Assembly (NCBI GenBank): GCA_040219255.1
Contig: JAVJSW010000001.1
Span: forward strand, 32,001-96,000
Direction of reading: 5' to 3'
Source: Sumerlaeia bacterium
GTDB taxonomy: Bacteria > Sumerlaeota > Sumerlaeia > SLMS01 > JAHLLQ01
DNA: 64,000 nucleotides
In this document: positions 1 through 64,000 of the stretch, piece by piece
How positions within the stretch are numbered: the first letter of the stretch is position 1
Layout of the letters: the number at the start of each line of letters is the position of its first letter
The notes under the pieces: model-generated
Told to the model about the DNA's origin: nothing
Databases searched by the model: none
Seen by the model: only the letters and a program-made list of their open reading frames with translations
Translations under genes and position numbers: made by a program

Positions 1-1704
1 CTCACCACCGTCGGCAAACTGCGGTGGGTCTTTCTCTTGTATCAGATTATCGCGATTTCGCTGACCTTCTTCGCCTTGTTCAAGTACGTCTTCCTGCCGC
101 TGAACGTGCCCTTGCCGATGGTGGGGCTGTTGGTTCTGGGCGCAGGGCTTTTGCTGGGAGAACAGTTCGACATCGACCGCATCAAGTGGACTCACTTGGC
201 GTGGGGTCTTGTCATTCTCCTTTCGATCCTTCTGATCGGCTGGGGCGGGGCCTCATATTTTCGAACCAACATGCTCAGCGATATCGACATCCGGCGCTAT
301 CGCGGGGTCGAGAGCGTCCTGAGCTGGAAATTCGCCGGGTTTTTCGTACCCATCATCATCGGCTTCCTGCTCGGGCCATGGCTTGATATTCAGCAGTGGC
401 AGCGGGCCCTGCGTATCAACCGCGAGAAAACCAGCGTCGGCATTTCCTACACCTTCGGTGGTATCATCTTCTTCGGCATTCTGTTGTTCCACGGTACGCT
501 GGCGCTGGCCATCTGGGGCGAGGGCGTGCGGCTCGGGCTGAACCTGGCGGAACCCACTACCACGGCGATTTTCCACGCCAAGGACGCGGTTGTCCGCTTC
601 CTGTTCCTGAGCGAGGGCGTCAACGCTCCGGTCCTCTTCAAGGTCATGTACGTCGTCTTCCTGTGCCTGTGCATCGTGGCGACGCTCGACAGCGGCTATG
701 TGGCGCTGAAGTGGTTCCAGAGCGACGCGGTGAACAAGAGCGAAAGCCTGCTTCTGTCGCTCATTCCCAAAAGCTTCCTGAATTCGCCCATTCCGCCGTT
801 CCTGCTGGCGGCGGCGGTGGGGCTGGCGACGGCTCCGCTCGAGGTCGAGCTGGAATACTACATGGCTTTCTACGGCAGTTTCCTGGTCGGCTACTCGATG
901 GTGTTCCTCTTCCGAACGGTGTTCGAGCCCCGATTCACCTCCTTCACCCAGACCACACTGTTCGCGCTGGCGGCCTTCAGCCTGGGCTCCTTCGGCATCG
1001 GGTACTTCAAGGAAATCCCCGTGCTGATGATGCTGGGTTCGATTCTGCCTCTGGTGCATGCCATCGTTTGCATCGCCACGCGCAAGGCGGTGGAAGAAAT
1101 CCGCCGCAGCGGCGTGATGGACAGCCTGGCGGAGGGCGACATCGCCGGCGCCGTGAAGAAAGTCCGGCCGCAGGGGGGCGGCGGGGAAAAGCCCCTCGCC
1201 AAAGAAGCGGCCCCCGAGACACCGCCCATGGTGGTCGAGAGCCATCCGGACCTCTCGCCGTCGATTTCGTCCGTCGCCTCGCAAGGGTCCGCCTGGATCG
1301 AAGGCAAATGGTTCGTCTATCGCTTCATGTCCACGTATCAGGACACGAACTCGGTGGGGAACGTGTATTTTGCCCAATACGGCATGTTCGTGGGCAAGAC
1401 GCGCGAGCTTTTCTTCAATCACGCCATGCCGAATTTCGATCTGCGGACGACGCCGTTCTACATTTTGACGCGATCTTATGAGCACAAGTTCCTGAAGGAA
1501 TCGCGGGAGTTCGAGGAAATCGAAGTCAAAATCCGCATCTCCGACGTGAACCGCAAGTTCGTGACGATGGAGCACAACATCTATAACAGCGCGAAAGAAA
1601 TCCTGGGCAAAGGCAAGCAGGTGCTGCTCTTCGTGTCGTCGAAAGACTACAAACTCCTCGACGTGCCCGCCGAATGCCAGCGGGCGTTCCTGCCCTACCT
1701 GTAG
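1..1704 (+). CDS. 5'-truncated multi-TM transporter-like protein (Na+/solute symporter-like) fused to a C-terminal hotdog-fold thioesterase
   Basis: Frame is open from base 1. About 9-10 hydrophobic segments with SSS-like QQWQRA and ATLDS, a P/S/E/G-rich linker, then YQDTNSVGNVYFAQY...RE thioesterase motif. Stop TAG at 1704. Confidence 0.75.
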   Translation, partial: LTTVGKLRWVFLLYQIIAISLTFFALFKYVFLPLNVPLPMVGLLVLGAGLLLGEQFDIDRIKWTHLAWGLVILLSILLIGWGGASYFRTNMLSDIDIRRYRGVESVLSWKFAGFFVPIIIGFLLGPWLDIQQWQRALRINREKTSVGISYTFGGIIFFGILLFHGTLALAIWGEGVRLGLNLAEPTTTAIFHAKDAVVRFLFLSEGVNAPVLFKVMYVVFLCLCIVATLDSGYVALKWFQSDAVNKSESLLLSLIPKSFLNSPIPPFLLAAAVGLATAPLEVELEYYMAFYGSFLVGYSMVFLFRTVFEPRFTSFTQTTLFALAAFSLGSFGIGYFKEIPVLMMLGSILPLVHAIVCIATRKAVEEIRRSGVMDSLAEGDIAGAVKKVRPQGGGGEKPLAKEAAPETPPMVVESHPDLSPSISSVASQGSAWIEGKWFVYRFMSTYQDTNSVGNVYFAQYGMFVGKTRELFFNHAMPNFDLRTTPFYILTRSYEHKFLKESREFEEIEVKIRISDVNRKFVTMEHNIYNSAKEILGKGKQVLLFVSSKDYKLLDVPAECQRAFLPYL

Positions 1705-1798
1705 CAGGCGGTGTGGGATCGGCTTTCTTGAAGGCTATTCGATCCCCGGGCCCCATGCGCGCGGCCCGGAGTGTCTGCTATCACCTTCCCGTGTGCTT

Positions 1799-4756
1799 TC
1801 AACCTTCCGTGTGCTGCTCGACTCGCTTCTCGCGCAGGCGTTTCGCCATCGGGGTTTGCTTCCAGATCTGACCCAGGATCATCGGGATCAGCGCCAGCCC
1901 CACCACCATGCCCCAACCCGCGAGGGGGACGCCCTCGGAGGTGTTGAGAACCGTGTTTAGCCCTGGCATGTAAACCGCCAAGAGCAGTAAACTCGCGCAA
2001 ATGCCAACCGAACCCCAGACCCACGGGTTCTGGGTCACTTCATTCTTGATAAGCGGCGAACCGGCGGGGCGCATGCTGAAGACGTGAAGCAGTTGCGACA
2101 ACGCCAGCGTCAGGAACGCGATGGCCGATCGCTGGCTATGGCTGATGTCGAAGAGGGCGCCGCTGGCGAAGTAGGCAGTCAGCGTGACGGCTGAGATCAC
2201 CGATCCGTAAACCGCCAGCCCGATCCAGTCCGCATTGTTGATAATGGGGGCCTTGGGATTGCGCGCGGGCCGTTTCATGATGTCCGGGTCGCCCTCGCTG
2301 ACGCCGAGGGCGAGGGCGGGGAAGACGTTGGTGACGAAGTTGAGGTAGAGAATCTGGAGCGGCGTGATCAGCAAATCGCCGGCCGCCTCGCCGCCGCTGG
2401 CTTCCGCGCCAGTGCCTTCGCCGCCCCCGCCGGGACCGACAACCGCCGCGGCGAGAACGGTGATCACTGCGCTGCTGTTGACGCTCAGCAGGAAAATCAC
2501 GAAGTTGCGGATGTTGTTGAAAATCACGCGGCCTTCGCGCACCGCTTCCGCGATGGTCGTAAACGAATCGTCCTGCAGGACGATGTCGGAGGCTTCGCGC
2601 GCCACCTGGGTGCCGCGCTGGCCCATGGCGACACCGATGTCGGCCTTCTTCAGCGCCGGCGCATCGTTCACGCCATCGCCAGTCATGGCCACGATGTCGC
2701 CGTTTTCCTGGTGGGCGGTGATCAGTTCGAGCTTCTGCTTCGGGCTGACGCGGGCGAGGACCCGGGCGTGGACCAGCCGGCTGACCTCTTCGTCGGTCAT
2801 GTCGTCGAAATCCTGGAGGTCGCGGCCCACGAGGACCTCCGAGTCCTGATCCTCGCCTTCGGTGAAGAGGCCGCATTCCGCGGCGATCTGGCGGGCCGTG
2901 GCGGGTTGATCGCCGGTGACCATGACGACCTGGATTCCCGCGCCACGGCAGGTCTCGATCGCGGCTTTCACGTCGGATCTGGGTGGATCGAGGAGGCCCA
3001 CCAACCCCAGGAAGGTCAGGTCTTTATACGGCTCTTCTTCCACCGCGGCGACGCGTTTGCTCGCGAGGGCGAGAACGCGCAGGCCACCTTTGGCCAACTC
3101 CTTATTCTTGTCGTTCCATTCCTGCCGCTCGGCGTCGGAGAGTTCCGCCTCGCCGCCGTCCTCGGTGCGCTTACGGGTGCTGATGTCCAGGACCGATTCG
3201 GGCGCGCCTTTCACCGCGACGAAGTAGCCGTCGCTGTCCTTGTGGAAGGTTCCCATCAGAGCGGTGTCCGAGTCGAAGGGTTCCTCGCGCTCCTCCGGCC
3301 GCTCCTTGACGAGGGCCTCGCGCTTGAGGCCCGCCTTGGCAGCGGCGTAAAGCAGGGCGATTTCCGTGGGATCGCCGGACGGTTCGGCGACTTCGCCTCC
3401 CGAAGCTTCGTCTTTCCGCCTGTCCTTGGGCTTTTCTCCGGCCATGGAGGCGTTGTTGCAGAGCGCGCCGACAACCAGAAACTCGTGGAGCGGCGTGCCG
3501 TCCTTGATTTCGACGTTGTCGTTGTCGCGCCGGAAGCCCCCTTCCGTGTCATACCCCTGGCCGCTGATCTCGAAGTGCGCGCCGCTGGCCAGCATCAACG
3601 CCTTGGCCGTCATGCGGTTCTCCGTCAATGTGCCGGTCTTGTCGGTGCAGATGACCGTGGTGGAACCAAGCGTTTCCACCGCCGGAAGCCTGCGCACGAG
3701 AGCGTTGCGCTTGGCCATGCGGTACATGCCGCGGGCCAGGGCGATGGTCGCCACGATGGGCAGGCCCTCGGGAATCACGGCCACGGCCAGCGCCACGCCG
3801 GTCTTGACCATAAGCGCCAGTTCCCGCCCCGCCACCAGCCCGGCAACACCCACCACGACAGAGATGCCGATGGTGATCCAGACCAGTTTCTTGCCGAAAT
3901 CGTCGAGCCGTTTCTGGATCGGCGCCTGCTCGCTCTCCGCTTCCTCGACCATGGAGGAAATGTTGCCCAGTTCGGTGTGCATGCCGGTGCCGACGACGAC
4001 GCCTTCTCCCGTGCCGCGGCGGGCGGCGGTGCCTTTGTAGGCCATGTTCTTGCGCTCGGCCAGTTCGATGTCCGCCTCCACCGGCGCGAGCTTCTTGTCC
4101 ACCGGCACGGACTCGCCGGTCAGGGCCGCTTCCTCGATTTGCAGGCGATTGATTTCGATGAGGCGCAGGTCGGCGCTGACGACGTCGCCGCCGTCGAGGA
4201 TCACGATGTCGCCGGGAACGAGTTGTCGGGCTTCGACTTCCTGGGCCTGGCCGTTGCGCCGGACGCGGGCTTTCGACCCCCCCAGCTTCTTCAGAGCCTC
4301 CATGCTCTTCATCGCCTTCCATTCCGTCAAGAAGCCGATGATGGCGTTGACCAGCAGCACGATGGCGATGGCGCCGCTCTCGAGCCAGTCCTGCATGAAG
4401 AGCGTCACCCCCATGGCCACGATCAGGAGCCAGACGACCATGCCCTTGAATTGCGAGATAAAGATTTTCCAGGCGCTCGGGGGTTTGGTGGTGCGCAGCT
4501 GGTTCTCGCCGTACTTGTCGAGGCGTTCTTCGACGTCCGAGTCGCTCAGGCCCCGCTGCGGATCGACAGCGAGTTCCTGACAGATATCTTCCACGCCGCG
4601 TGCCCACGGATTGTCCACATAGGCTGGGTTGTCATCCGTGCGTTCGCGCGGCTTGTCCGGTCCCTGCTCCACCCGCTTGTCCTCCCGCCGCACCTGAGTT
4701 TCCGGGTTCGTGGCCGCCTGCTGCTTCTCGCGGGCGGCGGGTTTGGGGCTGGTCAT
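1799..4756 (-). CDS. Cation-transporting P-type ATPase (type II, Ca2+-ATPase-like)
   Basis: TGES, PEGL, DKTGTLT, KGAPE, MVTGD and TGDGVNDAPALK motifs. ATG at 4756 with GAGGA RBS; the longer listed ORF is a shadow extension over the kinase gene. Confidence 0.95.
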   Translation of the reverse strand: MTSPKPAAREKQQAATNPETQVRREDKRVEQGPDKPRERTDDNPAYVDNPWARGVEDICQELAVDPQRGLSDSDVEERLDKYGENQLRTTKPPSAWKIFISQFKGMVVWLLIVAMGVTLFMQDWLESGAIAIVLLVNAIIGFLTEWKAMKSMEALKKLGGSKARVRRNGQAQEVEARQLVPGDIVILDGGDVVSADLRLIEINRLQIEEAALTGESVPVDKKLAPVEADIELAERKNMAYKGTAARRGTGEGVVVGTGMHTELGNISSMVEEAESEQAPIQKRLDDFGKKLVWITIGISVVVGVAGLVAGRELALMVKTGVALAVAVIPEGLPIVATIALARGMYRMAKRNALVRRLPAVETLGSTTVICTDKTGTLTENRMTAKALMLASGAHFEISGQGYDTEGGFRRDNDNVEIKDGTPLHEFLVVGALCNNASMAGEKPKDRRKDEASGGEVAEPSGDPTEIALLYAAAKAGLKREALVKERPEEREEPFDSDTALMGTFHKDSDGYFVAVKGAPESVLDISTRKRTEDGGEAELSDAERQEWNDKNKELAKGGLRVLALASKRVAAVEEEPYKDLTFLGLVGLLDPPRSDVKAAIETCRGAGIQVVMVTGDQPATARQIAAECGLFTEGEDQDSEVLVGRDLQDFDDMTDEEVSRLVHARVLARVSPKQKLELITAHQENGDIVAMTGDGVNDAPALKKADIGVAMGQRGTQVAREASDIVLQDDSFTTIAEAVREGRVIFNNIRNFVIFLLSVNSSAVITVLAAAVVGPGGGGEGTGAEASGGEAAGDLLITPLQILYLNFVTNVFPALALGVSEGDPDIMKRPARNPKAPIINNADWIGLAVYGSVISAVTLTAYFASGALFDISHSQRSAIAFLTLALSQLLHVFSMRPAGSPLIKNEVTQNPWVWGSVGICASLLLLAVYMPGLNTVLNTSEGVPLAGWGMVVGLALIPMILGQIWKQTPMAKRLREKRVEQHTEG

Positions 4757-4788
4757 GATGTGGTCCTCTTTGGGGTGGGTGTTGGGAC

Positions 4789-5751
4789 TTACGTGCGTTG
4801 CCGTTCTGTATTCAGAAGTTGCTCGTAAAGGTGCTCGGTATCCTCGCGGCGGCAAAGTTCGGTGCCGGGGGTCATGACACAGGCGGCCCCGGCGGCGACG
4901 CCGAAGCGCACGGCGTGGTGAAGGTCTTTGCCCCTGGCGAGGGCGAGCACGAAGCCGGCCACGGTGCTGTCTCCGGCGCCGACGCGGCTTCGGATCTGCA
5001 CGGTGGGCGCGGGGACGCGCTCGCACAGGTCGTGCGAGACCGCGAGCGCTCCCGCCGAGCCCAGCGATACGATGATGATCTCGGAAACACCCTTGCCGAT
5101 CAAGTCGCGAGCGGCTTTCACGATCGCGTCGTCGTCTTCGAGTTCTCGCCCCACCAGGGTCTGCAATTCCGCGAAGTTGGGCTTGAGGAGATAACAGCGG
5201 CCCGACTCGGATACGCGCCGCAGCGCTTCGCCCGATGTATCGACGATGACCTTGATCCCTTCGTCGGCGGCGCGGCGGGACATCTCGGCGTAGAAGCCGG
5301 CCGGCACGCCGGGGGGCAGGCTGCCGCTCGCCACCAGGAAGTCGGGTTTGTCGGCGCCTTCTTCGCGGCCGAGAACGGCGGCGATGGCGTGGTCGAGTTC
5401 TTCGCGGGTCATTTCCGCGCCGGGCGTGTTGAAGCGGAACTGGCGGTTGGTGGAGGTCTCCAGCACCGTCAGGTTTTCGCGGGTGAGGCCGTGGATGTCG
5501 ATGCGGTGCTTGTCGAGGCCCGCTTCCTCGAGGAGATTGGCGAGTAACTGGCCCGTCGGCCCGCCAGAGGTGTAGACGGTTTTCGATGTACCGCCGAGTT
5601 GCAGGATGGCGCGGGAGACGTTCAGGCCGCCGCCGCCGGCTTCGAAGCGGGGCTTGCCGCACCGCAGCTTCTTTTCGTCCACCACGTGGTCCACTTCCAC
5701 GGACTTATCGATGGCGGGGTTCAGGGTCAGGGTCAGAATGGATTGCTGCAT
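4789..5751 (-). CDS. pfkB: 1-phosphofructokinase-family (PfkB) hexose kinase
   Basis: TLTLNPAID, GGGGLNVSR, SGSLPPG, LKPN, VSLGSAG and VGAGDS motifs. ATG at 5751. Confidence 0.92.
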   Translation of the reverse strand: MQQSILTLTLNPAIDKSVEVDHVVDEKKLRCGKPRFEAGGGGLNVSRAILQLGGTSKTVYTSGGPTGQLLANLLEEAGLDKHRIDIHGLTRENLTVLETSTNRQFRFNTPGAEMTREELDHAIAAVLGREEGADKPDFLVASGSLPPGVPAGFYAEMSRRAADEGIKVIVDTSGEALRRVSESGRCYLLKPNFAELQTLVGRELEDDDAIVKAARDLIGKGVSEIIIVSLGSAGALAVSHDLCERVPAPTVQIRSRVGAGDSTVAGFVLALARGKDLHHAVRFGVAAGAACVMTPGTELCRREDTEHLYEQLLNTERQRT

Positions 5752-6248
5752 GGGACGGCTCTCGGAAAAGGGATCGGGAGGCACGGCGGCGCCACGGGGA
5801 CTCGCAACCGACAAGAAGACCGGCTTGACCGCCTCTAGAGAGCACTTTAGAGGAGAAGCCAAGCCGGACAACCGTAGGATTATGTTGGATAAGGATTCGT
5901 TCCTGGGTTCCCTCCCGGCAGACTGGGTGGCGCAACTCTGCGTCGCAGCGATCGTACGTTATTCTAAAGCGAGGAGCCGGGAACTGCCGGTTCTCGCGGC
6001 GCCCTCGACGGTTACTGAGAAGGGCTTCTCGGCAAGAGCCGAGCCATGCCGCAAACCGACCATAACTTCAGCAATAGCAAAGAATGACAGGTGAAGCCGG
6101 ATCCCACCCGGTGCCGAGGAACGCGGAATCTCGCCGAAATTGCGGCGTGATGTCTGGAAAACGGGCGCCTGCCGGCTTTCGAAGTTCGGCGGCATGATGG
6201 GTGCATAAGCTCCTCTCGAAAAAATAAACCTCTGACCGGAGATGACTT

Positions 6249-6953
6249 ATGCAAATCGCCCTGTCCCGCTTACGAATCCTGGTGACCGCCGCCGCAGCCG
6301 GATTGGCGGTGTCCTGCGCCAGTGGCGCCCGCTACGCCAAGACCACCGGCGATGGCTCCCAGCCCAATGCCCCGGCGGCGCCCTCCCCCGCCACAGCGCT
6401 GGATCCAGCGCCCCCGGAAAATCCGCCCGCCGGAGCCTTTCCCATCGACCCGGTTCACTCCAGCGCCGTGTTCCGCATCAAGCACCTCGGAACCGATTTC
6501 TATGGGCGCTTTGACCAAATGGACGGCTACGTGCTCTTCGACCCGCGAAACCCCGGCGGCGGCGAAATCTTCGTCACTATCCCCACCGCCAGCGTGGACA
6601 CCGACAAGGAAGCGCGCGACGAGCACCTGCGGTCGCCGGACTATTTCGCCGCGGACGAGTACGATGAGATGCGCTTCGTCAGTTCCGAGATCACGCCCTT
6701 GAGCGGTGATCGCTATCGCGTGGACGGCGATCTGACCATCCGAGGCGTGACGCGGCCCCTCTCGACCGAGTTCACCTATGGTGGCGAGAGCTTCGATCCA
6801 TTCATGGAAACGATGAAGAAATCCGGCTCCGCGGAGTTCACCATCAGCCGAAGCGCCTTCGGCGTCGATGGCACCCCGAGCCTGCTGAGCGACGAGGTGG
6901 ACGTGCTGCTCGGCATCGAGGCCAAAGCCCCGGAGGGCGCGTCAGAGGGCTGA
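6249..6953 (+). CDS. YceI-family lipid/isoprenoid-binding protein, probable lipoprotein
   Basis: IDPVHSSAVFRIKH, RDEHLRSPDYF and GDLTIRGVT motifs. Lipobox LAVSC followed by a Pro-rich linker. Confidence 0.9.
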   Translation: MQIALSRLRILVTAAAAGLAVSCASGARYAKTTGDGSQPNAPAAPSPATALDPAPPENPPAGAFPIDPVHSSAVFRIKHLGTDFYGRFDQMDGYVLFDPRNPGGGEIFVTIPTASVDTDKEARDEHLRSPDYFAADEYDEMRFVSSEITPLSGDRYRVDGDLTIRGVTRPLSTEFTYGGESFDPFMETMKKSGSAEFTISRSAFGVDGTPSLLSDEVDVLLGIEAKAPEGASEG

Positions 6954-9380
6954 GGCGCGCGTCGTCACCATGCGGTGCATGTCCATACCCAGCGCCCGCT
7001 CTGGCAACCCCGCCATCGTCATCAGGACGCGCTCCGGCGTCACTGGCAACTCATCGGAGCGATGGCCGGTGGCGTGGGCGATGGCATTGGCCAGGGCCGA
7101 CGCGGCGGGGATCAGGCTCGGTTCGCCGATGCCCTTGATGCCGAAGGGCCCGGCGGGCGTGGGGTCCTCGATCAGCTTGATGTGGATCTTCGGGGCGTCC
7201 AGGGCGCTCGGTATCAGGTAGTCCGTAAAGCCCGGGTTGCGGCACTTGCCGCGGTCGAGAATCAAGTGCTCCATCACGCCCCAGCCCATGCCCTGGACCA
7301 CGCCGCCTTCGATCTGGCCCTCGACCATGTTGGGGTTGATGGCGCGGCCGACGTCGTGGGCGCAGAAGAAATTCTTCACCTGGATGGCGCCGGTGGCGGC
7401 GTTGATTTCGACGTCGGCGATCTGCGTGGCGTAGGCGAAACTGTGATAGGCGATGCCCTGGCCGGTGGCCTTGTCCCAGGGCTGATCGGGCACGGCGTAC
7501 CAGCCCACCTCCGTCAGATTCTCGCGCATGGCGTAGCAACTCTTCACGGCGTCGATGTAATCGAGAAGCGCCTTGCCCGATTCCACGTCCACGATCCTGC
7601 CGTCGTGCAGGTCCAGGCTCTCCACGTCGCGGCGCAGATCCTCGGCCACGCGGTTGAGGAGAGTGCGGCGGAGCTTGCCTGCGGCGTCGATCAGCGGGAA
7701 GCCGCTCATGATGGTGGCGCGGCTGGCCACCGTGGGGCCGCTGTCGGGGACCATGGCGGTGTCGATCTGGTTGCAGAAGACGCGTTCGCTGGGGACGCCG
7801 AGGGCTTCGGCGGCCATCTGGCAGGCGGCCGTCAGAAGGCCCTGGCCCATCTCCGTCAGGCCGATGGCGATGGCGACGCTGCCGTCCTCGAAAATCCGCA
7901 TGTGGGCGCCGGAGCGATTGATGTACTGGCCCCCCGCGTGCAGGTTCACGCCATAGATGATGGTGGCCATGCCGAGCCCCTTAAGGAACAAGGGCTTGCT
8001 GGCGTTGTGGCGGTCGTACTCGGCGCGGCGTTCGGCCCAATTCGCCATGTCCACCGCCGTCTCGATGGTTTCCAGGCAGGGGACGCGGCCGGTCAGCTCC
8101 TGACCGGAAGCCATCGTGTCGCCGGGGCGCAGGGCGTTCTTGCGGCGGACCTCGGCCGGGTCCATGCCCAGCTCGGCGGCGAGTTCGTCGATGATGCTCT
8201 CGTGGCAGAACGTGACCTGGGGCGCCCCGAACCCGCGGAAAGCCCCGCCGAACAGGTTGTTCGTGTAAACGCAGTACGTATCGACGTGGATGTTGGGGAC
8301 GCTGTAGGGCCCGATGCAGGAGATGTTGGCGCGGTCCGCGACGATCTGGCTGAGCCCCGCGTAGGCGCCGACGTCGGCGAGGACCTTGTTCTGCACCGCT
8401 TTAATCATGCCGTCCCGGGAGGCGCCGATCTTGACGTAAGTCGAATAGCGGTGGCGCTTCGAGGACCATTCGACGTCCTCTTCACGCTCGTAGATGAGCT
8501 TGATCGGCTTGCCCGTCGCCCAGGCCAGCAGCGCGGCACAGCAGGCCGGTTCCGTCGGGTAATCTTCCTTGCCGCCAAAGGCCCCGCCGGTGGCGCTTTG
8601 CAGCACCCGCACCAGGTGCGCGGGCACGCCGAGCACCTGGCGTACGCCGTTCTGCACGTAGAACGGGCACTGGCACGAGCTGTGGAGCGTCATCTGGCCC
8701 GCGTGGCCCGGAACGGCCACCACGCCCTGGGGCTCGAGGTAGGCGTGCTCCTGGTAATTGACCTGATAGTGGCGTTCCAGGACGACGTCGCTTTCCGCCC
8801 ATCCGGCGTCCATGTCGCCGGTGATCACGTGCATCGTGTCCAGGATGTTGCCATGGTCGTGGATTTTGGGGGCTTCGGGAGCGAGGCCTTCCTCGGGGCT
8901 GAAAACGCCGGGCAGTTCGTCGTACTCGACCTTGATCAGGGCGGCGGCCTGGCGCGCGGCCTTCAGCGACCGGGCGGCCACGAGGGCGATGCGCTCGCCG
9001 TGCCAGCGAACCTTTTTCTCCGCCAGGAGCGGCTGATCCTTGATGATGATGCCGACCTGGTTGTCGCCGGGGATGTCCTTGGCCAGGAGGATCGCTTCGA
9101 CGCCCGGGACCTGCATGGCGGCGGCGGTGTCGATGGATTTGATGAAGCCGTGGGGGATGTCGCTACAGCGGATGTGACCATGCAGCATGCCGGTGAAGTG
9201 GAGGTCGTCGGCGTACTGGGTCTGGCCTGTGACTTTGCCCCGGGCGTCCACGCGCAGCGGGCTTTGGCCGACGCTCGCGAAGCCCTGCGCCGGCGGTGCG
9301 GTGGCGGGAAGGTCCCTCGTTTCCGCCTTCGCCTCGCGCGCGGGATTCGGAGCCAAACCGGGGGAAGACGTGGGCGCCAT
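6942..9380 (-). CDS. Xanthine dehydrogenase-family molybdopterin-binding subunit
   Basis: RVDARGKVTG, QEHAYLEP, GGAFGGK, AFRGFG, EMGQG, INP...GQIEGG and KGIGEP motifs. ATG at 9380 chosen. Confidence 0.93.
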   Translation of the reverse strand: MAPTSSPGLAPNPAREAKAETRDLPATAPPAQGFASVGQSPLRVDARGKVTGQTQYADDLHFTGMLHGHIRCSDIPHGFIKSIDTAAAMQVPGVEAILLAKDIPGDNQVGIIIKDQPLLAEKKVRWHGERIALVAARSLKAARQAAALIKVEYDELPGVFSPEEGLAPEAPKIHDHGNILDTMHVITGDMDAGWAESDVVLERHYQVNYQEHAYLEPQGVVAVPGHAGQMTLHSSCQCPFYVQNGVRQVLGVPAHLVRVLQSATGGAFGGKEDYPTEPACCAALLAWATGKPIKLIYEREEDVEWSSKRHRYSTYVKIGASRDGMIKAVQNKVLADVGAYAGLSQIVADRANISCIGPYSVPNIHVDTYCVYTNNLFGGAFRGFGAPQVTFCHESIIDELAAELGMDPAEVRRKNALRPGDTMASGQELTGRVPCLETIETAVDMANWAERRAEYDRHNASKPLFLKGLGMATIIYGVNLHAGGQYINRSGAHMRIFEDGSVAIAIGLTEMGQGLLTAACQMAAEALGVPSERVFCNQIDTAMVPDSGPTVASRATIMSGFPLIDAAGKLRRTLLNRVAEDLRRDVESLDLHDGRIVDVESGKALLDYIDAVKSCYAMRENLTEVGWYAVPDQPWDKATGQGIAYHSFAYATQIADVEINAATGAIQVKNFFCAHDVGRAINPNMVEGQIEGGVVQGMGWGVMEHLILDRGKCRNPGFTDYLIPSALDAPKIHIKLIEDPTPAGPFGIKGIGEPSLIPAASALANAIAHATGHRSDELPVTPERVLMTMAGLPERALGMDMHRMVTTRASAL

Positions 9381-9442
9381 GAACTGCGGGTCCTTGTGCG
9401 TGCGGGGATCGGCCGAGTTTCCGGCCAGACATTCAACGGAGC

Positions 9443-9471
9443 AGGCTAGGAAGGCCGCCCCCACCCGTCAA
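9443..9471 (-). promoter_or_regulatory. Sigma70-type promoter for the molybdopterin subunit gene
   Basis: Minus strand TTGACG-N17-TAGCCT, about 60 nt upstream of the ATG at 9380. Confidence 0.6.
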
Positions 9472-9514
9472 CGGAGAAGGGCTTTTGAAGCGTTCCCACT
9501 CGCGAGCGAACCGC

Positions 9515-11026
9515 CTATTCGACCTTCGTGGACACCGAGATGGCCAGTTCGTGGATTTTGTTGAAGAGCGTTTTGTAGGACACGCCGAGTTGCTTGGCGG
9601 CTTCCGCTTTGTTACCGCCGCAAACCTTGAGGGCGCGGATGACGGCGCCGCGCTGGGCGTCGGCGGCGACGTCGCTCAGGTTGCGCACGGCTTCGTCTTC
9701 CGTGCCGAGGTTCACGATCATCTGGTGCTCGCCAATGATGGGACCAAAGGAGCTGGGAGCGCCGCCGGGGACTTCGGACTTTTTCATGCCCACGGCGCGC
9801 ATCGGGGAAATCAGGGCCGCCGGTTCCTGCATGACGATGGCCTGCTCCACGGCGTTTTGCAGTTCCCGGATGTTGCCGGCCCAGGGCCGTTGAGACGCCG
9901 CCTGGATCAATTCAGTGGCGAATTCCGGCTCCGGCATGCGGTGTTTCGCGGCGAAGCGCCGGGCGAAGTGCTGGATCAGGCGCGGGATGTCGGACTGGCG
10001 TTCGCGCAGGGGCGGCAGGTGAATCGGAATCACGTTGAGGCGATAATAGAGGTCCTCGCGGAAGGAACCCTCCTCGATGGCCTTCTTCAAGTCGCGGTTC
10101 GTGGCGGCGATGATGCGCACGTCGGTCTTGATCTGCTTGTCGCCGCCGACGCGCTGGAAGGTTTGGTCTTGCAGGACGCGCAGGAACTTGACCTGGAGGT
10201 CGAGGGGCATTTCGCCGATTTCGTCGAGGAACAGGGTTCCGCCGCTGGCCAGCTCGAACTTGCCTTTCTGCAAGGCGTGGGCGCCGGTGAAAGCGCCGCG
10301 TTCGTGGCCGAAGAATTCGCTCTCCAGCAGATTTTCCGGCAGCGCCCCGCAATTCACCGCCACGAAGGGCTGATCGCGGCGGTCGCCGTTGTAGTGGATC
10401 GCTTGGGCCACCAGTTCCTTGCCGGTGCCCGATTCGCCGGTAATCAGGGCGCTGGTCTTCAGGCTCGCGATGCGGCGGATGATGTCGAAAATATCGGTCA
10501 GGCTGTCGTCGTTGCCGATGATGGGCAGGGGTTTGTTGTCTGGCCCGAGGAAGATGTGGTCGGGCTGCTGGGGCAGGAGGACGGGGTTACTGAGTTCGGC
10601 GCGGGTCAGCAGGTCGCGGCTCTCGTGGGCGCGGCGGACAGCGCTGCGGATGCGTTTGTTGTCGAAGGGCTTGACCACGAAATCGGTGGCGCCGGCGCGC
10701 ATGGCCTTCACCGCGGCGTCGATGGTGCCATAGGCCGTCATGATGATGACGGCGGTGCGGACGTCGCGCTTGCGGAGCTGCTCGATGACCTGGAAGCCAT
10801 CCATCCCCGGCATGGAGAGGTCGAGGACGGTGACCGGCAGGGGCACCTCCGCCTCCTCGTGGGCGCGCAGCGCTTCCTCGCCGTTGCTGGCGGTGAGGAC
10901 CTGCCAGCCATCGTCCTCGAGGACGTCGGTGAGAAGCTGGCGCAGGTTTTTCTCGTCGTCGCAGACCAGGACGCGGCGAACGTCGGCGGCGGTTTCGGCG
11001 GGGGCAACGGGGGCGGCGGAAGTCAT
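9515..11026 (-). CDS. Sigma-54-dependent response regulator (NtrC/AtoC family: REC-AAA+-HTH)
   Basis: DDE...LDLSMP...TAYG...KPF receiver; GESGTGKE, GAFTGA, LFLDEIG, FREDLYYRL, GNIREL; Fis-type HTH. Confidence 0.96.
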   Translation of the reverse strand: MTSAAPVAPAETAADVRRVLVCDDEKNLRQLLTDVLEDDGWQVLTASNGEEALRAHEEAEVPLPVTVLDLSMPGMDGFQVIEQLRKRDVRTAVIIMTAYGTIDAAVKAMRAGATDFVVKPFDNKRIRSAVRRAHESRDLLTRAELSNPVLLPQQPDHIFLGPDNKPLPIIGNDDSLTDIFDIIRRIASLKTSALITGESGTGKELVAQAIHYNGDRRDQPFVAVNCGALPENLLESEFFGHERGAFTGAHALQKGKFELASGGTLFLDEIGEMPLDLQVKFLRVLQDQTFQRVGGDKQIKTDVRIIAATNRDLKKAIEEGSFREDLYYRLNVIPIHLPPLRERQSDIPRLIQHFARRFAAKHRMPEPEFATELIQAASQRPWAGNIRELQNAVEQAIVMQEPAALISPMRAVGMKKSEVPGGAPSSFGPIIGEHQMIVNLGTEDEAVRNLSDVAADAQRGAVIRALKVCGGNKAEAAKQLGVSYKTLFNKIHELAISVSTKVE

Positions 11027-11341
11027 GGCGGAGGCCTTTTATTCAGAGGTGGCTTTTTGAGGAAATCCGTGAGGAAGCATAAGCGTTAAACGCTGGAAGG
11101 CCACGTCTCATTGCATTTCTAGAAAAAAATTCTTGGCCACGCGAGGGGTTTGACGGAGGTGGTGGGTAATTTTTTACAGGGGTGGGGAGGAAAAATCCAG
11201 GGGCAACCGAGAGGCGTAATCCGCCCTGGAACCATACTCCACGGACCCCTCCAGAATTCGTGGCGGAGACACATTTGTCTTGTCAGGAGCGGATCGTGAG
11301 GGAGGTTTAGCACATCTCAAGATCCAACTATTTTCGGACAA

Positions 11342-13129
11342 TTGCTGATGAATTCCAAAATTCTCTCCTGCGCTCTGTCGAGCGCACTGCTGATTCCTTC
11401 TTGCCTAATGGCCCAATGGCCCGGCTTCGCGACCCGGGTTCTCTATTCCACAGCCAACGATCCCACGGATATCGTGACGGCCGATTTCGATGGTGATGGA
11501 ATCCTGGATATCGCGACGGCCGACGCCGCGCTGTCGAATGTGAGCGTACGACTCGGCGATGGAGACGGGACCTTTGGGGGCCGCGCGAACTTTGCCACCA
11601 TCAACCTGCCGGTCTCGATATTCGCCGCCGATTTGGACGGGGATGACATCCTCGATCTGGTCACCGCCAACAACTCACAGGACGTTCTGTGCATCCTGAT
11701 CGGCAACGGCGATGGCACATTCCAGTCCTATTATACGGTGGCCACGGGGAATCTGGCGGCCGATGTGCAGGCTGGCGATTTCGACGGCGACCTGGTGATG
11801 GATCTGGCAATCGTCAATCAAACCGACAACGACATTTCCATCCGGCTCGGCAATGGTGACGGGACCTTCGGCGCAGCCACAGACTATGCGACCCAGACAA
11901 CACCGAGGCGGCTTTTCATCGCCGAACTGAGCGGCGACTCTGACCTGGATATCGCGGTTTCCAACGAAGTCGGAGACAGCGTGTCCGTCTTCATCGGCAA
12001 TGGCGATGGAACCTTCGCGAACGCCGTGAACTATTCCACCGGCAACCGCCCCTGGAATGTGCACGCGGCCGATCTGAATGGCGACGGCTTGCGGGACTTG
12101 ATCCTGCCACTGGTCGATCCCGACACCGTTTCTATCCTGCTGAACAATGGCGGCGGTGTCTTCGGAGCACCGACGACTTACTCCACCGGCAATGGTCCAC
12201 AGGGCGTTGACGCGGCGGACTTTGACGGCGATGGCAATTTGGACGTGGCGGTGGCGGTCGGCAGCGCCTCGTCGGTGTCGGTGCTCCTGGGCAACGGCAA
12301 CGGAACGTTGCAGGCCGCGCAGACCTTCGCCTCCGGAGCCTCCGGGCCACAGAACCTGGCGGTTGGCGATTTCGACGCCGATGGCTCAATCGATTTGGCT
12401 TCGGCCAATTCAGGCTTTGCCGATACATTTTCGATCTACATCAACCTGGCCGAGCCCAGCCTGGATTACTCGCCAGCTTCTCTCGCATTTGGTGGGATTG
12501 AACTCGGCACCGGACCCAGCACCGAGACCATGGTTCTGACCAATGATGGCTCGGCGCTGCTCATCACGACAGCGACCTTGACCAACGATGGCGGGGGCGT
12601 TTTCGCGCTGAGCGAGGTTCCCGTGTCTCCACTGACGGCGGGGTCCACCACCACTCTGGCAGTCACTTTCGACCCCGATGGTCTCACCACCTACACGGGG
12701 CAAGTGACCCTGGAAACGAATCTCGCGAGCAGCCCGACGATCACGTTGGCGATCTCTGGCGAGGGCATCGACACGATGCCTCCGAGTACTCAAATCACAG
12801 GGCCTTCTTCCGGCACCCTGACCCAGCCTTCGCCCACCTTCGATGTCACCTGGACCGGTGACGACACGCCCGGCGGCAGTGGTCTGGCGACGGTAGAGCT
12901 GTTCTATAACTTCAGCGCCGCCAAGGGTGCGCCGCTCACCAGCTATGGCGTCTTCGCCAGTTCCCCGATCGTTTTCGACACCGGCACCACCGGCGGCGAC
13001 GGCACCTACGAACTCTTCCTGGCGGGGACAGACGCCGCCGGAAACACGGAGCCGGTGACGGCCTCGGCGGAAGTGATCGTCACCTTCAACGATACGAGCG
13101 GCGTGGGCGGCTGGGACCAGTTGGAGTAA
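11342..13129 (+). CDS. Secreted FG-GAP/VCBS-repeat beta-propeller protein with Ig-like (choice-of-anchor D-like) domains
   Basis: Signal peptide, seven xDFDGDGxxD-type / GNGDGTF repeats, SPASLAFG...LTNDG...VTFDP...ISGEG Ig-like domain, tail TSGVGGWDQLE. Start may be the ATG at 11348. Confidence 0.88.
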   Translation: MLMNSKILSCALSSALLIPSCLMAQWPGFATRVLYSTANDPTDIVTADFDGDGILDIATADAALSNVSVRLGDGDGTFGGRANFATINLPVSIFAADLDGDDILDLVTANNSQDVLCILIGNGDGTFQSYYTVATGNLAADVQAGDFDGDLVMDLAIVNQTDNDISIRLGNGDGTFGAATDYATQTTPRRLFIAELSGDSDLDIAVSNEVGDSVSVFIGNGDGTFANAVNYSTGNRPWNVHAADLNGDGLRDLILPLVDPDTVSILLNNGGGVFGAPTTYSTGNGPQGVDAADFDGDGNLDVAVAVGSASSVSVLLGNGNGTLQAAQTFASGASGPQNLAVGDFDADGSIDLASANSGFADTFSIYINLAEPSLDYSPASLAFGGIELGTGPSTETMVLTNDGSALLITTATLTNDGGGVFALSEVPVSPLTAGSTTTLAVTFDPDGLTTYTGQVTLETNLASSPTITLAISGEGIDTMPPSTQITGPSSGTLTQPSPTFDVTWTGDDTPGGSGLATVELFYNFSAAKGAPLTSYGVFASSPIVFDTGTTGGDGTYELFLAGTDAAGNTEPVTASAEVIVTFNDTSGVGGWDQLE

Positions 13130-13289
13130 ATCGGATCGCGTCCAATGTCCGAACATTTTTGATGCCTCGCGAGGGCGCTGCTTGCGCCGCGGGGGCGAGG
13201 AGGCGTAAGTGGCTGACTCTCTCGCTGCGGCTTGCTCCTGGGGGCATGCGCGCGGCGTTGTACCTGTGACTTAGAAGGAACCTCTCTCC

Positions 13290-14237
13290 ATGCCTGATTT
13301 GATCTCAATCGCGGATTTGACCCGTTCGGACGCGGAGGACCTGTTGAAATTGGCCGCGAAGCTCAAGGCCGAGTGGCACGCGAGCCTGTCGGCCAACAAG
13401 GCTCAGAAGCCCCACCTGGCGGGCAAGACTCTCGCCATGATTTTCGAAAAGCCCAGCCTGCGGACCCGCTGCTCGTTCGAAGCCGGCATGTTCCAGCTCG
13501 GCGGCACGGCCATTAACCTCAACGCCAGCGAAGTCGGCCGCCTCGGCGAGCGCGAGTCCATCAGCGACACGGCGCGCAACCTGTCGCGCTGGGTCCAGAT
13601 CATCCAGGCCCGCGTCTTCGCCCACAAGAGCGTCGAAGAGCTGGCCGAGTGGTCCGACGCGCCGGTCATCAACGGCCTCTCGGATTTCGAGCACCCGACC
13701 CAGATCATGGCCGATTACCTGACCATCCGCGAGCACCGGGCGAATTTCACCGACGGCCTGCGCCTGGCCTGGGTCGGCGACGGCAACAACGTGGCCCACT
13801 CGCTGATGATGATGGCGTGCATTTTTGGCCACGAAATGCACCTGGCCGTACCGGCGGGCTACGACCCGGCGGACCGCGCCTGGAGCCTGTGCGAGAAGCT
13901 GAACCCGAAAGCCCGCGACCTGATCCGCGTCTTCCGCGATCCCAAGGAAGCGGTCAAGGGCGCCCACGTCCTCTACACCGACGTGTGGGCCTCGATGGGC
14001 CAGGAAGCGGAGAAGGAAAAGCGCGCCAAAGCCTTCGAGGGCTTCCAGATCAACGACGCCCTCCTCGACCTCGCCGAGCCCGGCGCCTTCGCCATGCACG
14101 ACCTGCCCGCCAAGCGCGGCCTGGAAATCACCGACGAAGTCATCGACGGCGACCGCAATGCGATCTTCGATCAGGCGGAAAACCGCATGCACACGATCAA
14201 AGCGGCGCTGTGCTGGTGCCTCGGGCTGGGGGGCTGA
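13290..14237 (+). CDS. argF: Ornithine carbamoyltransferase
   Basis: FEKPSLRT, INGLS, HPTQ, GDGNNVA, DVWASMGQE, HDLP and QAENR motifs. Confidence 0.93.
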   Translation: MPDLISIADLTRSDAEDLLKLAAKLKAEWHASLSANKAQKPHLAGKTLAMIFEKPSLRTRCSFEAGMFQLGGTAINLNASEVGRLGERESISDTARNLSRWVQIIQARVFAHKSVEELAEWSDAPVINGLSDFEHPTQIMADYLTIREHRANFTDGLRLAWVGDGNNVAHSLMMMACIFGHEMHLAVPAGYDPADRAWSLCEKLNPKARDLIRVFRDPKEAVKGAHVLYTDVWASMGQEAEKEKRAKAFEGFQINDALLDLAEPGAFAMHDLPAKRGLEITDEVIDGDRNAIFDQAENRMHTIKAALCWCLGLGG

Positions 14238-14257
14238 GGCGACTCTTCCGCAAAGAA

Positions 14258-14287
14258 TCACCACGGAGACGCGGAGGCACGGAGAAG
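14258..14287 (+). repeat. Dispersed intergenic CACCAC(A/G)GAG-type repeat, copy 1
   Basis: tcaccacggagacgcggaggcacggagaag; a related copy lies on the minus strand at 41907-41937. Confidence 0.6.
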
Positions 14288-14361
14288 CTTCCCGCAAGAG
14301 AGGTGGCGCAAGACCGCTTCCGCTGTGTTCAAGGATTGCCTTGCCGGGGCGCCTTCTCGGC

Positions 14362-14970
14362 CTATGGCGTTGCGGCGGCGAGGGCGGAGTCGAGATCGGG
14401 ATACGGAGCCAGGACCTCGCCGCTGGCGAAGGTGATGCGTTCGACTTCGCAACAGACCGTGAATTCGTCTGGGTTCAGCCGGGTGAAGTCTTCGAATGGA
14501 ATGGGGTCTTGCAGTCCGCTGTAGGGAAACGAGAAGTGGATCGGTTCTCCCACCGGAAAAGGCCGCAGGACTTCGTGGTAAGCAAGCGGGCGCCCGGTGA
14601 AATCGAACACCATCGTGGGGCTGTTCGGATCGGATGAACTCAGAAGGAACCGGCCGCTGATTTCCCGAATGGGTTCCTTGCTCCCATTTCTCAATTCCAC
14701 TGTGATGTAAAGATTGTCGCCCGGGGGATTGAGTCCCCGGAGTTGGGTCATTTCTTCAACTGCCGTAACGCGGGCGCTGACCAGCGCGGCGAGGAACGCG
14801 CGTCGCCGGGCGTTGATCTTCTCGAGGGAAGGGACAGCGGCTTGCGAGGCGGGGGCTTCGCCTACGGCGGTAGGAGCGGGTGGAGGGCTCTGCTTTGCGA
14901 GCACAATAAAAACCACGGATGCACCGAGGGCAGTAGACACGGCGAAAAGAGCGGCAAGACGTCGTTTCAT
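14362..14970 (-). CDS. Hypothetical protein with N-terminal signal/anchor
   Basis: MKRR plus a hydrophobic helix, Pro/Ala linker, beta-rich domain. GGAGG RBS upstream. Confidence 0.7.
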   Translation of the reverse strand: MKRRLAALFAVSTALGASVVFIVLAKQSPPPAPTAVGEAPASQAAVPSLEKINARRRAFLAALVSARVTAVEEMTQLRGLNPPGDNLYITVELRNGSKEPIREISGRFLLSSSDPNSPTMVFDFTGRPLAYHEVLRPFPVGEPIHFSFPYSGLQDPIPFEDFTRLNPDEFTVCCEVERITFASGEVLAPYPDLDSALAAATP

Positions 14971-15166
14971 GGTTGGCCCTCCCGTAGATGAGCAGGAGAA
15001 TGGAGGGTGAACCAGTGGTGCTGGGCCGTCAATCCGATCCGGGCTGACGCGGAAGGCGGATCGGTGGCGGGCATTTTCCGCGTGACCCTGCCGCCGGGCG
15101 CGTGACAGGACTTCGGCGCATTTTCTTGGCGCCCGGCCCGAACCGAGGGCTGGCGGGGAGTTTTGG

Positions 15167-18100
15167 ATGGATCAGGTGCTTCAACCGCTCTGGTGGCTCG
15201 AAGGGTGGGCCATGGGCCTTGGCTGGTGGCTGGTACTGGCGCTTTGGACGGTGCTGGCGCTGCCGCTGGCGCTGCGGGTGTTCCGGGGCTTGGCGGATCA
15301 GGGCGCCGGCCTGGCCCCGGGATTCGCCATCGCGGCGGTCAGCGCCTTGGCCTGGCTGATGAGCCTGCGGTGGTTCACTGACCCGACGGCGGCCAAGGTG
15401 CGGCTGCTCCTCCTGGTGGTGGCGGGCGGAGCGCTGGCGGCGCTGTTCTGGAAACGCAAAGCCATCCCACACGCCCCGGCCTATCTGGCGGTGGCCGGCG
15501 TGGTGGCGTTCTGCGCGTTCCTCCATCTGCCGCACGGTTTCCTGACAGTCTGGCTGGGGGCGCTGATGCTGGGGGGCCTGAGCGTCCTGGCCTGGTGGGG
15601 CGAGCTGGGGACCCTGATGCGGCGCTGGCGCCAGGTGCGCGTGCCGTTCCTCGTCTCGCAGATCGTTCTGCTGCTGGGCTTCGCGTTCTTTGTGCAGGTG
15701 CGGGCGATCATCCCATGGGCGACCTTCGACCCGGGCGAGTCGGGCGCCGAGAAGTTCGGCAACCTGACCCACCTGAACGCGGTGATGATGGCGAGCAGCC
15801 TGCCGCCGAGCGACCCCTGGTTCCACGGCCAGCCAACCAACTACTACTACGGCGGGCACCTGGTGGTGGCGACCATCGCCAAGGCGACTTTCACCGACAC
15901 AGGCGAGGCGTTCAATTTGGGGCTGGCGACGATTTTCGCCCTGACGCTTTGCCTGGGCTTTTCGCTGACCTACAACATGGTGCATTGCCTGCCGAGGCCC
16001 CGCTTGGGCGCCGTGCGATGGAGCCATGGGTTGGGCTGGGGCATGCTGGGGGCGCTCGCCATCGGGATGTTCGGGAACCTGGACGCGGTGCAGCAGGCGA
16101 TGGTTCGCAAGAGCGACGCCATCGAGCGCACGATCCGGACCGATTTCGAGCGCGAGTTGAAGCGCCAGCAGATGGTGGACGAGGAAGCCCTGACGGCGGC
16201 GGAGGCGGCGGCCCTGCCGAACCGCGAGGTGGATCGGCAGTTCATCGAAGCCTTTCCCGATCCGCAGAAGCAGCGCGAGTTGGCGGAGGCGCGGACGGAG
16301 CCGCTGGCGGAGGAGTTGGCGCGTGCGAGTCAGGGGGCGCTGATGCCCCAGTTTTCGGCGACATCGCTGGCCATGACCGATTTCTGGCGCAGCAGCCGCA
16401 CCTATAAGTCTTCGCCCCCGGGGATGAACCAGAGCGGCACGGTGACGGAGTTCCCTTACTTCAGCGCGATCCTGGGCGATCTGCATCCGCATCATATGGC
16501 GCTGCCGTTCACGCTGCTGGTGCTGTCGGCGATGGTATCGCTTTTGAGGAAAGCGCGCCGGTTCATCCCCACGCCGACCGATAGCGATTGGTGGCGCCGG
16601 TGCGCGATCGACGTGTGCGCCATGGGTTTGGGCATCGGATTTGTTTTCCCGGTGAATATCTGGGATGCGGTCGTGCTGGCGCCGGCGATCGGTCTGGTGC
16701 TGCTTGTGGCGGTGTACCGGGTGGGGCCGTTCCTGGAGCGAATGGAGCGTGACCTCTGGGGCGCGGTGGCGTTTGCCGGATTTGGAATTCTGCTGTCGCT
16801 GGGGTTGGCGCTTGTGCTGAACGCGCGGGCGGAGGCGGTGCCGGTATTCACGGTGGCGCCGCTGTGGTTGCTGGCGGTGGTGGCGGTCGTGGTGGCACTG
16901 GGGGTCTTTCCGCTGGGCAGTTTGTACGGCATCGCCCTTTTCGTGGGGGCGGTGTTCCTGGTTTGCGGCGGAGGATTCGCGGCAGGCATCTCCGCCGAAT
17001 CCAACGGCCTGCTGATCGGCGCCCGCGATGGGTTGCTGTTCATTGGCGTGATGGTGGCGGCCGCGCTTCTGACGGGCGAATTCTCGACCCGGCGCCGGGG
17101 GCGCATGCGGCCGATGGACGGCGTCCGGCGCTTCGCTCTGGCCGGTTCGGCGTACGCCCTTTGCGGCGGCCTGGCGCTGCTGACGATTCTGCCCTTCAAA
17201 GCCTACTTCGCTTCGCCCGTCGCCAAGACCGAGCCGATCATGGCCTCGGTGCTGCCGCCGGTGCCCGATCCCGGCTTGATGGAGAGCGGTGTGCGACTGA
17301 TGGACGAGTTCTGGAAGCGGTCGGCCATCAACCCCTTCCCCGCGAACCTGCGGACCGAGTTGAGGGATTACCTCGTGTACTGGGGATTGTTCCTGGTGCC
17401 GGTGATGGCGTTGATTCTGGTCCGGTTGTTTCGCGGCGCGCGCCGGGTGAACGGTGGCGTGGCCTTCGCCGCCTTTGGCGGGTTGATGGCGCTGTTCGCC
17501 TACACGCGCCACGCGCTGACGACATGGACCGGGCCGGTGGCGTTGGCGTTGCTGGCGGTGTCGCTGGTTATGGCGTTCCGCAAAGGCTCCCGCGCCCGCG
17601 ACGAAGCGCCCGTCTGGGCCTTCCTCGCGGTGGCGTTTTTCTTCCAGTGGTTCGTCGAGGGCCTGCACTTCGACGACAACATGAGCGGCGTCAACGAGCG
17701 CTACAACACGGTCTTCAAGATCATTTATCCGCTATGGCCGATGATGGCGGTGGCGGCGATTTTCGCGCTGGCGGGGCTGGGCCGATGGCTGACGAATCGC
17801 GCAGCGGGTTCGCGTGAAGGCGACGATTCGCTCCGCGGCCGCCTGACCGATCCCTATCTGGCGGGCGGGGTCTTCGGCGGGCTGGTCGCCGTGCCGTGGA
17901 TTCTGGGGGTGCTTGGCATGGGCGCGATTCAGGGGTTCTGGTATCTGCTCTGTGTCGTGGTGGCGGTGATCGTGATGGCGGCGCTCGCCCTGCAAGTCTT
18001 CGTTCCCGGCCTCAAGAGCGGCAACGGAGCGCTGGGCTGGCTGGCGCTGGTGGCGAGGACTTCGCCCGCGTGGCTGCTGGCGGCGGCGATGCTGCTGCTG

Positions 18101-18931
18101 GGAATGGTGTATCCCTATGGCGCCACGGCGAACCGGACGAACGATATGCAGGCCGGCGGTGCGCCGTTCTGGGTGCAGGAAAACGAGCGGGCGCGCTGGG
18201 AGGAAAAGACCCTGGACGCGATCGCTTACATGAAGGTCAAGGAGCGGGGCCGCTTTGCCGGCGACGCGGAAGCCATCGCCTTTGTCCGAGAAGAAATCCC
18301 CCGCGGCAGCGTTATCCTGGAAGCCCCCGGCATCGAACCCTACGGCCCCGGCGGGCGATTCGCCGCCACCACCGGGCGCCCGACGCTGATGGGCTGGATG
18401 CACCATGAACTGCAATGGCGCGGCTGGGGCATCCCGGCCCAGGCCCACCTGATCGAACGCTATGGAGCCCGGTTCAACGTCGACGAACTCGGGGTGCGGG
18501 AGGCCGTCAGGACGGCCCTCGGCGGCGGAGGCTACGACGCGGAAGTGGTCGCGAAGGTCAAGCGCCTCGCGACGCTGCCCGAAAAAGACCGTGAGAACGG
18601 TCTGGAGGAATCCTTTCCGGAGTTCGACGAGGACAAGCGCGAGCGCATCCTCGAAAACCTGAAGGACGCCAAGCGCCCCACAATGGTCGAACTGGGAGGC
18701 AAACTCTCGCAGGACGCCACGGACATCTATCAGGCGGAGACGCTGCCGCGCGATCTGATGGAATTCTACGGCATCGATTACGTGGTGGTGGGGGCGCTGG
18801 AGCGCGAGCGCTACACGGAGCGGCAACTCGAGAAGTTCGAGGCGCTGGAAAAAGTCTTCGAGCAGAAAAACGAGCAAGGGCTGCCGGTGAAAAACGGGAC
18901 CGCGATTTACCGCGTGGGAGGTGAGCAATGA
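15167..18931 (+). CDS. DUF2298 / Chlor_Arch_YYY-type GT-C-fold membrane protein (putative glycosyltransferase)
   Basis: EKF...LPPSDPWFHG..NYYYGGH, WRSSR, TEFPYFS..LGDLHPH, RYNTVFK, PTLMGW..HE.QWR and YVVVGALER motifs; many TM helices. Confidence 0.88.
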   Translation: MDQVLQPLWWLEGWAMGLGWWLVLALWTVLALPLALRVFRGLADQGAGLAPGFAIAAVSALAWLMSLRWFTDPTAAKVRLLLLVVAGGALAALFWKRKAIPHAPAYLAVAGVVAFCAFLHLPHGFLTVWLGALMLGGLSVLAWWGELGTLMRRWRQVRVPFLVSQIVLLLGFAFFVQVRAIIPWATFDPGESGAEKFGNLTHLNAVMMASSLPPSDPWFHGQPTNYYYGGHLVVATIAKATFTDTGEAFNLGLATIFALTLCLGFSLTYNMVHCLPRPRLGAVRWSHGLGWGMLGALAIGMFGNLDAVQQAMVRKSDAIERTIRTDFERELKRQQMVDEEALTAAEAAALPNREVDRQFIEAFPDPQKQRELAEARTEPLAEELARASQGALMPQFSATSLAMTDFWRSSRTYKSSPPGMNQSGTVTEFPYFSAILGDLHPHHMALPFTLLVLSAMVSLLRKARRFIPTPTDSDWWRRCAIDVCAMGLGIGFVFPVNIWDAVVLAPAIGLVLLVAVYRVGPFLERMERDLWGAVAFAGFGILLSLGLALVLNARAEAVPVFTVAPLWLLAVVAVVVALGVFPLGSLYGIALFVGAVFLVCGGGFAAGISAESNGLLIGARDGLLFIGVMVAAALLTGEFSTRRRGRMRPMDGVRRFALAGSAYALCGGLALLTILPFKAYFASPVAKTEPIMASVLPPVPDPGLMESGVRLMDEFWKRSAINPFPANLRTELRDYLVYWGLFLVPVMALILVRLFRGARRVNGGVAFAAFGGLMALFAYTRHALTTWTGPVALALLAVSLVMAFRKGSRARDEAPVWAFLAVAFFFQWFVEGLHFDDNMSGVNERYNTVFKIIYPLWPMMAVAAIFALAGLGRWLTNRAAGSREGDDSLRGRLTDPYLAGGVFGGLVAVPWILGVLGMGAIQGFWYLLCVVVAVIVMAALALQVFVPGLKSGNGALGWLALVARTSPAWLLAAAMLLLGMVYPYGATANRTNDMQAGGAPFWVQENERARWEEKTLDAIAYMKVKERGRFAGDAEAIAFVREEIPRGSVILEAPGIEPYGPGGRFAATTGRPTLMGWMHHELQWRGWGIPAQAHLIERYGARFNVDELGVREAVRTALGGGGYDAEVVAKVKRLATLPEKDRENGLEESFPEFDEDKRERILENLKDAKRPTMVELGGKLSQDATDIYQAETLPRDLMEFYGIDYVVVGALERERYTERQLEKFEALEKVFEQKNEQGLPVKNGTAIYRVGGEQ

Positions 18932-21579
18932 GTACGAAAACTCTGATCGCCTCCCTCTCCGACGACAAAGGACAACCGATGACCAACGCCCAGGAATCCC
19001 TCGAAATCAAGGAAGCGGCTTCGCCCCTGGCAGCCGCCCCAGCTCCGCCGAGCTGGTGGACGCCGTGGCGCATCGCCTTCTTCGTCCTCCTGGTGGCCAC
19101 CTGTTTCTTCACGCGGTTCTACGACCTGGGCACGCGGCCCATCATGCACGACGAGTCGCTCTTCGTTTACTACACGGAATTCCAGCTCCACCGCGAACTG
19201 AGCTACAAATACATGCCGATCCTCCACGGACCGGCCATGCTGCACATCCAGGCCCTGGTGTTCCACATATTCGGCGTCAGCGACTACACGATGCGCATCG
19301 GTGTGGCGGCGCTCGGGTTCTTCGGACTGTTTTGGATTTGGGCACTCAGGCGATGGCTCGGCAACGTGGGCATTTGGGTCGCGATGGCGTTCTATGTGTT
19401 CTCGCCGGCGCTGATGTTTTATCAGCGATTCTACCGGAACGACGCGCTCTTCGCGTTCACGACGCTGTGGATTTTCGCGTCGGCGGTGCGATGGTGGCAC
19501 AGCCGCGATGCGCGCTGGGCGGCCAGCTTCATCCTGGCCTGCACGATCCTGTTCTGTAACAAGGAAAGCAGCCTCTTCATCTACTTCACGGCTATCACGT
19601 TCTTTGTGATGCTGATCGTGCATGACTTGGCGGCGTGGTTGCTGCGCGATAAATCGACGAATCGGGTCGTGGAGAAGCCCCCCTTCATTCACCCCGCCAT
19701 CGGCGCCGGAATCGTGTTCGTGTTTGTGACACTGGTGCTGACGCGCGTGTTCGAAGGCATTGCCTACGAAGCCTCCGTGGTGCGGGCCATCGGAAAGGAT
19801 TTTGTCCTGAAGGACGTGCGCAGCATTCCCATGGCGCTGGGCTGGCAACCGGCTGTCGAAGACGTCGGCCGGGCCGGCGATCCGGGGACGTGGCGGATCT
19901 TCTACGTGGTGCTGGCGGCCGGGTCGCTGGCGCTGATGGTGGCGCTGAAGAAAGCCATCGACGGCGGCTGGGGCCGCAGCGCTTTCCTGAGCGATTACTG
20001 GGGTTCGGTCCGCAAGGCTCGCTGGTGGATTCTCGGCGCCCTGGGCCTTGGATTCTTCCTCTACATGGCGATTTTCACCACATACTTTCTCAACACCAAA
20101 GGCCCCTTCGAACTCTACAAGGACACGCTGGCGTACTGGATGGGTCAGAACGCCCAGCATCGCATCAAGGGCCCCTTCCACATGCACTTGGTCAATATGC
20201 TGATTTACGAACTGCCGATGATGACCACGGTGCTGGTGGCGGCGATCGTGGCGAGTTTGCGCATCGCCTGGAACCGCGTCACCCCGGTCAGTTTGTTCCT
20301 GGTGGCGGTGGCGTTTTTCGGGTTCCACGCGCTCTTTTTCCGCGGCTCCGAGCAGCCCATGATCTACTTCCTGGCGCTGACCATCGGATGCGTGGCGCTG
20401 GGCATCGCCCTGCTGCTGCGGCCGCATTGGGGCACAGTCTTGTATCCGCTGGGTTTCGCCCTGTTTCTGGTTTTCTCCGCGCAATACCTGGGCAGCACGG
20501 AAATGGACACTTACCTGACCGAGCCGCACGTGGTCGATGGCGTTCAGATCGATCCTTCGGGCCGGGTTCATCTGGACGAAACGCTGTCGCTGGAGCATCC
20601 CTTCCACCTGTTCCTCATCGCGTTCCTGGTGCTGGGCGGGACGGTGCTGACATGGCACAAGATCGACCGGGGCGAGCGCTTCCACGGGCTCGCCATCTGG
20701 TGGCTGATCACCAACATCGGCGCCGTGTCCTATGCGCGCGAGAAAGTGCCATGGGTGGGCATCCACCTGGCACTGCCGCTGGTGTTCCTGACGGGCCTCT
20801 GGGCCCAGAAATGGGCGGTGCGGCTGGCGGAGAAGAAAGGCACCTGGCGCGGCGTATCCGTCGGCCAGACGGTGGCCATGGCGCTGCTGGCGGTGGCGCT
20901 CCTGTGGCAGAGCAAAGCGGCCTTCCAGCTCTGTTTCCGCAACCATTGGGACATCCGCGAGCGACTGATCTTCAGCATGACCCCCGACGACCTGAAGCAC
21001 CACGCCGACATGGTGCAGCGCTACGCCGAAGTGGCCGGCATCCGCACCACGCCCCATCACTTCCAGGGAACCACCAATAACCCCACGGTGGCGGAATGGC
21101 TGGCCTTCTACAACGATCCGAAGCGCGAGAAGGACGTCCAGATCCTGGTCAAGGCGGAGGCCACGACCTGGCCCTTGATGTGGTATCTGCGCGACCTGGA
21201 CTACACCCAATGGGTCGATCCGAAAACCGCCGTTGAGCAGGACTACGAGTTTCTGTTCCTGGAGGCCGCGCAGGAAAACAACGTCCCCGGCCTAAAGGAC
21301 AAGTACCACGTCATCAAGGGGCGGGCACGTATGTTCTGGACCCCGAAGGTTCTGGAGTGGGACAAGCTGGTGGATGCGTGGAAGCTCCTGATTCCGGGCC
21401 ATTACCTAAACACATCGCCCCAGCGCGCCGAGGCCGACGCCGCCAAGCAAGAGTGGGACAAGCTGAAGAACTACGTCCTGCATCGCCACACGTTTGACCG
21501 CAATGACGCGTATTGGCCCACGGTTTCCAGCCAGGGCGATTACCTGTTCTGCATCCACAAGGACCTGCCGCCATTTTAA
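18928..21579 (+). CDS. TIGR03663 / Agl23-like GT-C membrane protein (PMT/ArnT-like)
   Basis: RFYDLGTRPIMHDES, YKYMPILHGP, RFYRND, KE, EKVPW and WPLMWYLR motifs. ATGA overlap with the upstream gene. Confidence 0.85.
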   Translation: MSTKTLIASLSDDKGQPMTNAQESLEIKEAASPLAAAPAPPSWWTPWRIAFFVLLVATCFFTRFYDLGTRPIMHDESLFVYYTEFQLHRELSYKYMPILHGPAMLHIQALVFHIFGVSDYTMRIGVAALGFFGLFWIWALRRWLGNVGIWVAMAFYVFSPALMFYQRFYRNDALFAFTTLWIFASAVRWWHSRDARWAASFILACTILFCNKESSLFIYFTAITFFVMLIVHDLAAWLLRDKSTNRVVEKPPFIHPAIGAGIVFVFVTLVLTRVFEGIAYEASVVRAIGKDFVLKDVRSIPMALGWQPAVEDVGRAGDPGTWRIFYVVLAAGSLALMVALKKAIDGGWGRSAFLSDYWGSVRKARWWILGALGLGFFLYMAIFTTYFLNTKGPFELYKDTLAYWMGQNAQHRIKGPFHMHLVNMLIYELPMMTTVLVAAIVASLRIAWNRVTPVSLFLVAVAFFGFHALFFRGSEQPMIYFLALTIGCVALGIALLLRPHWGTVLYPLGFALFLVFSAQYLGSTEMDTYLTEPHVVDGVQIDPSGRVHLDETLSLEHPFHLFLIAFLVLGGTVLTWHKIDRGERFHGLAIWWLITNIGAVSYAREKVPWVGIHLALPLVFLTGLWAQKWAVRLAEKKGTWRGVSVGQTVAMALLAVALLWQSKAAFQLCFRNHWDIRERLIFSMTPDDLKHHADMVQRYAEVAGIRTTPHHFQGTTNNPTVAEWLAFYNDPKREKDVQILVKAEATTWPLMWYLRDLDYTQWVDPKTAVEQDYEFLFLEAAQENNVPGLKDKYHVIKGRARMFWTPKVLEWDKLVDAWKLLIPGHYLNTSPQRAEADAAKQEWDKLKNYVLHRHTFDRNDAYWPTVSSQGDYLFCIHKDLPPF

Positions 21580-21773
21580 GGAGTCATGGCCGTCGTGGCC
21601 ATGATCAGCGGGCCTCGGCCCACGCCGCGACGCCTGCTGGCGGGAGCGCATGAAAAAGGCGGCGGCGCCCCAAGATGCCCTTTGTAATCCGCGGCAACCC
21701 GGTGCAGCCTCTGTCCGGTTTGCGCCGGGCAGTGAATCGGCGCGCCATTTTTCATTTTTTCCAGGACTCCTAC

Positions 21774-23129
21774 ATGCCCACTTTCGCCGAACTCCAACTC
21801 GATCCCGCCCTCCTCGCCGCCGTGGAGGGCATCGGTTGGCATACGCCCACGGAGATCCAGCAGCGGGCCATTCCGCCCCTGATCGAAGGCCGCGATTTCC
21901 TAGGCCGTTCTCAGACCGGCACAGGCAAGACGGGCGCCTTCGCGCTGGCGCTGCTGCAAAGCATCCTGGCCGAGGGCGAGGAGCGCGATCACCGCATCCG
22001 GGCGCTGGTGATGGCGCCGACGCGCGAACTGGCGGCCCAGGTCCACCTGAACCTGAGCACCCTGGCGGCCCGCACGGAACTCAGGGGCCTGCTGGTTCGC
22101 GGCGGCGAGGACACCATGGAGGCCGAGGAACACGCACTGCGCCAAGGCGCCGCCTGGATCGTCGCTACACCGGGGCGCCTGCGCGATCACCTCACGCGGG
22201 GCAACTACGTCGATACGTCGGCGGTCCGGATCCTGGTGGTCGACGAAGCGGACGAAATGCTGATCCTGGGCTTCCTGGAGGACTTACAGGCCATCGTGTC
22301 TTGCCTGACCTGTCCCGAACGCCAAACGATTCTCTTCGGCGCCACGCTGCCGCCGGACTTGCAGCAGTTGGCGCATACTCTCCTCACCCGGCCGGTGCGG
22401 ATGGACGTCGGCGAAGCGGGCGCTGCGGAAACCGTGACAGAGGAAGCGTGGCCCGTGGCCCATGAGCAGAAGCTCGAATTCCTGCTGGCGCTCTCGGAGG
22501 CGGAGCAGATCGACCGGGCCCTGGTCTTCGTGCGCACCAAGGTGCGGGCCGAGAAGCTGGTGGCCCGGCTTCTCCGCAAGGATATCGCCGCCGTCGCTCT
22601 GCACTCCGACCGCCCCATGCACGAACGACGCCGGGCGCTGGAGACCTTCCAAAACGGCGAGGCGCGCTTTCTGGTGGCGACGGATCTGGCGGCGCGGGGG
22701 CTGGACATCCCAGGCGTCGAATGGGTCGTGAACCTCGACGTGCCATTGGCGCCCGAGGACTATGTCCACCGCATCGGCCGCACGGGCCGCGCGGGGCGCA
22801 AGGGCCGCGCCGCGACCTTCATGTCCCTGGCCGAGCAGGTTCTGGTCGCCAAGATCGAGCACTACACCCGCAAGCGCTTGCCCGAACGACGCCTCGAAGG
22901 CTTTGCCTACGAGGTGGAAGACGCCGACGCGGTGCGGGAAATCCAAGCCCGCGAGCGCGCCCCCGCCGATTACAGCACCCGCAAGACCCACAAGGACCGC
23001 AAGAAATCGCCCTTTACCAAGGGCGGGGAGGCCCGGCGCGGCTTTGAAGTCTTCGATGCGGACAAGCACTACAAGAAGAAGGCCAAAAAGCGCTTCAAAA
23101 TGAAGAAGCGCCTGCCGCACGAACGCTGA
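21774..23129 (+). CDS. DEAD-box RNA helicase
   Basis: Q motif PTEIQ, QTGTGKT, PTRELA, TPGRL, DEAD, TDLAARGLD, HRIGRTGR and a basic tail. ATG at 21774 with AGGA RBS. Confidence 0.95.
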   Translation: MPTFAELQLDPALLAAVEGIGWHTPTEIQQRAIPPLIEGRDFLGRSQTGTGKTGAFALALLQSILAEGEERDHRIRALVMAPTRELAAQVHLNLSTLAARTELRGLLVRGGEDTMEAEEHALRQGAAWIVATPGRLRDHLTRGNYVDTSAVRILVVDEADEMLILGFLEDLQAIVSCLTCPERQTILFGATLPPDLQQLAHTLLTRPVRMDVGEAGAAETVTEEAWPVAHEQKLEFLLALSEAEQIDRALVFVRTKVRAEKLVARLLRKDIAAVALHSDRPMHERRRALETFQNGEARFLVATDLAARGLDIPGVEWVVNLDVPLAPEDYVHRIGRTGRAGRKGRAATFMSLAEQVLVAKIEHYTRKRLPERRLEGFAYEVEDADAVREIQARERAPADYSTRKTHKDRKKSPFTKGGEARRGFEVFDADKHYKKKAKKRFKMKKRLPHER

Positions 23130-23141
23130 GGCGGAACCGGG

Positions 23142-24914
23142 TCAGACCGCCATCTTGCGCTGCGAATCGCCACTGGGATGCAGTTCACGATCGATTTCAC
23201 CGTTCGGAATGGCGGAGGCGGCTTCCGGGTTGAGAGGAAACCACAGAGTCACCCGCGCTCCGCAGGGGTCGCGTTTTTCGAACTGGGCGCGGCCATTGTG
23301 GACTTCGACGTGGCTTTTCACGATCGACAGCCCCAAGCCCGTGCCACCGGGTTTTTCCGTGTAAAACGGCGTGAAGAGCCGCGCGAGGGCTTCGTCGCTG
23401 AATCCGGGGCCCGAGTCCTCCACGATGATGGCGACCCCCCGCACGCCGTTTTCGTCTTCCTGCACCTCCGTGGTCAGGACGATTTCACCCCCCAGGCCCG
23501 CCAGTTGAACGGCCTCGATGGCGTTGCGGCACACGTTGGAGATGGCTTCTTCGACGCGTTCGCGGCAAATCAGAACGTCTGGCAGGTGCGGCGCCAGGTA
23601 GGTCCGCACGACAGGCGCCCCGGTATCCGAATCGGCGCCCTCGGACTCGAACCGCAGCAGCGTCGCGGCCCGCTCGACCATGGCATTGATGTCCTCCGGC
23701 TCGAAGGTCACGGCGGGTTTCTTCGCCATGTTCAGGAGCTGCCGCACCTTGCGGTCGATGGCTTCCACCTCTTCCGAAATGATCTCCAGGTGGCGCAGGA
23801 ATCGGGTTCGATGGGGGAAATCCTCATCCGACATGTCGTCCAGCTTGTCGCGCATCATTTCCGTGTACCCCTTGATGGGGCCGAGCGGATTCTTGATTTC
23901 GTGAGCGATGCGGGCGGCGGTTTCGCCCACCACGGAGAGGCGCTCGGCGCGGCGCAGGCGCTCGCGCGTGTCGCGGAGCTGGAGCTGCGAGTCGCGGAAC
24001 AGTTCGCGGTACTCCGCCACCCGCCGGAACATCACCCGGTCGAACATCGAACGCACCCGCGGCATGCTGGCCGCGATCACGAACAAGACGATGGTGACGA
24101 AGATGGTTGCCTGCACCGTGCGGGCCAGCAGCACCTTGCCCGCGACGCCCTCGTAGGCGGTGTAGAGCAACACGCTGACCGCGAAGCCCACGAGGACCGC
24201 GGCGGTGTAGTAAATCCAGCGCGAGAGCGCCATGGGGCGCTCGATCTCCTCCTGGCGAATGACCGCCAGGATGCTGAACTGGGCGATGAAAACGGCCAGC
24301 AGGCTTGGGCTCGGGGCCAGGGTTTCACCGCTGGTCTTCGTCGTGACGGCGAAAACCGAGGCGAAGGCGATGGGGCCGATGATGACGATCGAGAGATGCT
24401 TGCAAAGCGTCCGCACCGGGCTGGGGCCGATGGTTTCGTAGCGCACCGCCAGAACCACCATGCACCCCAGCACCATCACGATGCCGTAGAAAGTGGGCCA
24501 GACGCCCCCGGCCTCGAAGAAGGCGCGCCACTGCTCGCCGGTGTAGAAATTGCTCGTCAGTTTTTCCTGAGCCAGGACCCGGTAGTCCAGCAGCGGCGTC
24601 AGCAGCACCGGCGGCAAGAACAACGCCGCCAGCACCCAAGGCTGGGTCCAGCCGGGGCGGAAAGGCTTGGGCCGAGTGCCGACGAAGTACAACAGGTTGG
24701 CGGGTACGAGAAGGAGCGCGAAGCACGCCAGGGCCAGGACACGGGACTCGTGCATCCACTCCCAGGCCTGAACCCCGGCGGACCACAGAATCAGCGAAAT
24801 CGCATTCACCACCAGGAAGAATCCCGACCGCGTCCGGTCCCGTTCCCGCACCACATAGGCGATGATGATCAGGTTGAGGAGGATGATGGCGGTGATGGGA
24901 ATCCAGTGTAACAT
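23142..24914 (-). CDS. Membrane sensor histidine kinase with a multi-TM N-terminus
   Basis: AHEIKNPL H-box, NAIEA, DSGPG, FTPFYT and GTGLGL motifs; about 8 TM segments. Confidence 0.93.
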   Translation of the reverse strand: MLHWIPITAIILLNLIIIAYVVRERDRTRSGFFLVVNAISLILWSAGVQAWEWMHESRVLALACFALLLVPANLLYFVGTRPKPFRPGWTQPWVLAALFLPPVLLTPLLDYRVLAQEKLTSNFYTGEQWRAFFEAGGVWPTFYGIVMVLGCMVVLAVRYETIGPSPVRTLCKHLSIVIIGPIAFASVFAVTTKTSGETLAPSPSLLAVFIAQFSILAVIRQEEIERPMALSRWIYYTAAVLVGFAVSVLLYTAYEGVAGKVLLARTVQATIFVTIVLFVIAASMPRVRSMFDRVMFRRVAEYRELFRDSQLQLRDTRERLRRAERLSVVGETAARIAHEIKNPLGPIKGYTEMMRDKLDDMSDEDFPHRTRFLRHLEIISEEVEAIDRKVRQLLNMAKKPAVTFEPEDINAMVERAATLLRFESEGADSDTGAPVVRTYLAPHLPDVLICRERVEEAISNVCRNAIEAVQLAGLGGEIVLTTEVQEDENGVRGVAIIVEDSGPGFSDEALARLFTPFYTEKPGGTGLGLSIVKSHVEVHNGRAQFEKRDPCGARVTLWFPLNPEAASAIPNGEIDRELHPSGDSQRKMAV

Positions 24915-25043
24915 GAAAACTTGACAGTCTCCCGGCCTGCACCGACGAGTGAAGCAATCGGGTGGCGCCTTAGCGAGACGAAAGTGCTCTGGAATGTGCC
25001 GTGAGAGCCCAATGAGACTTCGAAGCGGGAAGGAATTTCCCCA

Positions 25044-26060
25044 TTGCCGCCTTCAGCCCATTCCCCCCACGCTTTCAATTTGTTGGCTTCTATCGAAGAG
25101 GCTGACGTATTTGAGGTGACGCAGAGGTTTTCCGTGCCCGAACCGAACCCGGACGATACCGGGCCGTTCCAGCAAAACCTGATCGACGAAGATCTGGAGG
25201 CGCTCGATGAGGGCGCCCTGCGATCCCGGTTGCGCGAAGTGCAGCGTCAGCTCGAGGCCGCCCACAGCCAGGAAAGCGAACTGCAACGGCGCCTGAAAGA
25301 CGTCCTGAGCGCCAGCCAGCGCCAGCTCGGCGAGATCGCCCGCGTCCACTCCCGCTTTCTCCCCAACCGCTTTCCCATTCTCGGAGGCCTCGGCTTCGCC
25401 GCCAATTGCCGCCCCTGCGCCGATGTGGGCGGCGATTTCTACGATGTCTTCGAATTGCGCGATGGCCGCGTCGCTTTCTGCATGGCCGACGTCTCTGGCC
25501 ACGGCGCCATGGCCGCCATCAGCATGGCCACCACCCGCGCCCTGCTGCGAACCGCTCTGATCGAAGCGGAACCGGTCGATCAGCCCTCCGACGTCCTCGC
25601 CCGCCTGTCCTATTGGTTTGGCCCGCAGCTCGACGATGAGCAGTTCGTCACCATGTGGCTGGGCATTTATGACCCGCCGACGTGCCTGCTCTCCTACGCC
25701 AGCGCCGCTCATCCCTCAGCCATTCTCTGGCGCAAAGAAAAAGACGACCCGGAATACATCCCCGTCGAGCCCACCGTGCCCTTGGGCATCAGCGGCATCG
25801 TGCCGCCCCCAGCCGAAGACGGCATGCTCAAGCTCAAGCCCGGCGACCGCGTCCTGCTCTACACCGACGGATGGACCGAAACGCCGTCGCGCACAGGCGA
25901 GGTCCTGGACGGCGAACGCTTCCTGGAGTTCTTCGCCAACACCCAAGGCCAGATGCTGGCTCACGTGCCGCTCATGATGTTCATGGATTTCGAGCGCCAC
26001 GCCGTCGGCACCCGCATCCGCGACGATTTGAGTCTGCTGGTGATGGATCGGGTCCAGTGA
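25044..26060 (+). CDS. SpoIIE/RsbU-type PP2C phosphatase with N-terminal coiled coil
   Basis: VGGDFYD, ADVSGHG, LYTDG and DDL motifs. Start uncertain (GTG at 25116 is plausible). Confidence 0.9.
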   Translation: MPPSAHSPHAFNLLASIEEADVFEVTQRFSVPEPNPDDTGPFQQNLIDEDLEALDEGALRSRLREVQRQLEAAHSQESELQRRLKDVLSASQRQLGEIARVHSRFLPNRFPILGGLGFAANCRPCADVGGDFYDVFELRDGRVAFCMADVSGHGAMAAISMATTRALLRTALIEAEPVDQPSDVLARLSYWFGPQLDDEQFVTMWLGIYDPPTCLLSYASAAHPSAILWRKEKDDPEYIPVEPTVPLGISGIVPPPAEDGMLKLKPGDRVLLYTDGWTETPSRTGEVLDGERFLEFFANTQGQMLAHVPLMMFMDFERHAVGTRIRDDLSLLVMDRVQ

Positions 26061-26079
26061 CGCGAGGCAAGCCGCCCTC

Positions 26080-27051
26080 GTGAAGCCCTGGTTCGCGCGC
26101 AATTGGTTCAACGTGGGCCTGATCGCCGTGGTGATCCTCGGGTTTCTGCTGCCCCGCGAAATCGGCCAGTTCCTCTATCGCTGGTCCGCCTGGATCGCGG
26201 GGGGGGCGATTTTCGTCACCGGGCTCAAATTCGACGTGCGGACGCTCGACTTCCGGCGCTCCTTCGCCGTTGGCGTTGCCCTCTCCACTGTCATCAGCCT
26301 TCTTCTCGCCCCCGTGCTGTTCCGATACAGCGTTGGCTGGTTCTTCGACGGCGGCATGTTTCTCGGCCTCATTATCCTCAGCGCCCTGCCCACCACCATC
26401 GTCAGCAACATTGCCCTGTGCGACGCCGCGCGGGGAAACACGGCGATGTCGAGCGTCTCCACGGTGGTCATCAACACCGGCGGTCTGGTCACCATCCCTA
26501 TCGTGCTGGCCCTGTTCGCGGGCGAGAACGCGGGCGCCCAAAGCGTTTCCGCCGCCGATCTGCTCCAAACGCTCTTCTGGGTCGTAGTCCTGCCCAACGT
26601 CGCGTCGCAATTCATGCACCTCCTGGTTCCCGCCAAGGCCACGCAGACCCTCGTCAAGGCCACCGCCTTCGTTCCCCGGGGCGTCGTGCTGCTGTTCATT
26701 TTCCTCGGGGTAATCCTGAACGCGGACCGGCTGCGGGACGCCGCCCAGGACAAACCCCTCTTCTTCGCCGAACTGGTGCTCATCGTGGTCCTTCTGCACG
26801 CGGCGCTGCTGGCGATTTCCTGGGTCAGCGCCCGCCTGCTCCGGCTCGGCTGGGAAGACCGCGTCAGCGTCCTCTTCGCCTCCAGCCAGAAAACCCTCAC
26901 CATCGGCATCGCGCTGGTCTCCCAGCTCTTTCCCGACGTCACAGAGGCAATCCTGCCGCTCATCCTCTATCAGGTCACCTCGCTCTTCGCCGACGGAATC
27001 CTGGCCAACGGGCTGGCGAAGCGACACCCATCGCGCCGCGCCGAGCGTTGA
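26080..27051 (+). CDS. Bile acid:sodium symporter-family (SBF-like) transporter
   Basis: About 9 TMs; LPTTIVS...ARGN and SQKTL..GI motifs. Confidence 0.88.
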   Translation: MKPWFARNWFNVGLIAVVILGFLLPREIGQFLYRWSAWIAGGAIFVTGLKFDVRTLDFRRSFAVGVALSTVISLLLAPVLFRYSVGWFFDGGMFLGLIILSALPTTIVSNIALCDAARGNTAMSSVSTVVINTGGLVTIPIVLALFAGENAGAQSVSAADLLQTLFWVVVLPNVASQFMHLLVPAKATQTLVKATAFVPRGVVLLFIFLGVILNADRLRDAAQDKPLFFAELVLIVVLLHAALLAISWVSARLLRLGWEDRVSVLFASSQKTLTIGIALVSQLFPDVTEAILPLILYQVTSLFADGILANGLAKRHPSRRAER

Positions 27052-27069
27052 CCACGCAGCCACAAGCCG

Positions 27070-29241
27070 GTGCCAGTTGACGAACGCGACCGGGAGACCG
27101 TTACTACAGTCCTGAATGGCGTTCGGAGGCCTCCCGCAATTTTCCCTCGTTCTCTGTCTCTTCTTCACTTACGGAAATTCTGCCTCCTGACTGCGACCGC
27201 TCTCCTGCCGGCTGCGGCGGCGTGGCCGGGCGAGGGTCTCACGGCCCAGGCGCAATGGACCGGCGCGACCAGCGGCCTGCAGCTCGGCATGGCCTTGGCC
27301 GGCGTCGGCGATTTCAACGGCGACGGCCTGATGGATTTCGCCGCCGGGGCGCCCGGCTTCGACGCCGATACGGGGGCTGCGGGTCTGATCCTCGGCGGCA
27401 CCAGTTCTCTTCCGAACCCCATCGGGCCGGATACGCTGACCGGCGCCAACGGCTTTTGGGCCCGCGCCAGCGACCCCCGCGAGCGGGCCGGAACCGACGT
27501 GGCCGCCGCCGGTGACGTCAACGGCGACGGCTTCGCCGATTTGCTCATCGGATCGGCCTACGCCCGGGGCTTCCGGGGCGCCGCTTACCTGATCTTCGGC
27601 AGCGCCGCCGCCTTTCCCCGCGCCTTCGAACTCGACCTCATCGGCGCACGCCAGGGCACCGCCGAAATCACCCTCGGCACAGTCATGCCGGGCGATACGC
27701 TGAGCGACCGCATGGGCACCGCCGTGGCGGGAATCGGCGACTTCAACGGCGATGGCTACGGCGATTTCGCCATCACGGCGGCACTGGCACAGGTGGGGGA
27801 CGAGATTTTCGCCGGCCGGACCTTCGTGCTCTTCGGCCGCGAGAACTTCACCGGTCAACTCTCGCCCTTCGACTTGCTCCCCGCCCGTGGCGGCGACGGG
27901 TCCGAAGGCTTCGTCCTCAATGGCGCCTTGTCTTACGATCAAGCCGGGCAAGCCATCGCCGGTCTTGGCGATATCAACGGCGATGGCTTCGCTGATTTCG
28001 CCGTGGGGGCCCCCTATACCGACGCCACCGATCTGGGCACGGAAGGCAAGGTGTTCGTCCTATTCGGCCGGCCAAGCGTCCTGATGCCCGAGTCCACCCT
28101 CGGCGCCCTCTCCCCCGCCGAAGGCTTTGTCGTCGCCAGTTCCATCCCCGAAGACCGCATCGGGTTCGCCGTCGCCGCTGCTGGCGACGTCAACGGCGAT
28201 GGGCTCGAAGATTTCCTGATCGGCGCCCCGCGCGCCGACGGACGAGACGGCGCCCTGGTGGCCGCCGGAAAGGTCTACATCGTCTTTGGCCGCAGCGTCT
28301 TTCCCTCGCGCATCGATGCCGCAGCGAGCCTGCTCAGCATGGAGGGCGCCAGTGATCAGGACTTCTTTGCCCAGGCCGTGACCGGAGTGGGCGATTGGAC
28401 CGGCGATGGTTTCGCGGATATTCTGATCGGCGCGCCCCGCGTGGACTCGCCAGATCGCCTGCTGCTGGAATTGGGGCAGACCGCCCTCATCCCTGGCGCC
28501 GCTTCGACCGGTGCTATTGGGCCAATCGCGTCCACCCTGACCGGTACCGCCGAGCGCAGTCTCCTGGGACAGAGCCTCGCCCTGATCGGCGATCACGATG
28601 GCGACGGCCGCTTCGCTTTCCTGGCCGGAGCCCCCACCTCCCCAGGCCAGAACGCTTTGCCCCAGGCGGGCGCCGTTATCGTCGTTAGCGAACCCGCAGG
28701 CCTCGCGGCCGACGGCCAACGCGTGCTCTCGCCCGCAAACGCCGCGTTCCTGCCGGTGGGTTTTGCTGGCGGGGCCAGCGCCATCGCACCCCGCACCGCT
28801 CTCCACGCCCGCGCCATCGGAGGAACGACGCCGGTAACCCTCAACGCCCGCCGCGAAGCCCAAGCCCCACGGAACCTGCCCGATGCGACGCCGGTGCGGT
28901 GGCGCCTGGAAGCAAGCGATCCGGCGCGGCGTCTGGAAATCCGCGTGGCGTTGACCGCCGCCGAAGTCGCCGGACTCCTGGAGTCGCGGCTGGCCCTCTT
29001 CTCGGCACCCGCCGAGGACGGGCCCTGGACGCCAGTCGCCGGAGCGGTTCGCGTCGGCGGCCGCCTGCAATGGCAGGGAACCGTGACCGCGACCCCCGTC
29101 TGGCTCGCTATCGCAGAGCGCCAAAGCGCCGTCGTGCGACAGGAAATCGTCCGCTTTCTCCTCGGCATTCAGGCCTACCGCGACGCCCTCGACGTAAACC
29201 GAGATGGCGTCGTGGACAGCGCCGACATGACCGGTTTGTAG
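27070..29241 (+). CDS. Secreted integrin-alpha/FG-GAP beta-propeller protein with C-terminal dockerin-like Ca-binding tail
   Basis: Seven GDxxGDG...GAP-type repeats; signal-like RKFCLLTATALLPAAAA; tail LDVNRDGVVDSAD. Start uncertain. Confidence 0.85.
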   Translation: MPVDERDRETVTTVLNGVRRPPAIFPRSLSLLHLRKFCLLTATALLPAAAAWPGEGLTAQAQWTGATSGLQLGMALAGVGDFNGDGLMDFAAGAPGFDADTGAAGLILGGTSSLPNPIGPDTLTGANGFWARASDPRERAGTDVAAAGDVNGDGFADLLIGSAYARGFRGAAYLIFGSAAAFPRAFELDLIGARQGTAEITLGTVMPGDTLSDRMGTAVAGIGDFNGDGYGDFAITAALAQVGDEIFAGRTFVLFGRENFTGQLSPFDLLPARGGDGSEGFVLNGALSYDQAGQAIAGLGDINGDGFADFAVGAPYTDATDLGTEGKVFVLFGRPSVLMPESTLGALSPAEGFVVASSIPEDRIGFAVAAAGDVNGDGLEDFLIGAPRADGRDGALVAAGKVYIVFGRSVFPSRIDAAASLLSMEGASDQDFFAQAVTGVGDWTGDGFADILIGAPRVDSPDRLLLELGQTALIPGAASTGAIGPIASTLTGTAERSLLGQSLALIGDHDGDGRFAFLAGAPTSPGQNALPQAGAVIVVSEPAGLAADGQRVLSPANAAFLPVGFAGGASAIAPRTALHARAIGGTTPVTLNARREAQAPRNLPDATPVRWRLEASDPARRLEIRVALTAAEVAGLLESRLALFSAPAEDGPWTPVAGAVRVGGRLQWQGTVTATPVWLAIAERQSAVVRQEIVRFLLGIQAYRDALDVNRDGVVDSADMTGL

Positions 29242-29246
29242 CCGAT

Positions 29247-29263
29247 CTGGCACGGGTTGTGCA
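29247..29263 (+). promoter_or_regulatory. Sigma-54 (-24/-12) promoter upstream of dps
   Basis: CTGGCACGGGTTGTGCA matches YTGGCACGrNNNTTGCW at all defined positions but one, with GG-N10-GC spacing. Confidence 0.7.
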
Positions 29264-29335
29264 CCTCTTATCCGCACCCAAATCGACACCCGCGGCCTCC
29301 GCGCCGCTGCCGATCCCAACGGAGGACTCAACCAG

Positions 29336-29911
29336 ATGGCCACCAAGAAAAAAACCGACACCAAATCCGCCGCGGCCCCGACCAAGCCCCGCCGCGCCCA
29401 GACCGATATGGAAGAAAATCCGATCGGATTGCCGCAGGATTACTGCGAAGACATGGTGCCCGAGTTGGACAAGCTCCTCTCGACCGAATACACCCTACTG
29501 CACCAGTACCACAAGCATCACTGGCTGGTGAACGGCCCGCAGTTCCGCGATCTGCATCTCTTCTACCAGGAGGCCTACGAGGCGCTCTTCGCAAAGGTCG
29601 ACGACATCGCCGAACGCGTGACACACCTAGGCGGGTTCCCGACCTGCGAACCGGCCAACATGCAGAAGAAGTCGATCATCGACCACGAACCGGAAGGTCT
29701 CTTCTCGGTCCGCGACATGCTGGCTCGCGACAAGGCGGCGGAAATCACCGTCGCGCAGAATCTGCGCAAAATGATCGCCTTCGCCCGCGACCACCAGGAC
29801 TTTGGCACGGTCCGCCTGCTGGAGAAAGTTCTCCTCGGCGGCGAAGACCGCGCCCATCACATCGATCACTTCCTGGAGGAAGACTCGCTGGAAGAAGGCC
29901 GCGAGGACTGA
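29336..29911 (+). CDS. dps: Dps-family ferritin-like DNA-protection protein (DpsA-like)
   Basis: HKHHWLVNGPQFRDLH, DDIAER and AHHIDHFLEEDSL motifs; Lys-rich N-tail; GGAGG RBS. Confidence 0.93.
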   Translation: MATKKKTDTKSAAAPTKPRRAQTDMEENPIGLPQDYCEDMVPELDKLLSTEYTLLHQYHKHHWLVNGPQFRDLHLFYQEAYEALFAKVDDIAERVTHLGGFPTCEPANMQKKSIIDHEPEGLFSVRDMLARDKAAEITVAQNLRKMIAFARDHQDFGTVRLLEKVLLGGEDRAHHIDHFLEEDSLEEGRED

Positions 29912-29953
29912 CTCGCGGGGTTCGCCCCCCACAGGTTTCCCATAAAAATGGCG

Positions 29954-29985
29954 CGCCCGGTCAGATTGTCTGGCCGGGCGTTTTT
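29954..29985 (+). terminator. Intrinsic terminator after dps (possibly bidirectional)
   Basis: cgcccggtcaga-ttg-tctggccgggcg stem followed by TTTTT; an A-run precedes it; lies between convergent genes. Confidence 0.8.
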
Positions 29986-30006
29986 CTAGCCTCCGCCATC
30001 GCGCAC

Positions 30007-33000
30007 TCAGCCCCCGCCCCCACCGACTTGCGCCAGCAAGCCGGTCGCCTTGCGGTGCGCGCCGTCCAACGCCGCGATGATCGCCGACAGCTCATTGCGC
30101 GTCAGGCTGGCGCCCTCGCGGCTTTCCACCAGCAGAAGCGTATCCTCGCGCAGGGCGAAGCTGACCGGTAGAATCTCGGAGTTGAAATCGAGCAGCACCC
30201 GGTACAAATCCGGCCCGGCGGCGCCGTTCAGCGCCCCCACCTCCGCCTCCAGATAGAACCGCTCGCCCTCGATCCGTAGCCGCACCGGCAGGCCGCCGTC
30301 GCGTTCCAGCAGGTACTCGGTGCGAGAGACTTCGCGGACGATAAACCCACTGCCTTCAAGGAACCGGCGCAGCGAACCGGCCTGGTTGAATTCGCCTTCC
30401 TTGGGCGACCAGACGAATTTGTTCTCGCTCGGCGCTGGCGGCGTGGGAGCGGACGCCGGGGCGCGCTCGGGAATCACGGCCATGGCCAGGCTGGTCAGGA
30501 TCTCGTGCAATTGGGCCAGGCTCTCCGGCGGGAACGTCGCCCGCAGATCGCCGGAAATCGGCGCGGGCGCGGCGGCCTGCGGCGCTTCAGAGCGCGTGGA
30601 GGCCGCCTCGGCGAGCGCCGCCTTCAAATCCGCCAGTCCCGTCTGCAATCCCGCCAGGGCCTCCGGCGCGAATTCCGCCCGCACCGGCCGGTCCGATTCG
30701 GACTGCGCCTGGCGCATCGCGTCCAGGGCCAACTTCAATTCCGCCAGCGCTTCGCGCACCGGACCGAGGCTTTCGCCCTCGAGCGTCGCCCGCACCTCCT
30801 GCGGCCCCGTCGGGCGGCTTTGCTCGACCCGGTCCGCCAACTGCGTCAGGCCCCCCGCGATGCCCGCGTTCAGGCCGCCAACGCCCTCCGACAAATCGTT
30901 CAGCACGCCCATGATCTGGGTCATGCTGTCGGCTTGGCCGCCGCCGATGCCGCGGAACTTCTGGTTCCGGCGGAAGGTGTCGCAGATTTCCGCCCAGCGC
31001 TCGCGATCGCCCGGCTGTTCAAAGCCAAACGTCAGCTTGAAATTCAGCAGGTTCGCCTCGGCGCCGGTTGTGAGCGTCTGCGCCTCCTGATCGTAGTGCG
31101 AGAAAATCAGCGTCTTCAGCTCCGCATCGTTCATCACCGGCAGCACCTTCTCCGCCAGCTTGTTCATGTTGCGATAGGAGCCCTGGAGCTTGAACGGCGG
31201 CTGGGTGCGGAATTCGTCGGCTTGGGCGGCGCTCTCGATGTACATTTCGTTGATGCGCAGAATGACGTCGCGCACCGCCATCAGCTTCTTCAGCACGTCC
31301 ACGTATTCGCTGATTTCGGTCGCGCTGTGGTTCGCTTCGAAATCCACGCCTTCGCGCGAACCGGTCTCGGCGATGCGCAGAATACCGTGCAGATCCTTGT
31401 GGCTCTTGGCCGACAACCGCGCCAGCGAGGCGTTCGAGGTCATGGCGTTTTCGATGTAGGACAGTTCGAACGCCGCCCGCGTGTCGCCAATGATGTCGCC
31501 CAGATTATACGTGTCGGCGCGGTTGGCCAGCATGTCGGGAATCTGGAACTTTTCGCCGCTCTCGGTGTAGGGATTGCCGGCCATGATGACGCAGACTTTC
31601 CGCCCGCGCAGGTCATAGGTTTTCGTGCGGCCCTTGTACACGCCCTCGATCTTGCGCTGGGCGTCGCAGAGGCTGATGAATTTCTGCAAGAATTCCGGGT
31701 TACAGTGCTGAATATCGTCGAGATAGATCATCACGTTGTCGCCCATTTCGAGCGACAGGTTCAGCTTCTCCAACTCCTGACGCGCTGTGGCGTTGGGGGC
31801 CTCCACCGGGTCCAGGCTGGTGACGTGGTGGCCGATGGCTGGACCATTGATTTTCATGAAGATAATGCCGAGCCGGTTCGCGATGTACTCCATCAGCGTC
31901 GTCTTACCATAGCCCGGCGGCGAAATCAGCAGCAGCATGCCCATCCGATCGGTGCGAGTATTCGCACCCACCGTCCCCATTTGTTTCGCCAGGTTGTCGC
32001 CGATCAGCGGCAGATAAACCTGATCCAGCAGCTTGTTGCGCACGAAGCTGGACAAGATGCGGGGCTTGAATTCTTCGAGCCGCAGTTGCTCGCGGAAGCG
32101 CTCGGCGCTGCGTTTCTTCGCCTCCTGGAACGTGCGGAACATCGGCCCCACGGTGCGGTCGTAGTGGGCAAGGCGGCTCATGAATTCCGGATAGCTGAGC
32201 CCATAGCGGCCCTCCGCGATGCGGCTGTGCGAACCCAGCATGCCCTCTAATTCCCGCGTGATCGAAGCCGACAGCACGCGCCGCTTCTCGAACGACCCGG
32301 TGAAGCAAAGCACCGCCGCTTCATCCAGGTACGGCCGCAGCGTTTCGGCCTCCTTCGCCTTCTCCAGATACCCCGCCAGCCATGCCCGCACCAGCGCGAA
32401 AGTCCCCACCGGATCGGCCTCCGCACCGGCCAACGTTTCCTCGAAGGCTTTGGCGCCATTGGCCTTTTTCAGGTGTGCGGTGAAGCCCTCGAAGAGCTTG
32501 GCGGCCTCCGGCGCGATCACGAAATCTTCGCCTGCCGTCAGCTCGAAATACAGATACTCAGCGCCTTCGCGGGCGGCCTCGGCGGGAAAAAGGGCCGTCG
32601 TCTCGGCGAACGCCACGAGCTGTTCCTCGAGCGGCGCCAGGAACCGCCCGCGGTCCAGCCGGTGCGGCAGCACCCGCAGAATCGCCCGCACACCCCGGAG
32701 TTGCTGGGCGAGGCGCCCCTTCAGTTCCCCATCGCCAAAGCGCCGGAACCACATCTGCGCGCACGCCCGCGAAGCCGTCGGGTAGCGCAGCAGGCCAACC
32801 GCCTGATTCATCTGCGCCAGCGCCCGCACGATCTTCGCCGCGTCACCGTCGTGGACGCCCTTGACGTAGCCCTCGGCGTAGCGCGGGCTCGCGAACTTCT
32901 GCACCGCGTCCAGCAGCGCCGCGTCCTCCATCACCGCCAATTCGGCCACCGGCGGTTGCGCGCCCGATTCGCTGGCCTTCAGGAACTGATAAGCCAGATA

Positions 33001-35757
33001 TTCGGCGCGATAGACATTATTGTTTTCGGACACGATTTCCTGCGCCCAAACCGCCCGGGTCTCGTCCAATTCCGGATCGGACGCCATTTCATAGAAGTTC
33101 GTTCCGGTGATGTGGTAATAGATCTTGCCATCGCGAATGACCGTCGAAAGATCCAAAGGTTGCGTGTTGACGCTAAATTTCTGTTTTCCGAACTGGATGA
33201 CATCGCCACCGTCGGCGTACAATTCCAGTTTGTCCTTCAGTTGACGAAGGGCGTCTTCCTTGATGGTTTTCAACCGGCTTTGAATTTCGTCGGATTTGAC
33301 CGAGTCGCCCAGGTCCCGCAGTTTCTCGATCGTGTCGCGCACTTTATCAATCATCAAATCGGTGGCGAAGTAACTGTTGATTTCGTCCACCGACTTCATG
33401 CCGCGAGCGCGATTTTCGACGCCCTTCAGGATGCGGTCCGCCGCCCCCTGGAGCGTGACCGCCCGCTTCTGGCGGGCTTCCATCAGCGACGTCTTCTTGC
33501 TCTCGAACGCCTGATAAATCTCTTCCCGCTTGGTGGAAAGCTCCGTCACGAATTCATCGTAATCGGCAAACTTGCCTTCCAGCTCCTCGACCTGGACGAG
33601 TAACTTCGTCAGGTACTCGTCGCACTTCTCCGGTGTGTCGCAAAGGTCCATGAAGTTCACGACGCTCTGGCTGACGAGCTTGATTTGCGATCCGAACTCC
33701 GCGACCGCTTCCGCGCTGCCCAATTCCTTTTTCTTGTTTGTCAAGGCGGCGCGGACCTGATTGACCTTCTGGAAAATCGCGGAAATCGCATCGATGATTT
33801 GGGTCGTCTTCGTCGAATCGTCGATTTTCAAATTCCCGACGATTTCGATCAACAATTCGAGCTGCCCGCTGATTTCGTGAATCGCCTCTTCATGCTCGCG
33901 AGCTTCCGTGACTTTCGTCAATTTCGGAATCGCCGCCTTCTCCTCCGCGACTTTCTCTTCGTAGATATCGAGGGCGTTTGGCTGGAGCAAGAACTCCACC
34001 GTTTTCTCTGAGACCCCGTCGCTCTGCTCGGCGACCTGCTTCTCCAGCGCTTCCACGTGCGGCAAATCCACATAGCGGAGGTCCTTGAGCGAAATCACCT
34101 CGCCGCGCAGCAAACGCAATTCATTCAGCCCCGCCACATAGCCATCCACCGCGGGCCATTGCCGGCCGCGCAGGCTCCCAAGAATCTCTTCCGCTTTCTT
34201 TGTCGTTTCGCGGACTTTCGTTTCCGTCTGCTTGCGAAGCGCCGTGACTTTTTCGAACTCGTCGATGGCCGTGCCGGCGCTCCTGCGGATTTGCTCCAGC
34301 ACTTCCTTTAAATTGAAGAGCTCGCCCTCGCCCACCCAAAAATACGAGTCCGTGATATCCGTGGTGTTCTTCACCAAGTCCAGATACAGACTCTCGTAAG
34401 GCGTTTCGCGGCGGCACAGCTTGATGACTTCCCAGCATTCCGCCATCGCTCGCACAACTTCTTTGTTTCCAATTTTGTAGAGGCGCGAATCGCCCTTTTG
34501 AGGAAGCTCGAAATTCGGCCCCACATACGGGGTCTGCCACACCTGCACGGGATGGTGCTTTTGCGGCTCGATCTGATCGCCGAAGTACACCATTTCTCCG
34601 TTTTCGAAAATCGAATAACCCTGGCCGACAATCGGTGTCGCGACCCGCTGCTCGATCATGTTGTACGACAACAGAATATACACGCCGCTCGCCCTGTTGT
34701 GAAACACGAACAGGTGATCTTCGCCGTTGGCCGATGGCACCCGCCGCTCGAACAGCATTTCCTTCAGACCATGCTCGAACTGCTTGTGCTCGCCATTGAC
34801 CAGGTAATAACCACTGCTAAAGATAATTCCGTGATCGTCCGGCAGAAGAACGCAAGAATGCTGGATCGCATCCACGCGCCGCGCTTCCTTGATCTTGTCG
34901 TTATAGATGATATACCGATGATCTTTCTCCTGGTAAGGCTTGATCTTCAGCAATATCAGCGGCCCCACCACGGCGTAGGAAATCTCGGCGTCGTCCAGCA
35001 CCTGGTCGGCGTTTTCCACCGGTTCCCGATAAATACCCTCACCCGACTCCGTATTGTCTTCCACCTTGATGGTCAAATCCCCGCCAACGGTTTCCACGAA
35101 AACTCGGTCTTCGATGGAAATGTGCGGGTGTTTCCCTTCGCGGTGCAGGTCGCGGTGCGTACGCTTCCAGGTGAACTCGTGCTGCGGCGGGTACTTGAAC
35201 TCGTGATCGCTGCGGTTGTCCAGGTACGTCAACCCGTCCCCCTGAATCGCCCACTTGAAGGTCTTGATGTCCGTCGGCCGCTTGCCCACCTGGAAAACCA
35301 TGAACAGGTGCGGCCCGATAATGGCGAATCGCGAGAACGTCGTTTCCTTGTAATACTTGTAGAGGTTGTTGAAATCCTCCTCGAACCGCTTGTCATCGAT
35401 CAGGCTCAAATCCGCCGTGTGAAACTGGCGCTCCCGGTATTCGTAAACGGCGAAAACGTCCTTGAGCTCCGTCGTGCTCTTCAGACCGAAATGGACATTG
35501 TAGCCAAAGATAAACCGGGTTCCCACCGGCACCATATCGCGGGCGATGCAGTTATGCTCCGTCGTGATCCGCGCCCGGTCCAGGACCTGCAAATCGATCG
35601 AGCCAAAGGTGTCCTTCCGCACCGCGTTCAGCTTGTTGACGCGGTCCTGCAAATCCTTCGCCTGCGCCGCGAGACGATTGCGGATGATCTCGTAGGTGCC
35701 GCCTTCGAGCTGTGCTTGATCCTGTTGCGCCTGCGATTCTTTTTCAACGTCCGCCAT
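30007..35757 (-). CDS. Giant AAA+ ATPase (DUF3686 / so-called 'DNA repair ATPase' family) with C-terminal repeats and a YjfI/CesT-like domain
   Basis: GGTYEIIRNRL N-terminus, long helical middle, Walker A SPPGYGKT, Walker B MIYLDDIQH, AGNPYTESG and LANRAD. 1916 aa. Confidence 0.9.
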   Translation of the reverse strand: MADVEKESQAQQDQAQLEGGTYEIIRNRLAAQAKDLQDRVNKLNAVRKDTFGSIDLQVLDRARITTEHNCIARDMVPVGTRFIFGYNVHFGLKSTTELKDVFAVYEYRERQFHTADLSLIDDKRFEEDFNNLYKYYKETTFSRFAIIGPHLFMVFQVGKRPTDIKTFKWAIQGDGLTYLDNRSDHEFKYPPQHEFTWKRTHRDLHREGKHPHISIEDRVFVETVGGDLTIKVEDNTESGEGIYREPVENADQVLDDAEISYAVVGPLILLKIKPYQEKDHRYIIYNDKIKEARRVDAIQHSCVLLPDDHGIIFSSGYYLVNGEHKQFEHGLKEMLFERRVPSANGEDHLFVFHNRASGVYILLSYNMIEQRVATPIVGQGYSIFENGEMVYFGDQIEPQKHHPVQVWQTPYVGPNFELPQKGDSRLYKIGNKEVVRAMAECWEVIKLCRRETPYESLYLDLVKNTTDITDSYFWVGEGELFNLKEVLEQIRRSAGTAIDEFEKVTALRKQTETKVRETTKKAEEILGSLRGRQWPAVDGYVAGLNELRLLRGEVISLKDLRYVDLPHVEALEKQVAEQSDGVSEKTVEFLLQPNALDIYEEKVAEEKAAIPKLTKVTEAREHEEAIHEISGQLELLIEIVGNLKIDDSTKTTQIIDAISAIFQKVNQVRAALTNKKKELGSAEAVAEFGSQIKLVSQSVVNFMDLCDTPEKCDEYLTKLLVQVEELEGKFADYDEFVTELSTKREEIYQAFESKKTSLMEARQKRAVTLQGAADRILKGVENRARGMKSVDEINSYFATDLMIDKVRDTIEKLRDLGDSVKSDEIQSRLKTIKEDALRQLKDKLELYADGGDVIQFGKQKFSVNTQPLDLSTVIRDGKIYYHITGTNFYEMASDPELDETRAVWAQEIVSENNNVYRAEYLAYQFLKASESGAQPPVAELAVMEDAALLDAVQKFASPRYAEGYVKGVHDGDAAKIVRALAQMNQAVGLLRYPTASRACAQMWFRRFGDGELKGRLAQQLRGVRAILRVLPHRLDRGRFLAPLEEQLVAFAETTALFPAEAAREGAEYLYFELTAGEDFVIAPEAAKLFEGFTAHLKKANGAKAFEETLAGAEADPVGTFALVRAWLAGYLEKAKEAETLRPYLDEAAVLCFTGSFEKRRVLSASITRELEGMLGSHSRIAEGRYGLSYPEFMSRLAHYDRTVGPMFRTFQEAKKRSAERFREQLRLEEFKPRILSSFVRNKLLDQVYLPLIGDNLAKQMGTVGANTRTDRMGMLLLISPPGYGKTTLMEYIANRLGIIFMKINGPAIGHHVTSLDPVEAPNATARQELEKLNLSLEMGDNVMIYLDDIQHCNPEFLQKFISLCDAQRKIEGVYKGRTKTYDLRGRKVCVIMAGNPYTESGEKFQIPDMLANRADTYNLGDIIGDTRAAFELSYIENAMTSNASLARLSAKSHKDLHGILRIAETGSREGVDFEANHSATEISEYVDVLKKLMAVRDVILRINEMYIESAAQADEFRTQPPFKLQGSYRNMNKLAEKVLPVMNDAELKTLIFSHYDQEAQTLTTGAEANLLNFKLTFGFEQPGDRERWAEICDTFRRNQKFRGIGGGQADSMTQIMGVLNDLSEGVGGLNAGIAGGLTQLADRVEQSRPTGPQEVRATLEGESLGPVREALAELKLALDAMRQAQSESDRPVRAEFAPEALAGLQTGLADLKAALAEAASTRSEAPQAAAPAPISGDLRATFPPESLAQLHEILTSLAMAVIPERAPASAPTPPAPSENKFVWSPKEGEFNQAGSLRRFLEGSGFIVREVSRTEYLLERDGGLPVRLRIEGERFYLEAEVGALNGAAGPDLYRVLLDFNSEILPVSFALREDTLLLVESREGASLTRNELSAIIAALDGAHRKATGLLAQVGGGGG

Positions 35758-36149
35758 GGTTGTCTCTCTTTCCCCATTCTGGCCTCGGTGGCCAATTCGT
35801 CATTTTTTTTGGCGAGATAAAGATTGTGTAAGGACAAGGCCGCTGTGGTTTCTTTCCACATAATGATCCAGCGCGAGTAGCAAATTCTCTCGCTTGCCAG
35901 ATAGAGGTACAAAAGCAATCCGGCTATAGTCCCCATCATATGGTATTCTGGATAAACAAGTACCCAAAGAAATCCAACTGTCACTGCGATAGGAACCACA
36001 AAAGCCCATTTGTAACGCTTCCAGTTCTTCCGCGTTTGAAAACAGCTCTTGATAAAAGGAATCTGCTCCTCGGTGACACCTAGCCTGGGATTCACAACCA
36101 ATGCGAGTTCCTGACTGCTTGGTTCTTCGAGTGTGCTGTTGGGTGTCAC
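35628..36149 (-). CDS. AT-rich small 2-TM hypothetical protein inserted in the flotillin operon
   Basis: Two hydrophobic helices, GTG start with AGGAA upstream, about 42-45% GC in two hand-counted 60-mers. 3' end uncertain (A8 tract, 130-nt overlap with the ATPase gene). Confidence 0.6.
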   Translation of the reverse strand: MTPNSTLEEPSSQELALVVNPRLGVTEEQIPFIKSCFQTRKNWKRYKWAFVVPIAVTVGFLWVLVYPEYHMMGTIAGLLLYLYLASERICYSRWIIMWKETTAALSLHNLYLAKKNDELATEARMGKERQPWRTLKKNRRRNRIKHSSKAAPTRSSAIVSRRRRRICRTASTS

Positions 36150-36192
36150 CGAGTACGATTTCCTTTCGGGTCCGGCTGGGCGGTTTGGGGGA

Positions 36193-38307
36193 TTACCCCT
36201 TCTTCACCAGCCCCGGCTCGCCCAGCAACTGGGCCGCCGGTTTGTCGCTCAGGCCCGCCTGCTTCGCGCCGTCCAGCAGCCCTTGCAGCATCGCCTTCGT
36301 TTCCTTCTCCTTCGTCATGCCGATCAGGCGCAGCAGCAGCGCCGACGTCGTCAGGTTCTTCAGATCCGCCGTCGTCACGCCGAAGGTATCGACCAGCTCC
36401 TTGACCTTCACGCGCAGGGCTTCGCCCGCGTCGCTGGTGCCGTTGCCGTTGGGGATGAAAGCATCCCGCAGGCCCGACGCCACGTCGCTGTTCTGCACGA
36501 ACCGGTCGACCGACTTGCCGTAGGAAATCGAGTTCACGATACGATCGAAGAACATCGAGTCGCCGCCGACGATGTCGATCTTGGCGCTCTTCAGGCCTTC
36601 GCGGATCACGCTGGCCTGGGCTTCGGCGATGTCGCGCTGGATCGTGATCTGGGCCAACTCGATTTCCTTGTCCTTGGCCAGGCGCAGCTTGAACTCCTCG
36701 TGCTCGCGGCCCACCGCGTCCAGCTTCTTCATCGCTTCGGCCTTTTGCGTGATGCCTTCCGCTTCCGCGTTCATCTTCTGGCGCATGACTTCCGCTTCCG
36801 CTTCGCCCTGCTTCTGGGTCGCTTCGGCTTTGGCGGCCAAGCCCATCGCTTCCGCTTCCGCCTTCTTCTGGATGACTTCCGCCTGGGCCGCGCCTTCCTT
36901 GGCCAGGGCCGACGCGCGGGCCTCCATCACGCGGACTTCCGACATGCCGTGCACGGCCTCTTCCTCGGCTTTCGCGGCGGCCAGGGTCTTCATCGCTTCG
37001 GCGCGTTGATCGGCGGCCAGCTTGTCCGCCTCCGCTTCCACCTGCACCTGCTTGGCGCGGTGGTCGGCGGCCTGGCGTTCGGCCTCGGCGGCTCTCACCC
37101 GCTTGATCATTTCCTCCTCGGCTTTGCGCTGCGCCTCCACCAGGGCCACATGCTTCTCGCGCTCGGCGCCGGCGTGGGCCTGCGTGTCCTTGATGCGCTC
37201 TTGCTCCTCGACCACCTGGCGCTCCACGACAACCCGTTCGCGGATGACGTCCTGGATGTTCTTGCGCTGCTCTTCGACGCTCTTCTCTTTTTCGATCTGC
37301 GCCAAGGTCACGATGCGTTCGCGCTCGTTTTGCTCCAACTGGCGAGCCTGCTCCACCCGTTCGCCTTCCACAGCGTCGGTGCGTTCCTTCGCCCGCCGGG
37401 CCACGATGACCTGGCGTTCGCGGTTTTGCTCCGCCACTTCCAGCTCTTCCGCCGTCGCGATGCGCGCCTGCTCGGACTTCTGCCATTCCTGAGCCTTCAC
37501 GATGGCCGCTTCCGCTTCCTCGCGGCTTGTCAGGGCGGCGATCTCCTTCTTCTGCCGCTGCTCCGCTTCCGTGCGCTGCCGGTCCAGCTCCAGGATCGCC
37601 TCGCGCGCTTCCACGTCCTGCTGCTTGATCGTCTTCTCTTTATCGCGCTCGATCTTGTTCGCCAGCATCTGCTGCTTCGATGTCAGATCGGTGATCTTCT
37701 TGATACCCTCGGCGTCCAGGATGTTGTCCGGGTTCAACGTCTCCTTGGGCGTCTGCTCCAGGTAATCGATCGCCGCGTCGTCCAGGATGTAACCGTTCAG
37801 GTCCGTGCCGATGATCTGCAGGATCTCGTTCTTGAACTTCTCGCGGCTCGAGTACAACTCGGTGAAGTCAAAGCCCTTACCGACCGTCTTCAGCGCCTCC
37901 GAGAACTTCGCGTCGAAGAACTCCACCAGCGCCGCCGGGTCGCTCGCCCGCTCGCAGCCAATGCTTTGCGCCACTTTCAAAACGTCCTGCTCCGTCTTGT
38001 TCACGCGGACAAAGAAGGCCACCTTGATATCGGCGCGCATGTTGTCCTTACAAACCAGGCCATCCTTGCCCGTGCGCCAGATTTCGATGCGCTTGACCGA
38101 GACGTCGATTTCTTCCAGGCGGTTGAACACTGGGTAATAGAAGCTCGCCGAGAAGACGACTTTCGATCCGCTGCGGCTGGTGATGATCAGGGCTTTGCCT
38201 TGTTTCGCTTTGACCAGGAAGAATCGGGCCGCGGCCACATAGCCGACAATCAGTATCAGGCCGACAAGAAAGGCGATACCGAGAATGAGATAAACGAGGT
38301 CCATCAT
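36193..38307 (-). CDS. Flotillin/SPFH-domain protein (YqiK-like)
   Basis: N-terminal TM, GLVCKDNMRADIKVAFFVRVN SPFH domain, long AEA-rich coiled coil, IDIVGGD tail. Confidence 0.92.
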   Translation of the reverse strand: MMDLVYLILGIAFLVGLILIVGYVAAARFFLVKAKQGKALIITSRSGSKVVFSASFYYPVFNRLEEIDVSVKRIEIWRTGKDGLVCKDNMRADIKVAFFVRVNKTEQDVLKVAQSIGCERASDPAALVEFFDAKFSEALKTVGKGFDFTELYSSREKFKNEILQIIGTDLNGYILDDAAIDYLEQTPKETLNPDNILDAEGIKKITDLTSKQQMLANKIERDKEKTIKQQDVEAREAILELDRQRTEAEQRQKKEIAALTSREEAEAAIVKAQEWQKSEQARIATAEELEVAEQNRERQVIVARRAKERTDAVEGERVEQARQLEQNERERIVTLAQIEKEKSVEEQRKNIQDVIRERVVVERQVVEEQERIKDTQAHAGAEREKHVALVEAQRKAEEEMIKRVRAAEAERQAADHRAKQVQVEAEADKLAADQRAEAMKTLAAAKAEEEAVHGMSEVRVMEARASALAKEGAAQAEVIQKKAEAEAMGLAAKAEATQKQGEAEAEVMRQKMNAEAEGITQKAEAMKKLDAVGREHEEFKLRLAKDKEIELAQITIQRDIAEAQASVIREGLKSAKIDIVGGDSMFFDRIVNSISYGKSVDRFVQNSDVASGLRDAFIPNGNGTSDAGEALRVKVKELVDTFGVTTADLKNLTTSALLLRLIGMTKEKETKAMLQGLLDGAKQAGLSDKPAAQLLGEPGLVKKG

Positions 38308-38313
38308 GGGACG

Positions 38314-39003
38314 TTAGGGCTCCTTGGCGATAAGTTCGGAAGAGGGTAAGGGTTCGATTTGGTAAATGCCCCGGCTTTCGTCTTCGTTGACGATCACAGC
38401 CTGTTGCCGGGCGGCGAGGGTGATGCCTTCGCGGGTTCGCACGTTCAGACGCAGCGGCGCGCCCGTGATTTCGATTTCCGCCTGGCCGATACGGATCGCG
38501 TCCACGGCGGTCAGCGTCGTGCAGATACGCCCCGTCAGATCGCGAATCGTTATCTCGTTCGACTCCCGGGCGGCTTTCGCCAACGGCGCCGTGATCGCCT
38601 TCGTGGCGAAAATCGCCAGGATGTAGGCCACGAACAAAATCACCAGGCCAATACCCGGATCGTGGTTCGGATTCAGGACGATCGTCCCGATCATCGTGAT
38701 GGTCCACATCACCAGGATCAAAATCCCGATCACGATCATCAACGGAACCTGATGGGCGTTGATGAAGGAAAGGAAACCCGACAGAATCCCGCCGCCACCG
38801 CTCCCCCCCTCCGCATCCAGGTCCGCATCCCCGTCCACGCCCGCATCCAGGTCCAGGTCGGCGTCGATTTCCGCCTCCATATCCAGCGAATCGCCACCCA
38901 CGAATCCCAGAATCACGAACAGCCAGTAGGCCACGACCAAGAGCAACGGCACCGTCACGATCAGGTTGATCGGCGCAAAGACAACATTCAGCAACTCAGC
39001 CAT
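38314..39003 (-). CDS. YqiJ/NfeD-like membrane protein with C-terminal OB fold
   Basis: TM helix, acidic DADLD-repeat loop, VPLMI TM hairpin, GQAEI...LNVR OB-fold region. ATG at 39003. Confidence 0.85.
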   Translation of the reverse strand: MAELLNVVFAPINLIVTVPLLLVVAYWLFVILGFVGGDSLDMEAEIDADLDLDAGVDGDADLDAEGGSGGGGILSGFLSFINAHQVPLMIVIGILILVMWTITMIGTIVLNPNHDPGIGLVILFVAYILAIFATKAITAPLAKAARESNEITIRDLTGRICTTLTAVDAIRIGQAEIEITGAPLRLNVRTREGITLAARQQAVIVNEDESRGIYQIEPLPSSELIAKEP

Positions 39004-39315
39004 CCATTTCTCGCTCCTTTCGGCACTTCGCGTTCGCATCCCTTACTTCACCACCGAGAGCCCTATTCACCGCCCCGGCGGAAAAATCGGCGGCGCCCAT
39101 TGATTGCGCCCCTCGATCCGATTTTCGCCCCTGTTTTTTCGCCTCTATTCGTCTCGCCCTTTCCGCCAGTGGTCAAGCTCAGCCGACACCCGCCGAAGCC
39201 TTTTCTTTCGCCCTTTCCCCCTTGACAGATCGGCCCGCCTTGCCTTCCCCTTTTCCCTAGCTCCTGGCTCCGCTCCAACTCGCGGCCCGCCAGGCATAAG
39301 GGAAAGACTCCGCAG

Positions 39316-39420
39316 ATGTTTTTCGCGACGCTCCAGCTTTTGGTTTTCGCCACTGCCCACAAGGCAGAGCGGTGGATCCTGGGCCGTCGCCTCGCCGTGG
39401 TCGTAGTACGAACGCTCTGA
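39316..39420 (+). CDS. ilvB attenuator leader peptide (34 aa)
   Basis: MFFATLQLLVFATAHKAERWILGRRLAVVVVRTL*, with four consecutive Val codons (GTG GTC GTA GTA) near the stop. Confidence 0.85.
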   Translation: MFFATLQLLVFATAHKAERWILGRRLAVVVVRTL

Positions 39421-39509
39421 GACGGGGCCGCCCGCCGGCCCGCCCCTCGGGCCATGCGTCTCAGAGCCGAAAACACCAGCCGCTGACGTCCGTCGGCGGC
39501 CTTTTTGTT
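39414..39509 (+). promoter_or_regulatory. Transcription attenuator (protector hairpin plus terminator) upstream of ilvB
   Basis: Perfect 11-bp inverted repeat gctctgagacg (39414-24) / cgtctcagagc (39457-67) spanning the leader stop. Terminator gccgctgac-gtcc-gtcggcggc then cTTTTTGTT (39479-39509). Confidence 0.85.
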
Positions 39510-39584
39510 GTCACTGCGTCTCCAAAAGACACCACGGCTTTGCGAAACCCAACCCACACCGCCAAATCAAGAGAACCTCTCGCT

Positions 39585-41507
39585 ATGATTCACGAAGAAA
39601 TGTCCCCCGCCACCGAAGACGCCGTGGCTGAAGAATACGCCACCAACGGCCAGGACGTCGCGCTCCGCGCCCCCCACGCCCTCCGCGGACAGCAAATGAC
39701 CGGCGCCGACACCATCATCCAGGTCCTCGCCGACGAAGGCGTCGATGTCATCTTCGGCTACAGCGGCGGCGCCATCCTGCCCACCTACGACGCCATTTTC
39801 CGCTACAACAAGAACCATCAGGAAGACCTCGAAAACCAAATCCGCCTCGTCGTCCCCGCCAACGAGCAGGGCGCCGGGTTCATGGCCGCCGGCTATGCCC
39901 GCGCCACCGGCAAAGTCGGCGTCTTCCTCGTCACCAGCGGCCCCGGCGCCACCAACTGCGTCACCCCCATCCGCGACTGCATGGCCGACAGCGTCCCCAC
40001 CATCCTGATCTGCGGCCAGGTCCCCCGCCCCGCCATCGGCACCGACGCCTTCCAGGAAGCCCCCATCTTCAACATCATGAGCGCCTGCGCCAAGCACACC
40101 TTCCTGGTGACCAAACCCGAGGAACTGGAAGCCACCTTCCGCACCGCCTTTGAAATCGCCCGCAGCGGCCGCCCCGGCCCCGTCGTCATCGACGTCCCCA
40201 AGGACGTCCAGAACGCCCTGATGGAATACCAGGGCGACGGCGTGCTGGAACTGCGCGGCTTCCAGAAGCGCATGGAAAACCTGCGCGCCGCCAAAGTCTC
40301 CAAGAAAAACCAGGCGTCCTTCTTCCAGATGCTCGGCGAATCCAAACGCCCCCTCATCTACGCCGGCGGCGGCGTCATCAACAGCGCCGGAGCCGCCGAA
40401 GAACTGCGCGCCTTCGCCAAGCGCTTCCAAATCCCAGTGGTGACCACCCTGATGGGCATCGGCGCCTACGACACCACCGACTCCCTCAGCCTCCACATGC
40501 TCGGCATGCACGGCGCCGCCTACGCCAACTACGCCGTCGAAGACTGCGACATGCTCATCGCCGTCGGCAGCCGCTTCGACGACCGCGTCGCCGGCAAGGT
40601 TCTCGAGTTCGCCCCCCTGGCCCGCCACATCGCCCACCTCGACATCGACGCCGCCGAAATCGGCAAGGTCAAGAACATCCACTGGAGCCATGTCGGCGAC
40701 GCCGGTGCCGGCCTCAAGATGCTCCGCGAATACGGCGAGCAGATCGACTTCAAGCGCGACTTCTCCGCCTGGGTCCAGCACGCCGCCGAACTCCGCGCGA
40801 ATCACGCCTTCAACTTCGACCGCGAATCCGCCATGCTCCAGCCCTACGAAGTCCTCGAAGCCCTCAACCGCATCACCAAAGGCGAAGCCATCGTCTCCAC
40901 CGGCGTCGGCCAGCACCAGATGTGGGCCGCCCAGTACATCGACTACAAGCACCCCCGCTCCTGGCTCACCAGCGGATCCATGGGCACCATGGGCTTCGGC
41001 CTCCCCGCCGCCATCGGCGCCAAAATCGCACGCCCCGACAAAATCGTCATCAACGTCGACGGCGACGGATCCATCCGTATGAACATCGGCGAACTTGAAA
41101 CCGCCACCACCTACGGCGCCAACATCAAGGTCCTTCTCCTCAACAACGAGGGCGACGGCATGGTGCGCCAGTGGCAAAAACTCTTCTTCGACGAACGCTT
41201 CTCCGGCACCGACAAGACCATGCACACCAAGGACTTCGTCAAAGCCGCCGAAGCCGACGGCTACCGCTTCGCCAAACGCCTCGAACTCTACGACCGCGAA
41301 AACCTCGAGCAAGTCCTCCAGGAATTCGTCGCCTTCGACGAAGGCCCCGCCTTCCTCGAAGTCCGCATCGACCCCGACGCCTGCGTCTTTCCCATGGTCG
41401 GCCCCGGCAAAGGCTACAAAGACATGATCGTCGGCCCCCACATCACCCCCCGCGACGCCGCCGCCGCCCAAGAAGCCAAGGGCGCCGAAGCCGCCGACCT
41501 CTTCTAA
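39585..41507 (+). CDS. ilvB: Acetolactate synthase large subunit (biosynthetic)
   Basis: FGYSGGAILP, EQGAGF, TSGPGATN, GTDAFQE, RFDDRV, GQHQMW and the GDGS...NN TPP motif. Confidence 0.96.
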   Translation: MIHEEMSPATEDAVAEEYATNGQDVALRAPHALRGQQMTGADTIIQVLADEGVDVIFGYSGGAILPTYDAIFRYNKNHQEDLENQIRLVVPANEQGAGFMAAGYARATGKVGVFLVTSGPGATNCVTPIRDCMADSVPTILICGQVPRPAIGTDAFQEAPIFNIMSACAKHTFLVTKPEELEATFRTAFEIARSGRPGPVVIDVPKDVQNALMEYQGDGVLELRGFQKRMENLRAAKVSKKNQASFFQMLGESKRPLIYAGGGVINSAGAAEELRAFAKRFQIPVVTTLMGIGAYDTTDSLSLHMLGMHGAAYANYAVEDCDMLIAVGSRFDDRVAGKVLEFAPLARHIAHLDIDAAEIGKVKNIHWSHVGDAGAGLKMLREYGEQIDFKRDFSAWVQHAAELRANHAFNFDRESAMLQPYEVLEALNRITKGEAIVSTGVGQHQMWAAQYIDYKHPRSWLTSGSMGTMGFGLPAAIGAKIARPDKIVINVDGDGSIRMNIGELETATTYGANIKVLLLNNEGDGMVRQWQKLFFDERFSGTDKTMHTKDFVKAAEADGYRFAKRLELYDRENLEQVLQEFVAFDEGPAFLEVRIDPDACVFPMVGPGKGYKDMIVGPHITPRDAAAAQEAKGAEAADLF

Positions 41508-41582
41508 ACCATCGTCCCCGTTCGCAATCCCGCCAACCGGCGGAACGCGAACCCGCAAGGCCCCATCCCCCGCCAAAACGCC

Positions 41583-41631
41583 ACCGCCCCGGCAAAGCCT
41601 TCGCGCTTCGCCGGGGCGGTTATCGTTTTTT
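41583..41631 (+). terminator. Intrinsic terminator after ilvB
   Basis: accgccccggc...gccggggcggt 11-bp stem followed by tatcgTTTTTT. Confidence 0.75.
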
Positions 41632-41906
41632 CAGGAACCCTTCCCCGAAAAGGACAGAGCTTTCCCACAGATCATCAGGTCTCTGACGCGAGAATCCTGA
41701 TGAAGCCATACAAGTTCAACAAAACAACTTCTCGTTCAGATCGTTACCCAACCCGCTTTTCTCTGAGAATCGACACACTCACCGATCGCTCCCTCTTGCT
41801 ATCGGCCTTCGGCCGATCCGCCGAGCAACGGGCCGGGGTTTCGAGAGTCACCCGCACAAGCCTTCGCCCCCCCAAGATTGTCCTGCCTATCTCTCCTGTC
41901 CCCAAT

Positions 41907-41937
41907 CTTCTCTGCGCCCTCTGTGACTCTGTGGTGA
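41907..41937 (-). repeat. Dispersed intergenic CACCAC(A/G)GAG-type repeat, copy 2
   Basis: Minus strand tcaccacagagtcacagagggcgcagagaag. Confidence 0.6.
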
Positions 41938-42118
41938 GTTCTAAAGGAACCGGGAGCTTCGAGACCTCCGCGCCCCGGCACTAAGTGCAACATGTGTAAC
42001 TTGTCTATCTTGTACCCGAGTCTCCACATGAGAGGACAAACGGAAAGGCTTGTGATCTCATGCCCTCGCACTCACCGACCGGAGCCCTCGAGCCATGACC
42101 CTCAAGCCCTCAGCCACC

Positions 42119-42803
42119 CTACCCCTGCTTGCCCTCGATCAGGCACAGCAGCGTCGCCGCCGCCGCCCCCAGCCGCCGGTCCAGCCAACCGTGCGTGTCT
42201 TGCGAAAAATCCGCCGTCAGCTTCATGAGGAACGGATTGAAATTCTGCTTCATGAACCCCACCGGATGGCCGTTGATCGTGAAGTTGTACTGCTGGCTGA
42301 GGCACGAACAGCGACACAAAATCCACGAACCGCCGCAGCAGCGCCGTCAGCAAGCTGTCTTCCTGGATGATGCCGATGGGCTGGTCGTTCAGGTCCCAAA
42401 TCTGCCATTCATCGCGCGCGATCGACTTCATCCCCATGCGCCGCAGCGCCCCGATCTTCACCTCGGGGCCCGTCGAAACGTCGAAGATGTCGAAGGTCAC
42501 GCCGATGTCGAACACCTGCCGCGCCCGCATCCGCAGCAGCGGCTGGCTCAACGCCTCGTCGCCATACACGGTCAGGTCTTCCTTCAGCTTGAAAGCCTTC
42601 TGCTTGCACTTGAGCAGCAGCTCACCGCTCTCGCTGAAAACATTCGCCTCGGCGCCGAAGATCTTGAAGAACTTCCGCCTAATCAGGAACTTGTGGTGCT
42701 GGAAATGGGGGTGCAACTGGGCGAAGTGGGGCTGAGGAACCTCCGGGGGCATCTGGCCCGGGGGCACGTTTTGCGGGGCGCTGGGCGCGGCTTCCAAACT
42801 CAT
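42119..42803 (-). pseudogene. LURP-one/scramblase-like (Tubby C-terminal-like) protein, frameshifted
   Basis: N-part (QKAFKLKEDL, IGALRR.G.KS..RDEW) is in one frame and the natural-looking C-part (QYNFT...LDRRLG...LLCLIEGKQG*) in another. A tandem GCTG-GCTG at 42292-42299 explains the shift. Confidence 0.75.
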
Positions 42804-42977
42804 AATCGGACCTCGTGTCTCTTTGATAAATTTTTCAGGCTACGAATGCCGATGAAATCGTTTATTCCAGCCGCCGGATCAAGCTGGAAAAGCTCCCACT
42901 TCCCCCTTGCCGCGCACCGGAAATCAGAGTCTATGAGTCACCGATTCGATCCCACAGGAAAGACTAGGCCTCCCCTC

Positions 42978-43595
42978 ATGACAAAGCCAAAAGCTTTCAC
43001 ACTCATTGAACTGCTAATCGTTGTCGCAATTATCGCCATTCTCGCCGCCATCGCCGTCCCCAACTTCCTCGAAGCCCAGACCCGCGCCAAAGTCAGCCGC
43101 GCCACCACCGATCTGCGCACCATCGCCACCGCCATCGAAGCCTACGCCGTCGACAACGGCAAGTACCCCACCATGATCGATCCCGGCTTCCCCGGCGGCG
43201 TCGCCCCCCTCGCCGGTTCCGACCTCAAATGGTGGTACGTGCCCGACGCCCTTTCGACCCCCATCGCCTACATCACCGATGCCAATCTGCGCTGCCCCTT
43301 CGGCGGCAACACGGACCGCAAGAACGACTTCCCCGATGAGATCTGGCGCCGTTACAGCTACGAAAACATCCCCGAACTGATGGGCAAGCGCGACGCCTTC
43401 CCGATCCTGCAGAACCGCTACCGCGACGAAGCCCTCGCCTGGAGCGGCCAATGGCGTCTGAACTGCGTCGGACCCGACAACATCTGGAACCCCTCGCGCG
43501 CCTACGATCCCACCAACGGCACCGTCAGCGAAGGCGACATCATCCGCAGCCAAGTCAGCACCCAAGGCAACGCCAACCCCGACACCTTGCCTTGA
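42978..43595 (+). CDS. Prepilin-type N-terminal cleavage/methylation protein (pseudopilin-like)
   Basis: KA|FTLIELLIVVAIIAILAAIAVPNF; C-terminal GPD...YDPTNGTVSEGDI. Confidence 0.92.
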   Translation: MTKPKAFTLIELLIVVAIIAILAAIAVPNFLEAQTRAKVSRATTDLRTIATAIEAYAVDNGKYPTMIDPGFPGGVAPLAGSDLKWWYVPDALSTPIAYITDANLRCPFGGNTDRKNDFPDEIWRRYSYENIPELMGKRDAFPILQNRYRDEALAWSGQWRLNCVGPDNIWNPSRAYDPTNGTVSEGDIIRSQVSTQGNANPDTLP

Positions 43596-43627
43596 CCCCC
43601 TTCTCTCAACCGTGAAACCGCACTCCC

Positions 43628-45403
43628 ATGATGAACGCGGCCCCCTCTGAGAAAGAAAAAAGCCTGATGCGGCGGTTCCTGCTCGGAGCCGTCGCCTTCG
43701 CCATCCTTTGGGTCGTGGTGGGAGCCTTCGCCCTCAAGCTCAACCGCGACGAAGCCCAGCTCCTCTCCGTCGCCTGGCACATGGCCCAGGGCGAACGCCT
43801 CTACCTCGACATCTGGGACAACCATGGGCCCCTGCCCATGGTGGCCGCCTCCCTCTGGTTCCGCGCCGTCGCCTGGGAGAGCTACGCCATCCTCTACGTC
43901 TTCCGGGGCTTCGGCCTCGCGATGCTGCTGGCGGGCGCCTGGCTGCTCTGGCGCCTCGCCCGGCGCATCCTCCCCGCCCCCGAGTGGACCGCCCCGCTGA
44001 CCGTACTCTTCTATCTGGCGTCCGTCATCACCGGCGAGATGGGCTTTCAGATTCGCTCCGACACGCCACTCACCCTCATCTGGATCGCCAGCCTGCTCCT
44101 CTATTTCCGCGCTCGAGATAAGGCCCGATGGCCCCATTGGCTCCTGGCCGGCGCCGTCATCGGCCTAGGTTTCACATGCAGCGTCAAGACCCTCATCCTC
44201 GGCTTCACCGTCGGCCTGATGTTCGTGGCGGAGACGATCTGGCACCGGCGCCTGATGTGGAAGGAGCTGCTGCTCTACGGGGCCGGCGCCGCCATTTCGA
44301 CAGGCCTGCTCCTCCTCGCCCTTCGTTTGTTCGGCGTGTGGGACATTTTTTTCGAGACTGTCTTCGGCCAGAACTTCGACCGCGAGGCCGAGCCCCCCAG
44401 CTACGGCTGGGATCAGTACCGGGGCTACGACAGCGTTGGCTCCATCGTCCTGCTTCTCGCCCTGGCCTACACCTGGGTTCAGGCCGCGCGGCGCCGCGTG
44501 CCTCTGCTGGTGCTGCTGTTATCCTTGCCCATGGCGTTCTTGATTTTCCAGTTTGTCGTCCTCTTACCGACCAAGTACCCGCAAAGCCTGACCACCATGA
44601 TTCCGCCCGCCGCCCTGGTTTGCGCCTGGGTCGCCTGGGACTTGGCGACTCGGATTCCGCGGGCCTCCTGGAAGCCCTTCCAGCGCCTTTCCCCCGCCCG
44701 ATGGGCGATGGGCGCCCTCACGGTTTTCGCCCTCGCCATACCGTTCCGCGTGGACTATTTCGAGGACGACCGGCTGGCCACTCAAGTCCAATGGGGACAA
44801 AGGCTCCTGGCCAACACGCCGCCGGACACCACCGTCTTCGACGCCGACGGCCATCCCTTCTTCCGCGTCCACCCCGGTCCCTTCAAGTGCATCGTCAACA
44901 CCATCCGCGACCGCGTCGAAGGCGGACAGTTCGACACCACCTTCCCTCAGATTATCGACGAGCACGACATCCAGTACGCCGTCATTGGCTCGCGGTTCGC
45001 CAAAGTCAAGAAAGAGACACTTCGCTTCCTCGAAGCCAACTACCTGCCCGCCAAAGGCCCCGCGCCCCTCTTTGCCGCCGGCAAAGTCATCGGTGAACCG
45101 GGCGAATTTCCCCTCCTGATCGCTGGCGAATACCACTGGGGCCTCTTCGACGACGCCGCCAACCCCATCACCACCGCCACGCTGACTCTCAACGGCCAAC
45201 AGCCGCCCAATCCCACTGTACTTGGCGACGGCACGCACAGCGCCTCCTTCCCCGAGTGGGCGCGGCTGGTCATCTATCGGACCCCGCCAGAGAACTGGGG
45301 GAACTGGCATCGCGCCCTCACCCGGGAAATGCCCCACGACAACAAGCGGAAACTCAAGAAGTACCATGAGAAGGTCTGGCAGGAAGACATTCTCTACTAC
45401 TGA
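43628..45403 (+). CDS. GT-C-fold (ArnT/PMT-like) membrane glycosyltransferase
   Basis: DE after TM1, LYLDIWDNHGPL, RSD, about 11 TMs and a soluble C-terminal domain. Confidence 0.8.
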   Translation: MMNAAPSEKEKSLMRRFLLGAVAFAILWVVVGAFALKLNRDEAQLLSVAWHMAQGERLYLDIWDNHGPLPMVAASLWFRAVAWESYAILYVFRGFGLAMLLAGAWLLWRLARRILPAPEWTAPLTVLFYLASVITGEMGFQIRSDTPLTLIWIASLLLYFRARDKARWPHWLLAGAVIGLGFTCSVKTLILGFTVGLMFVAETIWHRRLMWKELLLYGAGAAISTGLLLLALRLFGVWDIFFETVFGQNFDREAEPPSYGWDQYRGYDSVGSIVLLLALAYTWVQAARRRVPLLVLLLSLPMAFLIFQFVVLLPTKYPQSLTTMIPPAALVCAWVAWDLATRIPRASWKPFQRLSPARWAMGALTVFALAIPFRVDYFEDDRLATQVQWGQRLLANTPPDTTVFDADGHPFFRVHPGPFKCIVNTIRDRVEGGQFDTTFPQIIDEHDIQYAVIGSRFAKVKKETLRFLEANYLPAKGPAPLFAAGKVIGEPGEFPLLIAGEYHWGLFDDAANPITTATLTLNGQQPPNPTVLGDGTHSASFPEWARLVIYRTPPENWGNWHRALTREMPHDNKRKLKKYHEKVWQEDILYY

Positions 45404-45414
45404 CTCGTCCAGAG

Positions 45415-46935
45415 TTAGATCGCCTTGGCCGCCAGCGCGTCCTGGAGCCATTGCGCCACCAGCCGCACACCGAAGCCACTGGCTCCCGGCCGCAGGAACC
45501 GGAAGCCCTTTGGCGCCAGGGCCGGACCCGCCAGGTCCACATGGGCCCAGCGTACGCCCTCCGGCACGAAGGCCTTCAGGAAGTTCGCCGCGTGGATCGC
45601 TCCGCCGTCGGCGCCGAGCTGGCTGATGTTGTTCATGTCCGCCAGCGGATGTCTCAGCGAAGACTCGTATTCTTTCCAGAGGGGCAGCCTCCAGAGCGTA
45701 TCGCCCGAATCTCCAGCCGCTTTGAGCAGCGACGCGGAGAGCGCCTCGTCGTCGGTGAAGAGCGCCGCCATGCTCGGCCCCAGCGCCCGCACCGCCGCGC
45801 CGGTCAGCGTGGCGAAGTCGATCATCACCTGGGCCTTTTCCTCGCCCGCGCGGTGGAACGCGTCCGCCAGAATCAACCGCCCCTCGGCGTCCGTGTTTCC
45901 GATAAAGACTGTCTTGCCGGACTTGTGCGTCAGGATGCAGCCGGGCTGGTAAGCCGCCGCGTCGATGGCGTTGTGGGCACTCGGGATGATCGCCGTGACG
46001 CGCACCGGCAGTTCCATCGAAGCGATCGCCTGCATCGCCCCGAGCACAGTGGCCGCGCCTCCCATGTCGCCGTTCATGTGCGGCATGGACTCGCGCGTCT
46101 TGATGCTGTACCCGCCCGAATCGTAGGTCATGCCCTTACCCACCAGCACGACGTGCGGCAGGCCCTTGCGCGCGTTCTTGGGCGCGTAGCGCAGCACCAC
46201 CATCCGCGGCGGGTACTCGCTGCCCCGGCCGACGTTCCAGAGCAGCCGGTAATCCTGGCGCTGGATCGCTTCCTCGTCGAGAACCGTCGCGCCGAGCTGA
46301 TGGTATTCCGCCAGACGAAGCGCCTCATCCGCCAGCTCTTCAGGCGTCAGGATGTTATGCGGCGCGTTGACCAGCAGGCGGGCCAGCGAAATGCCTTCGC
46401 AGATACCCTGGCGCCGCTTCAGCGCGGCCTCCACGAACCGCTTCCGCTCCTTGTCCACCACGAAAACCAGCTTGATCACGGGCCGCGTTTCCGTCTTGGA
46501 CTTGAAGCGCTCATCGGTGAAATCGCCCAGCGCCGCACCCTCGAACAGATCCGCCGCCAAATCCGCGGCATCGCCATTGCCGGAAGACAACATCACCTGG
46601 AGCCGCTCGACGCCCTGGCGCCGGGCCAGATCGATCACTCGGGCCATGGCGGCCTTGCGGCCCTCGACCCCCGGCAGCCAATTGCCCAGCGTCACCGAGT
46701 CCAGCAGCAGCATTGGCGCCGCCTCCGCCGCATCGCGCGGCAAGACCGCCACAACGGACGATTGGCAGGTTCCGGTTTCGATTTTCTCGGCGAATTCGCG
46801 CAGGAGACCCTCGATCGGTTCGCCCACGCCCGTGGGCCATGCACCGCTGCCGTGGAGCGCCACGATGGCGTCCGCGGAAAGCGGTTTGCCGCCACGCGCT
46901 TTGACCTCGGCCAAGACGGATAAGGAGGAGAGCAT
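45415..46935 (-). CDS. pepA: Leucyl aminopeptidase (M17)
   Basis: GKGMTYDSGGYSIK, DMGG, NTDAEGRL, ATLTG and HVDLAG motifs. Confidence 0.93.
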   Translation of the reverse strand: MLSSLSVLAEVKARGGKPLSADAIVALHGSGAWPTGVGEPIEGLLREFAEKIETGTCQSSVVAVLPRDAAEAAPMLLLDSVTLGNWLPGVEGRKAAMARVIDLARRQGVERLQVMLSSGNGDAADLAADLFEGAALGDFTDERFKSKTETRPVIKLVFVVDKERKRFVEAALKRRQGICEGISLARLLVNAPHNILTPEELADEALRLAEYHQLGATVLDEEAIQRQDYRLLWNVGRGSEYPPRMVVLRYAPKNARKGLPHVVLVGKGMTYDSGGYSIKTRESMPHMNGDMGGAATVLGAMQAIASMELPVRVTAIIPSAHNAIDAAAYQPGCILTHKSGKTVFIGNTDAEGRLILADAFHRAGEEKAQVMIDFATLTGAAVRALGPSMAALFTDDEALSASLLKAAGDSGDTLWRLPLWKEYESSLRHPLADMNNISQLGADGGAIHAANFLKAFVPEGVRWAHVDLAGPALAPKGFRFLRPGASGFGVRLVAQWLQDALAAKAI

Positions 46936-46962
46936 ACGGATCGCAGCCTCTGTGTTCAGAAA

Positions 46963-47454
46963 TTAGCGCTTCATGTTTTCGAAGGACAGCGGCCGCTCAT
47001 AGTCGGCATCCTTGAGCAGCGCGATGACCTGCTGCAAGTCGTCGATCTGCTTGCCTTCGACGCGGACCTGGTCGCCCTGGATCGAGGTCTTGACCTTCAG
47101 CCCGCTGTCCTTGATGCGCTTGGTGATGTCTTTGGCGGTCTCTTTGTCGAGACCCTCGTGCATCTTGGCGTTGATGCGGATGGCGCCCAGGGAAGCGTCC
47201 TCGCGGTGCTCCCAGTCGAAGGTCTTCATCGAGACGCCCTGATCGTTGAGGGAACCGAGGACGATCTCGCGCACCGCCTTCAGCTTCATCTCGTCGGGCA
47301 CGACCACCAGCAGTGTCTTGGTTTTCTTGTTCAACTCCAGCGTCACGTCGACGCCCTTGAAGTCGTAGCGCTGGGCGATCTTGCGGTTCGCCGTGTTGAT
47401 GGCGTTGTCAACGAGCTGCAGGTCCGGTTTACAGACAATATCGAAAGTCGGCAT
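46963..47454 (-). CDS. yajQ: YajQ-family nucleotide/c-di-GMP-binding protein
   Basis: MPTFDIV, RYDFKG, IQGDQVRV.GK..DDLQ and F.N.. C-terminus. Confidence 0.95.
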   Translation of the reverse strand: MPTFDIVCKPDLQLVDNAINTANRKIAQRYDFKGVDVTLELNKKTKTLLVVVPDEMKLKAVREIVLGSLNDQGVSMKTFDWEHREDASLGAIRINAKMHEGLDKETAKDITKRIKDSGLKVKTSIQGDQVRVEGKQIDDLQQVIALLKDADYERPLSFENMKR

Positions 47455-47460
47455 CGTCGC

Positions 47461-47571
47461 TCAGGGCTCCCTGCTTTCGTCGAACACGCCCATGAAAAAG
47501 AACAGGGCGGTGACGAGGATGAACGATCCAAAAAAGAAAACACCGAAGTAGATCACAATGCGGCCTCGCAC
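47461..47571 (-). CDS. Putative 36-aa single-TM small protein
   Basis: GTG-start MRGRIVIYFGVFFFGSFILVTALFFFMGVFDESREP*, ending 6 nt before yajQ. Confidence 0.5.
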   Translation of the reverse strand: MRGRIVIYFGVFFFGSFILVTALFFFMGVFDESREP

Positions 47572-47667
47572 ATGGAATTTCTCGGCCCGCACCGTGTCGA
47601 TGGGCACCCTGCGGCGGCAATGCGAAAGACGTTGCCCCGCAAGAGAAAGCGCAGCCAAGGTGGCGCG

Positions 47668-48753
47668 ATGAACGATGCCTCCCTTTCTTTCCTCAAACGC
47701 CTTCTCGACGTGCCCTCCCCCTCGGGCTTCGAAGAACCGGCTCAGGCCATCTGGAGCGACGAGGTCCGCCAGTTTGTCCCCGACATCCGACGCGGCGTCC
47801 ACGGCGACGTCTACGCCGTCCTGCCGGGCCGGGGCGCCGGACTCTCCGTTGCCCTGATGGGTCATGCCGACGAAATCGGCCTCATCGTCCGCTTCATCTC
47901 CGAGGACGGCCTGCTCTACGTCGCAGGGATCGGCGGCGTGGACGTGACCCTGCTGCCGGGCGAGCGCGTCCGATTCCAGGGCCTCAAGGGCGAAGTCCAC
48001 GGCGTGGTCGGCAGTCTCGCCATTCATCTCAAGACCGCCGAACAACGCAAGAAATCCGCGAACGACTGGAACGGCATCTGGGTCGACCTCGGCGCCAAAT
48101 CCCGCGAGGAAGCGCTGACGCTGGTGGCCGTGGGAACTCCCGGGGTCTTCGGCGGCGGAGGCTTTCAGGAACTGCCCAACGGCCGGGCCATCGCCCGCTG
48201 CTGGGACAATCGCATCGGCTGCTTCATCGTCGCCGAGGTCCTGCGCCGCCTGGCCAAGGACGGCGAATCCGAGGTCCTCCCCACTGTTTTCGGCATCAGC
48301 ACCGCTCAGGAGGAAATCTGCGGCCGGGGCGCCCAGACCATCCTGCACGGCATCAATCCCCACTTCGCCCTCGTTTACGATGTCACTCACGCCACCGACA
48401 CGCCCGATTGCGACAAGCGCCGCCACGGCGACATACGCCTCGGTGCCGGCGGCGCCATCACCGTTGGCGTGCTGACAAACAACGCCCTGACCGCGGCCGT
48501 TCAGGCCTGCGCCAAGCGTCATGGCATTCCCCTGCAAACGGAAGCCGACAACGGCAAATCCAGCACCGACGCCGACCAGGTCTCCATCGTCCGCGCCGGA
48601 ATTCCCGTGGCCGTCATGGGCTGCCCCCTGCGGTACATGCACACGGCCAGCGAAATCGCCCAATTGAGCGACATCGATGCCCTGATCGATGTCACCGTGG
48701 CGTTCTTGAAGGACCTGACGGAGGGCTTCCCGCTCTTCGCCGAGCAGGGATAA
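47668..48753 (+). CDS. M42-family metallopeptidase
   Basis: SPSGFE, GHADEIG, IGGVD, WDNRIG, QEE, TDAD and LRYMHT motifs. ATG at 47668. Confidence 0.92.
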   Translation: MNDASLSFLKRLLDVPSPSGFEEPAQAIWSDEVRQFVPDIRRGVHGDVYAVLPGRGAGLSVALMGHADEIGLIVRFISEDGLLYVAGIGGVDVTLLPGERVRFQGLKGEVHGVVGSLAIHLKTAEQRKKSANDWNGIWVDLGAKSREEALTLVAVGTPGVFGGGGFQELPNGRAIARCWDNRIGCFIVAEVLRRLAKDGESEVLPTVFGISTAQEEICGRGAQTILHGINPHFALVYDVTHATDTPDCDKRRHGDIRLGAGGAITVGVLTNNALTAAVQACAKRHGIPLQTEADNGKSSTDADQVSIVRAGIPVAVMGCPLRYMHTASEIAQLSDIDALIDVTVAFLKDLTEGFPLFAEQG

Positions 48754-48762
48754 AACGGAACC

Positions 48763-49230
48763 TCAGTAAACCCAGGGAACGAGCAGCTTCGTCCGAGCCG
48801 CCCAGGCGGCGTGCCGGGGACCAAAGGCTTGCCCCAGAAGGCGATCCTCGAGCCTAGTCTGCTGAACGACGCAGGCAACCGCCAGCAGCCACAATCCCCA
48901 CGCCAGACCATCCCCCGCCAGGCCTGCGAATCCTGTCAGCATCACCAGATCGCCCAAATACATCGGGTGCCGCACCCAACGCAGCAGCCCCCCGCCGGTC
49001 ACCAGTTCGGAGGGCCGGCCAAGGGCGCGGGCCTTGCGCTTGAGAATGACGTAATGAGAAAGCTCGATCGATCCCCCCGCCACCGCCAGCCCGGCTCCCG
49101 CGGCATAGGGCGGCGCCAGCAACTCTCGGCCGAGCGGGATGCCCGGCACCCCCATCGAGGCCGCGGCGCCATAGCCGATCAGGCCCAGGCTCAGCCCCAA
49201 CTTGGCCCACCAGGCGGGCGATGCGCTCAT
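48763..49230 (-). CDS. Isoprenylcysteine carboxyl methyltransferase / PEMT-family membrane protein
   Basis: LVTGG...VRHPMYLG, ED..L...FG and PW.Y C-terminus. Confidence 0.85.
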   Translation of the reverse strand: MSASPAWWAKLGLSLGLIGYGAAASMGVPGIPLGRELLAPPYAAGAGLAVAGGSIELSHYVILKRKARALGRPSELVTGGGLLRWVRHPMYLGDLVMLTGFAGLAGDGLAWGLWLLAVACVVQQTRLEDRLLGQAFGPRHAAWAARTKLLVPWVY

Positions 49231-50507
49231 GCTTCGACGGTGGTGTGGCCGCTGGCGCCGCCGGTGCGCTCGATCAGGATCAGCGTCAAATCGTCGTGCG
49301 GCACTTCCCCGCGAATGTGAGAGGAAACATCGCCGGTCACAAGGTCGAGCGCTTCCTCCAGATCCATGTCGCCGGTGACCGACAGGAGCGAAATCAGTCG
49401 TTCCGTGCCATAGGTTTCCCCCGAACCGTCCCGGCCATGGAGGATTCCGTTCGTCATCAGAATCAACCGGCCTCCGATGGGAAGCGTGCTGAGCGAATCG
49501 TGATAGGTAATGTCATCGAAGATGCCGAGTGGTGGGCCGCCGGCGGGTTCGAGAAGGTCCGCCCGGTCTTCCTCCGGCAGGTGCAGGATGGGCGAGGGAT
49601 GACCCGCCGCGGAGTGCACCAGAGTGCCCGATTCCGGGTCCACAACGGCGATATAGCAGGTCATCAGCTCCTCGGAGTCGAAGGTGCTCAGGAGGGTCTT
49701 GTTCATTTCCTGGAGGGTTTGCGCCGGGGAAAGCCCCCGCGCCAGCACGCACCGCAACACCGCCTGGGCCATGGCGGAATGCACCAGGGCCTGCAAGCCC
49801 GAGCCCTTGACATCCCAGACGACGTAAGCCACGCGCCCGTCGGGCAGCGCCAGCGCACCATACCCATCGCCCGATCCATCGCGCCCGCTGGCCTCGAAGT
49901 AAACGACTGAGCGCAGGTTGCGGAATTGAGGCAAAGCCTCTGGAATCAGCCGACTGCGCACACGCGTCATCTGCTCGCTCTTGCGGTCCAGCGTGGCCCT
50001 CGCCTCCGCCAACCGGTCATGCAAAAACTTGATCTTCAGGTGCGAAGCGACTCGCGCGGAGAGGAGTTGGGGATCGACCGGCTCGAAAAGGAAATCGTCG
50101 GCTCCGGCTTCCAGACCGGTGGCCCGGGCGGCGAAATCCTCGTCCGAGACCAGCATCAGGATCGGCAGATTTTGCCCCCGGCCCTGGCGTTTGCGCAGCT
50201 CTCGGGTCACATCCGCCGGGCGATTGTCTGAAAGTCTGCTGGGCAACAGGACCAGATCCGCCCCTTGACGCCCCACCTGATGCACCACGTCGTCGCCGTT
50301 CACACAGCACAGGACGTCGTAGCCGTTGGCCTGGAGCGTAGCCTTCATCAGCGCCGAGTCGGGAGTTAACGTATCCACCAGGACGACGCGATGCTTCGCC
50401 GATTGCAGATCGCCGGTCGTATTGGCGGGGAAAGGGGTCGGTACACTCAAGGCTATATCACGCCCACGATGGTCAGGAAGGATAATGAGAATTGTCGCCG
50501 AGGCCAA
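49227..50507 (-). CDS. Receiver-like domain fused to a SpoIIE-type PP2C domain (both degenerate)
   Basis: GLEAGADDF receiver C-half; PP2C SGDG, WDVKGSG, AGHP, LMTNG and DDLT. Start uncertain. Confidence 0.82.
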   Translation of the reverse strand: MASATILIILPDHRGRDIALSVPTPFPANTTGDLQSAKHRVVLVDTLTPDSALMKATLQANGYDVLCCVNGDDVVHQVGRQGADLVLLPSRLSDNRPADVTRELRKRQGRGQNLPILMLVSDEDFAARATGLEAGADDFLFEPVDPQLLSARVASHLKIKFLHDRLAEARATLDRKSEQMTRVRSRLIPEALPQFRNLRSVVYFEASGRDGSGDGYGALALPDGRVAYVVWDVKGSGLQALVHSAMAQAVLRCVLARGLSPAQTLQEMNKTLLSTFDSEELMTCYIAVVDPESGTLVHSAAGHPSPILHLPEEDRADLLEPAGGPPLGIFDDITYHDSLSTLPIGGRLILMTNGILHGRDGSGETYGTERLISLLSVTGDMDLEEALDLVTGDVSSHIRGEVPHDDLTLILIERTGGASGHTTVEA

Positions 50508-50856
50508 AGACCTTGAGCAACCGGGTCATCCTGAGGACATCCAGGACTTTCGGCGAGGGATTGACGAGCGAGAGCACCGTGCCCTGATGACGCAAGTGCT
50601 GGCGCAATCCCACCAGTACGCCGAGGCCGCTGGTGTCGAGAAAGGGCGTCTCCGACATGTCCAGGAGAACCGCCTTGGGCTGGCGCGCCGACGCGTCCAT
50701 CACCATCTCGCGCAGGTCCGAGCAAGTGTCGGCGATCAGTTCGCCAATCACGCGTATCTGCAGCGTCTCCTTGTTGCCTTCCAACACCAGTTCCACGCTT
50801 GATCGGAGCCCCCGTTGGGAGAAAGATCGAATCGTTGCCATGGTCGCCGTCGACAT
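50473..50856 (-). CDS. STAS-domain anti-sigma-factor antagonist
   Basis: GEL...LLDMSETPFLDTSGLGVL...VLRMTRL. Start at 50856 or 50841. Confidence 0.9.
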   Translation of the reverse strand: MSTATMATIRSFSQRGLRSSVELVLEGNKETLQIRVIGELIADTCSDLREMVMDASARQPKAVLLDMSETPFLDTSGLGVLVGLRQHLRHQGTVLSLVNPSPKVLDVLRMTRLLKVFGLGDNSHYPS

Positions 50857-50960
50857 GGTCAAATCATAGCCGAACATCGGGCGAAAAAGGCCCGTCGTCA
50901 ACCGCTTAGTCAAGCGCCTCCAATCCCATCCCACCGGTTTGTCCGGCAACGAACATCGCC

Positions 50961-51908
50961 ATGTCCCTGCTTCCCTTTTCCCTCAAAATGCCAGGCCGCT
51001 CCTTTCGCGGCAGCCCGCCGCCGCTGACACCGGCGGAAAGGGACCTCGCCGAGGAACTGCGCCACGACCTCGAACACCTCTGCCGCGACATCGGCGACCG
51101 CAGTCTTCCCTACCGCACCGCTCAACTGCGCCAGTCCGCAGAGTGGCTCACCGCCCAGCTCAAGGCCGCCGGCTGCGTTGTCGCGGGGCAGAGCTTCGCT
51201 GTCGAAGGCGAGCGGGTCGAAAACATCATCGGCGAAGCCCCCGGTCAGGACCCCGGCCTCCCGCCGCTTCTCGCCGGAGCCCACTATGACTCCCTTCGTG
51301 GAACTGTCGGCGCCAATGACAACGGCAGCGGCGTCGTCTGCGCCCTGGCCCTCGCCCGCCGGCTCGCCAAGGCGAACCTGGCCCGGACGCTGCGGTTCGT
51401 TTTTTTCGTGAACGAAGAACCGCCCTACTTTCAGACGCCCGAAATGGGCTCGGTGGTCTACGCCCAGCACTGCCGCGCCCAGCAGGAAGAGCTTCTCGGA
51501 TTCATCAACCTCGAGACCATCGGCCACTACACGCAAGAGCCCAAGTCCCAGCACTATCCCTTGAAGGCGATGGAGTTCGTACTGCCCACCACGGGCAACT
51601 TCCTGGCTTTCGTCGCCAACGAAATGTCCAAGGACCTGCTTTACGCCACGATCGGCGAGTTCCGCGAGCACGCGACCCTGCCCAGCGTCGGCGCGGCCCT
51701 GCCGGACGACATGGAGGGCATTGGCTTTTCCGATCAGTGGAGTTTCTGGCAAGTGGGCTATCCGGCCATCATGCTCACCGACACGGCGCCCTTCCGCTAT
51801 ACGCACTACCACACCACCCAGGACACGCCGGACAAGTGCGACTTCGAATCGATGGCTCGGCTGACGTCAGCCATGGAGGCGGCGATCCGGGCGCTTTGCT
51901 CGAAGTAG
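50961..51908 (+). CDS. M28-family peptidase
   Basis: GAHYDS, GANDNGSG, NEEPP, NLE, SDQ and YHTTQDT motifs. Confidence 0.92.
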   Translation: MSLLPFSLKMPGRSFRGSPPPLTPAERDLAEELRHDLEHLCRDIGDRSLPYRTAQLRQSAEWLTAQLKAAGCVVAGQSFAVEGERVENIIGEAPGQDPGLPPLLAGAHYDSLRGTVGANDNGSGVVCALALARRLAKANLARTLRFVFFVNEEPPYFQTPEMGSVVYAQHCRAQQEELLGFINLETIGHYTQEPKSQHYPLKAMEFVLPTTGNFLAFVANEMSKDLLYATIGEFREHATLPSVGAALPDDMEGIGFSDQWSFWQVGYPAIMLTDTAPFRYTHYHTTQDTPDKCDFESMARLTSAMEAAIRALCSK

Positions 51909-51918
51909 GGCTCGGAGA

Positions 51919-52548
51919 CTAGATATCCGAATCGCGGATGAGAGCCCAATTGGCCCTGAGATAGTTCAACCCCGACACCACCGTCAGCACGACCGCCACC
52001 AGGAACGCCAGGAACGGCCCCCACTCGTACACCAGATCGGCGCGGAACCGGGACACGAGAGGATCGGCCCAGACGCCCGCGGCGACCAGGAAGTCCTTGG
52101 TCATCAAGAACGTGATCGTCGTGATGATGGCGCCGAGTTGCCAGCCGGTCTTGTGTTTCCCCCAGCGGTCCGCCGCCATCACGAAGCCATTCACCGCGGC
52201 CAGCGTGCGCAGGCCTGTGACCAGAAATTCCCGGCACAGAATCACGATCACCAGCCAGGACGGAACGAGTTGCAATTCGACGAAAGCGACGAAGGCGGCG
52301 GTGACGAGAAGCTTGTCGGCGAGCGGGTCCAGGAGCTTTCCCAGGTTCGAAATCGCCCCCGTCTCGCGCGCCAGTTTGCCATCGTAATAATCCGTGATCG
52401 CCGCCGCCACGACAAGCAGCAGGCAGCACGCCCGGCTGATCGCCGCCAGAAGCGGGTTCGACGGGTCCGTTCCCGGCGCCAGCAGGGTCGCCAGAATCAA
52501 GGGAATGACGAGGATTCGGCTGAGGCTGAGTTTATTCGGAAGGGTCAT
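51919..52548 (-). CDS. pgsA: CDP-diacylglycerol--glycerol-3-phosphate 3-phosphatidyltransferase
   Basis: MTLPNKLS, TDYYDGKLAR...GKLLDPLADK and REFLVTGLR motifs. Confidence 0.93.
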   Translation of the reverse strand: MTLPNKLSLSRILVIPLILATLLAPGTDPSNPLLAAISRACCLLLVVAAAITDYYDGKLARETGAISNLGKLLDPLADKLLVTAAFVAFVELQLVPSWLVIVILCREFLVTGLRTLAAVNGFVMAADRWGKHKTGWQLGAIITTITFLMTKDFLVAAGVWADPLVSRFRADLVYEWGPFLAFLVAVVLTVVSGLNYLRANWALIRDSDI

Positions 52549-52584
52549 GAAAGGTCCAAAAGCCCGGGGAATGAACGGGGGCGA

Positions 52585-53673
52585 TTACCTCGACTCGCGG
52601 ATTGCCGAGTCAATGACTTCTCCCACCAGTGTGTGCTCCTGTGCCGCGATTTGGAGCTGCGTGCCCCGCGCGGCCTTCAGCGCATCCACGAACGCGAGGG
52701 CTATGCCCATCCCCAGACGGGGGCTGCGCGCCGCCCGCGTGATCCGCCCCACCGGCATCCCGTCGTACATCACGCGGTCGCCGCCTCGCGGCATACGGCC
52801 ATCCTCGAATCGGATATTCACCAGACGGCGGCTGAATTCTCCGCAGGTGCTGTGGAGCAACGCCCGGCGCCCCACGAAACGGCGCTTGTGGAACGCGATG
52901 TCCTCCGCCTCGCCCAGTTCGATGGGCGTCGTGTCCTCGTCGATCTCCGTGCCCACTTGGGGAATGCCGGCTTCGAGCGTCAGGATATCGACCGCTTGCT
53001 GACCGACGGGAACCAGACCGAGCTGCGCCCCCATCGAGTACAGCCGGTCCCAGACGTCCTCGAGAAACGGAGTGCCCATGTTGATCTGATAGCCTTCGAT
53101 GCCGGCGAAGGGGGCGTTGAAAATCAGGCAGCGGGCCTGACCGATCTGGACGATGGTGGACTCTCCGGGCCGATGGGGGAGCGAACCGTCGAGCAGCGCG
53201 CTCTCAAGAATTCCATGGGCGAGCGGCCCGCGCACCTCGATCGTTCCCTGCGTTTTCGTGTTGTTGGCGATTTCGATCGCTTTGTCGGCGGTCTGGCTCT
53301 GCATCCATCCGAGCAGACGCTCGGACATGGAACCGGTGCCATGAAGCAGGTAGAACTTATCGGTGCGATGAATCGCCACGGAATCGATGATGCCGCCGCG
53401 CTCGTTGCACATGTAGCTTTGGCGGGTCTGGTTCGGCTCGAGCCCGGAGAGGACACTGGTGGTCAGGAAATCGAGAACCTCGCCCGCCGCCTCGCCCGTG
53501 AGGCGGAAACGGCTGTCGTGACACCGGTCGATGAGTCCGGCGGCGGTGCGCAGCGATTCGTACTCCGCTTCCGAAGTGCTGAACCGATAAGGCACCTCGA
53601 TCCCATGGCTCTCCAGCAATCGTGCCCCATGGCTTTCGTGCCAGTGTGCAAGAGGAGAGCGTTTGCCAGCCAT
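52585..53673 (-). CDS. Aminomethyltransferase-family (GcvT/YgfZ-like) protein
   Basis: SPLAHWH..HGA, EYESLR, GGIID, L.LEAG, FVGR.AL and SP.LG.GIALAF motifs. ATG at 53673. Confidence 0.85.
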   Translation of the reverse strand: MAGKRSPLAHWHESHGARLLESHGIEVPYRFSTSEAEYESLRTAAGLIDRCHDSRFRLTGEAAGEVLDFLTTSVLSGLEPNQTRQSYMCNERGGIIDSVAIHRTDKFYLLHGTGSMSERLLGWMQSQTADKAIEIANNTKTQGTIEVRGPLAHGILESALLDGSLPHRPGESTIVQIGQARCLIFNAPFAGIEGYQINMGTPFLEDVWDRLYSMGAQLGLVPVGQQAVDILTLEAGIPQVGTEIDEDTTPIELGEAEDIAFHKRRFVGRRALLHSTCGEFSRRLVNIRFEDGRMPRGGDRVMYDGMPVGRITRAARSPRLGMGIALAFVDALKAARGTQLQIAAQEHTLVGEVIDSAIRESR

Positions 53674-53788
53674 AGTTGCCCCATTCCCGAAAATTCTCTC
53701 TGCCGGAAACGAGTTCCCGGGCCAGAACGTGACCCTATTTCCTAGGTCCGCCGGGGGCAAGGAGCAAGAGAGACCGCCATCCCGGCTG

Positions 53789-53830
53789 AAAAAGGAAAAA
53801 GCCGGGAGAGCGATTCTTCGCTCTCCCGGC
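53789..53830 (-). terminator. Strong intrinsic terminator of the secreted-protein gene
   Basis: Perfect 13-bp stem gccgggagagcga/tcgctctcccggc, followed on the minus strand by TTTTTCCTTTTT. Confidence 0.9.
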
Positions 53831-53876
53831 ATCGATCCTGGGTCAGAGGCGCTTGTGAAGCGATGAAGGAGGGGTC

Positions 53877-55550
53877 TTAGAAGGTGGGCTTGTCCACCGA
53901 CTCGACAGTGATGCTACGCAGCGTGATCGAGGGATTCTGGACCGAGCCGGCGCCACGAAGGTCGTAGACGTCGAAGCCAAGGTCGAGCGGCGAGCCGTTC
54001 GCCCCATCCGGAACCACGAAGAAGGCCTGATAAGACTCACCGTCCGCATCGGGGGCATCGGCCGGATCCGAGGCGGTCGAGTTCAAGGACAGATCGCCCA
54101 CGAAGTCGTTGTTGCCGGCCGCGAAGCGCAGACGCACCACGGGAAGCTCGGCGGGAACCGCGTCCGCGGAGACGACCATCGTCACGCGGTAGAGCTTCGA
54201 CGAGTTCGCCGTGCCGATGTTCAGGACGTCCCAGAACCCGTAGGAGAAGGCGCCGATGCTGAAGTCGGCGGGTCCGGCGCTGGTGACCTGAAGGCCATCG
54301 GCGGTGGCGGTCAGCGTCGCGCCGGGCAGCGCGCCGCCGGCGTCGACCGACGTGTTGTTCCAGCCGTTCGTGTTGCTGCCGGAGAAGTCGGCGGAGTACA
54401 CGGGGGCGAAGGTGCCCAGGGCGGCCGGATCGATCACGCGCTCCGTCAGGCGGGCGAGCGTGATGCTCTCGTTGGCCGAACCAAGACCGATCTGAAGGAT
54501 GTCCATCGCGATGTCGAAGCCGGAGCGGCCACCGACACTGTCGGCCACATGGGCCGGAACGGTGGAGACCACCGAATAGGTCTCGCCGTCGCCGTCGGGC
54601 GTGACGATGATGTTGTTGTTCGGGTCCGAGTCCTGGAAGAGGACGCCGGTGCCGCGGAAAGTATCGGCGGAGTTCAGACGCACACGTCCCGGAGGAACCG
54701 CGCCGCCGGAGGTCGAAGAGCTGACTTCGAAGGTGTTGTAGTAGATCACACCCTGCGGGGGCTGACCGAAGGCATCGGTCGTGAAGCCCGAGTCCCAGGT
54801 ACCGAAGGAGAGGTCGCGATTCTTGGACAGAATCCGCAGACCGGCGCCCGGTACGGCGTTGCCTTCCGGCAGGTTGCCGGCGGGCAGAATGCCGTTGTAA
54901 GTCCAGGTTCCGGCGCCATTCACCTCGAAATCCGTAACCGACGGGAACGCTCCCGCCACCACGTTGACCGTGATGGTGTCGCCGGCCGGGCGGGTTTCGC
55001 CCTGGGCGTTGAGCGAGTTGCCGCTGGCATCGGAGATACCCAGCAGACCGGTGTTGTTGTCGATGGCGGAGACCAATTCCACAGCCACGTCACCGGTGCC
55101 CGAACCGGTCGGGATGCTGACGGTGGCGACGCGCTGGCTGGCGCTGGCGTTGAAGGTGGAAATGGGGTTGTTGCTGGTCGAATAAATCACCCCGCGGAAC
55201 TCGATCACGTTGCCCGTGATCGTTCCACCGGAGACTCCGGTCCGATCGAGCTTCTCGTTGAACACGTAGGTGAACGTGCCGGCGAGACTGGGATCGATGG
55301 CCGAGGTGGCGTTGGCGAAATCGAGAAGAGCCCCATCGGCCTGCTCGATTCGCAAAGTGAAGTTCACACCCGCCACGCCTTCCGGCACGTTCTCGACGAA
55401 GATGTCGAGATCGAGGGTGGACAACGGCCGAACTTCGACCGAATCGCTCCCGAAGGAGAAGTCGTATGCCTGGGCCGAAGTGGCCGCCAGGCAGGTAGCG
55501 GCACCGGCAAGGGCTAATGCCTTGATGGACCTACGCGCCATTCGCTTCAT
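53877..55550 (-). CDS. Secreted beta-rich surface protein (S-layer-like) with two internal repeat domains
   Basis: Signal peptide ...AQA|Y, GAGGAG RBS, S/T/G/A/D-rich, duplicated domain, own strong terminator. Confidence 0.8.
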   Translation of the reverse strand: MKRMARRSIKALALAGAATCLAATSAQAYDFSFGSDSVEVRPLSTLDLDIFVENVPEGVAGVNFTLRIEQADGALLDFANATSAIDPSLAGTFTYVFNEKLDRTGVSGGTITGNVIEFRGVIYSTSNNPISTFNASASQRVATVSIPTGSGTGDVAVELVSAIDNNTGLLGISDASGNSLNAQGETRPAGDTITVNVVAGAFPSVTDFEVNGAGTWTYNGILPAGNLPEGNAVPGAGLRILSKNRDLSFGTWDSGFTTDAFGQPPQGVIYYNTFEVSSSTSGGAVPPGRVRLNSADTFRGTGVLFQDSDPNNNIIVTPDGDGETYSVVSTVPAHVADSVGGRSGFDIAMDILQIGLGSANESITLARLTERVIDPAALGTFAPVYSADFSGSNTNGWNNTSVDAGGALPGATLTATADGLQVTSAGPADFSIGAFSYGFWDVLNIGTANSSKLYRVTMVVSADAVPAELPVVRLRFAAGNNDFVGDLSLNSTASDPADAPDADGESYQAFFVVPDGANGSPLDLGFDVYDLRGAGSVQNPSITLRSITVESVDKPTF

Positions 55551-55864
55551 GAGATACTCCTCTGAATCATTCTCTCTGCCACATCGTCTCCAATGAGGCG
55601 GAGGAAAAGCAAGACCAGGATTCATGCTTTCGCATTTCTCTCTTACCGTTCCCCTTCGCCGAAGCGTGAGTCAAGCTTGAACAGCAAGTGAGTGATGGGG
55701 TATCTAACCTTTTTCCCCAAGTGGATGGCAAGCCAGAAAGACCATCGCAGGGAATAAGTTCAGTACCCTACTTTCTATTTCTGGACCAACTCCCCCCTGT
55801 GTCAACCCACACTTCCATTTTTCTCCACCCTTCCCCGCCAATCTCAGCCACCCATCCAGAACGT

Positions 55865-57013
55865 TCAGGGAGCGGGCTCCACGATTTCCGCCAGCTTCTC
55901 CGCCAGAACCCGCACCTCCTCGACGCCTGTCAGGTGACTTAGGGAAATCCTCAGCCCTCCCCGGGCCCGCTCCTCATCCCCGGGAAACATCGACGCCAGA
56001 ACCGGCGAAACCGACACCACGCCGGTCGAGCAGGCGGCTCCCGGCGAAACGGCGCAACCCCGCCCGTCCAGGGCGATCGCCAAATCCGTGGCGGCGATGG
56101 GGCCGAAGGAGAGGTTCAACACCCCTGGCAATCGGGGGGCCTCCCCATTGCGCCGGCAAATCACCCCGAGGTCCGCCAGCGCCCGCAGAAAAGCCTCCTC
56201 CAACCGATGCACCGCTCGGGTCCGCGCCTCCCGCTCTTCGCACGCCAGTTCGAGCGCCCGCGCGCAACCGATCGCCAGAACCACCGGCTCCGTGCCGCCC
56301 CGGATTTCGCTCTCCTGACTGCCCCCTGTGACCTGCGGGACGATCGTCTGCAAGTCTCGGCCCGCCAGGAATCCAATCCCCACCGGCCCATAGAACTTGT
56401 GCGCCGCCCCAAAGGCGAAATCCGCCCCCAGCGCGTCCAGACCCAGCGGCACTTTCCCCACCGACTGAGTGACGTCGCACAGCCAATGGGCGCCCAGTTC
56501 GGCGGTCCATCCCGGAATGCTTTCCACATCCTGCAAAACACCCGTTTCATTGTTGCTGTGCATGACACAAATAAGATCGGGAGGACTATTCACTTCTGCA
56601 ATCCATTTTGATTCCGGAATACAAATCCGACCATTCGCTCCCGCTTCCATCCAATGGGGGACAACGCTTCCGCGCTCCGCCATCCCCGCCAGCGTCTTCT
56701 CGACACAGGAGTGTTCGAGGGCGGAGGCCCAGACCCGCATCGGCCGATCCAGAGTTTGCGCGAGGCCCCGGATCGCCAGGTTCGCCGCCTCTGTGGCACC
56801 CGAGGTGAAGACGAGATGATTGGGGTCTTCGATTCCGAGGCAAGCGGCCACGCGCTCGCGCGCGTCTTCGAGCAGCATGCGGGCGCGCTGGCCCAGGCGG
56901 TGCGTGCTCGAGGGGTTCAGGGGCAGGCCCTGGATCGCCGCCATCGCTTCCCAGACCCGGGGATCGAGGGGGGTGGTGGCGGCGTGGTCAAAGTAGTGGA
57001 GCGGGATGGGCAT
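55865..57013 (-). CDS. Cysteine desulfurase (IscS/NifS-like)
   Basis: YFDHAATT, NPSS, FTSGATEA, NNETG, AHKFYGP (PLP Lys) and GAACS motifs. Confidence 0.92.
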   Translation of the reverse strand: MPIPLHYFDHAATTPLDPRVWEAMAAIQGLPLNPSSTHRLGQRARMLLEDARERVAACLGIEDPNHLVFTSGATEAANLAIRGLAQTLDRPMRVWASALEHSCVEKTLAGMAERGSVVPHWMEAGANGRICIPESKWIAEVNSPPDLICVMHSNNETGVLQDVESIPGWTAELGAHWLCDVTQSVGKVPLGLDALGADFAFGAAHKFYGPVGIGFLAGRDLQTIVPQVTGGSQESEIRGGTEPVVLAIGCARALELACEEREARTRAVHRLEEAFLRALADLGVICRRNGEAPRLPGVLNLSFGPIAATDLAIALDGRGCAVSPGAACSTGVVSVSPVLASMFPGDEERARGGLRISLSHLTGVEEVRVLAEKLAEIVEPAP

Positions 57014-57167
57014 CGGCGATCCTCGAGAAATTGGCGCTTGGGGAAAATCAGGCTTTGGACTTGCGACGGAAATTGGTGGGCAGGCAGCTTAGCGTTCCGA
57101 AACTCGCGGTGCGCCCGACTTGGCGATGGGGGTGACGTGCCGGGTTCTTCACCCGGTCCAAAAGTTC

Positions 57168-59204
57168 ATGAAGCCACTCGATCAAAAGCTTATCAACCGG
57201 CTCCGTAAGATGGGGGCTCTGGACGGCGAACAGTCGGACCTGGTGACTCGGCGTACCGAGGAATCGGGCCTGCCCGCGCAAACGGTCCTCGATGCCCTGG
57301 GGATCGTCGAACCGAAAATCGTGGCGCGCCAGGTCGCGCGCCTCAGCGGACTCGAGTTTCTGGACTTGGACGCTTTCGAACCGGCCCCCGAAGTTCTGCG
57401 CCAACTCCCCACGGAGCTGGTACAGCGTTACGCCGTGCTGCCCGTCGGCGAAGTCGGCGGTGATTTGATCCTCGCCGTCTCCGACGCCACCAATGTCCTC
57501 AAGATCGACGAGTTGAAGGCCCTGACGGGTCGCACCCTGCGGGTCGTGCTGGCGACGGAGAAGTCGATCCGGCGGGCCCTGGCGCTCTATTACAGCGTCA
57601 CTCCGGCGGAGGAGGCGTTGTCCTCGCGCCGCAGCCGGACGCCCCAGCCGGAGTTCCGTTCCGAAGAACGCGAGCTCACCACGCGCGGCCGAGATATTCA
57701 CGAGGTCGCCACCGTTTTCGACGCCACGCCCGCACCGGCGCCAGGCAAAGCCGCCGGGCCCGAGCGGCCGCCCGAAGCACCCGAAGCGCCCCAGGCTGGC
57801 ACCTCGGCCAGCGAGTCCAGTTCGGACAGCGAGACCGAAGACATCAGCTTTCACGACCTGGAAACGCGCATCGATATGGGGTCGAAGGAGACGCGCCTGG
57901 ACATGCCGGGCAGCTTGCCGCCGGACGCCATTCCCGTGGCCGGGTCCGCAAATTCCGCCTCCACCGAACTGCTTTCCGTCGGCGACGCCCAGACCTTTCT
58001 GGACCCCGCCGCACAATCGACCCGCATCGCCTCGCCGGAGAAGACCAGCCACAAGAACGGCTGGATTCGCCTCGCCATCGAGAACGACTCCGACCTCGAA
58101 GTCCTCAAGACGGTGGAAAAGGTTCTGGAAGAGGCTTTGGAATTCGGCGCCGAGGAAATCGAGCTGGCGCCGCCTACCGGCCCCGACGTCATCGTCCGCG
58201 CCCGCAAAGCCACCTCGTGGATCGATCTGCACAGCTACAATCCCCGCCTTCACGAGCCCGTGGTGGCGCATCTCCGCAAGATGTCGGGCTTACCAGCCGC
58301 CGAGCGGGAAAGCCACGACCTCCTCATCGAGCGGCGCTTCGACCTCTCGACGCGCCGCGGAGAAGTGCCTGTCGTCGCCCACTTCGCCACCACCGTCCGG
58401 GGCTCGCGGTGCCTGCTCCGTCTGCCGGAAAACACGCCGCTGCTTCAACGCCCGCTGCGCATCCTCGGCACCGACAACGATTTGCAGAAACGCATCGGCG
58501 AACGACTGGACAGTGGCGCCGGCGGAGCGATTTTCTTCTCCGCCACCACCCAGCGCATGGCCGCCCAGCTCTTTTCCTCGCTTCTGCACGAACAAGCCTC
58601 GCGCGGGCGGTCGGTCATCGCGCTCGAAATGGGCGAGAGCCGCACCATTCCCAACGTGTCGCAGATCTCCTGTGAAGACGCTCCCGCGCTGCTCGACAAC
58701 CTGCATCACGCCAGCAAGGAAAACCCCGATGTACTCGGCGTTTCCTCCATCCCCGACGTGAAGACGATGCGCGAGGTCCTGAACCTGGCGCTCCAAGGCC
58801 AGACCATCGTGGGCGCTTTCAGCGCGCCCGACGCGTCCTCGGGCATGGCGATCTACGAGGCCGCCGGTCTCGACCCGCTCGAACTCTTCCGCGGCATCGT
58901 CGCCCACATTCACGCCAGCCAGGTGCCGCGCCTGTGCAGCCGCTGCCGCGCGGAAATGGAAGATCCCGCCGGCGTCTTCGTTTCGCCCTGGGCCGAGGCC
59001 TTCAAGGACCTGCCCCTCTACGAAGCGAAAGGCTGTCCCGACTGTCGCAATACCGGCCGCAAGGGCAGCAATTGGGTGGCCGAAGCGTTCGTGCCCCGCT
59101 CGGAACCGGAAGGCGAGCGCTTCCGCCAGGTCCGCCACCGCGAAACGGCCCTGCGCCAGCTCGTGCGCGAGGCTTGGCTCGACCCGCGCGACATCCGCTC
59201 GTAG
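57168..59204 (+). CDS. GspE/PilB-family protein with degenerate ATPase motifs
   Basis: T2SSE_N-like N-terminus, LRKMSGL...ER, RLCxxC...GCxxC..TG.KG zinc motif; Walker A and B not conserved. Confidence 0.85.
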   Translation: MKPLDQKLINRLRKMGALDGEQSDLVTRRTEESGLPAQTVLDALGIVEPKIVARQVARLSGLEFLDLDAFEPAPEVLRQLPTELVQRYAVLPVGEVGGDLILAVSDATNVLKIDELKALTGRTLRVVLATEKSIRRALALYYSVTPAEEALSSRRSRTPQPEFRSEERELTTRGRDIHEVATVFDATPAPAPGKAAGPERPPEAPEAPQAGTSASESSSDSETEDISFHDLETRIDMGSKETRLDMPGSLPPDAIPVAGSANSASTELLSVGDAQTFLDPAAQSTRIASPEKTSHKNGWIRLAIENDSDLEVLKTVEKVLEEALEFGAEEIELAPPTGPDVIVRARKATSWIDLHSYNPRLHEPVVAHLRKMSGLPAAERESHDLLIERRFDLSTRRGEVPVVAHFATTVRGSRCLLRLPENTPLLQRPLRILGTDNDLQKRIGERLDSGAGGAIFFSATTQRMAAQLFSSLLHEQASRGRSVIALEMGESRTIPNVSQISCEDAPALLDNLHHASKENPDVLGVSSIPDVKTMREVLNLALQGQTIVGAFSAPDASSGMAIYEAAGLDPLELFRGIVAHIHASQVPRLCSRCRAEMEDPAGVFVSPWAEAFKDLPLYEAKGCPDCRNTGRKGSNWVAEAFVPRSEPEGERFRQVRHRETALRQLVREAWLDPRDIRS

Positions 59205-59248
59205 GCCCGCCTTCAGGCGGAAAGTTGAGCAGTGAAAGTTGAGCAGTG
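59201..59248 (+). repeat. GTAG-type REP-like palindrome plus 14-bp tandem repeat
   Basis: GTAG-gc-ccgcct-tc-aggcgg overlapping the TAG stop, then (gaaagttgagcagt)x2. Confidence 0.6.
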
Positions 59249-59296
59249 CGTGTTCTCCCCCACCAGCCACTCTTCGGCCCATTCTCTGCAAGAACG

Positions 59297-59336
59297 AAAA
59301 ACCCCCGGCCGCGACCTTGTGGTCCGCGGGCGGGGG
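59297..59336 (-). terminator. Probable terminator of the pdh operon
   Basis: Imperfect GC stem (ccccc.gccgcg-acc/ggt-cgcgg.ggggg) followed by T5 on the minus strand. Confidence 0.6.
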
Positions 59337-59383
59337 CTGGGGATTATTGCTCGGACTTCTTCGCCGGGCGGCGGGGCCTTGAA

Positions 59384-60715
59384 CTACACCAACATCAGGA
59401 ACGGATCGTCGAGCGCCGCCTTGAGGTCCTTGAGATAAGCCGCCGCGACGGCCCCATCGACGACCCGGTGGTCCGACGACAGGGTCATGTTGAAGACCTT
59501 GCCGACGTCCAGGCCACCATTGCGGACGACGGGCTTTTCGAGCACCGCGCCAACCGCCAGAATGCTGGTCTCCGGCGGGTTGATGATGGCATCGAAGTGA
59601 TCGATGCCGAACATGCCGAGATTGCTGATGGTCTGAACGCCGCCGGACATTTCGGCCGGCTTCAGGCCCTTGTCGCGCGCTTTGCCGGCCAGTTCCTTCA
59701 GGTCCTGTGAAATCTGCACGACGCCCTTGCGGTCGGCGTCGCGGATCACTGGCGTGACCAGACCTTCGGGCAGCGCCACGGCGCAGGAAATGTGCACCGC
59801 GTCCTTGCGGACCATCGTGTTGTTGGCTTCGTCCCATTGGGTGCGCAGCCACGGATGGCGGCGCAGGGTATTCGCCATGGCCTTGATGATGAAGTGGGTC
59901 ACCGTGACCTTCTCGTCGGTCAGGTCGCGCACCTTCTTGACGGCGGCGAGAACGTTAGCGGCGTCCACCTCCACCGTAAGGCTGAAGGACGGCACCTGCT
60001 GGCGGCTCTGGACGAGGCGCTTGGCGATGACGCTGCGCATGCCGGAGACGGCGAGTTCTTCGTCGCCGCTGGCCGATTCCACCGCGACGGGCTTGCTCTT
60101 GACCGGGCTGGCGACGTCTTTGCCTTCGGCGGCGCCATAGCCGCCGGGGGCCGCGGCCGGGGAGGCCTTGCCGGTGCCGGACTGGAGAGCCTTCTCGATG
60201 TCGCGCTTCACGACGCGGCCGCGGGGGCCCGAGCCTTCGATCTGCTTCAGGTCCAGATCGTTGTCCGACGCCATCTTACGCGCGAGCGGGCTGGCCATGA
60301 CGGAGCCATTGGAGGCCGCCGCCGGAGCGGACTTTTCTTCCTTGGGGGGAGCCGGTGCCTTGGCCACAGCCTGCGCCGGCTGCGCCTTGGCGGCCGGTTT
60401 GTCTTCCGGAGCCGCTTCCTTCTTCTCTTCCTTCTTGGCCGCCGCACCGCCGGAGGAAGCCGACGACACGTCTTCGCCGGCCTCGCCCACAAGGGCGATT
60501 TCATCGCCAACGCTGGCTTTATCGCCTTCCTTCACCGACAGCTTCAGCACGGTGCCGTCTTCAAAGGCTTCCTGTTCCATGACAGCTTTGTCGGTTTCGA
60601 TTTCGGCCAGGATATCCCCGGCGGAGATCGAATCGCCCTCCTTCACGAGCCACCGCACGATCGTGCCTTCGCTCATGGTGGGCGACAATTGGAGCAGAGT
60701 CACTGGTGTTGCCAT
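59384..60715 (-). CDS. pdhC: Pyruvate dehydrogenase E2, dihydrolipoamide acetyltransferase
   Basis: Lipoyl EIETDKA, E3-binding ASPLAR...GSGPRGR, catalytic DHRVVDG. Confidence 0.96.
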
Positions 60716-60775
60716 AAGGGTCCCATTCCGTTTTCTACATAGGGGGTCGAGCGTATCGGGTTGATGGAGCAGCGC

Positions 60776-61765
60776 TTAGCTGATGTAGGACACTTGCTTG
60801 ACGGCCTCCACGACGTCCACCGGGCGAGGAAGAGAAATCTCCTCGAGGTTGAACGCGTAGCTCAGTGGCACGTCCTTCTGATATACCCGGGCGATTTCCG
60901 CGTCCAGGTAATCGAAGCAGCGCGCGTACATTTCGCTCGCGATCCACGCGCCAACGCTCGCCTTGGGCCAGCTTTCCTCCACCACGACGCAGCGACCGGT
61001 CTTCTTGACCGAGTTCGTCAGCGTCTCGAAGTCCAGCGGCGACAGGCTCCAGCAGTCGATGATTTCGCAACTGACGCCGAATTCGCCCTCCAGGATTTCC
61101 ACCGCCGGCTCGACCACATGCGTCAACATCCGGCTCCACGTGATGATCGTCACGTCGGTGCCTTCCTTGTGGACGTTGGCCTTGCCGATGGGCAGGACGT
61201 AGTCGGGGTCTTCGTTCACCTCGCCACGCGAATTGTAGAGCTTCTCCGACTCGATAAAGATCACCGGGTCGGGGTCACGGATGGCGGCTTTCAAAAGCGC
61301 CTTCGCGTTGTCCGGCGTGGAAGGCATGACGACCTTGATGCCCGGAATGTGAACGTATTGCTGTTCGAGCGACTGGCTGTGCTGGCTGCCGAGGCTGCCG
61401 CCGGCGCCGCCCGGCCCGCGCAGAACCATGGGCACTTCGATCTGGCCGCCGGACATCTGCCGCAGCTTGGCCGCGTTGTTGATGATCTGGTCGAGGGCCA
61501 GGATCGCGAAGTTGAAGGTCATCACTTCGATCACGGGGCGCATGCCGACGTGGGCGGCACCGATGCCGAGACCCACGAAGCCCGCTTCCGTGATCGGTGC
61601 GTCGACGACGCGCTTCTCGCCGAATTTTTCCAGGAGACCCTGGGACACCTTGTAGGCGCCCTGGTACTGGGCCACTTCCTCGCCCATGAGGAAAATCTGA
61701 TCGTCGCGCTCCATCTCCTGGGCCAAGGCCAAGCCGAGCGCTTCGCGGAAAGTCATTTCTGCCAT
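60776..61765 (-). CDS. pdhB: Pyruvate dehydrogenase E1 beta subunit
   Basis: MGEEV..YQGAYKVS, DAPITE and QHSQ motifs. Confidence 0.96.
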   Translation of the reverse strand: MAEMTFREALGLALAQEMERDDQIFLMGEEVAQYQGAYKVSQGLLEKFGEKRVVDAPITEAGFVGLGIGAAHVGMRPVIEVMTFNFAILALDQIINNAAKLRQMSGGQIEVPMVLRGPGGAGGSLGSQHSQSLEQQYVHIPGIKVVMPSTPDNAKALLKAAIRDPDPVIFIESEKLYNSRGEVNEDPDYVLPIGKANVHKEGTDVTIITWSRMLTHVVEPAVEILEGEFGVSCEIIDCWSLSPLDFETLTNSVKKTGRCVVVEESWPKASVGAWIASEMYARCFDYLDAEIARVYQKDVPLSYAFNLEEISLPRPVDVVEAVKQVSYIS

Positions 61766-61825
61766 GTTGTTCTCATGTACTCCGTCTGGAAGGTCGCAAA
61801 CTGGGAAAAGGGGACTCGCCGGCTC

Positions 61826-62923
61826 TTAGCGGAATTCGCCGTCGGGGCCGATGTAGCCAGGGTAGTCGATGTAAACGTCGCTCCAGATTTCCCGATCGTT
61901 GGGGAACGGCGAGTCCTCCGCGAACTTGATCGCGTCCATCACTTCCTCTTTGATTTCCTTCTCCAACGCCTCGACCTTTTCCTCGGGGAACAGATCGGGG
62001 TATTGGGCTTCCAGACGCTTCATCGGGTCGCGAAGCTGCCACTGCGACACTTCGTCCTTGGTCCGGTAGGTCTTCGCCGGGTCGGACATCGAGTGTCCGC
62101 GATACCGATAGCACACAGCGTTGATAAAGGTCGGGCGCCCTTCTTCGATCGCGATGGTGCGCGCTTCGTCGATGGCGGCGTACATCTCCAGCACGTCCAT
62201 GCCATCAACCTTCACGCCGCGAATGCGGTACGCGCCCGGCGTGCGCAGGTGCAGCTCGGGCTCGGCACTGGCGCGATGCACCGCCGTGCCCATGCCATAC
62301 AGGTTGTTCTCGACGATGTAGATCACCGGCAGGTTCCACAACGACGCCATGTTGAGGCTCTCGTGGAAGACGCCCTGGTTCATGGCCGCTTCGCCCATGA
62401 AACAAACCGCAACGGCCTTTTCCTTGTTGTACATCAGCTTCCAGCCCACACCGGTGGCCAGCGGCACATGGCCGCCGACGATGCCGTTGCCGCCCATCAT
62501 TCCGTGGCTGACCTTGAACATGTGCATCGAACCACCCTTGCCTTTGGAGCAACCGGTGGCTTTGCCGAACAATTCGGCCATCACTTCCCGCGAGGAGCAG
62601 CCTCGGATCAAAGCCTGGCCGTGATCGCGGTACGTCTGGAAAATGTAATCTTTCTCGCCAAGAGCGGCGACCGTGCCGACACCGACGGCTTCCTGACCGA
62701 TGTACAGGTGGCAGAAGCCTTTGATCTTGCCCATCTGGTACTGCTGGGCGCACCGCTCCTCGAAGCGGCGGATCAGGAGCATCTGACGGTACATTTCCAT
62801 CAGCTTCTCCGCGGGGAGATCGACTCGGGGCTTGGGGATTGCGGACTGGGAGTCCGACACTTCGGACGAAGACGGGCTTTTGGCGTTCTTCGCCTTATCC
62901 TCTGCTTGTGCGCTCGTGGCCAT
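61826..62923 (-). CDS. pdhA: Pyruvate dehydrogenase E1 alpha subunit
   Basis: GFCHLYIGQEA, YRDH, GGSMH, GEAA...NN and RYRGHSMSDP motifs. ATG at 62923 with AAGGA RBS. Confidence 0.96.
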   Translation of the reverse strand: MATSAQAEDKAKNAKSPSSSEVSDSQSAIPKPRVDLPAEKLMEMYRQMLLIRRFEERCAQQYQMGKIKGFCHLYIGQEAVGVGTVAALGEKDYIFQTYRDHGQALIRGCSSREVMAELFGKATGCSKGKGGSMHMFKVSHGMMGGNGIVGGHVPLATGVGWKLMYNKEKAVAVCFMGEAAMNQGVFHESLNMASLWNLPVIYIVENNLYGMGTAVHRASAEPELHLRTPGAYRIRGVKVDGMDVLEMYAAIDEARTIAIEEGRPTFINAVCYRYRGHSMSDPAKTYRTKDEVSQWQLRDPMKRLEAQYPDLFPEEKVEALEKEIKEEVMDAIKFAEDSPFPNDREIWSDVYIDYPGYIGPDGEFR

Positions 62924-63311
62924 AGGCATCCTTTCGAATTCCGGACAGGCCGCGCTGGGCGGCCCGCGACACAGGTCCGGCAAAATGAGAACGTGTCATC
63001 AAAAAGGCGGGATCATTGCGCAAAGCCAGATGGGCCTGCGACCGCCCCCGCGGGCCGCCAGAGCAAGAGTCGTGCAGACCACCCCGGCATCCAGCGGCGC
63101 ACTTTCGCACAATCCAACGGCCCACGATACGGGCCACCCGATCGCGCGAAAGAACCAGGGGAATTTACGGATCGCTCAAAACGCAACGCAACCGCGAAAT
63201 GCGTCCGCGGGCGCGAAGGTGTGTGGAAAGGCTTTTTCGGAAACAGAGGGAAAGCGTCGTCGCGTCGCTTGCCGAAGGGTCCAAAGTCCGACGGCGGGCG
63301 CGGGGGGACGC

Positions 63312-63354
63312 AAAGAAAAAGCCCCGCCGCACCTCGGATGGGCGGCAGGGCTTT
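63312..63354 (-). terminator. Probable terminator after the secretin gene
   Basis: aaagccc.gccgc / gcggc.gggcttt stem with an A-rich flank (U-tract on the minus strand). Confidence 0.65.
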
Positions 63355-63408
63355 GGATTGCTCGGAATCCGCAGGCGTTGGGAAACCCGCGAAACGACCT
63401 ATGTGGAT

Positions 63409-64000
63409 TTACATCGGGAAGTCGGAGCCGGCTTCGGGAGCCGGATCGAAGGGGGCGGAGTCGCTGGTCTTCAACGTCGGCTTGATGACGATGGTGACCT
63501 TGGTGGTGGTGGTGTCGAAGACGGTTTCGCTGAAGAGCGGGTTGATGATCGGGATGTCTTTGAGGATCGGAATGCCGGTGCGGCTCTCGACCGAGTTCTG
63601 CTTGTCCAGGCCGCCGATGACGAGGGTTTCGCCGTTGCGGATGTTGGCCACGGTGGAGAGATCGCGGCTCGCGATGATCGGAATGTCGGCTTCCTTGCTG
63701 AAGCCTACGAGGCTGTTCACGACGACGTCGATGTCGAGGGTCATGCTTTCGGTGCCGATGAAGGAGAGCAGTTCGACCTTCACGCCTTCGAAGGCGTCGT
63801 CGACCACTTCGTTGAACTCGTTGAGGGAGTTGGTGGCGCCGATGTCGGGCTGCCAGACGGAGTAGGGAATGGCGCGGGTGGAGGAGATAACGGCTTTGTC
63901 GCCAGTGGCGGTGCCGCGGAGACCGCCGGCGAGGCCGCCGGGGACGTCTTCGCTGTTGACCATCGTGATCCGGGTCTTGGTGAGCACCTTGCTGTCGCCG
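63409..64000 (-). CDS. Secretin (type II/III secretion or type IV pilus) C-terminal part, 5'-truncated
   Basis: GV.V...., R...T...I.NGETLVIGGL, GIPILKDIP...LF and I.I.P motifs; runs off the window end. Confidence 0.88.
   Translation of the reverse strand, partial: GDSKVLTKTRITMVNSEDVPGGLAGGLRGTATGDKAVISSTRAIPYSVWQPDIGATNSLNEFNEVVDDAFEGVKVELLSFIGTESMTLDIDVVVNSLVGFSKEADIPIIASRDLSTVANIRNGETLVIGGLDKQNSVESRTGIPILKDIPIINPLFSETVFDTTTTKVTIVIKPTLKTSDSAPFDPAPEAGSDFPM

Follow-up and report, generated by a model that had tools for sequence, protein, structure and literature searches.

What is a giant AAA+ ATPase doing next to a flotillin-like gene in a Sumerlaeia bacterium, and does it serve the membrane, phage defence or DNA repair? 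The window analysed here (the whole stretch of 64,000 nucleotides) holds one minus-strand unit of three confirmed genes, coding for a YqiJ/YuaF-like membrane protein, a flotillin-like SPFH protein and the giant ATPase. Its features, each with its basis in brackets, are as follows.

38314 to 39003, minus strand: YqiJ/YuaF (NfeD-like) membrane protein, about 229 aa (ORF, translation, orthologues)
36193 to 38307, minus strand: flotillin-like SPFH protein, 704 aa (Band_7, orthologues, position)
35758 to 36192, minus strand: AT-richer spacer of 435 nt, holding a "2-TM" ORF at 35628-36149 (GC3, homology)
30007 to 35757, minus strand: giant AAA+ ATPase of the DUF3686 family, 1916 aa (Pfam)
34339 to 35655, minus strand: DUF3686 N-terminal domain of the ATPase, residues 35-473 (PF12458, E 5e-191)
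33724 to 33978, minus strand: DUF7902, residues 594-678, within the conserved middle of the ATPase, residues ~480-1230 (PF25472, E 7.4e-25; conservation profile)
30958 to 32070, minus strand: MoxR-class AAA+ module and lid, residues 1230-1600 (model, structural alignment, motifs)
30406 to 30900, minus strand: variable Ala/Pro/Glu-rich linker, residues 1620-1784 (conservation drop)
30025 to 30405, minus strand: YjfI/CesT_Tir_1-type chaperone-fold domain, residues 1785-1911 (sequence search, profile, fold)
29953 to 29981, no strand given: 13-bp GC-rich hairpin plus T-run between convergent gene ends, just beyond the ATPase stop (consensus scan only)

The unit is flanked by a divergent TPP-enzyme gene (39372-41507, plus strand) and a convergent FG-GAP gene, and its neighbours within the window are housekeeping genes. 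GC3 was measured for 11 real genes of the window and lies between 0.78 and 0.86, and the genes of the module are native in codon usage. One has to bear in mind, for the hairpin, that terminator-like sites found by the consensus scan were overall not above chance (15 vs. 12.2 expected); upstream of the unit, no sigma-54-like site was matched in 39040-39400.

The original prediction counted four co-oriented, closely spaced genes; ORFs and translations bear out three of them, whereas the fourth, an AT-rich "2-TM gene" placed between flotillin and ATPase, is probably no gene and should not be counted in it. There is indeed an ORF here that encodes two hydrophobic stretches; it overlaps the start of the ATPase gene by 130 nt, the GC3 of spacer and ORF is foreign (0.54-0.575, vs. 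the range given above for real genes), and tblastn found no match to it in 80 loci, nor in the 4 loci of same-phylum relatives, hence no homologue in 84 loci. The spacer has no Rfam match, and the two closest relatives whose loci are intact have none, their flotillin gene adjoining the ATPase gene directly; it is probably non-coding or a lineage-specific remnant.

The flotillin-like protein consists of a hydrophobic N-terminal anchor, an SPFH region (residues 34-173), a Glu/Ala/Lys/Arg-rich helical region of about 350 aa and a conserved C-terminal part, in which a conserved tail, some 120 aa long, comes after IDIVGG (577-582). At full length, none of 28 family members has a Pfam match; residues 1-230 alone match Band_7/SPFH (E 5e-12, 46.7 bits vs. 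a cut-off of 23.6), so that the predicted flotillin stands, though its SPFH domain is detected only when these N-terminal residues are searched. Its identity with 27 orthologues is 36-60% over the entire length.

For the YqiJ-like gene, the longest ORF spans 38314-39039; translation probably starts at the ATG at 39003, chosen because AAAGGAG precedes it and because orthologues share an MxELL start. A YqiJ/NfeD-like membrane protein had been predicted here, and this assignment is carried by its positional orthologues, 15 of 26 of which match YqiJ_N (PF21001, best E 3.6e-8), although the protein's own match is sub-threshold (E 0.014, 16.1 bits vs. a cut-off of 23). The sole PDB match of the orthologue profile is YuaF (2k14, E 0.063), in the C-terminal part. 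By tblastn, such a gene precedes flotillin in 46 of 50 loci; it is absent from the loci of the two closest relatives, and the protein is thus dispensable.

Is the ATPase family as a whole tied to flotillin? Among the best 80 of 561 ATPase loci confirmed in species-representative genomes, 55 have at least 3 kb upstream; in 51 of these 55, the gene immediately upstream, in the same orientation, codes for flotillin, which was not found within 10 kb of the ATPase in the other 4. This neighbourhood survey upholds the linkage that had been proposed for the family. When the flanks were clustered (49 upstream, 51 downstream), nothing recurred except PspA, CesT, an HTH-S24 regulator and PLD, and none of these in more than a minority of loci: the PspA-like cluster comprises 12 loci (11 upstream on the same strand) and the CesT-like cluster 7, two representatives of each having been checked in Pfam. 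Loci whose record titles are of Bacteroidota type have the gene order CesT_Tir_1, PspA, YqiJ, flotillin, ATPase. The expected frequent company of PspA and YjfI is therefore true of some lineages and of a minority of the loci clustered. The PspA-less character proposed for our locus extends well beyond it, as there are no PF04012 matches in the whole genome (92% complete, where Snf7 and DUF2170 genes were also not found) and PspA is found in none of the 12 genomes of the order (90-97% complete). The ATPase, single-copy in the genome, occurs in 5 of 44 genomes of the phylum and in 4 of the 12 of the order.

Homologues of the ATPase account for 7565 of 8000 scored clusters at E <= 1e-3; identity is 50-59% among the 120 homologues listed, and those named among the matches listed include members of Planctomycetota, Bacteroidota, Verrucomicrobiota and Acidobacteriota. 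Together with the flotillin identities given above and the native GC3, these values mark flotillin and ATPase as a long-held, constrained pair. In 17 aligned homologues, the majority-residue fraction is 0.63-0.80 over the DUF3686 domain and 0.87-0.90 over residues 1261-1440; past residue 1620 it drops to 0.13-0.33, while gaps climb to 0.18-0.74. The DUF3686 domain, termed a beta-propeller in the available text of PMC11237479, gave no sequence repeats on self-comparison and is the most likely candidate for a partner-recognition module.

Pfam AAA covers residues 1275-1395, and AAA_5 scores 23.8 bits (cut-off 22). All four motifs quoted in the original prediction in favour of an intact AAA+ core are present, namely SPPGYGKT (1279-1286), YLDD (1345-1348), AGNP (1393-1396) and NRAD (1412-1415); they are assigned to Walker A (1279-1287), Walker B (DD, 1347-1348), sensor-1 (N1395) and R1413. 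G1282, K1285, T1286, D1347, D1348, N1395 and R1413 are invariant in 17 of 17 homologues, Walker B being DD and not DE in all of them, a sequence feature that may favour slow, switch-like hydrolysis over a processive motor. In the model of residues 1200-1640 (pLDDT 77.7), a beta-hairpin precedes the sensor-1 strand; the best Foldseek matches are NorQ, RuvB and CbbQ (E ~1e-7), and VIA-align ranks CbbQ2 (6l1q, Z 16.5, 250 residues, rmsd 4.1) and NorQ (Z 15.5-16.5; 231-250 aligned residues for CbbQ2/NorQ) above Rea1/dynein (Z ~13) and ClpA/B (~12). As modelled, the motor domain is of the MoxR class (CbbQ/NorQ), not Vps4/Cdc48-like. Motors of this class usually act with a partner that has a VWA domain; the operon and the genes around it yielded none. 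MoxR proteins such as CbbQ, NorQ and RavA have about 250-500 residues, whereas the window ATPase has 1230 residues before its motor, and it further differs from them by its Walker B and its flotillin neighbour.

The account given of the ATPase in the original prediction did not include its C-terminal domain. PF22550 matches the tail weakly (17.1 and 21.6 bits vs. a cut-off of 27). A phmmer search with the tail against 1.84 billion representatives returned 28 matches, the best being free-standing proteins of 133-159 aa (E 3e-12 to 1e-5), and of 22 small ones scanned, 13 reach the cut-off of PF22550; in an hhalign comparison with CesT_Tir_1 proteins encoded in operons, the probability is 80.6% (E 1.3e-5). 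The model of the tail (pLDDT 88.5, pTM 0.82) resembles ExsC, SpcU, SicP, YbjN, CesT and P. aeruginosa BacA in Foldseek, with TM of 0.6-0.7 (0.69 for BacA, 8q8o). By transitive sequence search, profile comparison and fold, the last ~130 residues of the ATPase are a YjfI/CesT_Tir_1 chaperone-fold domain. LNTEILPVS and ESRE are common to its fused and free forms, and, where at least 500 nt of downstream sequence is available, pspA directly follows the free-standing relatives in 61 of 63 loci (median gap 41 nt). The fusion is present in all 4 ATPase-carrying genomes of the order, and in a tree from which the tails were left out, the five ATPases that carry it group in a single small clade (support 0.999). 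Read by eye, the C-terminal tails of other lineages differ: that of locus L016 is ankyrin-like, those of L011 and L018 are TPR-like, and many more have a conserved helical motif.

Bacterial gene sets joining flotillin and a giant ATPase are widespread and the idea is not new: the set was described computationally by Ravi et al. (2024, PMC11237479), with, in the portion of that paper available, the same three proteins in the same order as in the window. The full form of that set was reproduced here in the loci with Bacteroidota-type titles. Unlike it, the window belongs to a genome and an order devoid of PspA and has a CesT/YjfI-type domain fused to the ATPase C-terminus, a fusion not found in the portion of that paper available.

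The only relative of the module with experimental data is bacABCDEF of P. aeruginosa (PA3732-PA3727; Mace et al. 2008, PMC2587700; PMC10948618, 2024, both cited from the text available). It fits the module in gene order and sizes, BacC-E being compared by description only. BacA belongs to DUF2170/YjfI and has the fold of type III chaperones (crystal structure 8q8o), BacB is PspA, PA3730 is a 23-kDa membrane protein, the size of PA3729 is 76 kDa, and PA3728 is listed as "ATPase". One transcript by RT-PCR, a putative sigma-54 site, osmotic induction and defects in biofilm, rhamnolipid, swarming and virulence are on record in these texts, where the phenotypes concern bacA and bacB, not the ATPase. 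Unlike bacABCDEF, the window has no PspA and no free BacA, and the upstream region scanned gave no sigma-54-like site. In E. coli yqiJK and B. subtilis yuaFG/floT (available text of Hinderhofer et al. 2009, PMC2636767, where an ATPase goes unmentioned), the gene directly before that of a flotillin-like SPFH protein likewise codes for a small membrane protein whose C-terminal domain is beta-rich; the window extends this pair by the giant ATPase. Its flotillin is longer (704 aa) and has the extra conserved tail. As a FloT equivalog it was rejected (15.1 bits vs. a cut-off of 700).

Our preferred reading, to which we give an even chance, is that of a PspA-independent flotillin/giant-ATPase membrane module, gene linkage pointing to an ATP-driven remodelling of the flotillin scaffold. 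What was observed directly is the linkage of the genes, the identity of their domains, the fused tail and the lack of PspA. The flotillin-like protein would be anchored in the cytoplasmic membrane and, if it behaves like known SPFH proteins, build a scaffold along the inner side of that membrane by oligomerising via its long helical region, with the YqiJ/YuaF-like protein as flotillin's usual small membrane partner. The cytoplasmic ATPase would be the dedicated motor of this scaffold: by analogy with CbbQ, NorQ and RavA, its single MoxR-class module may assemble into a ring whose remodelling activity is directed at a protein complex and not at DNA. A long conserved arm would carry this module, with contacts made via the DUF3686 domain and the variable C-terminal tail. 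Class I chaperones of type III secretion dock on the export ATPase, and Vps4 acts on ESCRT-III/PspA-type polymers. By analogy, the YjfI/CesT-type tail could be the client- or adaptor-binding site of the motor, as a chaperone-fold domain working with a ring ATPase, and the ATPase could be dedicated, as Vps4 is, to a membrane-bound polymer; unlike in those systems, however, there is no secretion system in the window, the motor is modelled as MoxR-class, neither a RecA-like T3SS ATPase nor a Vps4 of the classic clade, and an SPFH protein would take the place of ESCRT-III as the polymer. In a cell devoid of PspA, flotillin itself or a protein held in its scaffold would serve as client, and under membrane stress ATP turnover may assemble, release or recycle the scaffold. 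We infer in this way the oligomer state, the physical contact, the direction of remodelling and the trigger.

Gene linkage fits flotillin as substrate, anchor or regulator alike. Flotillin might only localise the motor, the client being another membrane or peripheral complex held by the CesT-like tail, which we consider rather unlikely. The nearest structural relatives, CbbQ and NorQ, belong to a class that matures or reactivates enzymes (Rubisco, nitric-oxide reductase), the differing tails of other lineages fit exchangeable client adaptors, and SPFH scaffolds do corral other proteins, as HflK/C does with FtsH; yet no conserved candidate client gene lies beside the pair in the flanks clustered, the VWA partner is missing, and the very high full-length conservation of flotillin and ATPase fits direct co-adaptation. 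Somewhat less probable again is an autoinhibitory or regulatory role of the fused domain, holding motor or operon off until membrane stress occurs. The domain could be regulatory rather than client-binding since, in the available text of PMC10948618, a PA14 bacA mutant accumulates BacB-F 6- to 13-fold, from which its authors infer negative control; the type III chaperone-fold regulators ExsC, YbjN and AmyR are also among the fold matches. Tethered to a cytoplasmic protein of 1916 aa, however, the domain would hardly be a free transcription regulator, and the motifs shared by fused and free forms suggest the same binding function.

An anti-phage or abortive-infection system sensing or damaging the membrane is improbable; anti-phage responses had also been envisaged in the original prediction. 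The patchy distribution in phylum and order would suit it, as would the defence-type genes adjoining the ATPase in 2 of the 4 flotillin-less loci: a Wadjet set (JetD_C and MksE matches) lying as an insertion between the intact gene and a fragment of DUF3686 (L050), and a STAND NTPase with TPR plus DUF4258 (L011). The proposal is nevertheless left unsupported, as PADLOC gave P-loop-level noise for the ATPase (E ~1e-3, 16-17 bits) and nothing for the other three proteins, the neighbouring genes are of the housekeeping kind and GC3 is native; defence genes seldom retain 50-59% identity over 1600 residues from one phylum to another, the module lacks an effector domain (nuclease, protease or pore), and PLD is an occasional neighbour only (7 loci by clustering, one representative scanned). 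Most improbable of all is the DNA-repair role implied by database names, Pfam describing DUF3686 as "ATPase involved in DNA repair" and NCBI calling relatives "DNA repair ATPase". Similarity to RuvB at the P-loop level, the presence of RuvB among the Foldseek matches and a divergent HTH plus peptidase-S24 (LexA/CI-type) regulator (10 loci by clustering, one scanned) go in its direction. Domain searches of the ATPase, however, gave no DNA-binding, helicase-accessory or nuclease domain, in agreement with the original prediction; RuvB is not among the best 50 VIA-align matches listed, where MoxR proteins lead; and the constant partner is a membrane scaffold. A full-text literature search for DUF3686 found no paper, and thus no experiment behind the name.

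Against the scaffold-motor reading itself we counted the missing VWA partner, the DD Walker B, the dispensable YqiJ-like protein and the loci lacking flotillin. What is new here is the MoxR class of the motor, its YjfI/CesT-like tail and the fusion clade in a PspA-less order: these bacteria carry, as part of the giant ATPase itself, a domain that other bacteria encode separately, beside the membrane-repair protein PspA.

ORF calls and translation gave three solid genes on the minus strand within 30007-39039, a unit bordered by a divergent gene for a TPP enzyme and by a convergent FG-GAP gene:

30007-35757, minus strand, giant ATPase (1916 aa)
36193-38307, minus strand, flotillin-like protein (704 aa)
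most likely start at 39003, minus strand, YqiJ-like protein

The original prediction was a four-gene operon; these three genes stand, and the fourth, a "2-TM gene" at 35628-36149, is probably no gene. Indeed, this ORF shares 130 nt with the start of the ATPase, its GC3 of 0.575 lies below the 0.78-0.86 measured for 11 real genes, 80 loci of other genomes and four of the same phylum gave no homologue, and the flotillin and ATPase genes abut in the two nearest relatives whose loci are intact. We treated 35758-36192 as a lineage-specific spacer; Rfam returned no match in 29000-40000, spacer included. The flotillin-ATPase junction seems to tolerate insertions: the gap exceeds 400 nt in the homologous loci L002, L017, L018, L040, L061, L071, L073, and L080, where it holds unrelated ORFs differing from locus to locus. 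Sites resembling promoters or terminators were no more frequent than expected by chance, and the sigma-54 consensus gave 21 matches for 27.9 expected, none of them upstream of the operon.

Between 33000 and 36000, the overall GC content falls to 0.53-0.57 while GC3 is still high (0.69-0.79). This dip led us to consider lateral transfer, which was ruled out, as the GC3 of the ATPase gene is 0.69-0.88 along its length, like that of its neighbours; the dip thus reflects the amino-acid composition of the conserved N-terminal half rather than a foreign origin. Elsewhere in the window, on the plus strand, the ORF at 42129-43595, whose true start is probably internal, shows an N-terminal methylation motif together with a segment of the pilin/pseudopilin type that resembles T2SS protein G (residues 285-349).

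The giant ATPase belongs to a large family defined by DUF3686 (PF12458), which covers residues 35-473 over profile positions 1-448 of 448 (E 5e-191, 635.4 bits for a cut-off of 25), followed by DUF7902 (PF25472; residues 594-678, 87.4 bits) and a single AAA module (PF00004; residues 1275-1395, 29.9 bits). Of 8000 scored clusters at 90% identity, 7565 match. The 120 homologues listed are 50-59% identical to the ATPase of the window, the named ones including Planctomycetota, Bacteroidota, Verrucomicrobiota, and Acidobacteriota; they carry PF12458 and PF25472, nearly all of them PF00004 too, and such relatives go by the name "DNA repair ATPase" at NCBI. An intact AAA+ core had been read from the sequence (SPPGYGKT, YLDD, AGNP, NRAD), and these motifs are indeed present, their key residues being invariant in 17/17 aligned homologues. 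Searching the PDB with the ATPase sequence gave P-loop-level matches only and no solved structure of the family, the ESM Atlas no usable feature match, and a self-comparison of the N-terminal 480 residues no internal repeats, a result that speaks neither for nor against a propeller.

We then relied on a model of residues 1200-1640 (pLDDT 77.7). Foldseek placed it close to NorQ, RuvB, CbbQ, MCM, and Lon (E ~1e-7); a second look by structural alignment ranked CbbQ2 (Z 16.5) and NorQ (Z 15.5-16.5) on top, with 231-250 aligned residues and an rmsd of ~4 Å, then Rea1/dynein modules (Z ~13), and ClpA/B and Rubisco activase (Z ~12). On this ranking, with which a match to AAA_5 agrees (23.8 bits, cut-off 22), the motor, as modelled, is a MoxR-class module and not a classic-clade unfoldase of the Vps4/Cdc48 type. 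It is an unusual member of the class: MoxR proteins have a Walker B of the form hhhhDE, whereas the window's ATPase has YLDD, with D1347 and D1348 invariant in 17/17; they have a partner with a VWA domain, whereas Pfam found no VWA family in the operon proteins or in the 19 neighbouring ORFs; and 1230 residues of N-terminal additions set the window's ATPase apart from them.

The two other proteins are much harder to name with standard profiles. When residues 1-230 of the flotillin-like protein are scanned alone, Band_7/SPFH (PF01145) appears at 34-173 (E 5e-12, 46.7 bits for a cut-off of 23.6), behind a hydrophobic N-terminus that reads as a membrane anchor. Pfam gave no family for this protein, whether scanned whole or as the C-terminal 169 residues alone, and at full length none of the 28 proteins of alignment A9 (that of the window plus 27 orthologues) matches; this is probably due to the long helical region rich in Glu, Ala, and Lys, whose coiled-coil composition may suppress matches to Pfam's flotillin domain. 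These genes are, thus, likely to be left as "hypothetical" by automatic annotation. The FloT equivalog (NCBIfam NF058507) scored 15.1 bits for a cut-off of 700. As for the YqiJ-like protein, YqiJ_N falls short of its cut-off in the window (16.1 bits for 23, E 0.014); among 26 positional orthologues, 15 match it at E <= 0.01, with 3.6e-8 as the best value. On the question of a C-terminal NfeD/OB-like beta domain, the NfeD family of Pfam matches one of the 26, and the only PDB match of the orthologue profile is YuaF (2k14, E 0.063). PDB searches with either protein sequence returned nothing.

The association of the ATPase with flotillin was part of the original prediction, and a neighbourhood survey bears it out. 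Out of 561 confirmed loci in species-representative genomes, the best 80 made up the sample, that is, the closest relatives and not more distant branches such as the proteobacterial ones. Within it, 55 loci cover the N-terminus of the ATPase plus 3 kb or more of upstream sequence, and a flotillin-like gene lies directly upstream on the same strand in 51 of them; further upstream, a YqiJ-like match is found in 46 of the 50 such loci with enough room. The loci lacking flotillin are L011 (a STAND NTPase with TPR beside the ATPase), L015 (a cytosine methylase), L029 (a Uma2 nuclease-like gene), and L050. In the latter, a Wadjet-like set on the opposite strand (JetD_C, an MksB-like protein of 922 aa, MksE, and a 433-aa ORF; L050:3198-9365) sits between a 229-aa DUF3686 fragment and an intact ATPase of 1842 aa, an arrangement suggestive of a defence island that entered the locus, the 5' end of the gene having been duplicated.

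We also grouped the flanking ORFs into clusters, using 49 flanks upstream and 51 downstream, and ran representatives of the clusters through Pfam. Co-occurrence of the family with PspA and YjfI-type proteins, likewise anticipated, is found: a PspA-like cluster is present in 12 loci and a CesT-like one in seven (by clustering, two members of each having been scanned), and loci with Bacteroidota-type record titles show the order CesT_Tir_1 (PF22550), PspA, YqiJ, flotillin, ATPase. Upstream of this five-gene operon lies a divergent regulator with HTH_3 and peptidase-S24 domains (LexA/CI-type, self-cleaving), counted in ten loci by clustering with L017 alone scanned (L007, L012, L017, L021, L024, L033, L035, L053, L073, and L079; e.g., L017:4205-4981, minus strand). 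A small PLD-like gene (PLDc_2) lies near the module in seven loci, in varying position and orientation (one representative scanned, L033:4225-4917), and matches the phospholipase D that the text of PMC11237479 mentions for some Proteobacteria.

One has to acknowledge that the module itself is a comparative-genomics observation already in print: the text of Ravi et al. 2024 (PMC11237479) describes the CesT_Tir_1-PspA-YqiJ-flotillin-ATPase arrangement, and abbreviated operons without PspA as widespread. Passages on the bacABCDEF operon of P. aeruginosa (PMC2587700, PMC10948618) describe co-transcribed genes for BacA, which belongs to DUF2170/YjfI and has the fold of type III chaperones, for BacB, which is PspA, and for further products, namely a membrane protein of 23 kDa, a protein of 76 kDa, and an "ATPase". 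What we add to the known module is a fusion of a YjfI/CesT-type domain to the ATPase, the MoxR assignment, and a genome and order that lack PspA; none of these was found in the text of PMC11237479, its supplementary tables apart, or in full-text searches.

The conserved part of the ATPase stops near residue 1620, and homologues diverge beyond. In the window's protein, CesT_Tir_1 is a weak match at residues 1825-1898 (17.1 bits, 21.6 in a genome search, cut-off 27); neither PF22550 nor PF09938 exceeds its cut-off in the tail, and DUF2170 is unmatched in the genome. A filter-free phmmer search with residues 1780-1916 against 1.84 billion representatives returned 28 matches, the best being free-standing proteins of 133-159 aa (E 3e-12 to 1e-5, 35-40% identity); 13 of the 22 small relatives scanned pass the PF22550 cut-off, and a cluster-mate bears the name YjfI (DUF2170) in the source record. 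With hhalign, a tail-family alignment of 24 sequences matched the operon-encoded CesT_Tir_1 proteins (seven loci, alignment A3) at a probability of 80.6% (E 1.3e-5), compared with 40% only for a 3-sequence tail alignment. The predicted fold (pLDDT 88.5, pTM 0.82) has the strand block ahead of the second helix split into four strands, and Foldseek aligned it with ExsC, SpcU, SicP, YbjN, CesT, and BacA (8q8o) at TM 0.6-0.7 (E 1e-5 to 1e-3). Sequence search, profile comparison, and predicted fold thus agree that the ATPase tail is a YjfI/CesT-type chaperone-fold domain.

The distribution of this domain is narrow. An HMM built from the seven CesT_Tir_1 proteins of loci with Bacteroidota-type titles was too narrow and found no tail in 195 ATPases; a deeper alignment (A6) and the Pfam model served in its place. 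Only three of the 195 proteins carry the tail (P0001, P0006, and P0087). It is also found on the ATPases of the same-phylum genomes G023, G027, and G029; in G027, the ATPase extends over two contigs, C161 and C116 (open frames of 792 aa, N-terminal, and 1228 aa, C-terminal), which is an assembly break and not a split gene. We built a midpoint-rooted FastTree phylogeny (LG+gamma) from ATPase residues 1-1650 only, with 76 proteins (the six that mattered here, 45 taken in order from the locus proteins that reach 1600 aa, and 25 others drawn at random, ~120 being left out); the five tailed ATPases with a complete sequence form one clade (support 0.999), so the fusion arose once. By eye, other long ATPase tails show ankyrin-like repeats (L016) or TPR-like repeats (L011, L018), and many, under Planctomycetota/Verrucomicrobiota-type titles, share a helical motif, ~V-x-K-V/I-P-x-S-x-L-x-V-x(3)-Q-F-x-L-M-x-x-W.

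Free relatives of the tail have another context. Starting from six closer sequences, we collected 80 metagenome loci, 63 with at least 500 nt downstream, and pspA is the next gene on the same strand in 61 of these 63 (median gap, 41 nt); no flotillin or ATPase was found in the flanks of these loci. These free relatives are small proteins encoded directly before pspA, whereas the domain of the window is the C-terminus of an ATPase in a genome without PspA. The window's operon had indeed been described as a PspA-less variant, and the genome search agrees: PspA (PF04012) has no match in this genome (14 candidates scored; 5.35 Mb, 83 contigs, 92% complete), nor has Snf7, and the ATPase tail is its only CesT_Tir_1-like sequence. 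The window's order is represented by 12 genomes, this one among them; none of the 12 has PspA, and four have the ATPase, each with the tail. Among the 44 genomes of the phylum at least 90% complete, five have the ATPase and 19 have PspA; of these five, G004 alone has PspA as well, on another contig, and both the tail and any free relative of the tail are missing from it. As the genomes of the order are kin, the fusion without PspA is effectively one evolutionary event and not four independent observations. The module nevertheless persists in a lineage without PspA and so cannot simply be a phage-shock accessory.

Taken as a module, the genes for a membrane scaffold and for a cytoplasmic MoxR-class motor are paired, while coupling to YqiJ and to the YjfI-PspA pair is optional; in the window's clade, the YjfI-type domain is covalently attached to the motor, in genomes without PspA, which argues that both work as one unit. 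From these sequence data, we give about even chances to the simplest reading, in which the motor would engage the flotillin scaffold or the cargo that it holds, and in which the chaperone-fold tail would serve the motor's own client handling instead of being the private chaperone of PspA. A bolder version, which we advance only tentatively, is a self-sufficient, PspA-independent membrane-remodelling machine, where the motor would be an ATP-driven assembler or disassembler of flotillin cages, much as Vps4 acts on ESCRT-III, and the tail its client-loading site. If true, it would explain the free YjfI/BacA proteins beside PspA, whose task would be to hand a membrane-binding polymer to the motor.

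Other readings start from the same operon. The motor might have a different client, flotillin being an anchor only, which we consider unlikely; a regulatory or autoinhibitory tail, for which the phenotype of BacA speaks, seems to us quite unlikely. The original prediction also allowed for an anti-phage role, and this part did not hold up well: in PADLOC-DB 2.0, the ATPase matches at P-loop level only (mad8 16.9 bits, IetA 16.0 bits, E ~1e-3) and the other three proteins proposed for the operon match nothing, so that defence is a slim prospect. The database name would suggest DNA repair, and the S24 regulator of some related loci might link the operon to a RecA-type signal and may even account for the label; domain scans found no DNA-related domain in the ATPase, in line with the earlier reading of the sequence, which saw no DNA-binding or nuclease motif, and DUF3686 was not found in a full-text literature search, which makes a repair function hardly credible.

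For the building, opening, and recycling of bacterial flotillin (SPFH) scaffolds, we know of no dedicated energy-using partner that has been demonstrated. The flotillin-ATPase pair is among the most conserved candidates for such a partner, with an ATPase found in thousands of sequence clusters from many phyla, for all of which "DNA repair ATPase" is a wrong label. The fused variant is a reason to correct this name, and it turns a vague neighbourhood association into specific binding questions, namely whether the tail binds flotillin and, where PspA exists, whether it binds PspA; its value lies in the concrete and cheap experiments that it offers for a widespread, mislabelled ATPase family.
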